A DNA stretch of 63,933 nucleotides, the filler included. It is 5 parts of 5 records of this genome, joined end to end, with 100 filler letters (N's around TTAATTAATTAA, not from the genome) between each part and the next. Parts side by side here need not be neighbours in the genome. Positions count along the whole stretch, not along the records: positions 12,550 to 33,571 come from DRR378314_1298; 4 more parts are not named here. One strand, given 5' to 3'. Below, one piece after another: positions 1 to 63,933 of this stretch. Under the pieces are notes generated by a model. It saw only the letters and a program-made list of their open reading frames with translations. It made no database searches and had not been told where the DNA came from. The position numbers were made by a program, and so were the translations under genes. How positions within the stretch are numbered: the first letter of the stretch is position 1; each line of letters opens with the position of its first letter.

Positions 1-278
1 CGTTGCACAGGAATCATCCCCGCGAAGAGTGCACGAGCGCAGTGCGCGCCTGCTGCATACGCGGATTCTACTGCCCAACTAAGTGCGACCATTTCTCGGG
101 CAGCGGTACCACCTCATTCACGCAAATTATGAAGCAGTCGATTTGACATTCAAAGCAGCGTTCTTTCCATGGGTGACTGAGTGAAAAGAAGCCTTCCAGT
201 TCTCGCTGCAAAACGCGGCCCTCGTGCGGTCTGTCGCTCATTGCACTAGGAAATGCACAAAAGCTCATGCGGACGTAC

Positions 279-3200
279 CAAGAACGAGGAAGGCAGCGAC
301 TGTGAAGCCCGCTGCCCTACGGAGAGGTAAACGAACATTCTTGATACCATATATGATCGCCGTGGTTGCTATGTAGCCGTTGGATATCCCGAGCAGAGCG
401 CAGAATACGTAGATGGACAAGTCGCGCTCCGAAAAGTCCTGCGAATCGTTCGCGATTGCCATTCAGTGAGCGGAAGCAGCCGCGACAGTAAGGTTGTGCG
501 CGGCGTACTCTCCACGACAGCCGCGCCGCCTGTCTTTGGCAGCGTTCAGGTGCAAATTGAAAACCAAACCCAGCTCCATACAGCATCATAATAAGTTGAC
601 TTACCATTGGAAGGATGCTGACAAAGTAGACTGGTACGAAAATGAAATGAAAAACAGTGGGTACGATGAGACTGTTTTCAGAGAATACGCGCGATGCTCC
701 CGCCAGGAATCTTCCAACAAAGTCACTTCCTGCACGATATTGGGACAGATTCACACGGAGAGATGTTAGAAGCGCCATGTGTTATTGATATTGCGAAAAT
801 CCAAGCAACGTATCTCATTCGTGCTCAATGTAAAACATCGTTACCGTTTCCAGCACGAGAGGGCAGAGCGAGTGTAAAGGGAGAAGCAGGAAGTGAATGC
901 AGATGCCGCGTTTCTGGGAAGCATCGCGGCGCGCTCGCAGACGCAGATGGAACTTCCCGAGCTCCTCGGAGTACGTCACAACAGCAACACGATTACATTG
1001 TGGAAGATCCAACACTGACCTACACCTAACAGTCCTTCTACCACACATTTGTAGTATCAAACAAAACCTCAAGGCAGTAGAAGGAGACCAGGATGTTAGA
1101 GTGCTCATGCTGAAGAGCGGGCGAAATCCTTACCAAACACAGTCGCAGCAGCAACAATAGGAAACCAATGATCAACCTGCACGAGAGCGGCGAGCACGAA
1201 AATTAATATAAGTACCACCAAACCCGTAGTGTATCCATGCATGATATAGCGCGTGTCTACGCGGACCTTGGGTTGCTCGTTCGTGTTCTCTTTCTCTTAT
1301 TCAACGCAGGGGCAGGGCGCCTCGCGCGGTTCGTCGTCATATCGCAAAATGCTACAACCACGCTCTCCGTCACGCTAGTGCAGCTATCGCTCCCTGCAGC
1401 TGACCTCGCCGGCTTTCCGCACAATTTGCGCCAAAAGTCCTGGAAGAATTGCGCTTGTGACCAAGTAGGATGACGCGGCGCAAAGACCAAAATAGTACAT
1501 CTGCAGAAAAGGAAACCGCACGGTTCCAAGTCCATTGCTGGCACGGTTCAGCCTAGCGACACAGCAGGCGCAAACAGCATCTCAGAATACAACATTGAAG
1601 CACCACAATGGGAAGTAGACTCCTCTTTCCTTCCGCAAACAGCAGCAAAGAATCGGTTTCTACCACTCACTATGAGAGCAACAACTGGGGTAAAATTCGC
1701 CGTGAAATACAATCGGCGGATGCGATTATGCGGGTTTTTTCCTCGCAAGAATCGTCGTTCCCGTCTGCAGTGGAGCCACTATCGCTTTGCCCGCACTTTA
1801 CCAAGCACTCGATCGACGATAGCGGCTCCCGTCGGAACTTCGCCTCTCGGATTCACATCCGCAAATGTGATAAAGTACCGCGCGAATACCAGTCGCTGTC
1901 CGAGACGATCGAGGATTGGCAGAGCAGACGCAGAACTTGGAGACTGAGACAATGATGACGAATAAGAAACTGTGGTCGAATTCTGGCAGCGGGAAATCGG
2001 CGCGGCGCAATAACTGCAAGCATCACTGCCAAACTGAATGCGCAGATGCAAGCTTCCCATGGAAGATTTTCCCTGCATTCCATTTTCATTCTGACTATGC
2101 ACAGTAGTGTTGGTAAGTGAAGTTCAGTATCAGCATTTCTGTCTTGCGGCTTGTAGCCCCTCTGGTCCCGGATCGGAGCTCTCGTGGCTCCTGCCTTGTG
2201 CTCGCGCACCTCGAGCCGTGCAAGCACCAAAATGCAGCACAACACCACAAATGCAGTTGATCCAAGAAACGATCCCGTACTGTTGTACACATATTTCCAG
2301 CGTCATGTACAAGACATGTGACGCGGGGGAGGGGGAGTGAGAGGACATCACAACAACGCATATTCGGCCTCTGACTACACTTGTAACAAACGTAGCTCTA
2401 GAGAGAGAGCACGAAGCAAACTCGCAGCAAACTCCAGACACAGGGAGAAAGGAACTTCATGGAACTGAATGTCCAGCACTCTTTCAGAGGTTCGTAATCA
2501 GCGCTTGCAACGCAAGCTTCCACTCCGTTCCATGCAAAAGCAAGGGTGTATGTATCACTGTAGGCTATAACGTTTGTATGGATGGGCTAACAGATACTTT
2601 CAGAGTTTGGCGACTTTGTCGCACAATCGCTTGCTGAGGAACAGAAAGGAGAGCGCGCTTGTGTGGGATTAGAGCGAGATATGTTCATGCGTTGCTACTA
2701 TTTAGGTTGTATTTGCTCGTGATTCAGCTAGAAAGGAGGCCGTCGTTCCCCAAGCGCGCACCTGAGACCGTCTGTGCTCAAGAACCACGCCTTCGTACCA
2801 ATTCGAAGCTGCAGGCGACGATACGTGTTGAAGGTCGCCGCGACAAACCGTTCCAGGGAGTAACCCAGAGAGTGAGTTTCTCCAACGGATATACGCCGAG
2901 AATTTCATGTCAAACGTTTGCTGCCGAGCGGCAATGAACTTGTTGATGTATCGCTTTCTCTTGCGATCTGTCATTCGTTTCTGTAGTTTGGGTTCAGGTG
3001 CACAAGGCGCGTGTTCTTGTCCGTACCAATGCGATGAGAAGCTCCGATGCGCCGATTCCGACCATGACCGCACTGACATACAGAGAGGGAAAGTATGCTA
3101 CGTGCGAAAATAAAGCAGAAAGCGCAACGGCATACGCAACTCCAGCGATCCCGAACAACACTGTTGCCGGTGAATGAGGCGAAGATGGAGCGATACGCAC

Positions 3201-5124
3201 AGAACGCAGAAGATCAGCCAAGGTACGAGGCTTGTGTGCGACAGTACCATCTGTTCGTCAAACTGCTGAGACAAACGTTCTGCCGCAATGACGCCTATTA
3301 ATATAGCATCAAAGTACCAAATAGCACATTCGTAATACTTGACAGAACTCTATTTGCACCCGTGCTCTTGAAATAGGCCTCTTAGCGCCATGTGCCCTTT
3401 TCATCCAGCGAGTGTCAGCTGCGCGATACTAAAGGTTGCTCGTCAGCCGGCACAAGACTCTCGCCAAAGCACTAGGGCATCAGGCAGTGGTATGGAAGTT
3501 TCTGTTTATCTTGAAGAACACGGACGTACCTATAACAAGTGTAAACGTTACCGGGATAACACTGTTTGCGGCACTAAGGAGGACTGCGAGTGCGCTGGTT
3601 ACGACAATCTGCAGTGTGTATCCGACCAAGAGTCCGCGGCGGAGGCTAAGATGCCGACCTGCACACGGGAAATGAAGCACCTGTACATGCGCAAGAACGT
3701 CGCGCCCCAGAAAGTTATCCCAAGCTCCAGAGAGAACCTTACTGGTCCCTTGTACGATGCAGACCACCAGGAATACTGCCATTGTGACTGAAAGTGTCTG
3801 CTTCTGCGCTGGATCTCGCGCTTTCCCGTCCGGACGAACCGCGGAGTAGTACCAGCGGGGCTGCACTCCATTTCCTCCTACATTCAAATACCAGCTTCGC
3901 GAAAGCTTGGTTGGCGAAAATACTGAGTGATGTAATATAGCTTCCCTTATTGTGTGTGACGTACCATGAGTGTCAACACAGCGCACGTTGGATAGGCGAC
4001 TGATCCGTACCACTGCGCGTGCAGCTCGGGAAGGAGAGAGCGTAAAGTGTCTCCGAGTGACATGAGAGCTGCGCGGAGAACGTCCATACTACAAACAATT
4101 AGAAACGATGTGGTTTTTCTTCATTCGGAACTATGGTAGCGTGCAAGGGAGGATGTTCCGATCAACGCAAAAGCGCACACACAACCCGATGCTGCTTCCC
4201 CGATTGGGAACGCAAAGAGAGGGCCATGGGCCTCTTCACCTCTTTCCCGTCACCGCGCCTCCTGCATTCTGCGAGCTGTGTCGTACCATTCCACGGGAGC
4301 TGAACGCCAAATCCGAGAAAAAGGAGCGCCAAGTACGATGTCCGTTTTTCGTCTTAACACAGAGTGCATTGCAAAAAGCACAGGCAAACACATAACGGTG
4401 CGTACCGAGGCAACGGGGGTAAACATCGAGTGCGGCCGATCGCTGGTGATATAGTTGCTTTCCGCAACGCGGCATACTGGTCAGCTTCCGAGAAACACGC
4501 AGCTTCCAAGTCGTACCGCGGACTTGCACTCTTTGTAGGAAATACGGATGACTTTCTCAGCGCAATTATGCGTACGCCCTACATATTAGGACTATAGAAC
4601 AATCGACTGCGAATAAGATATGTGTAACATGCACTGATTGCTGATTTGCCGGCGCGGAAGCTTTCGTCCTCGCCTACGGACCTATAGGAGCACGAAGGAA
4701 CCACGAGTCTTCCAACTGCGCGTCGTGCTCTGAGCTGCAGCTCCAGTCTCGTCCCTGCGTTGCAATCCAGTTCTTCCGCGGGCATGGTCAGCGCAAAACT
4801 GTCCTGTACGTTTCTTGCTATCTGACAAATATGGCCCGCGTGGCCTGCACTTTTCCTTCGTGAAAAATGCGCAGAGAATTGGAGCACCCGTCTATCGCGC
4901 ACGGGCGCCGCCAGCAACCGCTTGCGGCTGGCTGTAGACGATTTTTTTTTTAAAACATGCGGTCGGCCCCATGCGCAGCACAGAGAAGGTCCTGTCATTA
5001 AAATTCTAGCAACAAATGACATGCATACCTCTGTTGTTCCATTCGCAGAACCTCCAGACGAAACTTGCGTTTGTGACACGTTGTGAGGCGGAGATGGTAC
5101 CTTTGCAACAAGTGGCTCTTCCAT
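279..5124 (-). CDS. Equilibrative nucleoside transporter (ENT/SLC29), multi-exon, last exon not located
   Basis: GT-AG flanked exons translate to ENT-like TM segments in the expected order: AFALIGTSSLARYH-LMSLGD, RHLSLRRGLLVGY, VAYFPSLYVSAVMVGIGAS, YLVTSAILPG, HWFPIV, SDFVGRFLAG, LLGISNGYIATTAIIYG...RAAGFTVAAFLVL. ATG at 5124. Confidence 0.8.
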
Positions 5125-5734
5125 CGCAGAGAATTTCCCCCCACCCACACGAACAAGAACGCAGTGGCGCTCAACAAAAGGGCCTCCTCTGTCGCCCCGC
5201 TCGCAAAGGATTTACGATGTATTCGCGAATTTTCGCGTTCTTTAGAAGAAGTGTAGAGGCAAAGATTGACTCTGTAGAAGGAGGCTGCTCCAGGAGTGGG
5301 AGTCTTGCCCGGTTGCGGGATTCTTCTTTGCGACGCACCAGGCTATGCGTACGCTCGACTGCCTGGGAGCATTCCGCAGACCCTGAGGAATGCATCGGAA
5401 GGACGACTAGAAAAGGCAGGCTGCATGATAGGGCTGATGCTGGATTGGAGCCTGTTGCCAACACAAGCAGTGCTTGTGCAGGGTGGAGTCGGGGTTTATG
5501 AGTGTGTTCCATTCGCTGCAGGTTGATTCAGACACTACTGCCGCGACGAAAGTAGCTGCCAATAGAAGCTCCGTGCATTCGGGCCTACTATTAAGCTGAA
5601 TACGTAGAGACTGCGAACTCGCGTCTACCAAGGCGAATCCAAGCGTCCGTTCTGAACAATTAACATTTGGCACGCGATACCTGAGGCCTGTTTCGCTAGG
5701 GCATGCGAGTAGGGTTGTTTTGTTTGCTTCCTAG

Positions 5735-6531
5735 CCTCAAGAAAATCCGCACATGGAACGTACGTTGATTGCGCCAGTGCATCTGTGAGACCTGCCGAAA
5801 CTTTCTGCGGTGCAGCCGCGTACGGTGGCGTTGCCTTGCTCTGATCAGTTTCTCAAACTGGATCCTTCAATATCGCTCTTCTACTTTCAAGGCCGTCGTT
5901 GGAATCCCATGTGTAAGAGAGAACGGCACTTCACGCGACAGGGGGTAAAGCGACTGTTGTTCTTTTTCTTTCTCCTTCTCTGTCAGCAGCGATCTAGGGT
6001 GAGGAAAGAGTCATTCGTGGAATTCTCGGGAACCGCGAGATCGCAATCGCGCCTGTGCGCGCCCACCGCGCGGAGATAGCAAGTAATTTCACCTCTCTGT
6101 TCTGAGCGCCAATATCCTCTTCGATGGAAAGCGATTCTGAAAGGCTTGCAAGTCTCGCACCTCCACAGCTGGGCGTTCGCCGGAGTGTCCGCGCAGCTCG
6201 TCGTCCGAGCCAGTTGGCGGACGTGCCAGTGCTCCCGGCAGATTCCCCGCACAAGTAAGTGGTTTATTGTCGCTCTTTCACTCGTGAACAAGCAGTTTCG
6301 ACTTGAAAAAAGGCACATGTAGCTAGGATCAGACTCGTGACCTGCTCCGTATGTTGCGGCAAGAAAGAGGGGCCCCGTTTAGCTCGCAAAGCATGCGCAT
6401 GGCGTGGGATACCTCACGCCCACGCACGCACTTCTCCACGTGCAAGTGCGAGGGGGAGCTCACACGCTTTGCTGATCAAGAACGAGATGAACAACTTCCG
6501 CATACACGCGCTCGCTGCCACCCTTCTATAG
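5735..6531 (+). CDS. Probable spliced gene of unknown function (frame uncertain)
   Basis: Series of strong donors (gtacgt ~5760, gtaaga ~5913, gtgagg 5999, gtaagt ~6255) and a long pyrimidine tract before cag at ~5960-5989. No recognisable product. Confidence 0.3.
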
Positions 6532-8460
6532 CCTCCCCGATGTACATAAATATAACATTCACTTTGCACTCGATTAGTGCAACATTGATCCGCGTAGCAT
6601 GCTTCGTAAGTGGACCAAGGCACTCCGCCTTTGTCCTCTGCGACTCCGTGCTAACGCAGCGTGCCCAGCAACCGGGCAAACGCAGCGCACACTGCGCTCC
6701 GCACGCGACCAGAAACGGCGCCGTTCGCCCGAGCGCCTGCTGTAGCTGCAGTGCGCTCGCGCGCAGCCAAAGACCTACTCCTAGCGTACGCTTTTCTCTA
6801 CCTTCGTAGCTCTCGTTTCCTGTGAGAACGCTCATAGTAGCATCGATAATGCCTCAAATGGTGGAAAGCGGAGCACTGCTGCGCGAGCGAACTGCTACTC
6901 TGAAAGGGAGGGGGGAAATGAGCGCTCCTGCGTTGGCACCTCAGCTCGGAAGAAGTGAGCACATGGACGCCTGACAGTTCCCCTCCGCAGTGCGAGACGC
7001 AGTGCACAACGCCGCACAGCGGAACGCTGTAGGCAAAGAGTGCGAACCTATATTCCCCCCACATGTTTTATTCTGAGCATATAAATAGAATAGAAGCCAG
7101 CTCTTTTGTAGCGGGAAGCTCGGCGGTACGATGTGCGGCACTGCGGGGCCCGTTGCAGCTGCTGTGGCACGCGGACCGACTCGCGCGCTCGCACTCCGCC
7201 ACGCTTGGCCGTTCAAATGCGGGACAGTCCGTTCCGTCGCCTCGCCTCGCCTCGCCTTCCCAAGGGCCCCTTTGAAGTGCCAGCTTGGCCAGCGAGTCCG
7301 TTGGGCAACCGACCGCCGGTTCTCCCGCGCGAACGCCGCTGCTGCTGCTGCGAGAGTACGGTGCACCCCGTTCCCGCTAAAGCGAAACGAACTGGCGCTT
7401 GTACCGGGCGGGGCTTTGCCCAAGAAAGCAACAAAATTACAGAGCCTTATGCCGTAGAGAAATTTCATCCTGATTCCACCGCTCGCCATGAAATTGGCGC
7501 CTTTCTTGGCGGCGCCGCTCACGCCGTGGTCGCGCTGGATCCTTCACAGGTGCGCACGTTTGGCGGCTCCGCCAACCTGCGGAGACAGGCTGTGCAGAGC
7601 CAGGCATCAACAGCGGGTTGTAGCACGGGGAGAGCAGGCCGCAACGTGTGCCCGTGACGCTACAGCATGCACGCAAGGCTAGGTAGCGGCGAATATCGCG
7701 CTGTTCTAGTTTCGTCGCGATCGCCGTCCACACAGCGATGTTGCTGAAGCAGTGCACGCCCAGCAGCTTACAACAAGCCGCCGAAGCCGCCGCGGCCGCC
7801 GCGAATATTTGTTGTAATTGCTACGAAATGCGATAATAGAAACAAAATCCGTTGCTTCACGCGGTTGCGCGAGTCGCAACATGCTGCCCAACGCCGGCAA
7901 CGGTGCAAGGCGAGCGCACGCAGTCAGTTAGTGCGCAAGCGTGCGCCGCGTAATGCGCGAGCGTCAGCTGTTCAACTGCCGCTGTGTCTCTCCTTTCGGG
8001 AACACCAGAGGCGTCTAGCAGAAGCGCGCTGCTCTATCCGCGTGTCCCAGCACTTCGCAACTTCGCCGTAGTGCATGACCGACGGGCGCTGTGCGAGGGA
8101 TACCCAGTCAACTTCTTTGAAAATCCATGGGAAATGGCGTAGCTTAGTAGCCCTAGCGGCACGTGTACGGCAGGCGGCAATGGGTGCTCGCGCGCCTCCT
8201 TCGCTGCAGCAAGAGAGCAAGAAGTAGTGCGGAGCGCGCTGCGCTACAGACACTGCAGACGAGTGTTAATTGCCTTCCTTTACGTACTTAACCATACAAT
8301 ATTTATTTATTATCATAGCTGCGATCCATCGGAATCTTCTTCCTTAGATACCCCTTTGTTTGGCGCTCGATCTTTGGTAGCGCGCGCGAGACTTCCGCAC
8401 TTGCTCGTCGACCTGCGCGCCTCGCCGCTTTTCTGTGCGCCGTGCTCTCGCGCGCGAGGG

Positions 8461-9135
8461 ATGGCCTCTGACGAGCGAACAGCACCGCAGCCACCCAGCC
8501 CTGACCAAGATCCGGTGCTGAAGAAGTACGGAATTCGCTCTCCCCTGCCCCCGAAATTTCACACTATCGACTTCTGTAAGCACTTTCTCACTGGTGTCAA
8601 CGAATGTGCGCAGCTTGAAGCGGTGTGCCAGTGGGCTGAGAAAGCACTGCGCGCTGCTGCGGTGGTGAAGCGCCAGCGCAAAGAGCACCGAGACCGCTGC
8701 AGCTGGTGCCTGTGCGCGACACGGAGCGCCGGCATGTTTACCTCCCGCAAGCGCTCCTGCGCACCGTTAAATCGCAGCTCTCTGCCTTCCATTCGCCCTT
8801 TCCGTAGATCGCTTTTATCATAACGTTTTGCAAGGCGATGTAAAGAGCAGCTATGATAAATTTTAAGCGAGAAAGGCGGCGCATTCGAGCGACTGCAGAC
8901 GCTTTTGTCAAGGGCGTCGTGCGCAGTACAGCCAGCGGCAAGCGCACCAGACGCACACGGTTCTCCGTTTGCTGTGTTTGAGCTGCCGTGCAGCCTCGTA
9001 AGTCTGCGATTTCGACGCGAGGCTGTGGTGGCGAACAAGACTACGGCACGGTGCTGCGACACAGCACGCCAGCAGAACCCCAGACGCTCGCCGAACATCA
9101 ATCGCTTGAACGCTCTTCATCTTCTCTGAAGTTTA
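8461..9135 (+). CDS. Small hypothetical spliced protein (MASDERTAPQPPSPDQDPVLKKYGIRSPLPPKFHTIDF-YRFYHNVLQGD...)
   Basis: ATG 8461, donor gtaagc after TTC T, phase-compatible acceptor ccgtag before 8808, candidate 4-nt exon 8994-8997. 3' end uncertain. Confidence 0.35.
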
Positions 9136-11281
9136 ATAGCATTTTCGTCGCTTTTATGATAGGCGATAGAGACAGCTGCTGCCACAACGCAGCAGCGCGC
9201 CACAGGTCGAATCATGCACACGAAGTGGCGCACAATGTGCTTCCTGTGATCGGCGCGCGTGGCTGAGTGAAAGGAAGTGGGGCTGTCAGTGGCCGTGTGG
9301 CACATAGGGGCTGCCGTACGCGGCCCGCTGACGTGGCTGCGCTGGTGTGCAGAAAGTGAATTACGAGATTTTCTTCTGCTTCCCCGCGCATTTTCACCAG
9401 AAATTCTCCTCTTTTCTTGCACAAAAAATAACAAAGCTACATCCGTGGTATGGGGGCTCAGCGTGGAGTGTGAGATCGGTGAGCGGCGGGAAAGGGCGTG
9501 CAGCCGTTGAGCGCCGCGGTGTGCTCCTGGGCGCCCCTGACGTGTGTGTGGCACGCCGCGCTGCGTCGCCCTGGGCAGCCGGTCCGCACGCCCGCCCTCG
9601 GCTTCCACAGCTTCCGCTGCGGGGGCCTCGCTACCACCCTGTGCTCCCGAAGTGGGCCCCCTTTGGCGATCCCGCCCTGGCTCTTGTTCTCACTCTCCTC
9701 ACTCTCCTTGCACACACGCGCTCACGATAGAGCAGAGCTGGCGAATCCACCACCCCCGCCAAATCAAACGGCAGGTTTCGCGACGGTTTCCGGACTGCCC
9801 TCGGATCGCCTCCGATGCTGTCTGGGTACATCGTCAGCGCCTGTTCGTAGAGCTCATCGGTGCGTTTCTGGCTTTCGCGGTGTCGGCTGTGCAGCTTCCG
9901 GTGCATTGTTGGCAAGAAGACGTTCCGGATTTCGGTCCTGCGCCATGTCGGCGACTCGGGGCGCCACCGTGTGAAGCAAGACCTGTACTACTGGCAGTGC
10001 TGTGCCGTGCGCTCGCCGTCGACAAAGCAGGTGTGGTGCGGGTGGGCGACGGAGGAAGAGGCACGAGAGAAGACAACGCAGGTGCGCTTCGTCTCCATCG
10101 AATTACCCGTGTGCGTAGAATAACCGTGCAGTGTATCGAGAACGTCCTGGAAGTTACGACAAGCCCGTGGGCATGCTCGAAGACGGCAACCGCCGGAGTA
10201 CTGGACAGAGTTCACGAACGGCCAGTTCCCGCACGGAGCTATCCGCTCGGGCTCGGCCGAGCGCTGCTGCCTACCTGCAAGTTCTTGCAAACTACGCCCC
10301 GTCTTTAACCGTTGTAGTAATCTACTGGATCTCCCGTTACGGAAGAGTAGTGGTAAAGGAAGATCGATATGGCGGGTAACCCAATGCCGCTGCTTCCTTT
10401 TCGTAAATCACGGGAGGTGCAGTTTCTACCAGCGGGCAGAGATCTTGCTCGCGCCCCGTCGTCGCCAGCTTCCCCTCACCGAGTTGCGGCTCCCAAGATG
10501 TCGCTGTGTTCCTGCGAGCCACCGTTCCTTTCCGCACCCGATCATCCTCACATGGCAAACAAATCAGGGCAGCTGACATTGCGCCTATGTGCACTCTGGC
10601 CTGCTCGCCTTTCATTTCCCCTTGCTGATCCCCATTCAGGCGCTGGTGGAGATGAACGTGCTCCCTCCGGGAAAAGAGCCGACTTTTTTGCTCACGAATG
10701 CCTCCCAGGCCTCCAAGGGTAGCGGAAAAACGGCAATTTCTCGACCAAAGTCGAAACGTGCAAAGCGTACGTTAGGACACGATGGTTCACAAGCTCTCCG
10801 GCTCTAATCGCATGAAGCTTGGTGTCTCTTTCTGCGCGGAACGGGTCGGAAGGATGTGTGACTTCGAAAGGGAAACAGGGAGCGCCGCAGCACTTCCTCT
10901 CCTGGTGCACACGAAACGCACCCATACACCCATGCACCGCCGTGTGTTGGAAAGCACAGTGTTTGCAGCAATAATGCGGCCCCGTGTTCATAGCATCGTT
11001 GCTATTCGCTGTGGATTAAAGTAGTGCGCGCTGCCGCCGACGCCACGTGAGGTAGTACCCAGGGAGTTCTTGCGCCCCGCTTGGTCGTTCGTGTCCCCAT
11101 ACCATCTCTTCCTTTTTCGTTAGCAACCCTATGGAGGCGGATTCAGAGACGACCCATGTATGTTAAACTAGGATCTGGCGCGTGGCTAGTTCGCTTCTCG
11201 TTCTTATCAACGCGCTATCGCTGCTTCACGTGCGCTCGCTGTGATCTTCGGCCTGGTGTGGGGACAGGCAAGGTGAAGGCG

Positions 11282-12449
11282 ATGGACGGAGACAGCGCCG
11301 CTGCCGATCTGTACGAGAAGCGCGCCAAGCAGTTTCACGCAATGTTTGCGTCGCCGCATGGGCAGTCATTCCTCGACAATATGCCGTACGCTGCGGCAGA
11401 GGCCGGCGCGCGGCATGCGCCGCTCACCGTCCGAATCGACCATCCCCTGCGCGGCAGCGGCCCGGTCCCCATCGGGTCGCTCGTCGCGCTCGGAGCCGGC
11501 GCAAGCCCGATCAGCTCCGATCCGAACGGCTCAGCGCCCCGCCAGAGCAGCGCGATGGGCGCGTCGACCTCGCGGGCGGTGGCCGCTCCCCGTACGAGCG
11601 GCGCCGTCGCAGCGACGGATGGGTTCGTCCACCCGCAGTTCCTCGGCGCACTCCCTCTGCACACATTTTCACCGATGGAGGACAGTGCGCGCGCGCCCGC
11701 CGCGTCGTCTGCCGCGCACTCGGCAATGCCGCATCGCGGAACTGGGGACACGAGCGCATCGTATACGCCGGGCAGCGCGTTCATGCCGTACCACGCCGTT
11801 CGCCAGCCGTCGCCCCAGTCGATGCACCGCTCCTCACCAGTCCCCGCCGGACTCAACGCGGCTTCTGCCGTGCAGATTGCGTCGTTGAACACGCCTTCGC
11901 TGCATAGCGGAGCACTGGGTCCGATGAGGTACGCACAATGCGCGCCGCTCGCGCGCTCAAGGCCGATCCGCAGCACCACACCCATGCTCCGCGGTGCTCC
12001 GGGCGCGAGAGGGAGAAAGAGCGAGTGCAGCAGCATGTAGCACATGAGAGAGGAAAAAAACAGGGGGTGCATACGTAGGGAGAATGTTGCTGCTAAATAC
12101 GCGGACACGGAAATGAACTGCGACAGTGGCTGTGCTATAGCGACGGAAACAGTGAGCGGGAAGAGGCGGAAACGAGGAGCAGCCGCGCAAGTTCCGCGCG
12201 CGAGGCTCCTTTTCTCACACCACTCGCCGCTCGCCTGCCCTCCGCCTGCGACCGTGCTCACTTGCATCCAAACAGCCTCAGCAGGAGCGCGTCGCCTGCC
12301 GAGTACCGTGCCTCGCCGTCGCGGATCTCGCCGCTCCTTTTCGCGCACGCGGTGCCGCCGGGGCTCGACTCCGCGGGGAACTCGCCGCTGCAGCGCCCGG
12401 GCTCCGCCGACGGGCACTTGCGCTGGCCGCCGTCGCCAACGATGCTCGA
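11282..12449 (+). CDS. Ser/Pro/Ala-rich hypothetical protein, truncated by contig end
   Basis: Exon 11282-11928 (AG|gtacgc) joins in phase to exon 12276-12449 (acag|C), with many SP motifs and GC-ending codons. Confidence 0.55.
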
Positions 12450-12549
12450 NNNNNNNNNNNNNNNNNNNNNNNNNNNNNNNNNNNNNNNNNNNNTTAATTA
12501 ATTAANNNNNNNNNNNNNNNNNNNNNNNNNNNNNNNNNNNNNNNNNNNN
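12450..12549. other. Artificial contig linker
   Basis: N44-TTAATTAATTAA-N44 (stops in all six frames), identical at four places. Confidence 0.98.
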
Positions 12550-12744
12550 GCCCGAAGAAAGAACTCTTCTGCAGGGCGTCCATTGTAGCTCTGGAGCACT
12601 ACTACGCCGGATCTGGAGTTGTGGCATGGCCAATGTAGAAGCTCTGGGCCCGGTAATCAGGCGGGCGAGCAAAGGCCCAGGCAGTGATCGAGGGGCGTTA
12701 TTCGAGCGACGTGCGCTGCTGTCCCGGTTGCAACGGCAACGCAC

Positions 12745-15700
12745 CGTCCTCCGTGAAGTCCATGAGCGGCGGGAGCGGCTTGCCGTTAGGAAACGACTTG
12801 GCGGTGCGAAGCTCGTCAAAGTACGGATGCGCGAGCATTTCCACAGCCGTGGGTCGCTCGGCGGGAGAATACTGCAGCATTTTCGAAATGAGATCCAGCG
12901 CTTGCTCATCGGCGCGGCCGCGCAGCACTTGGTCCCACGAATGCGCGCGGATCTGAGGAAACTTGAATTCTGAATAGTTGCTGTTCATCGTGCGGATCTG
13001 CTCACGCGTAGGAGTGCCGAGGACTTTGATGATTTCCACCAACTGGTCAACTCCACTTGTTCCTGGGAATAGGGGCGAGCCGAGCAACATCTCGCCAAAT
13101 ACACATCCCAGCGACCAGATATCGATCGAAAACGTGTACGAGGTCGACCCGAATATCAGCTCGGGGGCGCGGTAGTATCGCGAACATATGTAGGAGATAT
13201 TCGGCTCGCCCTCAATCAAGCGTTTCGCGCTGCCGAAATCGCACAGTTTCAGCACATGCGTTTGGGGATCCAGGAGCAAATTTTGCGGCTTGATGTCCCT
13301 GTGGCATATTCCGAGACTGTGGATGTAGGCGAGCGAACGCGCAACTTGGTACAAATACACCTACAAGAAACAAATTTGGCATGCAGAGCCAGTACGCACA
13401 CGATAAGCGCGTTGACAAACATTGCGCACTCGCCTAGGCAAGCATGCAAACGTAACCTGGACCCCTTGCCACGTGTAGAACAGCTTGCCCGCCACAGACG
13501 CATCGCGACTTCACGGGGAGGGGGGAACGGTAACCAATTCCTCCCGTCAAACGCCCATCCTGCTCTTAGTGCGGCGCTGGCCAAAGGGGATGGAAGCGGC
13601 GCGCCACGTTCCGGCGCGCACGATCGGACAGTGGCGCCCACGCTCCCACTCCTGTGCAGTCATACGGGCCGTGCGCGTGTCCGAGTAAGCATACGATCCG
13701 CGCGGAACGAAAGAACCATGCCATACCTTGATAATGTAAGCTGGCATGTGACTTCGCGCCTTCAAGTAGTGTCTGAGCACATTGTAAAGAGCCTCGGGCA
13801 CATACTCCAGTACAAGATTCAGATACGTCTCGCCGTGCTTTTTCCCGCTGAGGACGAAACTCGCACGCATCTGCACTGTGTTGGGATGCGAAAGCTCTTG
13901 CATGATCTGCAGCTCGCGGTTCTAGAAGTGTCACACGACCGTACGAAACACGGGGGGGGCAGAGGGAGCGGAAGAAAAGGCAGGCAACCACACAGAATCA
14001 GGGAAAGTTCTCCCAGCATGGACGCACGCGTCAATTTGTGGATTTGGCATCTACAGGAGCGATTCGCACGCATGCAAGTACACTCCACCTCTTGAGCCGA
14101 TCGGTGCATCCCAATTCACTTCTGGGCTTGTCATGCAGCGAGACATTGCGTGAGTCTTATGCATATCGCCCAGCAAGCGAGAAGGCGAGCGGGACGTGCG
14201 GCACGCTGGCCTTGTGTCGGGCGATCTTCCGCGCACACACAAGCACGAGGTTCAGGGATGGCCAGATAAGCAAAAGGGAAGAGTTCCAAAGAATGGGTAC
14301 TCCGCCCACAATGATACCACATCCAAAGCACGCCTAAGCACATTCTGCGCTTCATGTGGAGGTAGCAAACTGGACTAGGCAAGTGCCCTCCCACCAGAGC
14401 ACACACGCTTCGCAAGGAACAGAGCAGTGCATCTGACGCGGCTCCTCTTGAGTTTACCGACAGCAACACACGCACGTACCTTGAAGCGAGAATCCTCGAG
14501 GACCTTTTTGATTGCAACAATCTCATTGGTCACTTTATCTCGCGCCTGATAGACGACACCAAACGACCCGCTGCCGATGACGCGCATAGGCAGATATCTG
14601 CAGAGGATAAAGGGGGAAAGAGGCAGAGAATAAAGGTAAGATACAAGCAACACGGCGAGCCCGTCCACTTTCGACTCTGTAGTGCGCTCGTATGCAACTA
14701 CCAAGACTGCAGAGCAATGCCACAGGGAAGGAAAAAAAATGCGCCGCAAGATTCGCCGGGCTTTTTGATCCACGAGCGAGTTTCAGGACATGGTCGTCGC
14801 GCGCTCGCACCCTTCCGCGCAAAGCGGCTACACTATGGGTTTCCCCAACCACATCTCTGCGTGTGCATGCTGAGCAACGGGCTGGCCCGCGGACCAAGCG
14901 ACACATTCGCAGGTGGAACCCGTACACTACCGTGCAACGGATGCACACCATGCTGAAACAACGATTTATACACCAGTAGTGTCAGCGTAGAATCTGTGCT
15001 ATGCAACTGCTTCGCATGGCAAAAAGGCCGTGTTTCTCGTTCCACGCGAGCAGCTTTTCCCGCTGCCCGTCCTTCGCACGACTCGCACAAGACGAAGCTG
15101 CGCCCTTGCACCTAGCCGAGCGCTCTGCAAGTTCTGCAGGTCGAGCGCGCGCTAATAAAAACCAACTAAACAAAACCGGCAGATATTTTCGGTACTTGTG
15201 CGCGAAAAAACTGCGAGAGAGATAGAAAATCTACAGGAAGCATCCAGTGCGCTCTCGGCACGCGAAGAACAGGCGCCATTCGGCAGACGCCCGTCACGTG
15301 CACAGGCATCAGGAAGCAGGCTAAGCAGCACGGCGCGAGCGAGGCGCAACACAAGACTCGCTTCGCGCTTCCTTGGCGGACGCATCGCGCCCTCGTCCAT
15401 ACATCTCCATACGCAGGTGCAAACGTGACATAATATACAATATACTCAAACGAGCTACATTTTGAGGCTGACGCGACAACCTTTCCAGCTGGCACGGGAA
15501 GCAGATGCGCCGGTGCGGAGGTGGCACGCGCGGCCGTCGTCGGTACACGCGCGCCGGGCCAGAAGCGCCGTCGCGCCCACACCAGGGCGAAGCCGCACAC
15601 ATAGCCACCGCGCAGACGCCGACGGTGACTGCAAACGCTGACTATGCCAGCGCCATGCTGTGCTCCAGCGGAAATTCCTCCTGGGCAAACATGGCTATTT

Positions 15701-16543
15701 CCACCGAAACCGACGGTTCTATCCGGTAAATTTCGAGTAGATTGATCTTATAACCGCATACAAGAACTAATGAGAAAACAGAATGGTGCAAAGTAATCAC
15801 GGGTGCGCGCTAAAAACGCTCGCGTAGAGGCGGCAAAGGCGCGCAGGGCGTGTCTGGACAGACGCAGGAGCAAGCGAGCGCGTACGCGCTTCCGCAGCTC
15901 AGCGGCAGAGCTCGAAAGCTGGCACGCCCCTTTCCCGCAGCAACGAAAAGACACCGCTGCGCCACGGAATTCGCAGGAATTTCCTCCAACATTACAGAGA
16001 CGGTGTACAATATGAAAAATAAATCAAAATCTTGTCTGCGATTCCCGCAAGGGCAAGGCTCACGATGGCAATGCGCGAAAGAACCAAACACACGAGCGCG
16101 CAGGCGGCAAGAGCAGAACAGGCAACGTGCGGGACAATGCGGCAGTACGGCTGGACGCCGACGCAGTGCGCGTACAGAGAGAGGCGCTGCTCGCGTTCGC
16201 GAGAGCTGAAAGGCCGAGCAGCTTCGCACTCGTTTCAAAGGAAGCCCGTGTCCTACCGGGCATGCCACAGCACCACGATGCGACTTACAAATCTAAATTT
16301 TAGCGCAGTTATGACAATCTGCTCCTGTTTCGCTGGCAGTCGACGCTGGCCACGCTCTACCATGGCCGCCCGGAGAACCGTAGCCGGCAGAGTCGTGGGC
16401 GCGGTATGCAGAAGTGGCAGGCTTGGGCGCCTGCCCGCCTCGTACCTGCGCGGATCGTTCAGCGCGAGGCTTGCGCTGGACGACGACGCCTCGCCACTGC
16501 CAAGTTCGTCGTTGTTGTCATCACCGACGCGCAACTTCTCCAT
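12745..16543 (-). CDS. GSK3: Glycogen synthase kinase 3 / shaggy-like kinase, final exon unresolved near contig edge
   Basis: Exons 16543-16446, 14597-14480, 13921-13727 and 13360-12745 join in phase. Motifs [60 protein letters not shown]. Confidence 0.95.
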
Positions 16544-17487
16544 CGCGAGAGTGGGTCCCGAGTCCGTGGAAACCGATGAACACAGAATATATTCTATAAA
16601 TGGGTGTTTCCTCCCTTACGCCCTTGTTCTCGCCTTTCCGCGAGGGCGAGGGAGTATCGAGGAAAACACCGAGCGGGCACACGCGGGGCGGTACTCACGG
16701 AGCGATTCCTTGCCTTGCTTGCGTGCGAGACCGGAAGAGCACCACAGAGACAGACGGCACCGACGAGTAGGCCCTTTTTGATTTCTCCCTTCTTCGCGTT
16801 TGCCGCTGCGGACGAGCACACGTCGCGCTTGGGGAAAGTTCACCAAGCCGCGCGCGCCTACGCCCAAACGCGACCGCGACACTCCGGCAAGCTAAAGACA
16901 AAGATGTGAAGTTCCAAGCGCCTTCGCGCGAGAGGACCGCGTACGGTGGAGGCGAAAATCACAAGCAAGGGTAGCGAGCTTGCCGCCGTGTTCCCAAGAT
17001 GAGAAAGAAAATACCGTGCGCCGCGGTGGGTTGCCAAAGGCAACAACATGCAGATCCGCGCCTCGGGCACAACGCACCTCTAACCCTCCATGCCGGAACC
17101 GTGTGTCTCGTGGCGGTGATCTGCAAAGGCAGCGCACGTTTCGGCTTTCCAAGGGTGCGATAGGGTTAGAATACATTCCACTCAAGAACACCGGCTAGGG
17201 TATGCGCCAGCAAGGGCTGCGTAAACCCATTGTTACAATATGACATTTTCAATTTACTGATGCATATACTGCGATTTGAATGGCATTTGTGCGCATGCTC
17301 CGGCCTGGGGCGCGAGGTTTTTCGCAGCGCCCTTGCTGCTGGAGGGCGAGCGCAAGGCGAGGCGACCAGCCCAGCACGCGCAACACCCTACGTTCTCGGC
17401 CGACAATTGTGTGACAAGTTTTGTCGGTTTTTCGTTGTTCGCGCACCGTCCCGCCTTGTTTGCACGAATTTGGTGGTGAGCGAGAGG

Positions 17488-19465
17488 ATGAAGTCGCTTG
17501 TTCTACTTTCGCTGTTTGCACTTGTGTGCATTGCTGCGTCACGAATGCCGAAGCGTCGGAGCAGTGCGGTGTTGAACTATTACGACGTTGTTGGCGTACC
17601 GCCGTCCGCAACGCGGTCGGAAATCCTTGCTGCGCGCGCTGCGCAGGAAGACGATGCCCGTAAGCCGACCGTAGAAGAGGCGTTCGCAACGCTCACAGAT
17701 CCCTCTCGTAGGAGCGCGTACGACGATCATCTTTCTGTAAGGGAAAAAATTACCATTCGAGGAAGGTGCGAAGAAACGCAGCTGCTTCTCGTCGATGGCA
17801 AACGTGTGCTCTTGACTGTGTCGCACTCGGCATCGTTGGCGGCTGCGCAGGTTGTGGTCTTTGCGGAGCACGGCGTTTGCACGCCTTGCAGGGGGACTCC
17901 GAGCTGCTGCCCAGCACCCCCCTTGCTGCTGCTGGGCCTGCGCGCTGCATTGCACGTTCTCATGACAGAGTGCATGATTCCTCGGAATATTGATGTAGAT
18001 AATGGGTATTTACGTCTCGCACTGCGTGCGAGCGCCGCAGTGCAAGCTCACAAAAAAACTTGGCCTCCGCGCGCGCGGCAAACACAGTACTCAGCCGCGC
18101 GTTCTCCACTGCGCTGCGTGTACCCACGCGCGTCTGCACGCTCTCCCGTGCTTTTTCTTTTCGCCCACTCTTTTTTTTCGTGATGCAGCCGACAGGAATG
18201 GTCACAGGCGATTACAGCAAGGTATGCGAAGAGGAGCGAAAGGAGAAATTTGGTTGCGGAGCGGCGCTCGCCCACCGAGTCTCTTCCTGGACTCCGGACG
18301 CAGCGACCAATGCCAGTGCAGGAGTGCGGCGTACGCGCACCCAACGACACGCACGCTTTTACACGGCGCGGGATAGTTCTTCTTCCCCGTTGTGGCTGGG
18401 ATCTACGTATTCTGCACGTGCTGTATTTTAGGATACACCAGAACGCCTATCGTGTATGACCGCGTTGCTGCATACTGCGCTGCTCGGAGGCTGGGGCTGT
18501 CGTGCAAGTGCGAAGTCGTCGCGTCGCAGGGGCGCTCGTGCGTCGTACGTCGTGCTGTTCACTCTCCGCGAGGTCAATCGCCCCGTTGTCTCCGACTTCC
18601 GCCTACTGGTTCATCTCACAATTTCCTTGTCCTGTGGTGTCGTCTGTTCCAACGCTGTGTCGCCGCTCCCCCCCCCCCGCTCTCTGTAGCATGGCAAATT
18701 CGGGTGGCTCGGAGCAGTGGGCCGGTACGCGCATGGGCTGTCGCCCGGCATCCCTCCCGTGCTATGTTTCTGTCTTTCTCCTGTACACGAGATGCGCGAT
18801 GATGGTGTTGCATGGGAGCCGCGCTGTGCCGCTGCATCTGTGCTCCGTTGTGCAAGGAGGTGCTATTATGCGGAGGCGCAGAGAGAGCGAATCGGAGCAG
18901 CATGAGTCCCTTGTATTCTGTGGCACTGCTAGCGGCAAGGGGGCACCATTACTGCCGACCAGCATCCCAACAGGCTCGCAGAGGCCGACACATTCGTTGA
19001 GCAAACGATGCGTATTTTGCTTCATTTCCGTCTAGCGGGGTTTTCCTCGGTAAAGCGAAGCGTCGCGTCGGTATGCGACGTAATGCGTCTGTATCTACTA
19101 AGGGGAAGGTTCGGCACGAACCAGGACGCACAGCTGCTAGTACGGCTGTTGTGGTGCTGTTGGGCGTGTGCGCAGTTGCCATTTCCGTACCAACGCGCGC
19201 GTTTCTGTGATTGTGCCCGGGCCGTATGCTTGCAGGGTTTTTGGGCGCGTTAATTGTGCCCGTTGTCATTGGAGCGATCCTCTTTTTTATTGCACGTCAG
19301 GCCGCTATGGGATCGTGCGCGTCTGAACGCGATGCTGGGGCTACACTGTACGACACGTATAAGAAGAAGTCGAAGAATCGCCGCATGGTTGAGGACCTTG
19401 CTCCGTTGTTCTCGCCCGATGTCGACGCCGAGAGCGCACGACATACGCTGAAGAAAGTCTCGTGA
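17488..19465 (+). CDS. Signal peptide + degenerate J-like domain (no HPD) + single TM protein
   Basis: MKSLVLLSLFALVCIA signal. NYYDVVGVPPSAT...EEAFATLTDPSRRSAYD resembles J helices I and III/IV. Last exon GFLGALIVPVVIGAILFFIA (TM) ends TGA 19465. Middle exons are tentative. Confidence 0.55.
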
Positions 19466-19701
19466 AGGCGGACATCGCGACAACATGCAAGGCACAAAAT
19501 TTATTCGGAATTTACGGCGTCTACAGGATGAGATTGGCGTCGATGCCACGCCAGATTGTAAGGCTTCCGAACCTGGAATCGAGGGAACTCGCCGAGAGCT
19601 TGCAACTGAAGAACGGAAGCAGTGTCCCTGCCGACTCACTCACTCCTGCTCCTCGTTCTGAAGCGCCGCGGGCGCTCGAGCGCACCGCATCATGCGCGTG
19701 G

Positions 19702-20580
19702 TTATCCCCATGCTGCTGTTGTTGCGTAGTTAACAACGAGGACGTTATCTATGCTGTAATTTTCGTGCAGGTCCCGGATTTGTCTGTCTGGCGTTGGCGA
19801 GAATGCGCTGCTGCAATACAAGTACTGCACGGGGAAGAATGACGCGCCACCAATCCTTGTCAGCGCAGCCAGAGACACCGACAGTCGTCTCAGATGATTA
19901 TCCATGAACTTTGCACGAATTTTGTATTCGTCTACCGCGACGCCAACCCATGGCGTATGCGGAAGCGACGGATGCGCTCGCCCTATAAGAATGTGCTTCC
20001 GCGACAACACCACGCACTCTTGAATGGTGTAGGCTCCCCCGCGAGCCTTGACGTACCACTACGACAGCAATCGCGATATCCCGTCCGCCGCCACGCACGT
20101 GGTTCAGCATCGAATATTGTGATAGAATGAAGAAGACACGCACACACAAGGAAGCGCGCGGGTTACAGGGGATGCGGGCGGTCGCCGCATACGTTTCGCG
20201 AATCCCTTTTGCAATCTGTCCGTAGCCAGGAGATAGAGATCGCTTCGCGCGCACCGTACGCACCTGTATCGCGCTTGAGTTGTCTCCGCAGGAAGTTGAC
20301 AACCGACGCGAAAGTATCACTCGCATTCACTTTGAATTTGCTTTGCTTGAGAATTGGCGCGTCGCCTACAGCGCGGAGATGCACAACGACTGCGCGCGCA
20401 AGAAAACGAGTTGTCGCGGTGGGTAAAAGGAAGCAGCGGGAGGTGAGACAAGCCTCCGCCACAGCATCTGCGGTTTTGCTGCGGAACTGGCTCGCAAACG
20501 TTCACTCACAGAAATACAACTATTTCCAGAATAACGCAACTCTTCTCTTGCACCGTAGCGGCGGACGCAGTGGACGACAT
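19702..20580 (-). CDS. ATG12: Ubiquitin-like autophagy protein ATG12 (96 aa, 4 exons including a 2-nt exon)
   Basis: Exons 20580-20541, 20389-20264, 20058-20057 and 19824-19702 give [34 protein letters not shown]...[24 protein letters not shown]...[12 protein letters not shown], with the family C-terminal AWG. Confidence 0.93.
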
Positions 20581-21903
20581 CGATCGCCAAGTCCAAGCCA
20601 GCAGCCACGTCTGGCGCGTGCCGCCTCAGGCACTGCGCAAGTGCCGGTGTTGTATTCGAGGCAGGAAGGAACGCTTCCCTGCAACGTGACAACAGGCACG
20701 CAAGGAACGGAAGAGCATGCCAAAGCAGCAACCGTGGTCAGATTTTTATGTGAGGTTTTGGTGGTCCCCGCGAACGAGAAAACCCCTCCCTGCGGCGTAC
20801 AAGCCAAGGGCAGCGCTGTTCGATGCACGCACACAGTGCCGCGTCGGCTAGCACAAGCAACGCCAGCAGCCTGCAAGCAGGAGGCGAACGGCCCAAGAGC
20901 TGCGCTTGCACAAGACGACCAACGAAGCGGAACGGGCAGTCCTTCTACTCTCTTTTGCGCATTCATTCTACCTGCTGCGGGGTTAGGTGCGCATGTTCCT
21001 GCCGGATCGACGAACAACAGATCGAGAGGGTGGCAGCGCGCACATGGAGCGAGAACCAGCCATGCATGCGCGGGTTGCCAAAGGAGCGGACAGAAGGATC
21101 CGCCCAGGAAAACGCCAGGTGCGTCGACCTCAATGCGCCTCGTCAAGATGAACTGGCGTGCGTAACAGACGATACAATCACTTTCTATATAATTTGTAGC
21201 GCTGGCGGATACCCTTCTTTGCGGGAGGGGCGCGTGAGAGGTGCGTACGCTGGCGACGATTGCGAAAGAGCGGTCCGCGTGCCGTGGCCAGCAACAGTAG
21301 TGCGCAGTGTGCTCTCACCCGCAAGCACTGCACATACCTTCTTTCACGGAGGCCGTGCCACTCGGCGCGATCTTGCGCGACTCCCGCCCCACCCCCAAAA
21401 AAGTTTCGGCCGTTCTCGCACGCGTATGCGAGGGTGCGTACGTGTCGGCGCGATGGCCGAGTATCACAATATCGGTGAGGAACCGATGCCTTTGCTCCAG
21501 CGCGCGCCAGCGTCGACGTGGGGCCTTGCTGTCGCTATCGCAGCGTCGAAGTGCGCTTCGTGCTCCGCTTGCGCTGCCGCTGCCAGTGGAGGTCCCAAAC
21601 ACCGATCCCGTACTAATCTTGAAAGCGGTAAGTGCGGCGGCCGCGTGCAGCGGTCGACGCAACTAGGGGGTGTTTCTATTCCGGACGCCACTGCTACTTG
21701 GACGATCAAGCAAGCGAGTTGAGACCCAGATGCCGCGTGTGTGCCTGAGGGGTCCTGATCTGCTGCTGGTCGAGGACCCCCCACTGTGCGTGGGAACATG
21801 CGACGGCCCCCTGTGTGCGGTGCGTGGAACCGTCAGCTTTTTCGACCACGTTTGTCTTCCATCTCCCTGCCTGAGCGGCAAGTGTGAGAAAACCTTTGCA
21901 AGG

Positions 21904-24900
21904 ATGGTACGCTGCCACCCCTTGCACTTTTGCTGCCGGCGCCGGACACGCGAAGCTATTTGCTGCATGTGAACGCTGGCGTAATGTTTTTCTGCACTGG
22001 GGCTCTGGATTGCACGGGAATGCGTCGTTCTTGCGTGGTCCTGTGCATGCGCGCCCGTGCCGCTGTGCACACACGACGCTGTATTCGCGAGCCGCCCCGC
22101 CCCCCCTGGTTCTGCGGCTTCGCCGTAGTGCTTCTGCCGGTGCGAAAGTCGGGGCGTTTCGGCTTTTCTTGGGCAGCGCGAAGCAATGTTCTTATGTTGC
22201 TTGTGTTATCAAGATGTGCGCAAGAAAGCCAGTGGTTTCCGTGGTCGCATAGGGAGGCCTGGCCAAGGGGTCAGCACCGTGGCGAAGCAGGTGGAACGAT
22301 GCGTGCTGTGACTGCTGTTGCCCGCAGTTTCGTTTTGGCACAGCAAGCCGAGGCGGCGCGACCGAAAGAGCGGCCGCGGGGGGGGTGCGGTTGGCTGTAG
22401 GGCCAGTCACGGAAAACTGGGAACATGTCGGGCGCGTGCGCACACAGCCAGCTTGTTTGTGCCCCCTTGCAACTCGTGATGCTTGTCATATCTATCAGGT
22501 AGTCAATTGGGGGTTCGTTGCTGTTCCACTGACCGAGTCAGCGTTCGCACGCCCCCGGTGTACGGCTTCGGCGACTCTTGGGCACGCTCTGCTCGCATCT
22601 CGCGCCCCGTTGGCGCGCTTGGTTGCAAGGTTGTTGGGCTTTTGACACTATCATGGGCGTAGGACGTTGTGGTAGGATTCACAGGCGCGCTTTTGCGATT
22701 GTAGTGGCTTCCTGTGCTGTGCCTGCGGCCCGGTCCGCGCACCAGTTGGGCCACCGGCGTGCGGCTCTGCTCGGCCCTGTGCTTGTGGGAGCGCCGCGTG
22801 TTTGTTCGCCAAGCTACTTGGCACTCTCGGTCAGCTGAGTGTTGTCCCACGTCCCTCCCTCGCACACGGAGCGCTCAGCGCCGGTGATTGCCGCACATGA
22901 GGTGCAACACCGCACTGCTACGTTGGACGGTGTGCATCTTCGTCCTTGGAGCGGGCGTGCGCTTTTTGTAGCAAAGCACACTAGCGTGGTCTGGTACGGG
23001 CGTTGCCCTCGCATCGGCCGTGCTCGTTCCGGCGCTTGCTGCGCATCGCTGCGCCGGTCTACGCGAAAGGCTTTGCGCGCTCCGTCACCGTGCGCATGAG
23101 CCCTTGGCGGAAGCTGCAAGTTGGATCTGCCGAATGTCGGAGCTACGCCCACGGCCCGTGCCGCTCGATCCTTACTTGCCCGCGCTTGGTTTTGCTGCTC
23201 GTCCCTTGCGCAGGTGCACTTCACGATCCCCCAGCTGCGGTCCATTATGGACCAGCAGGACAATATCCGCAACATGTCCGTCATTGCGCACGTCGATCAC
23301 GGCAAGTCTACCCTCACGGACTCGCTCGTCGCGGCCGCCGGTATTATCGCGACTGAGGATGCCGGTGAGAAGCGACTTACCGACACGCGCGCGGATGAGC
23401 AGGAGCGCTGCATTACCATCAAGTCGACCGGTATTTCCATGTACTACTCGATCGATGAGAAGGAGCAGTCTCTGCCGAAGGGCGCCAAGAGCAACGAGTT
23501 CTTGGTCAACCTCATCGACTCCCCGGGGCACGTCGATTTCTCTTCGGAGGTGACCGCCGCACTTCGTGTCACTGACGGTGCGCTCGTCGTCGTCGACTGC
23601 GTCGAAGGCGTGTGCGTGCAGACCGAGACGGTGCTGCGCCAGGCGCTTGGTGAGCGTATCAAGCCTGTTGTCACCATCAACAAGCTCGACCGCGCCTTCC
23701 TGGAGCTCCAGCTCGATCACGAGGAGATGTACCAGAACTTCCAGCGCGCCATCGAGAGCGTCAACGTTATCATCGCGACGTACAACGATGAGAAGCTCGG
23801 CGATCTCCAGGTGGCTCCGGAGAAGGGAACGGTTGCGTTCTCCGCCGGTCTCCACGGGTGGGCGTTCACGCTCACGAAGTTCGCGAAGATGTACGCGAAG
23901 AAGTTTGGCGTCGATGTGGAGCGCATGATGTCGAAGCTTTGGGGTGAGAACTACTTCGATGCCGAGGGCAAGAAGTGGACCAACCGCGAGACGAGCAAGT
24001 CTGGCAAGTCTCTTCCGCGCGCGTTCTGCCAGTTTGTCATCGGGCCGATCCAGAAAGTGTTCGACACGGCGATGAACGAGCGCCTTGATGAGCTGTGGGC
24101 TCTCCTTGGCAAGATTGGTGTCGAACTGACGTCGGAGGAGCGCGAGCTCCGCGCCAAGCCGCTGCTTAAGCGCATCATGCAAAAGTGGCTCCCCGCGCAC
24201 GAAGCGCTGCTGGAAATGCTTATCCTTCACCTGCCGTCGCCCCGCACGGCGCAGGGATACCGTGTGGAGACCCTCTACACCGGCCCGCTGGACGACCTTG
24301 CCGCCCAGGGTATCCGCAACTGCGACCCCAACGGCCCGCTGGTGCTGTACGTGTCGAAGATGGTGCCGACGTCGGATAAGGGACGTTTCTACGCATTCGG
24401 CCGCGTGTTCTCCGGTACCGTCAAGGCCGGCAAGGCGCGCATCATGGGCCCCAACTACGAGCCCGGCAAGAAGGACGATCTCTTCGTCAAGAACATCCAG
24501 CGCACTGTGCTCATGATGGGACGCCGCATTGAGGCTGTTGACTCGGTGCCGTGCGGCAACACGGTCGGCCTTGTCGGCATCGACCAGTTTGTCATCAAGA
24601 CGGCCACGCTTACCGACTGGGAAGGCGCGTACCCGCTGCGCGACATGAAGTTCTCGGTGTCGCCGGTCGTGCGTGTCGCGGTTGAGTGCAAGAACCCCTC
24701 GGAGCTTCCGAAGCTTGTCGAAGGCCTGAAGCGCCTGTCGAAGTCGGACCCGATGGTTCAGTGCCAGATCGAGGAGACGGGAGAGCACATTATCGCTGGT
24801 GCCGGAGAGCTGCATCTCGAAATTTGCCTCAAGGATCTCCAGGAGGATTTCATGGGCGGCGCGCAGCTCATCATCTCCGAGCCGGTCGTTGCGTTCCGTG

Positions 24901-25736
24901 AGACTGTCACTGGCACGTCGCCGGAGCCGATCCTTTCCAAGTCGCCGAACAAGCACAACCGCATCTACTCGACGGCACTGCCCCTCGACGACGAGCTGTC
25001 GGCCGATATCGAGGACGAAAAGGTCACGCCGCGCCAGGATATGAAGGAGCGCGCGCGGTACCTCGCTGATACGTACGAGTGGGACGTCACGGACGCGCGC
25101 CGTATCTGGTGCTTCGGCCCCGACGGCACCGGCCCGAACGTGGTTGTGGATGTGACCAAGGGTGTGCAGTACCTCAACGAAATCAAGGACTCCGTTGTGG
25201 CGGCCTTCCAGTGGGTCACCAAGGAGGGTGTGCTCTGCGACGAAAACATGCGCGGTATCCGCTTTGACATCAACGATGTCGTACTGCACGCCGACTCGAT
25301 CCATCGCGGTGGTGGCCAGATCATCCCCACGGCGCGCCGCTCGTTCTACGGTTCGATGATCACGGCCGGCCCGCGTCTGCAGGAGCCTGTGTACCTTGTC
25401 GAAATCCAGGCGCCCGAGTCTGCCATCGGCGGCATCTACTCCGTGATGAACCAGAAGCGCGGTACCGTGTTCGAGGAGAACCAGCGTCCGGGAACGCCGA
25501 TGTACAACATCAAGGCGCACCTTCCGGTCATGGAGTCGTTCGGCTTCACGTCGGCGCTGCGCGCCGCCACGTCCGGACAGGCCTTCCCGCAGTGTGTGTT
25601 CGACCACTGGCAGACGATGCTCAACGATCCTCTCGAGGCCGGCAGCAAGGCCAACGAGATCGTGCTCGGCATTCGTAAGCGCAAGGGTCTCAACGTGGAC
25701 ATCCCGACGCTCGACAAGTTCAAGGACAAGCTCTAA
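21904..25736 (+). CDS. EEF2: Translation elongation factor 2
   Basis: Main exon 23214-25736 has [23 protein letters not shown] and the [11 protein letters not shown] diphthamide loop. The Met most likely comes from ATG|gtacgc at 21904-21906, the only ATG|GT I found upstream. An intron directly after ATG is a known feature of eEF2 genes. The start position is less certain than the gene identity. Confidence 0.95.
22472..22538 (+). ncRNA. Candidate intronic box C/D snoRNA
   Basis: Terminal stem actcg/cgagt flanks a C-like GTGATGC and a D box CTGA, about 67 nt, inside eEF2 intron 1. No target identified. Confidence 0.3.
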
Positions 25737-27475
25737 GCTTCTGCGCCGCGCGCGTCGTCCGTGAGCGCTGTGCCCTTGTGCGGGGCGCTGCGCTACGAGT
25801 TGTGCACGCAGCCTCTGTGCGCGTGCAAGTGTGACTGTGCGAATATGGCCGCTCAGGCGCGCCTCCTATCACCGCAGACTGCGGCACCAAAATGCGTGGT
25901 GACCGCTGCGCTGGGCATGGGAGGTCGCGGAGTGGAAAGTGAGAGAATAGCATGAGAAAGGCAGCGCCGTGGTGCTGGTGCTTGGCAAATGCAACGTTGC
26001 TGTGCTGCCGCTGGCTGGTGGCGCTTGCGGCACCCCGCGCGGTGCGGCTGGCGCCCCTCGCTCGCCCGCTGCATGATTATTGCCTTTGCTCGGCTGTTTT
26101 GCGGTGAAATTGTCCGGTGTGTGGAAGACTCTGGAATACAAACCAAACGTGGCTCCGTGCGTCGCCGGTCGTCTCCCGTTGAGGAGGCGCGTGTTCATTG
26201 ATCTGGCTGGCTGCAGCAGCACGCACAATGCTCTGACTAAGCTATCGCAGTGACGGCCAGGCGACGTGCCTTGCGAAGGATCGGCAGCAAGGGCGAGAGT
26301 GGGCCCGGGCTATACGATTGGCTTGCTACCCCGTTTCATCATATATTCCGCACCTCTCCGTGCAAAGGCAGACCCGCAGGTGCGAAAAAGTAGAAAAGCA
26401 CGATCAACTCACTCGCGCGCTTTCGCAGGCGCAGCGCAGCGCCAAGCACCTCGTGCGCGCACGCGCGTTCGTCCAAGACAACCAGGAAGGAGAAGGGCAC
26501 GGCAGCACGCGCAGGAGCGGTAGGCACGTCCGACAGTTGCGGCCTCGCCAGGGGAGCTTTTGCAGTGGCAGTGCCTGCACGCGGCATTCCCCTGCGCCGT
26601 CGTGTCCTGTCGCACCATACTTGTAGACATAGTGTACTGCTGCAAAGGCGAGGAGGTGGCCTACGGCGGATGCGCAGCGCTGGGTAGGAAGAGCTCCACG
26701 TGCAAGAGAGCACGCAAACTGACCAAGAGGTTTCGCGCGCGCGAAAAAAACTCGCGCGCTGGCACACCTGCCCCCTGCCAGCTGCACAGTCACGATGCTG
26801 TGCGACGCATACTGCGCAACATTCCTACGACGCGCACAAACTTTGTGCAGCACATGTGTTTCATAAATATCCATTTGACACAAGAACATGGATAGCAAGC
26901 GCGGAACGTCGGCAAGTTGCGTGATTCAGCCGCAAAAGCAAACGCCAGCAACGCACACCGTGCCGAGGTGATGGCGTGGCTGCTGCATCAGCGAGTGGCG
27001 ACGTAGACGGCGCGTGGACGATGGTGCGCGCCCTCTTACTCCCTCATGTGTACTACATTACACATTTTTCGCGTACATATAATCGTATTCAGCAAGATTG
27101 CGCACAAGGAATAGCGGCGGGGAGAGGACGCCGTAACGTCTGCACACACAACGGGCACAGGTGCGCCCGCGGGGTGCACGGCGGTCGCGATGCGCTCGCG
27201 ACGGCGCGCTTCCTGCAGAATAGGGCTGAAGTATCTTATGACACGTCTGTGTGGGCATCTTGTGGTATCTTGGCACATCTGTGCGTGCTGTATGTTATCA
27301 GACACCGTCTGACAAGTACAACACTTTGGTACAATGACTGAAAGTCAGTCAACGGCGAAACTGGCGATCTGGTGAAGGGCCCGGTCGCCCGCGCGAAGGC
27401 AGAGTTGAATTTCCCTCGCTTCTCTGTACTCGTTGCGCGCAAACCTCCTTTGCCCAGCCACTTCACCGATACACC

Positions 27476-28012
27476 ATGTCTGCCGCCGCCAAGCCCGCCC
27501 ACCCCAAGTTCCATGAGATGATCATCGCCGCCATCACGGCGCTCAAGAGCCGCACCGGCTCTTCGCAGCAGGCGATCTCCAAGTACATTAAGGAGCACTA
27601 CGGAGATCTCGGCGATCGCGCCGCCGTGCACATCCGCCTGGCGCTCAAGCGCGGCGTGGAGAAGGGCACGTTTGTCAAGGTCAAGGCCTCGTACAAGCTT
27701 TCGCAGGATGCCAAGGACGCGATGAAGAAGGCGCTGAAGCCGAAGAAGAAGCCCGCGCCCAAGAAGAAGCCGGCTCCGAAGAAGAAGGCCGCGCCCAAGA
27801 AGAAGGCTGCCCCCAAGAAGGCCGCCGCGCCCAAGAAGGCGGCTGGCGCCAAGAAGGCTGCGGCACCGAAGAAGGCGGCTGCTGGCGCGAAGAAGGCTGC
27901 CGCACCAAAGAAGGCCGCTGGCGCGAAGAAGGCGGCGGCACCGAAGAAGGCCGCTGGAGCCAAGAAGGCGACGCCGAAGAAGGCCGCCACCAAGAAGGCC
28001 GCGTCCAAGTAA
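27476..28012 (+). CDS. H1: Linker histone H1 (intronless)
   Basis: Globular domain HPKFHEMIIAAITALKSRTGSSQQAISKYI...LALKRGVEKG...ASYKL followed by a K/A/P-rich tail. Confidence 0.95.
   Translation: MSAAAKPAHPKFHEMIIAAITALKSRTGSSQQAISKYIKEHYGDLGDRAAVHIRLALKRGVEKGTFVKVKASYKLSQDAKDAMKKALKPKKKPAPKKKPAPKKKAAPKKKAAPKKAAAPKKAAGAKKAAAPKKAAAGAKKAAAPKKAAGAKKAAAPKKAAGAKKATPKKAATKKAASK
27740..28005 (+). repeat. Coding tandem repeats (PKKKPA/PKKAAA/AKKAA) in the H1 tail
   Basis: Roughly 18-nt degenerate units built on aagaaggc. Confidence 0.8.
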
Positions 28013-31000
28013 TTGCTCGCAATGCGACAATCTGGCGCTCGCTGTAGGAGACTGCGTGTGTCCTGCCGCGTGTGTGATATAGCAGCGAGGGATTCCTTTT
28101 GCTGGCGCGGAAAGCGGCCTTGCTTGCCATACCGGAACGCGTTTGCGCCGAGACCGTCGTCGACCTTGCGGCTGGCGAGCGCGCTCAACGTGCCTTTGCC
28201 GCCGCGCTCGTCGTTGTCGTCCCGGGGCCCCCGCTCAAGTTTCCCAACTAGCTGCAATACTTGTGATGCACGGATTCTCTCCGGCTCTCTTGTGTTTCTT
28301 GTGCAAGACATTCTTATCTGTAAATGTGCCGTCTTCCGATTTGTGTGTGCGCGTGTGTGTTTCGCCTGAAAAGGGCGGCGCAATAAATACCCAGTAACGC
28401 ATCCGAACGCCTTGCGTCCCCAAGCGGCAAACCAGCACCCCAAAACTCGCGACAGCCAGCCCTGGAAGCGTGCCTTGCACTGAGCCCGCACGCACGCCTT
28501 GGAAGCAACCCCGTCCTCTACGCGGGCAAACGCGCACGAGAACTATTCGACGTGGCCAATCGAGGCTGTACCATGTTCGGCGCAGCATACAGCTCGTGCG
28601 GGGAAGCCGAAGAGCGATATACTGCGTCGTCCTGGTGACGCTCCCAAGCGCTGACGCGCTGCACCCGCTCGGCGCAGCGTCCCCACAGCACACCACGCGT
28701 CCGCTGGTGTACGTGGGCCCCACCTCCACGAATCCTACCAGCTTTCTCGGAGCTCCTTTCTCTGTGCAAAGATATGTATCGTAATATTGTCACGCATTCC
28801 GACATTGCAGCATCTGCGTGGGAATCCAGTCCACTCTGACACCACACGGCGACCCAAGTCCAGAAGCGCGCCACGCTCCACAGAGGCGGCGGCGAGCGCG
28901 CGAAAAGAGGCGGCCCGCGGCGCCCCCGGCCGACGCACCGTCGCACAGAACCAAAAACGATCCGCATCTCCACCATTTCCGGACTTTACGACACTCGTAC
29001 AATCAAACAGTACACTCTCTTCAATAAACATATCGTACGCTCGCAGAGATCCTCTTCGGAACTCGGCAGGAGGTACAAATTTCCACGCGCAAAACGAGGT
29101 CCGGTCTGCCGGGGCAAGCGAGACGCCACACGGATAGCGCGCCGATGAGCGCCCGCGCGTCACGCACCCGCGACGACGTTTGCAGCTAGTGGGCAACTTT
29201 ATCCAGCCTCTCACAAGCGAAATTCCACAGTACACGCCCTTACCCTCATCCTTATACATTGAAACTAGCACTACCATTGCATTCGTCGTAAAATTTGGTA
29301 CCAGAAGAACCGATTGGCTGAACTATTCTCGTATGTTGAGGCGCCAGGCGGGGGCCCCAAGGCCTGCGCCAAGTTTCGCGCCGCGACAGCAGAGCGGAAG
29401 AAGACGCAGGTCGCTGAGCCAGCCGACGGCCACACGAGCGCACAACGTGCACTCTTGCGCATTTTTGCGTGCTACACCCATCCTAAGCAACCCCCTTGCG
29501 AATCGCTCAGATCGATTTGCATCGATTGAAAGGAAATCGCAAAGGCAGCATGCACAGCACCCAGCGCTCTGCACGACAAGAAGCGAAGAGCAGAAGGGCG
29601 CTTGTAGCTGTTCAAAGTAAGTCGGACACCGCTTTCGGAAACGCGCGCGCAGCCTGCCACCACCGCAGCGTCTCGGCGGGCAGCGCACGAGTGCGAATGC
29701 GTTTCTCCTCGCGCATCAACCCAACGCGTCGCTCCGAATAGCACTACTTTATGCATCGATACCGTCTCAAACGTCATGGTACTTCTGCTGACGACGGCCC
29801 GATTTGCGGGGGCAAGGCGGAACCCCGTACGGCCCCGCTCCGCGTAGAGTACTGCTGATCGCGCGGCAGTGGCTGCTCCCTGGCGCCGCGAGATCGGCTC
29901 GCGGAGCGCACCGGAGCACGGCACACCTCGCAGGCCGAGCGGAAACTGCCCAACGAGTGCGAACATGAACGCGCGTCAACCAACCAAGAGCCTATTTTGC
30001 CGCACCAGCGCGGAAACTTCCAGCGTATTTCATGCAACGCTTGTTTATCGCGATATATTCGAAGGCCGGCGAACGACGATCCCAAAACTACGTAGATTGA
30101 CACGAGCGCCGTGGGAGCTCGCATGGCATCACGGGTGGCGAGTGGCACAGAGTCGCCGCCGCCGCTGCCGCTGCTGCAGCCGTGCCAGCCCTCGATGGAC
30201 AACAAGCAAGCTTTCTCCCTCCTAACGAACAAGGAGAACACAAATGCGCGCCGCAATTATCCCTTTTTCCTTCAAATGCATACGAAATATCAGGTATCAT
30301 CGGAAGCTATGGGTTTCTTTTCGCAGATGAACTGGAGTCACACCAATAGGCCCTTTGGGGCGCAGTCCGCCGCCTGCACAGTCCTGCGGCGAAGCGCCGC
30401 GAAGGGAACCGCGCGCCCGGAAACTACAGCGCTGCGTTCGCCGCGCACCAATGAAATGATATGCACGGAGAGGAATGCTCCACTCGAGTACCCCAATTTT
30501 ATGACGGTGTTATGTCAGCCTTCTTCATACATAGAAAAGGGCCACCCGTAACCTGTACCATCGGCGGGTGCCCAAGGATGGTGGAGAGATACCAACGCTC
30601 GCGTGCAGCTGCCGCGTAACGGAGGGTCGCCGTCTCTCCTGCTGCTTACGCAGTAGCGGCAGCACTGCTGGAACGCCATGGAGCACACAGCATACACACC
30701 GAAATCCCATCTCTTCCGCTTGATCCGCGCTTTGGTAATACTACACATGGAGCCACCATTATGATTTGTGCCCGAGCATATCCTTCTTGGAAGCTGATAT
30801 TCCCAAGGAAACAGCACTGTCACGTCTGCACAGAGGGAGAATCCAGCGCGCGCCTACGAGCGCCGCGCGCGCAGGTCCAGAAGTGCAGCTGTCGCAAAGC
30901 CTACGCCTTGGCAGGTTTTTCGAGAATCCGTTTGCACCTATTCAGAAGATATTCCGCTCCTCACTGCTTCCACGAATCCTTCATACTCTCATAGAGACAC

Positions 31001-33571
31001 CATTGCTATAAGCAAAACGCAGGGTCTCCCACAACCAAGACAACGCACAACGCCGACAGCGCTGCCCATCCCCCAGGAGCTCTCAACGCAACCGCGTACC
31101 GCGAAGCGCGGAACAGCCCCATGCTACCGCGCACCGTCCTTGCCACTGCAACTCTACCCATGTACCGCCTGGATATTCCTCTATCAAAATTCCTTTCAAT
31201 TCACATCCACCATCAACCAATCTGCAGTCGTCGTTTCTCACAGGTGCGCTGCAAAACCCCTTTGCTGAGGCAAAGCGAACACCGAGGAAAGCGGCGCAAA
31301 GCACCAGGCTTGTGTCTTGGCCGCAACAGCCTTTCCCTTTCCGTCCGCAACACATGCTCCAACCCTACCACGACGCAGCAGATCCGAATCCTCGCCCTAG
31401 TTCGCATAGATAAAGCTCCCACGAATCAGTCAACTGCGTGATAAACGCGATAGGACAGACTCACACAACCGCCCTATTGCCGGATTCGGCACGACCCCCT
31501 TGGCACTGCGAGGCCGGGCCCCTGTCAAAAAACTGGCCAGCAACAGGCCTGCACACACAAAGCCGAGGTCAGTCACTCAGGCTGAAAATACACCAACACG
31601 CGCCGCTGCGCACGCTGGAAATGGACGCTGCACCTGTGCTATCGGTGCGAGAAACGCTTTCGCGCAAACAAGCACGCGTAGGGCGCTCTTCCAAAACGCC
31701 TCGATATCGCCTCCCAACAGAAAAAAGCGCGATCGGCTAGCAAAGCCACTTCGACAATACGAAATCGCAGGACCAAAAACTTCGTCCTTGCTTCGCAAAA
31801 GTGACGCTCTGTTGCGCGAAACATCGCTTTGTGGAGGGCGAGCGCGCAACACTTTGATAGGATACCGAACCGCGCGACTACGATTCGCAGGCGCAGGCGC
31901 AGCTTCCCGTCGCAGCCTCTCACTGCGATTCAGCCACAGCGCTGCTGCCCAGCACTGCAGGAGTGGCGCTGCTGCTGCAGCGACGGCGCACTGCGAAGGC
32001 AGGCCACACCGATCCGCGCACTCGCTCGGCCACGCAATTTCCGTCTCCCGGCGTCACTAGCGCATGTCCCGGACCGTCTTCCGCACCAACTGTATCGATG
32101 ATAAGATATCTATTTGCTGACGGTGCGATCGACGATGGAGGAAGGTATCTTTTGCGCATACACGAGAAGAAACGCACGCGTCCATGCGCACGCCATGTCT
32201 CGCAACAGCGCACAAGCTGCACCGAGCGACGCCATACAAAGGGCAAAAACAGGGCGCCAGCGTCCCAACAGTCACCTCAAAAAGGGCCCCCGTGGCACTC
32301 GCCCGCGTGCTGCAGACGAAAAAGCACGATTCTGAGCCATAATCAACCTAGCAATACATTACAAATACAAATTTGCTCTACAACATTGCAGCACAGAGTG
32401 CTCGCACGGCAACTCTTCCCGCGGGCGGCGCCAGTCGCAGGCAGCGCCGACGCGACCGCCGGCCGCGACGGCGAGACCGCGGCGCGTCCGACGCAGCGGC
32501 GGGGTGCAGCCTGGGGCCGGCGGGGCCCGCACCGACGCACAAGCTGTCAGAGTATCCACGGGCCAGGCGCGCAGGCACACGGATGCACCACTTCTATTCG
32601 CTTGCATGTGCGGAGCGCAGAGGCTGGGCCCTACCAAGAAACCGTAAGAGCAGCCGCCGAGGTAGTCTATTTTCCTATCTTCCCTTTTATTGAGCCCGCT
32701 CCAAATTCGGGTATGTACTTGCAAGAATCGGAGCCCCACCCTACTGCACGAAGGGAACTGTTCCGTTTCAAGCGCGCCCTCGATCTGCTGCGTCTGCGCC
32801 GCGGGCACGGGGACTGCAGACGCGCACGCTCACACGGAGGCTTCGCAAGTCCTTCCGATATGCGATAAAAGCACCGTACGTTTCTGTAAGCGATAAAATT
32901 GCGCCAGACTTCGCGCGGATATGACGGCAGCCCCAAGCGACGTAAACACACGCTAGAGACGACTACCAGCTGCGGGACATTTGATCAGGTCAGGGCACGC
33001 ACAACAAGCACCCGCACGTGCCACAACTTGCTTGCACCGACACAAGTGCACATTATTCACCGTAACAAGCACACGGCTACAAGAGATTACGAAGAAAATC
33101 AGTTTCGCAGCAGCAGGAACGTCACACTGCAAAAATATTGTGCACTGCCTATCGATGCCAAAGAAGCACATGGACGCGGCGCACCCGCGCTCAGAACCAC
33201 AGCACGCGTGCAACAAGGGTAGCGCAACAAAAATCAAAGTCTATTCCTTGCACGCTCGCTCCCACCGCATGCCTTTGACGTGAACACGCTGTAACTGTGC
33301 TCGCCCGCATGCAGGAGCGCGCGTCAGCACACACGTGCATTCCGAGCAAAACCAGGGGGGGGTTAATACACGCAAGGCTGGCACATCGCGCAAACCGCGC
33401 GCTCTACTCCCTCAACTCCGTACAACAGTGCACGAGGGTCCTTCCACGACTCAAACATGCTCAACCGGTCTTCTCCCCCAACGGGATTCTGTTACGCTTA
33501 TTCTTTCACGCGCTCACTCGGCACAAAGCCAAAAACGTGCGTATGAAACGACCGCCGCAAAGCAGTCCAGT

Positions 33572-33671
33572 NNNNNNNNNNNNNNNNNNNNNNNNNNNNN
33601 NNNNNNNNNNNNNNNTTAATTAATTAANNNNNNNNNNNNNNNNNNNNNNNNNNNNNNNNNNNNNNNNNNNN
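33572..33671. other. Artificial contig linker
   Basis: N44-TTAATTAATTAA-N44. Confidence 0.98.
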
Positions 33672-33889
33672 GTTTGTTTTGTTTTTGTTTTTGTTTTTTT
33701 TGCGCGCCACAGTACTGGTTTCCATGCGTGTGCCCTGCTTGTACATGCTTTGTCGCATGCTGTGCTTCGGAAGAGAACTCCCACTCCGAAAGGATTGTCC
33801 GTCGAAGCTTCTTGCTGCGTGGTACAGCCAACCTCGTGCGCAGAGCTTTCCCACCGACGTGTGTACGGGTGTGTACCTCCTCGTTCCAG

Positions 33890-35347
<1,458 letters not shown>

Positions 35348-36569
35348 TGGCGCGTGATAAGTGGGATAGGAAGAGGCATACTGCTGTGATGAAGTCCCTT
35401 TTTGCAGTACATGACATTGCCAACATGTGCCTGTGCACGTGGACAGCCTCCTCCCCAGCCGCACGCAGCTGCACACACATGCGCTTTGTTTCCAGCGTAA
35501 GCGTCTGTGACAAGCACCAGCGGTAAGTCGTTCTAAACGTTGTCAACTGTATTCTCGATTACCCTCTCTCGCAACCCTGCTGAAGTACTGCGCTTGCGTA
35601 CGACGTAGCTGCACGCTGTCCGTGCGTGCACCTCGGTGCCACCCGGGCGTGCGCTGCGCTGTCGCGCGCACGTTTGTAAACCCCCGCTGCGTTGGCGCAC
35701 CTGGTGCTACCCGCCGGCGCGTGCCCTGCGACACGGGGCGGCTGCGCGACTGTTTGCCGCGGAAAGCTCGAGCCCCAGATATATGCATTGTAGAATTAAA
35801 AATATGGTGGTTTCACTGGTGAAAAGTTTGGCGGCAGGCGTGTGCGGTCATATCGTGTAGGGAGCACGGCCCGAACGCTCCTGGACCTCGTGTTGGTTGC
35901 GTTGCTGCCGTGCTCGCTTGCGGCGCTCCAGCGCCTGCAGGAGAAGCGCCCCGCACCGCCTCCCTTGTGCGCCAGCGCGACGAGGCAAAGATCATGATAG
36001 AATCCTTCCCGTAGCATTTACGACGCCGGAGCTGAAACGCCTATCACTATTAGCACATGAATGTGTGAGACACCCTTACTGATGTCGCGCTTGCCGAGTG
36101 TCTCGCCCAGTTCCAGCCCCATTCGTCACTGCAGAGCGTGGAGGGCGCAAGCGTGCCGTTTTCGCCTCCAGCTTTCGCTGCGTACGCATTGCCGCCCGCA
36201 GCACACGCGAACAGATGGCGGTGCGGTGTGCGAGCTACAACGTGCCAGTTTCCCGCCCACTTTAGCCAGCACCAGTTGCTCAACACACGTATACGCTCTC
36301 TCATTGATCGACCAGTACCGTTTGGTGCTCACCGAACAGGCCTGATACAGAGGCAAGGTGGTGCATTCGTACCGCAGAAGCGCCGGTGCTCGCCTGGCGA
36401 GGCTGGTGGCGTACAAGAGCCGGCACAGCTCGACGACCGGCTGCACTCTCGGCGCCCCGACGCTACCCTGTGCAAATCTAACGAAATTTCTTTCACTATC
36501 TCACGATGTAATGTGTGAATGATATCATCTTTCTTGGTCTATGCACATGTACAGAGGAATTCAGCAACA

Positions 36570-39500
36570 ATGGTCGAGCACGATAGAGATGGAGAGACCG
36601 GGGAGACGCAAGGTCTGTGTGCGCGGGTGGCTGCCCGCCGCCGAGCGACCAAGGCGCGCTCACGTTGCTCGGCAACCAAGAGCGGGCAAGACAGGAGAAC
36701 ACGAAGGCCAGTTCCGCTGTCTGCAAAGCGATAATGTTCTGGTCATATGACATTTTTATCTCATTCTACCATTCTCGCCTCTATCCGTACCTGGGACATG
36801 TACGTGCACAACACGCAGGACAAACGGTGGAAATGACGCCCGCCCAGCCCCTCTCCTCCAGCACAGCCCGCGAGGCGTTCCGCGAACGCGTACGTTGCTG
36901 GCCATCGAGATCGTCAATGGCGCTCCAAGCGAACAAAAGTTTGGCCCCTGTGCTATCGCACATCTCATACCCCTTGGGAGAAAGTTATCCCTTCCAGTGT
37001 CGGGTCAACATGGGCCAAACATGAGCAGATTTTGCAGTAGCACTCGATTTCCGTCCCCCCTCGCTTGTCGTCTCCCCAGTACCTGGTTCGGGCGTTCTGT
37101 GCCGCACGCCTGCCGTAGCGTCAGTGCTCGCCGCTACAATAGGCGGGCGCATCGCACGGCCACAAAGAAATTGACCCGTGGCAATTGCGCGCTACAGCAC
37201 TAACGTTGTGGTCGTCGACGTACCGGATCGTGTTCTCCAACTCTCGCCTGGGACCACGTAACAGGATATCGAAAAGAGTATGCACTTCCACCAGCAGCGC
37301 GCTGCGCAGCACCATGTGGAGAACCATGGCGGGTACGTGTTCGAGGGTGTGTGCGCATCACATTGAGCAAAAGGTAGTGCATGTAGGCTCAGATCCTCCA
37401 TAGTCGTATTGCACTCCTTTCATGCCCCGGCAACACGCCTCGTTAACGCGCTAGTCGCACCTGTGGCTGATGCTTGCAGGGACGGCGGAAAGTACATCAA
37501 GAGCATTGTGTTCGGTGGCCTTGACGGGGTACGTGCAGAGGTGCTCGCGAGCCACTGCGGCCATCCTTCTACAGCCAGGGCGCCGGATACATGCTGTCGA
37601 GTAGAAAAGAAAAGAAACATACGTTAGCCGTCTCGCTCGCTGCTACGCTTGGCTCATAGCTCGCGTCGGTAAACACTACTGCTCGGTGGTGCTGTGCCGA
37701 TCACCAATTCCAGATCATCACGACGTTTGCCGTTGTTGCCGGCGTCGCCGGCGCCGGGCTCGATATGAAAATTGTTCTTGTACTCGGATTCACGAACTTG
37801 ATTGCAGGTGTGTCGCCTTTTGGAAGCGTTTGTTCGCCTAGAGAGGGGAAGGAATGAGGAGCGTGTACCTCGTGGAACAGCAAGCTGCACACCCGGCGAA
37901 GCAGTCGCACGCACAGCCGTTGCTTACCAACGCTGATCAGCCAAGAGCAAAAGTATGCCCAACATTTGGAGTAAGAATATGCGATCGAGGAACGTGGCAG
38001 GCATGCTGTTGCGCTATGTTTGTGCTACACCTTGTCAGTGCGGTGCCCCAACGCATTGGCTGCTCTGTGCAGTGCTTCTGGCTGCACCGCGTTGTGCCTG
38101 TCTACGTGCTAAGCCTCTCACTCTACGTGCACGAACTTTCCTGCCTGTGATGTTTTCCCTGCGCTCAAAGATGGTATTTCCATGGGTTTCGGGTACGTAC
38201 TTGGAATGAACTCCACAAAACGTCTGCGCTGTGGCGATTTCCACAGCTTCAGCGTACCTCGGAGCCCCGATTCGTGCTTGGTTGCCGTAGAATAAGAGGA
38301 CAGAGGCACTCCGGAAGGCTGTACTCGGTTGTATTTCCTGCACCAAACGAAGGTGCTTGTCATCGCAGCGACCCTGTTTTGCCGTTTTACTCCTTGCGAT
38401 ACTTATTGATGACACAGTTTTCCACTGTGCCGCTGGCATCTTCCCACTCCTTCGGGTGTACATCGACGCCGCTATGGAGCTCCCATTTGTAGACGAAAGC
38501 AGCTTCGACCTGTGTCCGGACAGACAAGGATGCGACGACAGTGCCAAAACTGTGCACTTGTCGAAAACGGGAAATATCTGTAGCGGACGCAAGGGCCTTC
38601 CAGCTCAGCTCATATGTGCCGCTTCCCCTCCTTTTGCTTGCGGATTTATTGATTTGTTTCTCGCTCGCTTGCGCGCTCTCCTCTGCTCTGCGACCCTGCA
38701 GCGACTACCTGTCGGAAAAGGCAGAGCTCGAGTATACGCATGCAGAGCGGCAACGCGAAGAGTGGGAAATGGAAAACTTTCCGGACGGTGAACGGCAGGA
38801 AATGGTGGAACTGTATACGAAGCGCGGGCTGTCAAAGGAAGACGCGGAAAACGTCATCAATATCATGTCAAAAGAAGGCTACGAGCAGTTCTTCGTCGGT
38901 CCGTTTCCGTGGCCGCTCTTCCGCAGCCATGCGACGCACCGCCGTCTCTTCACACGACAAACAGGCCGTAGACGCAGCCTACCAGCGCGTAGCTTCTCTA
39001 CACGCGATTTTCCTCTTGTCGGTATCCCGAGGTCGTGGCGGGGGGGGGTGCTTTCTGTGCCTGCGTAACCTGCTCGTGCACGATTCCGTCTGCTCGCCCA
39101 GCGTCGTATCCATACTTCCCTCCGTGCGCCTCTCCACCTGCCCGTTCTGTGTGACTTGCGCAGATCTCATGATGGTCGAAGAGCTCGGACTGCTTCCTCC
39201 TGATGACGGCGACAATCCAGCGATGAATGGTATGGGACGGGAATTTCTCCTGGCTTCCCTCGCTGCTGCTCCGTTCCTTGTTCGCTACTCTTTCCCCTGG
39301 CTTCTTCGCAGCTGTCGCCGTGCTAGCTCGGGTGCTGCGCTACGTTGCAGAGGCAAGCTATGGCCGTCGCGCCCCTGCCGCGTACCTCCGTTGAGTGCGA
39401 TCGCGTCGAACGTATGCTGCCTTGTTGACCGTGAACCGTATTGCGTTTCATACGCGGGTGCGCCTTGCAGGGCTGATCACTTTCACGTCGTTTGTGGTCT

Positions 39501-40686
39501 TTGGAATTCTTCCACTCATTGTGTACATCCCGTATGTTGCCGTCGGCAGCAGCGATGACACGGTATGTATCGACAGCAGCTCAACAACAACGACAAAAAA
39601 AAACACAGCGCTGCACGCGCTGATATTCGCGATGCTGTTCGTATCTATATCTGGTTGATGTAGATCGTTCTGTGAATTCTGTCGCCCTCTGCCTGGGATA
39701 CCGTGATAGAACGAGGCGCTTCGTGTGCAACTTCCTCGCTGCGCGGCTTTGTCGTTGCTGTCTCGCGTGCGCTATACCCTTTGTACCGCTCCGGCACGTA
39801 CTGTTTGCCATGGCATGCGCAGAGCATGCTGCACAAGTGCGAGTGCTACAGTGTGCTAACAAAGGCGCACTTTACAGTTCACGCCAAGTCGAGGGCGGCT
39901 GACGGTTTCTGGAACGCGTTACCCTTGTTCTGCTTGCGTTTCCATCCGTGCACCTGGAACGGCAGGCTGCATTTGCGGTCGCGTGTGTCGTCACGGCTAT
40001 GACGATGTTCCTGCTTGGCTACGTCAAGGGACGCATTTCGAATACGCACGCAATTTCCTCTGGTTCGTTTTCGCGCATGTGCACCGTGCGGAATACACAG
40101 CTGTACATGGTGGAGTAGATGATAGAGTGGATCGGACGCCGTTCTGCAGGGTCTGGCGGACTCGGGTGTGTCGGGGCGCACCGGAGAGCTTGCGATCTCG
40201 TATACGTGCTGCATCGAGGGGTAGCCGCCGATTCCCGCATCGCGCTTTCCACAATCGTCTCTCGTGCGCGCGCACTGCCTGATATGTTCTCTCCCCCTTT
40301 GATTCTCTTGCTATACACCGTGCACTTGCGCAGCGATCGCAATGCTTGGGAACGGTACCCTCGCAGCATCGATGGGTTATGTCGTCGGATTTGCGACGGA
40401 GGCGGTACGTGAACTCGCGCTTGGCACCCAGTGTCGGGGATTCCGCTGCCGTACGCAAGTTGCTGCCATCGGACTCTCGTACTCGAGCTTAGCAGACTCT
40501 CTCTGCACGGTATACGCCTAACGCACTTGATTGCGGTATAGAGCCTATAGCTCGCACGCGTTCTCCGGGGCGCCTGTGGCTGCTGCGTCGAGTATTACCA
40601 ATGTGGTAGAATGCACAGCTCAATTCGTCTTGGCGTTGCGCGTGTACCTGCGGTTGCAGATTGTCGACGCGAAAACATGCGGATAG
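36570..40686 (+). CDS. VIT1: VIT1/CCC1 vacuolar iron/manganese transporter (12 exons)
   Basis: In-phase exons give YIKSIVFGGLDG-IITTFAVVAG...NLIA-DGISMGFG-DYLSEKAE...ERQREEWEMENFPDGERQEMVELY...DLMMVEELGL...FVVFGILPL...MFLLGYVKG...GNGTLAA...IVDAKTCG*. Confidence 0.92.
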
Positions 40687-41164
40687 TGGACTGAAGCGCC
40701 GTGGACTCGAGGACACGTCAGTTCATACTTTTGTTGGAGACCATTTCTTTCTTTTTTTTTCGCTCACAGTCGAGAAAAGGTCAGCGCTTTGCTTTGTTGC
40801 TGTATCACGAAATACACAAGGAGCATAGTGCCCGTTGGTCCCTTGCGCCGCGCGGCAGGTGCGCGAGCTCTCCATTGCCCAGCGCTGTCTGAGAGGCGCG
40901 GGAATGTGTCTGCTATGCCCCGCGCGTGCCCGTTGCGAGCGACTTGCTGATGCCTACCGAGCGGATAGATCACAAGGAAGCGCACGTGCAATCGCGCGCT
41001 TTCCCTCTGCCGTGCCCTGACCGGAAAGCCAAAGTGCAGCAGGAGTGTTTTATTTCCCATCCCGTCGCACAACCATTCCAATCTCGGCATCGCTCCACTA
41101 TTTTCGCAAGGAGCCCAAGTATCATACCAACACAACCAAAAGGTAAATCCCACGGAGCGTGCAT

Positions 41165-41610
41165 CTACACTTTCTTGGCGCGCTTCGGAGGCACCGTCGG
41201 CACAGAAGAGTCTTCTGCATCATCATCTACATCAGCCCCAACGTCTTCGCCAAAATTACGCTCGTCAAAAGAAGCGCGCGTTTCCCCTATGCAAACACGC
41301 ACAGGCGCAGTGCGGCAAGAGCGAACACGTTAGCCAAGGGTCCAGACGCCGGCAAAGGCTACCACCAACCCGGTCGAGCAGCGCGCCTTTGCTGCAGACA
41401 ATCTACCTGAACAAGAAGCAAGAGCCGTGATGCAAGGTTTTGCAGCGCCCCACGAGGCTCCGGCGCCTTTCCGACGAGCAGCGCGCCCGGAACGTGTCAC
41501 AACGCAACCTGCACGCACCTCGTGCAGACGCTTCCGCTGCCTCGCGCTCCACAGCCTCGGACAGACGCTCATTGACGCGCGCGGCTAAATCCGCAATTGC
41601 CGCCTCCGTA
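41165..41610 (-). CDS. 3' exons of a hypothetical protein with acidic tail and NLS-like end (upstream exons unresolved)
   Basis: TEAAIADLAARVNERLSEAVEREAAEASAR G|gtgcgt joins in phase to ETRASFDERNFGEDVGADVDDDAEDSSVPTVPPKRAKKV*. Confidence 0.45.
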
Positions 41611-43439
41611 CTGCATACCAGCCATTAACAAATCCATCTCAAATTGAAACAGAGGCAAGCACGAGCAAAGAAGCATTCTTGCGCTGCCAATCGACCGCCT
41701 CTGCTCGCCAGCACACTCGTAAAGAAGCAGGAATCGGAACCAGCAGTGGCGCGCTGATCACTGCGCGCCCACTGGTTTGGTTTGGAAACCGCTACCTGCT
41801 CTTCACGCCATGCCTAAAATTCGCATGCATTTGTAATCAAACACATGCATGCACAAGTTTCAAAATGTACACGATCCTGAAATCGCAAGCTAGCGCCAGC
41901 AGAGCGCACGCGGGGAAAGAGCGCGTGCAGCGGAACCTTGGCAGGAGCACCGTCCAGCACAGCGCCTTGGCTGGCAAAGCGCGCGCTGCGGCCTCGCCGC
42001 CCAAGTTGCAGTACAGCATGCATGAATGAGAACCGCCGCCCCATAAGCACAATGGAAGAGTATAAATACACAGAACACTTTCCAACCACGAAGTAGAACG
42101 TGCGCGGCGACCACAGCGTACCCCGCGCTGGCGCGCGTCCGAGGCGGCAAGCCGCATCAGCACAGCGGGGAACGCACCTCGCGAGCGACGGCCCACAGTC
42201 TGCCGCAAGGGATCCGTGTTTGCCGAACAAACACCATCGAGCTTCCGCACTAGACATCGGCACACCTGGAGAGTTCTTTCTTGGCAGGGTACCTTGCGAC
42301 GCGCCCGCCTTGCTCTCTCTTTCAGATAGGTCAGGATGCCGAGTGCAGCCACGCGACGGGGGATTCCAGGCGCGACGGCCAGAGCGTACCAAATACGGGC
42401 GTGCCGTCGGAGTCCACAATGCAGAATCTAGGCATTACCTTTATTCAGGAGAAAAAGAGACTTAGCACAGGGTTCCGTTTGCAGACCTCCTCCGCCGAGC
42501 GCCTACTCTGCTGTGCAGCAACTGCGCGAAGATAGACGCATACGCAGCCCTGTATAAATACGCTTGCGTACGACATGATACAGGCGATCCGCGCAGGTTG
42601 TTGAGGGACAGGACGAGGGCGAACCCAAACCGCATGAGTGGAGAATTCTCCGCGCTGGACAGCGCTGCAGGTCGCCAGGAACGCACATCACCTACCCTAG
42701 TCTTAACCACAAGTGAGCAGGCTGACCCTGGAGCTGCGGCGCGCTCCAGCAACGCGGCAGTGGAACTTCACTGCCCGCCAGGAAACTTTCCCCTACCATC
42801 GCCTCCACCCCACCCCTACGCCTACATGCGCCTGCGTCGCTGATAGAAACGCCAGCGGTCACTTGCGACTACGCAACGCCGTGGAGATATCTGAGGCATA
42901 CAGCTACAACGACAAAGAAGCTACCGTTTCACCCAATTCCACTGATTTCCTTCGCTTGAAAATCGTGCCCTACGGATAGGGGGGGTGGCGAGCTGCGCAA
43001 GTCGACAGCGCGAATTCCTACAAGTGACGTGTTCGTCAATCTCCCTAAGTCCTACGCCCACATTTTTCTGTCTCATATATGCACAAGGCATTATTCCCTC
43101 TGCGTGTCGTCAGCGGGAAGCGGAGCATACACGTGTGTGGAACCTCTTCGTGCGAAAACGAAGACAAAGAAACGCAAAACCTCGTGCTTCGGGCACCCCC
43201 AGTGGTGCTTTCTTTCTTTGCCGTGGGGTAGCAGGCGAGCAAGTGACAAACACAACACCCCTCCTTGGCAAGAACACGCGCTAGCACTTTTCCAGTACTT
43301 GAAGCTATCTACACGCTTCCGCAAGTGTCGTATCAGTGTGGCCTAAGAACGGGAGCTGGCTACGAATAACGGTGCTCGGATATTGCACGCACAGAGTGGA
43401 TCGGATCGCCCACAACCCGCGCGCGTGCGTCTCCGTACG

Positions 43440-46319
43440 ATGGAGCTTGGTGCCACGCCGGTGGCGCCTCGGATGCCTTTGGAGAGACCAAAACAACCTC
43501 TGCGGTTGGGGTCGACATCTGAAGCGCACTTCATGTCACATGCGTCGCTTTACAAACAATCCGCATTTTCCTTGCGGCGTGTTGGGGACGCAATATCTCT
43601 CCCGCAGAACCTGCACACGCTCTCGCTCTCGCCGGCGTCCTTCGAAGCGGTGGCCCGCCTCGCTGTCCCAAGCAGATCGCAGCGTCTTCTCGATGTTTGT
43701 ACAGTAGCTGGATGTCTTGCTGATGTCTTACTTGCTCCGTTCGCGGCCAGCTTTTACGAACAAGGAGCAGAGCTCGAGCTCCCGACATGGATGCTCGTGC
43801 TGAGTGCACTCGTTACCCTGCTGCTGGCTACACGCGGAGTCTCCCGCGTCCGCCGCGCACGGGCCGTTGCTGCCAAGTTTATGCGACGTTCCACCGACCT
43901 TGGGAACGCGGCGTCAGTAACAAAAGGGCTCGAACGCGCTGGTTGGCTTGACATTGCACTCAGCTTTCCACCTGACCTTGTCGTGGCGGCGTTGGCGCGC
44001 ACTGTTCCGCGCGCGGAAGCGCTGAGCGTGTACCGCTGGCTACTGTGGACGCACACTGCACGCTCCGTCGTTCTTATGCCGCTTGCGTCGATATCCGACG
44101 GAGCTACCTATTTACGCGGCGTGGCTCTCATGCTTCTGTTTATTCTCATCATCCATATCCTTTCCTGTGCTTGGATGAGCCTTGCTCGGAGCGAGCTGGA
44201 CAGCGAGTACGCTCCGCAGACGCCCGTGCTTCCATGGGCCTGCCGATCCGGTACCCTGTGCTGCAGGGTGGAGAACGCGGACGCAGGCGAGCAGGCAGCC
44301 TGCTTGCAGGTCTCCTCTGCGGGAACACAATGGGTTACTTCCGTGTATTTTGTCACACAGACCTTGACGACAATTGGATTTGGGGATGTCAGCGCGCAAA
44401 CGCGTACAGAGCGCTTCATTACAGTAATACTCATGCTGCTGGGTGTCAACATGTACGCCGTAATCTTCGGAAACATCACGACCTTGCTACAAAGCCTTGA
44501 CCGCCGCGACCAGCACTTCCGCGAGCAGCGGATGGCCATGTCAGAGCTTGTGCGCCGCTACAAGCTGTCCAACGATATTCAACACACTCTCGCAAGCTAT
44601 GCAGATTTGCGACATCGGCTTGCGTTCGACGTCGAGGCCGAAATTGTGCTTCGAGATCTTCCCACAGCAGTGCGCCGAGACGTCCTTCGCGAAATGCACG
44701 AGCACGCCTTGCGCAGGATGCCGATTTTTCGCGACGCGCCGCGCACTCTAATAGGCATTGCGGTGACGTACCTACGCCGTGAACTGATTTTACCCGGAAC
44801 AGTTGTGCACGAAGAAGGCGAGCCATGCCTATCTGTGATTATCGTGCAGTCTGGGTCGCTCCGAAAGGAACGCATAACGTCGCGGGGTGCGCGCGCTGCA
44901 GGGACAGTACGTGCAGGAGAATATATAGGTTTGGCAGAGGCACTATCCGGAGGCCGCTTCCGCTCGTCGCTCCGCGCCAACACGTTCTGCGATACGTACT
45001 ATCTGCAAGTCGAGGACTTGGTGAAAATCATTCACACATTTCCCGAATTTGGAGATCAGGTGGTCGCGGTGGGAAAGGACGATCTGGCCACGACCGAGAC
45101 AGGAACGTCGCACGCCCACCTGACCTCTGCCTCGCACTTGCACTCCCCAGCGCTGCGACGTGTTGACACAGAGTCCGAGTCGAATCTCCACGACGACACA
45201 CCCGCACAAGATTCGCGTGTGGAAGAGAGCGCGGCTTTGCCGGAACATCCTTCAGAGCCAAAGAGAACAAAGTCGGAGGCGGATATGCGAGCGCATCCTA
45301 CACCTCCAGCTCTATGGCGCGCGGGTACCGCGATTCCACGCAGCACACAGTCTGCAGCCCAAGGCACTCCTGGCGGTCTCGTTGCATCCGAGCCGGGACT
45401 AGGTCGTGTCGTGCGCGTATCGCGATCCCTGCGAAATCTGCGAGCACACGAAGTCGGAGGTCCACTGGAAAATGTCCCGGAAGAAGGCAGCGACGGTGGA
45501 TCGTCGTCGACGCCGCGAAGCCGACACGGGAGCACGCAAGATCCTGACCACGCTTGTCCGAGCCCTTCCGCAACAGCCACACCCGTCGACGCAAGGCTTC
45601 AGGACAGCAGAGACATCGAGCCAATCAACCGGTCGCAGGCTTCCATCAACGCAGAACACACGCCGGAGATTCCCCAACGGCCGCAGATTTTCACCGGCGC
45701 TCTTGCACGGTTGTCACAGGCGGACGGTGACTCGCCCACCGCAGCTCGCGCAGGCCAGTCGATGCCGGAGAGCCCTCACGGATACGGCTACGGGGACATT
45801 GATAGCCCACGTGTTCCGCGCAATCTAACTCCTCGAAACGATGCATTGCATGTAATGTCCCGCATGCGATCCACCTATCAGAGTCGTTCGCTGAGAACGA
45901 TCCATTCTGCATCAACGTTGTCACTGCTTCCAGAGCGGGCAGCGGACGGTACGCTGCTGGCAAGCCCAAGCAGCTTCCGCGACGCCGCCGACGACATTTC
46001 CATCGACGGCTCCGACGTCGCTGTGAACGACGAAGTATACGTTAGCTCCCTCTCAGCTCTACCTGGCGTTGCATCTGCAGGGAGGCGCATGTCTATTGTC
46101 TCCGCATCAGGGTATCCTCCGGACCCCGCATCCGGCTCGTCCGCGCACGACGTCGAGCGTGTGGCGCTCAGCGGCCTCGCGAGCGCGCAACATGCTCCTG
46201 CGGCTTTCGCGAATGGCGATCTCGCTGCTACCCTTGCCAACCTACAGGAAGCAGTTTCGCGCATCGAGTCTACAGTGCAGACTCTGGCACACTCAATCCC
46301 AGAAGCCGAGGCTTCGTAA
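43440..46319 (+). CDS. 6-TM K+ channel with C-linker/cyclic-nucleotide-binding-homology domain (KCNH/EAG-like), intronless, long low-complexity C-tail
   Basis: Pore WVTSVYFVTQTLTTIGFGDV, S6 MLLGVNMYAVIFGNIT, C-linker VLRDLPTAVRRDV, CNBD VRAGEYIG...LRANTFCD, terminal coiled coil. First ATG at 43440. Confidence 0.88.
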   Translation: MELGATPVAPRMPLERPKQPLRLGSTSEAHFMSHASLYKQSAFSLRRVGDAISLPQNLHTLSLSPASFEAVARLAVPSRSQRLLDVCTVAGCLADVLLAPFAASFYEQGAELELPTWMLVLSALVTLLLATRGVSRVRRARAVAAKFMRRSTDLGNAASVTKGLERAGWLDIALSFPPDLVVAALARTVPRAEALSVYRWLLWTHTARSVVLMPLASISDGATYLRGVALMLLFILIIHILSCAWMSLARSELDSEYAPQTPVLPWACRSGTLCCRVENADAGEQAACLQVSSAGTQWVTSVYFVTQTLTTIGFGDVSAQTRTERFITVILMLLGVNMYAVIFGNITTLLQSLDRRDQHFREQRMAMSELVRRYKLSNDIQHTLASYADLRHRLAFDVEAEIVLRDLPTAVRRDVLREMHEHALRRMPIFRDAPRTLIGIAVTYLRRELILPGTVVHEEGEPCLSVIIVQSGSLRKERITSRGARAAGTVRAGEYIGLAEALSGGRFRSSLRANTFCDTYYLQVEDLVKIIHTFPEFGDQVVAVGKDDLATTETGTSHAHLTSASHLHSPALRRVDTESESNLHDDTPAQDSRVEESAALPEHPSEPKRTKSEADMRAHPTPPALWRAGTAIPRSTQSAAQGTPGGLVASEPGLGRVVRVSRSLRNLRAHEVGGPLENVPEEGSDGGSSSTPRSRHGSTQDPDHACPSPSATATPVDARLQDSRDIEPINRSQASINAEHTPEIPQRPQIFTGALARLSQADGDSPTAARAGQSMPESPHGYGYGDIDSPRVPRNLTPRNDALHVMSRMRSTYQSRSLRTIHSASTLSLLPERAADGTLLASPSSFRDAADDISIDGSDVAVNDEVYVSSLSALPGVASAGRRMSIVSASGYPPDPASGSSAHDVERVALSGLASAQHAPAAFANGDLAATLANLQEAVSRIESTVQTLAHSIPEAEAS

Positions 46320-46928
46320 TGTGCTGGCCCCGCGCTGGTAATGCGGATTTCGTTTCGTTGCCCCAGGTTGCGAGTTCAGCCCTCCCTCCCCCCGTCCCGC
46401 GCTGAACGCGCGCCGGCCGGCAGATGGCGCATGGCGGCTCACAAGCTGCGAGGGGATAGGCCTGCGCGGGCGCGCGAACACGCCAGCGACCACATCTTGT
46501 GCCATTCTGCGGCGTGCTACCAGACGGTGCGCGGCACTGCGTGCATGAGCTTCGTCAGCGCAGCTTTTCGTTCGTTTTCTTCCCTCGTGCGTGGCATGCA
46601 AGGCCAAAAGAGTACGCCGCCGAAGGCAGGCGGCCTCTGTCTTCGCTCTGGGCCGTGGGGAGGTGGGTGGTAGCAGAAAGCAGACCGCCGTTGGGGTGAT
46701 GGAAACTCGTGGCGTTCTTGCAGTACAGGAAGCCGATAGGGCGTGGCCGCAAACATCCTCACAATGTACAAAAAGCGATGTATTCGATATCGCCGCGATC
46801 CTTGAGCGTCGTGCACAGGATGGCAGTGACCATGGCGAAACAGCTCTGGGAAGGGGTCGCAGTGGGCGCGTGGAGGAAACGGCAGGGCGTGCCCCGCGCT
46901 CCCGCCGCGCATTTGCCGACGTGTCGCT

Positions 46929-47925
46929 TTAGTGCACGCGGCTGTCACCATCGATGTCGGTCTCGAGGTCGTGCAGCCGCGACGCAAGCCCGTCGAGTCT
47001 GTCTGACTTTTGCGTGAGTTCGTCGGCAATCTTGCGCAGTCTCTCAGCAAGCGAGCCGGCTGTCAAACCCGCATGAAGTGCAACCAGTGTGCGGGGGATA
47101 CACAACGAAGGGGATGAACACAATAAACAAAAGAAACAGATGCCCGGTGGTGGGCGACTCGATGAGAATGGCTATGAATCCACGGCGTGATCCAGTGCAC
47201 GCCGCGCCCTCGCCTACACCGTTGTGCAGCGCCCCGCACTATTGCCCACACCGCCCTATGCACACAAACCAACCGGAAATCCGAGCCAGCCGCGAGAAAG
47301 GGCATCTTGCGCTCATCATGATGATGTCCTTCAGCAGCAATCGCGAAAGTGGCAGCAAGATACGCGGCTGCGTCATCCTGTTCCAACGTGTACCAGTCTT
47401 TGGGATGTCTTGAGGAAGGAGGAGCACAGCGCCGCCCATACGCCAGGAGCTGGCAAAGCAACTTGCTGTTTCATTTCGGCACTCTCTATGAAGCAAATAA
47501 CTGGTTCTACGATAACGAGAGATAAGCATGGCGCGGTACACTTGGGGCGACCGGCCCGCGAATGCACGCAGCGGTCGCTGTGCGGCTGGCGCGCCGATAA
47601 TCCCCGCCGGCGCCTACGTACCGCCGTAGTCGTCTGCAAGGTCGGCGTCGTCAATCTCCGCATCACTGCGCGCACTCGCCGGCGCCTGCACGCGCAAGTC
47701 GCGTCGAGCATAAGAGGAGCAATATGATACCGACAAATCGGTGGCGAGGAGCGGTCGGAGAAAGGGGTGAGAAGGCACATAGTTCTCATCGAGCAGGCCA
47801 GGCGTTGTGGGCTCCACGCCCCGGGCTCTTTCTGGTGACCTTCTCCGGACGGATACTCACCCGCCGCGCAGCCGCACAGATTTCGGCGCCAATCACCTCT
47901 ACATTGTACGTAATGACAGACGCTG
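46929..47925 (-). CDS. 3' part of a spliced hypothetical protein ending in a coiled coil
   Basis: Donors gtgagt, gtacgt and gttggt. Last exon GSLAERLRKIADELTQKSDRLDGLASRLHDLETDIDGDSRVH*. Confidence 0.4.
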
Positions 47926-47972
47926 CGAAAAGCGCAGCTGCGGGGAGGAGCCTCTTCGACACGGCCACACAA

Positions 47973-47995
47973 ACACACACACACACACACACACA
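47973..47995. repeat. (AC)n microsatellite at contig end
   Basis: Directly visible, probable cause of the assembly break. Confidence 0.9.
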
Positions 47996-48095
47996 NNNNN
48001 NNNNNNNNNNNNNNNNNNNNNNNNNNNNNNNNNNNNNNNTTAATTAATTAANNNNNNNNNNNNNNNNNNNNNNNNNNNNNNNNNNNNNNNNNNNN
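47996..48095. other. Artificial contig linker
   Basis: N44-TTAATTAATTAA-N44. Confidence 0.98.
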
Positions 48096-48819
48096 AAAAA
48101 AATGTAGGCGCCCGCTCAAACAGAAGCAGCCACGGTCCAGTTCACGTCCATGGCGGTATCAACGATATAGATATCGCGCCGAGAATGCCAACCGAACTAT
48201 TGCTACTTCTATCGCACGCAACAGCAGGCGAAGGCAGCATTTGCCGGTAAGCGCAGCGCTCGAACAGAAAGTACTTGGAAATCCTGTGAGCGAAGCGCTT
48301 AGGACAGAAAGCCACCAACGCAGCCAGTCCATGCACATCCATGCAAGCACATAGGCATGCATTTCTACGCACGATTGACAATCACGTCACGCACAGAGCA
48401 TGGCCTCGATTCACTATTCCAAGTTGTCTGGCCACCATAGCCATTCATGCGCATCACGCTGTTTTCCTTCGTCCAGTGGAACCAAGGAAAGCAAACAATG
48501 CGGGCAAAGGCGGAATTTGGACCTGGGTGTAAACGACTGAAGCGCATGTTTAGCTACCTCGCGCGCACGAGAAACTAAAATTTTCGCACGCAGTGTCAAA
48601 TGCCGATGCTGCGTCGATGGGGCAGGACGAGCAAACGGAACTGCTGGACACGCGACTACGGAAACACTGATAACACTCGCGTGCCCTAGCATACACTGCT
48701 CGATTCACGGCGCGCCGCATACCGGATTGGAACCTCTTGCGGAGACGCAGAGACTACAGCGACTTACACCTCTGCATCGAACCGCTTGCAAGGGCGCGTG
48801 CAGTGAACACACCACTTTC

Positions 48820-51800
48820 TTCCCGTATCCGACAAGAAGCTTGTTTCCCACGTGAAGCGCAATGCCCACATCTCCAAATTCCCACTTGATTTTGTATACA
48901 GTGCGGGATACTCCGTCAGGCCAGTGCTTGCACTCGTCTTCAACAGTAGCTTCCGAGACATCCGCAATAGTCTTGTACGTCTCGAGCTGCGCGACAGCGT
49001 CGCTTACTCCCGAGACATCATACGACCCGACAAGCGACATGGGCTTGTCAAACAGCAAAGGATCCGCAGTGCTTTGGAGGCTTTCATCCGGTTTCTCGTC
49101 CGCCTCCTTGCCATCCGGTGTCGATTTTGCTACTGGTTCTTGAGAAACATCTACTCCCCCGCACATACACGCGCGCCCGAGAAACAAACACATAAGCACC
49201 AGACACCGAGTAAGAACACAGACACTACAAAGGGCATATGGATAGAGTAGCGAAGCAAAAGAACTCCCAGTTGCAACGCACGCTGCGCGAACGGCACATG
49301 AGTGCAAAGCATATCGAGACAGCTACGGTACGGCTGGCAAAGCGGCGAAACCCACATACCAGGAGTGCGCGCCCAGCGCTCCAGATTCCCCTTTTCGGAC
49401 ACGTAATACGTTCCGTCAAGATGGCCGGTAGCGAAATTGATCGTGTACACCACAAGCCCAGGTGCAAACGCCATGGCGAGCATCGAGTCTTCCACGGTTG
49501 CAACTGATCTCTTCGGTGCGCTGCGCGGTTCCCCAAAGAACTGCATCGGTTCATTTCCGCAACGTTCAAGACCACCAGGAGCACAGCGACATGGCTCAGA
49601 ATGCCAGGAATACGCATCGAAACATTACACTATAGCCCATGTACATTTGTTCATATGGAATCGAGAGACTCTGGCAACTACATGGCAACACGGAACCCAC
49701 CAGGCGCTTCGCAGCGCAGCAAACGAAAAAGAAACGGGCGCACAAAGAGGCAAACATTCACACACACATCCGGCTGCCCCAATGCAGAACCACGCGCATA
49801 TACTGCCGTCGAGCGAGTACGAGATTCTTGTGCTCTGGCGTGCGCATACATACCGAAATGTCGTAAACGGGCTGGAAGAGAGCTGCATCCTGCTGAAGCG
49901 GCGAAACAATAAACTCACGCTGCTTGCCGCCTTTCAGGGCAAACGTTGCAGTCCGGGAAGTGCCGCTTGGATCTATACGAGGACGGAAACGCAAGGGGAA
50001 ACAAGGCGGGAAGCTCCATGTTAGCTCTGTGGTCAGCAAACAATTCATCGCCGCACAGGTCATGCCGCGGATCGCAGAGAAAGAAAGGTACTTCGCCCAG
50101 ACTCCAAAGCGAATGACGCCCCCAAATGAAGCACGTTCTTACAAAAGACACGGTAAGAAAGCGCCACTACCAACACTTGGATGCCTTACGATCGGGAAAC
50201 GAGAGCCCTGAAACACCGCAAGGGGGAGGGGAAGCTGCAAATAAACCAAATCGAAGCACGTAGAGCCTACTATTTGCCAAACACCGAGCAAAGGCTTTTT
50301 TTTGGGGTGGCTTGCATACATTAGCACAGCACAAATGCAACATGGCCAGCAAACGCGAGCGGAAGAAAGGGAAAGGAAAACCAGCGCCCATCCGTTCGTC
50401 TCAAATTCGGTGGGTGGATTCGCGCAACATACCCTGCACAACATATACTCCGGTCACTTCTGATAGATGCCTCTCATACTTTGGGACACACGATATTACA
50501 CGGCGGCGAAGATCTTGATCATCTTCTGATGGTCGCGAGCCGTTCCTGCAGAAGAGCGGGCCCTGCACCTCGACCTCGTACACACACGTTTTCGTCTACA
50601 AACGCGAAACAGAAGAAGCAAAAATAAAATCGAACGTACATTAACAACACCATCCTCACGCACATGTCTCTTTCCAGCCCGTGGACTATCCAGAGGAAGG
50701 CGTGATCAAGCGCATTCATACGCGGGTGCGAATATTCGACAGCATACCTCTTTGAAGCTCGCCACACTTGCCACCTGGGCACTCTTCCCTTCGTGACCGA
50801 TGCTACACCTGCAAACGGATCCAAGCAAATCAAATACAAAAAACCGAGAGAAGCACGCGCGTGTCGCGACTTATTAGTAAAGAAGCAAGAACCGCGCATG
50901 AATACCATCGCATACCACGTGCGTGAAAGGGGTACAGTGTTCCGCGGAGTTGCGAGAACAGAGGAAGCGGAAATCGATGGTCGTGTGCATAGCTTTCCAG
51001 CGCGAAGTAGCCAAGTTTCAGACAGGACATCGCAGCAGCGCGTCGCATAGGCAGGTCGCAATTCCATCCAGATACGAGCAGCCAAACGACACACCCATAG
51101 GAACTTCACGTCTCGGAGAAGTGACAGCATATTTGCGGCCAGCGCTCGAGCCAGGCAGGCGAAATGTTGCCAAGCCGATGTCTGATATGGCTGCCCTGCA
51201 ACTATACAGCGACGAGCAGTGCGCAGCACGCGAACAGCTACACAGTGCAATGGAGTTTCACGAACAACAAACATACCGATACGTAACATTTACACTGCGC
51301 GCTTTACCAATGTTTGCGCACATTTCTCCGTCATCGTACGCATCTCTGAAAAACAAAGAGTCTTGGGAGCTCTCTTTAATGATGAGCTCAGGCTCTTTGG
51401 TACTGCTTTTTCCAAGCATATACTCCTCTGCGAGTTCACCCTGTTCAACGAGCGAGCGAAAAAAAAAACATGACAACAAAGGACGTCATAAGGCGCAGGG
51501 TTTCAACGCAAGACGCGCCTAACAGAAATGAAGCGCAATATAGCCGTTAGACTGGGTCGCAAACGTGAACGCGCTTGTGTGCGTGAAACGGGACAGCGCA
51601 CGAACGTTTGCCCTTGGTATCGACACAAAATTCATGCGAAATCGAAGGGTGCAACGCAGTAGCGAGCTCGACTTCAAGGCAAACGGAAGAGAATCGCGCG
51701 CGATACGTCTGCTCATGCGTACTGAGTTACGCCGCATAGGAAACGCGTACCTTTTCATTATTATGGAATTGCCGGACATGTTTTCCGATACACAGTTCCA

Positions 51801-53344
51801 ATGTGAACCAGTCCTTTGGATTTTCCTGCAACGCATCACCAAATCCGCCAGACAAGGATCGGCAATCAGGCTTGGAAATAGCCGGTAGAGTGGCGGAAGC
51901 CGCGCAAGAATGGCGCAAGCGAACGCTTCACAGACGCAAAAAACTAGCATAAACGGATACTACATTATACCACCCAAAGGGCTCGAAACGTTCACCAGTC
52001 CCTGGTAAGCAATCAAAACAGCACTCGAAGCTTGCTTTCTTGTCCGCACGCTCGGCGTTTTCACGACTTAGAAAAATAAATAAAGAAAAGCCCCATAGAA
52101 CTCTTTCCTACTTCGCAGGTGAGCACGGGGTGTGGACGCCTATCCCATGGGTCACACAGAACAGCAGAAACAAGAAGAAAAAGGAAAAGAAAAGCAAGCA
52201 CACGCTTCCGCAGAGGAACAGTCTATTACAAAACAGGTGCCTACATAACACACCGACACTCTGGCAACAAAAAGGTGTTTGTCTCTTTGATAGTCTGTTT
52301 TCGCGCTGTCGCGCACGTGCATTCGCTGCCTCGTACTTTGTATTGAAGGCACTGCCCCTGCAGCGGAGTCGCGACCGATTCCCACGAGACATCTTCGAGC
52401 GCTTCCGCGCGCTGTTCTTCCGTCTCATGCGCGTCTGCGGATTCGGTTTCTTCCTCTGGCTCGATCGTGCTCTCAATAATAGGCACTGAGCAGTTGTACC
52501 GTGCTCCCCACGCAGAAGTCAAGACAAGGTGCCTGGTGGCGACCTGCGCAAAGCGTGCATGGCAGCCCGCGGGAGCAAGATGAGGCGTTGGTGGAGCGAG
52601 ATGCGCCGCACAATTCGGCAAGCACTTGCTGACAAAGCTACCTGCTCATTTCTCACAAATTACGATTCAAAGAGAAACGCCACACATCAACACAGAGCCA
52701 TACACTGACAAACGTATTGGAATTGGCCTTTACGAAGTTATGCGGACACGCCATACACAATGAGGAGCGAGGAAAAGCGACGGACGCGCTATCCGCAGCT
52801 GCACTCGGTTGGTGTGCCCTGAGGCTCAGGCACGCGCCAAGCAGTCCGTGCCCACCGCTGGTCAAATCCACACGAAATCGCAAGACACTCCACCCTACAT
52901 CAATCCCGTGCTCAGAACAACACTATGCTACGATACGCATAAAATCTTTACACCCAGTGGATATTGACAATATCGCGGCGATACACGCAGAAAGATGGAT
53001 GATAATAACATCAAATGACCAGGTAGCAGTGCGGGCCTCTCAAGGGGCCAGCAGCGCTGGCATACACAGAAGCACGCAGCGCTTGCGACACGTCTCCCAC
53101 AGCACTCTCCCCCCGAGCACGTGAACACGCACATGCTTTCTGGCGAGGAGAAATCTCCACCAACACCTTGCTCCTCCACATATCAAGTACGCACCGATGT
53201 ATCGCCCCGATGTTCAGATATACGCGGGTTCATATTGACATGGACGTCATACAGGGGAACATTCTCGGCAGCACTGCGTTTGTGTGCCGCTGCAGCTACA
53301 GACGCGGCTGCAAGCGCTATGACGAAACTGGCGAGCACGCGCAT
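48820..53344 (-). CDS. OS-9/ERLEC1-like ER lectin (MRH domain) with long C-terminal extension, 3' end unresolved
   Basis: Signal MRVLASFVIALAAASVAAA. In-phase exons ARYNCSVP, LQGQCLQYK-ENPKDWFTLELCIGKHVRQFH, YMLG, YDDGEMCANIGKARSVNVTYR-C and KE-TKTCVYEVEVQGPLFC match the MRH cysteine and residue pattern. Confidence 0.8.
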
Positions 53345-54763
53345 GGCTTTCCTCCTCCACCTCTGCAGTTCCTGTCGCAAAAGCTGTAGTAGCCAGAACA
53401 AGAAAATACAATTGTATACTATTACGCACAATCACAAAAATATAAGCACGAGTGGGGGCAAGCGCGTGCGTCGTCTGGTGAAGAGGAGTGCAAGGCAGGC
53501 TGTCGCGGAGCCGCCGCTCTCTTGCACAGACACACACACACACAGCCCCAACCAAACAGACGCGATTTCTGCTCGGCCTGCGGCACTCGCTGACGTCGGC
53601 TGCGTGCGCGTACGATTGCGAACTCGAAAATAAACCCTGGCGCACCCCTCCTGCGCAGGATCAATATCCTTAACCCTTGATGAACAAAACATTTTGACAA
53701 TACAAATAACTAGCATGTGTTGTGGTACCGTAGACCTAATTCGCTTAGACGCTGCTTCCCGCAATCGCACCTGCCGGATCACATCACCGCACCTGTTCCA
53801 AGGATGGTGCCTTTCTGCGCTACCCCTAGCTACTCGGCGCTTTGCAAATGAGCGCCGACGAGAGCGAAAATGGGCTGCGAGAGCGCATGTGCTGAGCCCT
53901 GCGCGCACGCGCCCAGGACCGCTGGAATAACCTTTGTAGCCTTGTGTCGAACATAGTTCCTCACAACGCAGTCGGGTTCTGCGAACGTGCCTGCAATAGC
54001 CTGCCTGACGACGACCGCCTCTCCATATCTGCTGTCTCGGGTCGTTCAAAGATACTTGGCTCTCCTCCATCACATTGCTCTTTTCTCTCCCACTTTACCC
54101 ATATAGTTGTTGTTGTTTTTTCTTTGGCGCGTGGGCGCTGAAACTGCATTTTGATTCGGTTGTTCTCACTTCCAAGGCGCCTTGATATGTTGTCTCTTCG
54201 GCGTGCTGTACTGGCGCTCGCTCGCCGCTCGCCCGGCAGGTACGTGTGCGCGTTCTTGCTTCTTTCGACGTTGTGCTTCGGGTGCCTTCATCTGTAGCTT
54301 TACGCGATTGTGCCCAGGTCTTCCACACGTTAACGCCTAGAGCTCAGCATCAGTAACATGGCATTGTGATTAGAATGCTTTCTGTTACTGCTCCGTGGTC
54401 GGCGAGTTGGAAAATCTGTAGCAGCTGCAATCGCAGGGCGAGTCGCACTGTGCGGTGCGACGTGCTTCGCGAAACGCTTCTGCTCGATCCCTTTGTGGCG
54501 TGGTGTCGTGCTGCGCTGCTTGGCAATTTGTGTGCGCTGCGACACCACTACCCCATTCTCTGCGCCTAGTGCGATAGCGACTTTCCTGAAAGTTGATAAA
54601 GATCTGTAGATTCGCTATTATGCTGTAGGCTTTAGCGTTTTCTAGTCTTGTACGGCCGAGAAAGAAGGGAGGCTCTGATCGCGAGGAACGGGCTCGTTCG
54701 GGCATCCACGGGGACCTCGCCGTGCGGTGCTCAGGCAGGGAGAATGCCAGTGCACCCCGCCCA

Positions 54764-57700
54764 ATGGATCGCGCCGCGTGCGCGCACGGCTCGTCCACTC
54801 TGTCTGCTGCAGTGCAACGCGCGGGAGCGCGATCTAAGCCAATGTGCATCATGCTTACACGCAAAAGACCTATAAACATCGAGGAAAGAGATGTGCTGAT
54901 GGTGGAGTGGCCCGCTGCGTGCTTGGGTTTTGCGTGCAGAGCAACATTTCGTCCCGCGTCTCTGACGCGTGCCGCGGCACTCTCGAGCTCGGCTGGCCAA
55001 GGAACCACTGCCAGCGCACCAACAAGCTCGGAAGGACGAGCGCTGTATCTGGATTCGTTGGTTCGTTCACCCTCGATAATGGTACTCGTATCATTCTGGA
55101 AGAAGAAATCTTTGTGGTTTTGAACCGCGGAAAGAGTGGTTCGCCCCAAAGCTTGCCGTTTTGCTCTTGTGTGCCGCCGCTCTTCCAACCCGCTCCGGTT
55201 TTGCCGCTGCCCGAAGGAGCGTGCTTCTGCGGCGTTGCGCTCAATGCTCGCCTCGACAAGGGATGCTCACAGCTGTACGCATGTACTTGCATCGTATGTC
55301 TGTAGGCGACAACTCCTATGGATCCGCGTGTTCTGGATGCCATGCTTCCGTTTTTGACGGAAAACTATGGCAACCCGCACTCGCGTACACACGTGTACGG
55401 CTGGGATGCTGAGAAGGCAATCGACCATGTACGTGGACCTGCTGTGCGCGTCCAATTCGCAAGCTGCTTGTCACGTTTGCATACCAAGGGCCTCTTTTTG
55501 GAAACATTGATAATGTGACGCACGATGCGTATATCGTACCGGTGCATTTAGTCATCCGTCTGAGAAGGGATGGCGGTTGCTGCTGTTGTTGTTTGCGTGC
55601 GACCAATGGCACGTCGTGGACACGGATGTGCCAGACCAACGCCTCTCCACCCTCAAGTGGCTATCCAACGCGCGCAGCTGCTCGGTCGCTTCCCTCTAGC
55701 GCTTTGCGTTGGCGTCTTTTTCTTCACACACAGCTTCGTTCAGCTGTTCGATAATGATATAGAGTACGATGGAAAGGCACGCATGCGGCTTGCTTCCGTA
55801 CTCTTCCGCGTATGTCTCTCGTAGTGCAGCCGTGGCTTGCTCACGGGGTTTGCATTCGTATGCCTGCATGCGCAACTGTTGAACAGGCTCGAAGCCAGGT
55901 GGCGTCGCTCATCGGCGCTGACGCAAAAGAAATTGTTTTTACTTCTGGTGCCACAGAAAGCAACAATATTGCACTCAAGGTACGAATATGTGCATCGCGT
56001 GCGTTTGCGATATAGAATACGCGTGTCCCGTAGCACGTGGCGTTTGCTAGTGCAGAGCTACTTTGTCTTGCGTTTTTGCGCGCCGGGCTGAAGCTGCAGC
56101 GACGCGCAGCTGATCCGCAGGTTGTCATTGTATTTCCGCCACGCCAATTTTTTTATTGCACGTTTGCTTTTGCGCGTGCGCGTCTTGGGACAATTTGGAT
56201 GTCAGGGCGTGGCGAACTTTTACAAGGCGAAGAAGAACCACATCATCACAACGCAAATCGACCACAAATGCGTGTTGGACTCGTGCCGCTACTTGGAGAG
56301 GGCTGGGTTCGAGGTAAGAGCCGAAGTTTCGCTGATATTCGTTTGCTCCGTGCGCTGTTGTCTGATTGCTGAGTTAAGTAGTGTACTCACCTGCGCGCAT
56401 TGGTGTGGTAGCTTGCTTGCGCATGGTCGCCTCGCTGAATTGCCGTGTTGCGGAAAGTTTTGTGCCTCCGTGCCTTGCTATCCCCGTTGTCGGCTCACTC
56501 AGGCTGCGCTCCGCTTTCGCGATCTCGCAGGTGACTTACCTTCCCGTGGATTCGTATGGCATGGTGAACCCGGAGGATGTGCGGAAAGCTATCCGCGAGG
56601 ACACTGCGCTTGTGTCTGTGATCGCGGTCAACAATGAGATCGGTGTTATCCAGCCATTACAAGAGATTGGAACGATCTGCCGCGAGAACAAGGTGCGGCA
56701 GCTTGCCACATGGAAATCGATCATGTTCTTTGGTGCAAGCACCATGCACGTTCTACTATTCTGCCAGAGTATGTCGCTGTTGCTCTTGTATTCTACCTTT
56801 CTATTTTTGATATGTATATGTCATGTTGTGCGGGCATTGCGTCTTCCTGGATCCCAGGTGTTCTTCCACACGGATGCGGCACAGGCAGTGGGGAAGATCC
56901 CCATCGATGTGAATGAACTCAACATTGATCTGATGTCCATTTCAGGGCACAAGATCTACGGTCCCAAAGGTACGTATTGGATAAGAGTTCGAGATCAGGA
57001 AACGAATGAGAATTTCACGTGTTCTTGTCACTTCCGGGGCACGTTTGCGCGCTCGGGAGCTCGAAAGCCGACATTGAGCGCTTTGGTGTACCGCTTTGCG
57101 GACGGGTTGGCATATCTCGCTCGCCTTGCTTGGCACTGCTCGTTCGCAGCGGTGAATACGTCCGGTGCCTCTGCGCGCAAGGTAGTGTGCGTCTACCGGG
57201 AGCTTATTATCGTTTTTCGGCTCGTCGCACAATTGTTGCTTTGCGTGTAGGGGTCGGAGCGCTGTACGTACGGCGCCGCCCGCGCGTCCGTCTTGAGGCG
57301 CAGATGAGCGGCGGTGGCCAGGAGCGCGGGATGCGGTACGTCGAGGGCGCTTGCAGACGATTCCGCTTCTCACTTGTTTTCCAAGGTCTACGCATGCATG
57401 TCAGTGGCTCACAAGAATCATGGAACAATGCTCCTCTCGGGCACAAGTTGTCTGTGCGAGTGTTCTCGTACCTTTCACCGCATGGAATCTTGTCGTGGCG
57501 ATCGTGCTAACGTCGAATTGTATGCGGTTGCAGGTCTGGAACGTTGCCGACACCGCTGGTCGTTGGTATCGGCGCAGCAGCAGAAGTTGCCAAGAATGAG
57601 ATTGAAAACGATCACGCTTGGGTGTCACACCTGAGCAAACGCCTCTACGATGGTGCGTATTTAGTTGCCGTCTCGTAGCGAAATCCCTCTTCTTTCTGCA

Positions 57701-58760
57701 GACGATCGCACAGATACGCCCACGTTTGTTTGGTTGATATGTTTCAGCCGCTTTCTGAAGCGGTACGGCCGCAGTGGATGAGCTGCTGTAGGTGCTTGCA
57801 CTCCATTCCAGTGCTTGCTCTACTGGGCTAGGAACCGCTGTACTTTTGACGCTCTGGATATCGGCCCACTTTCTTTGGAACTCGCTGTACGGTGGAGTCC
57901 GGTCTCGTTTCTTTCCCGCGCGATGTTTCCTGTGCGTGGACAATATGCACCCGATTTGCATTCTGGCATTTGCGTGTTCGACAATCGAGCGTTTTTGACC
58001 CTCGCAGTACGGCACACCGGAGCCACTCACATGTGTACGCTTCTGCACGCCCTGGTCATACTGTTGCGCATCTGTTGGCGAGACAGGAATCACGAGCCAA
58101 GTAAGTGATATTGTTATGAACGGTCATCCCGACCATCGGTATCCCGGCGCCCTCAACCTGAGTTTCGCCTATGTTGAAGGCGAAAGTCTGCTCATGGCGC
58201 TTAAGCAAATCGCCGTCTCCTCTGGATCTGCATGCACAAGCGCAAGTCTGGAGCCGAGCTACGTATTGCGGTGCGTCGGAATGCTAGCAAATAAGCACGT
58301 CGCGGCCCGGGACTGGACCGCCCGTATGGTGGAGGTAGAAATCGCAAGGATACTTCCTGCTGCAGCGTTCCGCTGGATTCCTCTAATATTGAAGGTCTCG
58401 GTGTTCCGCAGTTGCGAAGCGAAGCGCTAGTGTTCGCGTTTCCAGCGCCTTTCGGGCAACCAGGATAATGCATACTTTGTCCAGCTTATCGTCGCAGGTG
58501 CACTTTTGTATGCCGCTGGCTTTTTCGGGAGGCTCCGCGACGCTTGTCAGCTTACGTGTGTTCGACGTGGCAGTGCATGGCTTGAAGAGCGTGCAATATA
58601 GTTTCCGCGCGTGTCCCCGTATGCGCCAGCGTTTTCCATCGCGACGTTGTTCACAATGAGCGTTTCCGCGTTGCCGTCTTGCAGTGCTCTCGGGGTGGAC
58701 GAAGAGCTTTCGCATACTTCAATCCGATTCGGCATTGGTCGCTTTACGACGGAGGAAGAG
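54764..58760 (+). CDS. NFS1: Mitochondrial cysteine desulfurase (IscS-type), truncated at contig end, start uncertain
   Basis: In-phase exons: [69 protein letters not shown] (PLP Lys), [25 protein letters not shown] (catalytic Cys), [10 protein letters not shown]. Confidence 0.95.
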
Positions 58761-58829
58761 GTACGCGTACATTCATTGCGGATCGTGCTGGTGGGGCGAT
58801 TGCTGTTTTTTTTTTTTTTTTTTTTTTTT

Positions 58830-58929
58830 NNNNNNNNNNNNNNNNNNNNNNNNNNNNNNNNNNNNNNNNNNNNTTAATTAATTAANNNNNNNNNNNNNNN
58901 NNNNNNNNNNNNNNNNNNNNNNNNNNNNN
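58830..58929. other. Artificial contig linker marking the eukaryote/bacterium boundary
   Basis: N44-TTAATTAATTAA-N44 after a poly-T run. Confidence 0.98.
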
Positions 58930-58948
58930 CCCAGAAATACACGCAAAC

Positions 58949-58977
58949 AGCCGCGCGCCTCTCGGCGCGCGGCTTTT
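58949..58977. terminator. Rho-independent terminator-like hairpin downstream of kdpC, possibly bidirectional
   Basis: agccgcgcgcc-tctc-ggcgcgcggct 11-bp stem, followed by ttt on + and gttt on -. Confidence 0.65.
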
Positions 58978-59022
58978 AGCAATGTATTGGGATCGGGTCG
59001 CTGATCCGCTGAATACATTGGT

Positions 59023-59706
59023 TTACTCCATGGTGTCTGAAGCCATCGGGGTGACGGGTGCTGAGGTTAATGGCGCGGCGGTGGTTGATGATACTGGAAA
59101 ACGATCATCCAAACTGACATTCAGCCGCAACACATTCACCACCGGCGAGCCCAGCCAGCCTGTGTTTTCAAGTGCTTGATCAATTAGCGCCATCACAGTA
59201 GCTTCGTCGATGCCGCGTGCTTGCGCTACTCTGGCAACCTGTAGCTCAGCCGCCTCGGGGGAGATATGCGGGTCGATACCGGAGCCAGACGCGGTAATCA
59301 GATCAACAGGGATTTGATCGACACTTACGTTTTCACGTTGAGCAATGGCATTTGCATCTGCCTGGGCACGCTCGCGCAGCGATACGTTACTCGACGCCAG
59401 ATTAGACCCTGAGACGCCACCTGCGTCATTGCCCGCCGCTGATGGGCGACCAATAAAGTACTCATCGCTGACAAACGTCTGGGATACCAGGCTTGACCCA
59501 ACCACCCGACCAGAGGCATCTCGAACTAAACTCCCTTGCGCCTGCTCGGGGAATAACCAGCCGCCCAGTGTTGTGGTAACCAACGGGTAAATTAGCCCCA
59601 GAAGAACTGCCATTACCACCATAAAGCGAAGTGCATTGCCCCAAGAGGCCTTTGCCTGCAGCACATCGTCATTCGCAGCGATCTGGCGTTTCATATCTAC
59701 ATTCAT
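59023..59706 (-). CDS. kdpC: K+-transporting ATPase subunit C
   Basis: GLIYPLV, QAQGSL, GSSLVSQ, YFIGRPSA, SGSNL, PVDLITASGSGIDPHISP, VNVLRLN. AGGAG lies 7 nt before ATG 59706. Confidence 0.95.
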   Translation of the reverse strand: MNVDMKRQIAANDDVLQAKASWGNALRFMVVMAVLLGLIYPLVTTTLGGWLFPEQAQGSLVRDASGRVVGSSLVSQTFVSDEYFIGRPSAAGNDAGGVSGSNLASSNVSLRERAQADANAIAQRENVSVDQIPVDLITASGSGIDPHISPEAAELQVARVAQARGIDEATVMALIDQALENTGWLGSPVVNVLRLNVSLDDRFPVSSTTAAPLTSAPVTPMASDTME

Positions 59707-59716
59707 CACGTTTCTC

Positions 59717-61753
59717 CTAGATAAATAACGCAATCAGCATGTCGAGAAGCTTGATGGCGGGGAATGGCAGTAGCAGCCCACCCAGGCCATAAATCAGCAG
59801 ATTTCGACGCAACAACTCCGTCGCCGATGCCGCCTTCACAGACACACCGCGCAAGGCAAAGGGAATCAATGCCGGAATGATTAATGCGTTGAACAGCACC
59901 GCCGCTAGCACCGCCGTGGTCGGAGAGTGCAAATTCATAACGTCGAGTACGCCAAGCGCAGGGAAACTGGCGGCAAACAGCGCTGGCAAAATAACAAAGT
60001 ATTTAGCCACATCATTCGCCAGCGAGAACGTCGTCAACGCGCCTCGGGTAACCAGCAACTGCTTGCCAATTTCCACCGCACTAATCAGCTTGCCAGGATC
60101 AGAGTCCAGATCCACCATATTGGCCGCTTCACGGGCTGCCTGGGTGCCTGAGTTCATTGCCAACCCTAGATCAGCTTGAGCAAGAGCGGGAGCATCGTTA
60201 GTACCGTCACCCACCATGGCAACCAAGCGACCACTGGCCTGCTCTTCGCGAATCAACGCTAGCTTGCGCTCTGGCGTGGCTTCGGCAATGTAGTCATCCA
60301 CGCCTGCCGTCGCGGCAATAGCCGACGCCGTAATCGGGTTGTCACCCGTGATCATTACGGTTTTGATACCCATGGCACGCAGTTCAGCAAACTTCTCCGC
60401 GATACCGCTTTTAATCACATCAGACAGCGCCACCACGCCCAAAATCTGACTGCCTTCAGCCACCGCAATGGGGGTTGCGCCATCCCGTGAAATACGCGCA
60501 ATGACCTGCTCGTAATCGCTGGGTATGTCACCGCCCTGGGCTTTTACCCATTCCGCAATCGCATTCGGTGCTCCCTTACGCAGTTTTTTACCGCTGGTCA
60601 GATCAACGCCTGACAGGCGTGTTTCAGCACTGAACGCTTCAAAGGTTGCACCATCGGCTTCTTGTCTAAGCTGGACATCGACGCCCTGCTCAGTGGCTAG
60701 CTCCACAATTGAACGCCCTTCCGGCGTAGGATCTTCCAGGGACGTTAAAAACGCCACGTCACGGACTCGCTGACGCGGAATTTGTTGGCAAGGAGCGAAC
60801 TCCGTCGCACGGCGATCGCCAAGCGTTATCGTGCCGGTTTTATCCAGCAGCAAGGTGTCGATGCTGCCAGCAATCTCGACTGCCTTACCTGATTTAGCCA
60901 CCAGGTTAGCTCGCATAGCGCGCTCCATACCCGCAATACCGATAGCAGGCAAGAGGCCACCAATGGTGGTGGGAATTAAACAGACCAGCAATGCCACAAG
61001 CATGACCGTGGAGGTTTCAACGCCCACGAAAGCCGCCATGGGTACCAAGGTGACGACCACGATCAAAAACACCAGCGTTAGCATTGCCAAGAGTACCGAT
61101 AGCGCCAGCTCGGAAGGTGTCTTCTGACGGTTGGCGCCTTCAACCAAGGCAATCATGCGATCTAACAACGATTCGCCAGGGTTAGCGCTAACTTCAATAA
61201 TCAGATGATCTGACAGCACTTTGGTCCCGGCACTGACACCGCTGTTATCGGTGCCCGCTTCACGCAGTACGGGCGCAGATTCACCGGTGACAGCCGACTC
61301 ATTGATCGAGGCAGCCCCTTCAACGATATCGCCATCGGCGGGAATCAGCTCCCCCGCGACCACCTTCACACGATCGCCTTTGCGGAGAGAGTCGGCCGTA
61401 ACATTACTCGTCGTACCATCAGCGTTCAGCTTAACCGCCTTCAGCTCTCCCTTGGTTTTACGCAGCGCCCCAGCATGGGCTTTACCCCGTGACTCTGCCA
61501 GCGACTCGGCACCCGTGGCGAACAGAACGGTGGCCAGCAACAACAACGCGATAGCCAACGCAAAACCGCCATTTTCTCCCTGGGCAAAAGCAATGGGCGT
61601 CAGCCCAAAGCACACTACGGTACCAATGGCGACCACGGCCATCACAGGGTTTCGCGCAAGTTGTTGAGGCGCAAGTCCTTTCACAGCCCCAGCGACGACC
61701 TGGCCAATGGGTAGCGGACGACGCGGCTGTTTAGCAAGCTCAGTATGTGACAT
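59717..61753 (-). CDS. kdpB: K+-transporting P-type ATPase subunit B
   Basis: NPVM, TGES, CLIPTTIG, DKTGTIT, KGA, GDGTNDAPAL, ANDVAKYF. Confidence 0.98.
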   Translation of the reverse strand: MSHTELAKQPRRPLPIGQVVAGAVKGLAPQQLARNPVMAVVAIGTVVCFGLTPIAFAQGENGGFALAIALLLLATVLFATGAESLAESRGKAHAGALRKTKGELKAVKLNADGTTSNVTADSLRKGDRVKVVAGELIPADGDIVEGAASINESAVTGESAPVLREAGTDNSGVSAGTKVLSDHLIIEVSANPGESLLDRMIALVEGANRQKTPSELALSVLLAMLTLVFLIVVVTLVPMAAFVGVETSTVMLVALLVCLIPTTIGGLLPAIGIAGMERAMRANLVAKSGKAVEIAGSIDTLLLDKTGTITLGDRRATEFAPCQQIPRQRVRDVAFLTSLEDPTPEGRSIVELATEQGVDVQLRQEADGATFEAFSAETRLSGVDLTSGKKLRKGAPNAIAEWVKAQGGDIPSDYEQVIARISRDGATPIAVAEGSQILGVVALSDVIKSGIAEKFAELRAMGIKTVMITGDNPITASAIAATAGVDDYIAEATPERKLALIREEQASGRLVAMVGDGTNDAPALAQADLGLAMNSGTQAAREAANMVDLDSDPGKLISAVEIGKQLLVTRGALTTFSLANDVAKYFVILPALFAASFPALGVLDVMNLHSPTTAVLAAVLFNALIIPALIPFALRGVSVKAASATELLRRNLLIYGLGGLLLPFPAIKLLDMLIALFI

Positions 61754-61763
61754 CTCGTTTCTC

Positions 61764-63455
61764 CTAGAAGCCTTGCGTCACGGCTTCAGCAATCGGGCCA
61801 AGCACTAACGCCGGTAAGAAGCCCAGCAGGTTAACAATCACAATGACACCGGCGGTCAATCCCATAAATGCCGGGCTATCCATCGGCAAGGTGCCGCGTC
61901 CCGCGGGTGCAGTGCGCTTCGCTGCCAGCCATCCGGCCACCGCTAATGGCACCAGCATGGGCAGGAATCGACCGACCATCAGTGTGATAACACAGGCAAG
62001 GTTCCACCACGGCGTATCATCGCCAAGCCCTTCAAAACCAGAGCCGTTATTGGCAAATGCAGAGGCAAATTCGTAAAGCACTTGGGTTAGGCCGTGGAAA
62101 CCAGGATTTGAGGTTCCAGCAGCGTTAGGCATCGCTACGGTAAGCGCGGAGAGACCAAGAATGACTAACGGCTGTACCAGGATCGCTAGAGAGATCCAGC
62201 GCATTTCACGAGTTTCTAGCGGTTTGCCAAACAGCTCAGGCGCTCGACCGACCATCAATGAGCCCACAAAAGCCGCCAACATCAGATAGAGAAAGAAACC
62301 GATAAGCCCAACACCGATGCCGCCAAAGGTGACGTTCACAAACATATCCATCAACACCATCATGCCGCCCATGGGGTTGAAGCTGTCGTGCATGGCATTA
62401 ACGGAGCCGTTCGATGTTTGTGTCGTCCAACTGCCCCACAAAGCGGAAAGATCGGTACCAAAACGCAGTTCTTTGCCTTCCAGATTAGCGCCGGGCTGGG
62501 AAAGCTCGACAAGCGCAGCATTCGGCATACGTTCCGAAGAAACCACAACCGAGGTGGAAATCAGCGAAAACGTCAGCATCACAGCACCAATACCCATCAT
62601 TAATCGGCGTCGGCCACTAATAAGTGCGATGGCAATCAGTAATGCGAAGGGAATAATCGTCAGCGAAGCGGTTTCAATCACGTTGGCCAACGGCGTTGGA
62701 TTTTCAAGCGGAACGCTAGAGTTTGGTCCATACCAGCCACCACCATTGGTGCCTAGCTGCTTGATCGCAACCATTGATGCAACCGGCCCTAAGGGAATCG
62801 ACTGCACCTCTTCCACTTGCGAATCCAGCATCTCCACCTGATGCGCCGCTTGGTAGCTAGAAGGTACTCCTTGCGAGGTCAGTAACAGCGCCACCACTGC
62901 TGCCAGCGGCAACATAACGCGCACTAACGTGCGGGTCATATCATGATAGTAATTGCCAACCCCTTTTACCGTTCCCGCAGGCCGAGCCACTAGCAAAGTA
63001 CGCGCTATGGCGACTAGCACAGCGAGCCCCGTAGCGGGGGTTAAAAACTGCAGCGTTACAATGGCAAAGGTTTGGCTTAGGTGGGAAAGCTGCGCCTGGC
63101 CCGAGTAGTGCTGCTGGTTAGTGTTGGTGGCAAACGATACCGCCGTATGCAGCGCTGTATCCCACTTCATACCAGGTATGCCGTCAGGATTCAGAGGCAA
63201 TAAGCCCTGACACATAAACACCAGCCATGCCAGCAGTATCAAGCCTACATGCAGTTTCAGAATAGCTAGCGCATATACTTGCCACGTCATTACGCTTTGG
63301 CTATTAACGCCTGCTAATCGGTAGATAGGCGTTTCTATCACTCTGAATAGCGTGTCGATTCGACTGGGCTGAGTACTTAGCGCGCGGGCAATATATATCC
63401 CTAATGGCACACCAAGTAATGCCACGATGGCATAAATGGCGATCATGTCGTTCAT
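61764..63455 (-). CDS. kdpA: K+-transporting ATPase channel-like subunit A
   Basis: SFATNTNQQHYSG, IKQLGTNGGG, EGKELRFG, TSNGSVNAMHDS, LMVGRAPE, ANNGSGFEGL, LGPIAE. Confidence 0.98.
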   Translation of the reverse strand: MNDMIAIYAIVALLGVPLGIYIARALSTQPSRIDTLFRVIETPIYRLAGVNSQSVMTWQVYALAILKLHVGLILLAWLVFMCQGLLPLNPDGIPGMKWDTALHTAVSFATNTNQQHYSGQAQLSHLSQTFAIVTLQFLTPATGLAVLVAIARTLLVARPAGTVKGVGNYYHDMTRTLVRVMLPLAAVVALLLTSQGVPSSYQAAHQVEMLDSQVEEVQSIPLGPVASMVAIKQLGTNGGGWYGPNSSVPLENPTPLANVIETASLTIIPFALLIAIALISGRRRLMMGIGAVMLTFSLISTSVVVSSERMPNAALVELSQPGANLEGKELRFGTDLSALWGSWTTQTSNGSVNAMHDSFNPMGGMMVLMDMFVNVTFGGIGVGLIGFFLYLMLAAFVGSLMVGRAPELFGKPLETREMRWISLAILVQPLVILGLSALTVAMPNAAGTSNPGFHGLTQVLYEFASAFANNGSGFEGLGDDTPWWNLACVITLMVGRFLPMLVPLAVAGWLAAKRTAPAGRGTLPMDSPAFMGLTAGVIVIVNLLGFLPALVLGPIAEAVTQGF

Positions 63456-63464
63456 AGCAATCTC

Positions 63465-63545
63465 CTAAAAACGCTCGGGGCAAAATAGCGCGTAAAACAA
63501 GTACGCTGCTGTGCCGGTGGCGATTATCAACAGTGCAATATTCAT
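63465..63545 (-). CDS. kdpF: KdpF small subunit (26 aa, too short for the ORF track)
   Basis: aaggagg RBS then MNIALLIIATGTAAYLFYALFCPERF*, with the family YL.YAL..PE.F end. Confidence 0.92.
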   Translation of the reverse strand: MNIALLIIATGTAAYLFYALFCPERF

Positions 63546-63590
63546 CGATGTGCCTCCTTTGATTGGCCCCCAGAGCTTAGAGATTGCCTG

Positions 63591-63644
63591 CGTAAAAAAT
63601 CGATGGCGTTTAAGGCGTTAGCCGTCAAAAAGATGTAAAAAAAA
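63591..63644 (-). promoter_or_regulatory. Putative KdpE-binding direct repeats in the kdpF-trkA intergenic region
   Basis: Minus strand TTTTACA-TC-TTTTTGAC plus a downstream TTTTTTACG, resembling the T-rich E. coli KdpE box. Confidence 0.55.
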
Positions 63645-63752
63645 CAACTTTTGGCCCATTAAGAGAGCTGCCTGCCATTGCTGCACTCGACAGCTTCCCT
63701 ATAGATAGGTGACTATCTTCAGTGACATGTCGCCAGAGTGATCTAACCACCG

Positions 63753-63933
63753 ATGAAGATTATTATTTTGGGTGCCGGCCAAGTTGGTGCCACCCTGGCG
63801 GAGCACCTTGCCCGCGAAGAGAATGACATCACCGTTGTCGATACCGACGGCGCAAAACTGCGCGAACTGCACACCAAACTGGATATCCGCACCGTGACGG
63901 GCTCGGCTTCGTATCCCATTGTGCTGCGTCAGG
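63753..63933 (+). CDS. trkA: Trk system potassium uptake NAD-binding protein, truncated by window end
   Basis: [32 protein letters not shown]...[13 protein letters not shown], the GxGxxG RCK N-terminus. Confidence 0.95.

Follow-up and report, generated by a model that had tools for sequence, protein, structure and literature searches.

A putative two-nucleotide exon beside an ancient intron in the ATG12 gene of a poorly sampled lineage

The ATG12 gene described here probably carries a constitutive exon of only two nucleotides, TG, a reading to which we assign a probability of roughly 0.55. The gene lies on the minus strand of a stretch of DNA of 63,933 nucleotides, filler included, that was analysed as a whole (the window; all positions count along it). 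Its exon 2 ends with GAT ACA G, followed by GTGCGT from position 20263, i.e. in phase 1, and its last exon opens with TAC TTG TAT at 19824, immediately after GTGCAG, i.e. in phase 0, so that a direct join across the intervening 439 nt shifts the reading frame. This mismatch had been noted in an earlier, sequence-only reading of the locus and is borne out by sequence and translation. Within the gap TG (20058-20057) lies between TAG (20061-20059) and GTACGT (20056-20051), i.e. GTCGTAG/TG/GTACGT (slashes mark proposed splice sites). That the dinucleotide stands between an acceptor and a consensus donor, with introns of 205 and 232 nt on either side, had been claimed as well, and all of these coordinates are right.

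The TG would complete a Val codon that is split between the last base of exon 2 (G) and the 2-nt exon, and the mature mRNA would then read ...ACA G-TG TAC... and encode ...KRDT-V-YLY.... For the fuller statement, namely that a constitutive 2-nt exon was made by a new intron in the last codon before an ancient intron and is accurately spliced in a poorly sampled lineage, we consider the odds to be about even.

Results

Both coding exons belong to ATG12 and lack a single residue between them

The exon 2 ORF matches positions 2-40 of the Pfam PF04110 (APG12) profile (E 2e-11) and the last-exon ORF (19824-19705) positions 48-87 of 87 (E 3.6e-11), and both ORFs match the solved ATG12 chains 1wz3 and 4gdk. 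In alignments to Arabidopsis ATG12b (1wz3) exon 2 covers residues 11-55 and residues 57-96 are covered by the last exon, i.e. a single residue, Leu56 of 1wz3, is missing from both exons. The reading frame ends with ...AAWG followed by TAA, in register with the ...AWG termini of 1wz3 and 4gdk; the C-terminal glycine of ATG12 is used for conjugation. The exon 2 search of protein representatives gave 212 matches at E ≤ 0.001 with a best identity of 76%. Against proteins of 61-196 residues the exon 2 region had 16 matches with 63-73% identity (14 named as land-plant proteins, 2 unnamed), and against longer proteins it had none. For the neighbouring EF2 the best protein identity is 74%, and the source organism's own spliced ATG12 protein was not found in the protein collections searched with exon 2 and EF2 as queries.

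The residue at the exon junction directly precedes a strand with the motif F/Y-x-Y. This strand motif was matched in 90 of 165 homologues, the 75 others including many truncated or mispredicted models, and the residue before the strand is L in 54, V in 20, I in 5, Q in 4, M and C in 2 each, P, N and K in 1 each, and G in none (n=90). The length of the loop between the preceding helix and the strand was taken from the 71 of the 165 proteins that match a second motif (94 do not, many of them being truncated or mispredicted); the modal length is 5, found in 47 of the 71. The protein predicted via the 2-nt exon, ...KRDT-V-YLY..., has such a loop of 5 residues and carries Val, the second commonest residue (20/90), before the strand. 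The sequence-only reading had held that Val from G+TG fits the family pattern, and this agrees with the residue counts and with the GTG codon of four related loci (see below); the comparison of homologue lengths that it had proposed for the junction likewise returned, as the commonest value, the loop length predicted via the 2-nt exon.

Loops of 25-29 residues occur in 9 of the 71 homologues, protein P0033 among them; no credible loop is longer than 12. P0033 is probably an unspliced model, since a GT...AG stretch is present at this place in L007, its genomic locus, and its Gln before the strand (...LLQ) is the product of reading through a CAG acceptor. These comparisons support the conclusion that, of the possible routes, the one via the 2-nt exon alone would give a family-typical ATG12 protein.

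The last acceptor lies at the position of an ancient intron

A scan of metagenome contigs yielded 69 related loci, the closest of which are 55-78% identical over an exon. Relatives with an intron here have it in phase 0, directly before the F/Y-x-Y strand, and the exon before it closes with a complete hydrophobic codon, i.e. the junction is ...ACA GTG/GTAAGA in L017, ...TCG GTG/GTGAGT in L026/L027, ...AGC GTG/GTGCGT in L036, and TTG/GT or CTG/GT, again with a phase-0 intron, in land-plant loci; L003 is uninterrupted at that junction (...TCG GTG TTC...). As the intron of the relatives occupies the same spot in phase 0, the last acceptor, GTGCAG/TAC, sits at an ancient intron position, which is thus the 3' end of the proposed intron B (Table 1). 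Here, exon 2 holds just the first base (G) of the Val/Leu codon, and the GTG rebuilt from G+TG is the codon present in four related loci, be it as the last codon before the intron or within an uninterrupted gene.

The 2-nt exon itself is present in none of the 69 related loci, and the intron-bearing ones keep an undivided GTG, TTG or CTG before a single intron. Since no close relative is among these loci, the absence of a split codon from them would indicate lineage specificity rather than absence of the feature.

Table 1. Features of the ATG12 locus in window coordinates; scores are weight-matrix scores and slashes mark splice sites, in part proposed
Feature	Coordinates	Strand	Description
ATG12 gene	20580 to 19702	(-)	
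Exon 1 (tentative)	20541..20580	(-)	ATG + 12 codons + 1 base (phase 1)
Intron 1	20390..20540	(-)	151 nt, phase 1; donor weak; acceptor GCGCGCAG scores 5.1
Exon 2	20264..20389	(-)	ends with a single spare G (phase 1); translation, Pfam APG12 and 1wz3 alignment
Proposed intron A	20059..20263	(-)	205 nt, CAG/GTGCGT ... GTCGTAG/; donor 10.5, acceptor 4.4
Proposed 2-nt exon TG	20057..20058	(-)	with G at 20264 would give GTG (Val)
Proposed intron B	19825..20056	(-)	232 nt, TG/GTACGT ... CCGTGCAG/; donor 9.4, acceptor 7.6
Last exon	19702..19824	(-)	YLYC...AAWG, TAA stop at 19704-19702; translation, Pfam and 1wz3
Coding stretch of the 52-residue alternative only	19825..19982	(-)	+52 residues if donor 20263 joins acceptor ending 19983

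The 5' end of the gene calls for caution

The acceptor of exon 2, CAG/TC GTT GTG, requires a phase-1 donor, and the sole ATG-containing exon with a fitting phase-1 GT ends in ...AAG A/GTTGCG. This donor (AGA/GTTGCG) scores -9.3, below all 19 verified donors of the window, and no better first exon was found within 2.6 kb, the alternatives with better donors being unconvincing. Position and phase of intron 1 are common to six land-plant loci and L003 (CAG/TG GTT...), and the length of exon 1 and the K-I-VVHL junction resemble Arabidopsis ATG12b (1wz3). Hence, the product of 96 residues proposed from the sequence gains from the match of intron 1 to land plants in position and phase and suffers from the donor of exon 1. 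Either a donor this weak is tolerated in ATG12 or the 5' end of the gene is imperfectly understood. With an apparent intron 1 donor at -9.3, weight-matrix scores cannot strictly exclude weak sites, which tempers all arguments from scores alone.

Splice-site rules of the window

Counts of hexamers over the whole window are uninformative (GTGCGT is not enriched, with 74 occurrences versus 71 expected), and the splice-site consensus was therefore taken from homology-anchored introns. The reference set comprises 18 complete introns (19 donors, 18 acceptors) from four other genes of the window, i.e. a GSK3-like kinase, a VIT1-like gene, a katanin/Vps4-like AAA ATPase and the cysteine desulfurase NFS1. 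In NFS1, the 7 introns from exon E1 to exon E8 were pinned by abutting exon-wise alignments to solved NFS1 chains, and NFS1 intron 8 as well as the AAA, VIT and kinase junctions by Pfam colinearity where an exon scored, by reading frames, by GT-AG ends and by conserved motifs. Four exon ORFs, two in the AAA gene and two in VIT1, had no Pfam match, and the ORF of the last NFS1 exon had no Aminotran_5 match, its sole match being DUF1152 (E 0.18). Joined in silico, the four genes are stop-free and in frame and encode 353, 171, 172 and 324 residues. GC3 and codon scores trained on EF2 failed to separate genes.

All verified introns are of the GT-AG type and 137-558 nt long, with a median of about 268 nt, and 5 of the 18 have at least 400 nt. 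The sequence-only reading had called introns of 205 and 232 nt ordinary, which they are; as a discriminator, however, size fails, since an intron of 437-439 nt would be equally ordinary. The donors follow the consensus G/GTRYGT, with G at +5 in 19/19 and at -1 in 17/19, where A is found in 1/19 and C in 0/19; GTACGT and GTGCGT each occur in 4 verified donors, and 4 of the 18 introns have a TAG acceptor. The weight matrices were built from these 19 donors and 18 acceptors only, and leave-one-out scores of the verified sites range from 2.8 to 15.0 for donors and from -1.7 to 8.7 for acceptors.

The sites around the proposed 2-nt exon are canonical and their combination is rare

The acceptor and the donor that border the proposed 2-nt exon are canonical and within the score range of verified sites, the acceptor being at about the verified median and the donor (GTG/GTACGTCA) above it. 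Their scores are 3.2 and 9.5, respectively, with matrices from the first 7 NFS1 introns alone and 1.4 and 6.3 with matrices from the other three genes alone, the ranking of the sites being unchanged under both alternative training sets. Together with the outer donor at 20263 and the last acceptor (Table 1), this supports the route via the 2-nt exon as the only one that combines canonical sites scoring like the genome's real ones. CTGAC is found 39 nt 5' of the intron B acceptor. The last 75 nt of intron A lack a YTRAY branch motif; the motif is also absent from 9 of the 18 verified introns and, occurring in just the other 9, does not discriminate. Searching the 64-kb window and the 69 related loci for sister copies of introns A and B yielded none, the best off-target matches being 11-24 nt long.

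A bare AG..GT is expected about 1.3 times per 435 nt, so that the dinucleotides alone carry no meaning. Neither is a stray strong donor rare by itself, as the window has 58 donor-like sites with a score of at least 9.3, compared with 32.5 in shuffles (about 0.1 per 435 nt). The rare event is the combination of an acceptor of at least about median score, two bases with T first (as in Val) and a strong donor directly thereafter. The 5440 nt of verified introns contain no AG/TN/GT at comparable scores, loose thresholds included, and in 6 Mb of Markov sequence, for which intron interiors served as the training set, the rate per 435 nt is 7e-5 (strict) to 2e-3 (loose). Requiring an acceptor of at least 3 and a donor of at least 8, one further site exists in the whole window, both strands counted, which is located inside a long ORF and resembles an ordinary exon end. 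Chance occurrence of the AG/TG/GT pair is low.

The share of sampled 31-mers in run X1, which is guessed to be RNA and thus a weak indicator, is 0.29, and with all 439 nt of the gap spliced out the exon share would be 0.31. Runs X2 and X3 gave small word shares of 0.09 and 0.06, which are no evidence of habitat or expression.

Discussion

The 2-nt exon had been described as apparently necessary to build ATG12, and 'necessary' is too strong, as several other in-frame routes exist, the strongest of which had been missed. This route consists of one intron of 281 nt from the donor at 20263 to an acceptor ending at 19983 (CTTATAG/GG) and would extend the last exon by 158 nt, so that the loop before the strand would gain a lineage-specific insert of 52 residues. 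With a donor of 10.5 and an acceptor of 7.2, its weakest site scores better than that of any other of the 4246 in-frame routes listed. The open frame of the last exon continues upstream for 78 codons, and the insert is stop-free and in frame with a codon score of -0.05, which is closer to the values of ATG12's exons (0.00, 0.08) than to the mean of introns (-0.33). A codon score as high is reached by 3.4% of stop-free intron windows, ATG12's own exons being similarly low, and the frame-free exon-versus-intron score of the stretch, 0.007, is likewise intermediate (intron mean -0.12, exon mean 0.08). Nevertheless, we regard this route as quite unlikely. When verified introns were used for trials, chance alone produced an acceptor further upstream that was in frame, free of stops and scored at least 7 in 3 of 54 cases, and open frames of at least 52 codons in 35%, i.e. 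if the 2-nt exon is real the 52-residue route is a moderate coincidence, whereas the 52-residue route itself leaves as coincidences the strong AG/TG/GTACGT pair, a gap of exactly one residue and a strong acceptor precisely where the ancient intron ends. Moreover, its loop is without credible precedent among the 71 homologues, Gln would precede the strand, and the weak signal of run X1 fits 0.31, not the exon share of 0.48 that goes with the insert. Another insertion, of 13 residues after the Val, would result if intron A is real and the next exon comprises 41 nt (20058-20018) and ends at the donor AGA/GTGCGTGG. This exon is in frame and stop-free, its donor (4.0) is inside the verified range and the steric problem of a 2-nt exon is avoided; yet it is very unlikely, as it bypasses the far stronger donor (9.4) at the ancestral position, has an A at donor position -1 as only 1/19 verified donors do, and creates an 18-residue loop that has no counterpart in the family. 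The alternative that had been named before, from the donor GC/GTACGG (20259) to AAG/GA (20259 to 19856, exon start 19855), is indeed in frame, adding about 11 residues. It is highly improbable, however, given a donor of -1.4, below all 19 verified ones and with C at -1 (0/19), and an acceptor of 0.6, and it passes over a consensus donor lying just 4 nt before its own as well as the acceptor of the ancient intron position.

Other explanations dispense with an insertion. The sequence may be short by two bases, be it through an error of assembly, a lesion specific to the strain or pseudogenisation of very recent date; the true or ancestral gene would then have ACA GTG/GTGCGT and one ordinary intron of 437 nt. 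In favour of this, L036 has exactly ...GTG/GTGCGT, and deleting TG there leads to the ACA G/GTGCGT of the window; a 437-nt intron is of ordinary size for this set (5/18 verified introns have at least 400 nt), and the window is made of draft contigs joined by 44N-TTAATTAATTAA-44N linkers. We consider such a loss unlikely, though, as it turns the AG/TG/GTACGT inside the intron into a coincidence and in total needs three, i.e. a 2-nt deletion, its placement in the junction codon out of about 290 coding bases, and the matching AG/TG/GT pair. In addition, both coding exons are intact and conserved, C-terminal Gly included, the 18 other introns are in frame, the four spliced genes are free of frameshifts, the long EF2 and channel ORFs and the kinase ORF are unbroken, and there is no sign of indel errors in the window. 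Simple repeats at 3 of 4 contig ends before the linkers look like short-read assembly, and in short-read assemblies such indels are rare. A GC-AG intron shifted by two bases (GGT/GCGTAC ... CAG/TAC, phase 0) would also restore the frame, its single intron of 437 nt occupying the ancient phase-0 site, and ATG12 may already use a very poor donor at intron 1. Here, however, the donor would score -12.1 (-9.9 to -12.6 with other training sets) and have A at +5, where 19/19 verified donors are GT with G at +5, and Val would be replaced by Gly, which 0/90 homologues have at that position, so that there is hardly any room for this variant. The rest of the odds goes to some explanation outside those listed.

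Two further candidates were tried and rejected. A nested, stwintron-like arrangement (external donor G + TGGTA) deletes the Val and has a poor donor, with T at +5 as opposed to G in 19/19, and for a longer exon ending at 20057 the sole in-frame upstream acceptor (20206) scores -2.4 and leaves an intron of 58 nt.

Returning to the 2-nt exon, we propose that the ancient phase-0 intron before the F/Y-x-Y strand, known from plants and several protists, persists as intron B (20056-19825) and that a second, lineage-specific intron, intron A (20263-20059), now interrupts the final codon of the upstream exon. A single event, the gain of intron A within the Val codon at a distance of 2 nt from the older intron, would explain the arrangement. 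With regard to splicing, the AG of the intron A acceptor falls within positions -4/-3 of the intron B donor, and given the contacts of U1, U2AF and U5 the two sites cannot be fully engaged together. With no more than 2 nt between this acceptor and this donor, successive removal of introns A and B is the most likely course, by intron definition and a second step that would resemble recursive splicing. If intron A is removed first, the context of the intron B donor would still be GTG/GTACGT, and if intron B is removed first, the acceptor of intron A would still precede TG, i.e. on paper either order may work. We infer all three elements of this scheme, the presence of TG in the mRNA, the splicing order and the origin by intron gain, from the genomic sequence.

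If the 2-nt exon is real, gene finders would frameshift or truncate ATG12 and lose its defining C-terminal glycine, and autophagy conjugation could wrongly be scored as absent in this lineage. A 2-nt case from outside plants and fungi would join the few proven exons below 3 nt and would show how such an exon may originate, namely when an additional intron comes to lie 2 nt away from an ancient one. In that case exons of 1-2 nt would be no oddity of land plants and one fungus, but may be a general outcome of intron gain beside old introns under intron definition. Also, the order and the mechanics of removing two abutting introns would become testable, the locus being a natural substrate. If, on the other hand, the 2-nt exon is not real, the locus warns that an in-frame, well-scored alternative (+52 residues) can accompany an obvious model.

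At a recursive splice site nothing stays in the mRNA, whereas the ATG12 site would retain 2 nt. Apart from that, the ATG12 site would be similar to recursive sites, which PMC4674806 mentions, and to stwintrons (PMC5587772, PMC5639578), in that an acceptor and a donor are located nearly back to back and two consecutive reactions take place. In a stwintron the internal intron interrupts a donor, branch or acceptor element; in ATG12 the GTACGT hexamer of the intron B donor is intact and uninterrupted, the proposed intron A ending 2 nt upstream of it.

A closer parallel may be drawn to the ultra-short exons known so far. A search of the literature by phrase retrieved no reports of 2-nt exons, and the supplementary lists of micro-exon papers, being outside that search, may hold some. 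Exons of 1 nt have been reported as a constitutive exon of plant APC11 (PMC4674806), in VPS55 (PMC8831610) and in Fusarium CYP621A (PMC12940212), and the APC11 authors favour successive removal of the flanking introns (PMC4674806). As in APC11 and VPS55, the proposed ATG12 exon is far too small for exon definition, lies between two ordinary GT-AG introns, keeps the reading frame of a small conserved protein and is missed by annotation. In contrast, the APC11 and VPS55 exons have 1 nt, are proven by RT-PCR or RNA-seq and are conserved across land plants, whereas the ATG12 exon has 2 nt, is predicted and is found in none of the 69 related loci; it adjoins an ancient intron, but would not itself be ancient. 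The Fusarium exon was, like the one in ATG12, first inferred from the combination of a frame and a motif mismatch in a conserved protein (PMC12940212); that report concerns a fungal P450 whose 1-nt exon has transcript support from public read archives, whereas the ATG12 exon is predicted from genomic sequence. Taken together, the ATG12 gene would add a predicted exon of 2 nt, from outside plants and fungi, to the known ultra-short exons.

Composition of the window and its source

Four identical spacers interrupt the window and show that no fewer than five distinct contigs are strung together in it (table). Simple repeats lie at three of the four contig ends that precede a spacer, plainly so in the case of one (CA)n and one poly-T run, and a T-rich run follows the second spacer. 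Gene adjacency across a spacer carries no meaning; the NFS1 and AAA ATPase genes are cut off by spacers.

The last contig is filled by the KdpA, KdpB and KdpC ORFs, which lie back-to-back, and by the start of a TrkA_N gene, and no clearly eukaryotic features were found on it. This contig could be a bacterial contaminant, or else carry a transferred operon.

The relatives of EF2 among 8000 scored proteins reach at most 74% identity, and the named neighbours of EF2 are scattered over Acanthamoeba, land plants and a fly, with other labels that read as green algae, red algae, a haptophyte and Rhodelphis, so the source lineage of the window seems to be poorly sampled.

Features of the window
Feature	Position	Strand	Description
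Spacer 1	12450-12549		44 N + TTAATTAATTAA + 44 N
Spacer 2	33572-33671		44 N + TTAATTAATTAA + 44 N
Spacer 3	47996-48095		44 N + TTAATTAATTAA + 44 N
Spacer 4	58830-58929		44 N + TTAATTAATTAA + 44 N
EF2	23100-25736	+	ORF without introns
Cyclic-nucleotide-gated channel-like	43347-46319		ORF without introns
AAA ATPase intron 3, 3' end	34959-34970	+	tandem acceptor GAG/CAG/
ATG12 intron 1	20541-20390	-	phase 1
Open frame upstream of last ATG12 exon	20058-19825	-	78 codons
KdpA/KdpB/KdpC	59026-63464	-	uninterrupted ORFs, bacterial operon order
TrkA_N start	63747-63932	+	last contig

Local splice rules

Local splice rules were drawn from four genes anchored by homology (12701-14596, minus strand; 33892-35347, 38703-40398 and 55309-58760, plus strand). 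Their donors follow the consensus G/GTRYGT (slashes mark splice sites), GTACGT and GTGCGT being most frequent, their acceptors are YAG, with TAG in 4 of 18, and their introns measure 137-558 nt; a constant branch motif was not found in these introns. In the tandem acceptor of the AAA ATPase both AGs are in frame, and the choice between them would gain or lose one Gln. Intron density across the genes of the window is very uneven, ranging from intronless ORFs to at least nine introns in NFS1.

The ATG12 gene and its homologues

Intron 1 of ATG12 occupies a position common to six land-plant loci and the metagenome locus L003. Its donor, AGA/GTTGCG, scores -9.3, far under all 19 verified donors, and a search for a better first exon found none. 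Upstream of the last exon the reading frame stays open, beginning immediately past the TAG that would be the acceptor of the proposed 2-nt micro-exon. Such long open frames are common in the A-poor introns of the window, where frames of at least 78 codons occurred in 17% of trials.

The homologous database protein P0033 carries a 21-residue 'insert' at the loop before the F/Y-x-Y strand; in its genomic locus L007 (positions 414-476) a 51-nt stretch, TTG/GTGCGC...TTGCAG/TTC, lies at the ancient phase-0 intron position. The insert looks like an unspliced 51-nt intron, and given this resemblance the long-loop ATG12 homologues in our survey of loop lengths should be read as model errors.
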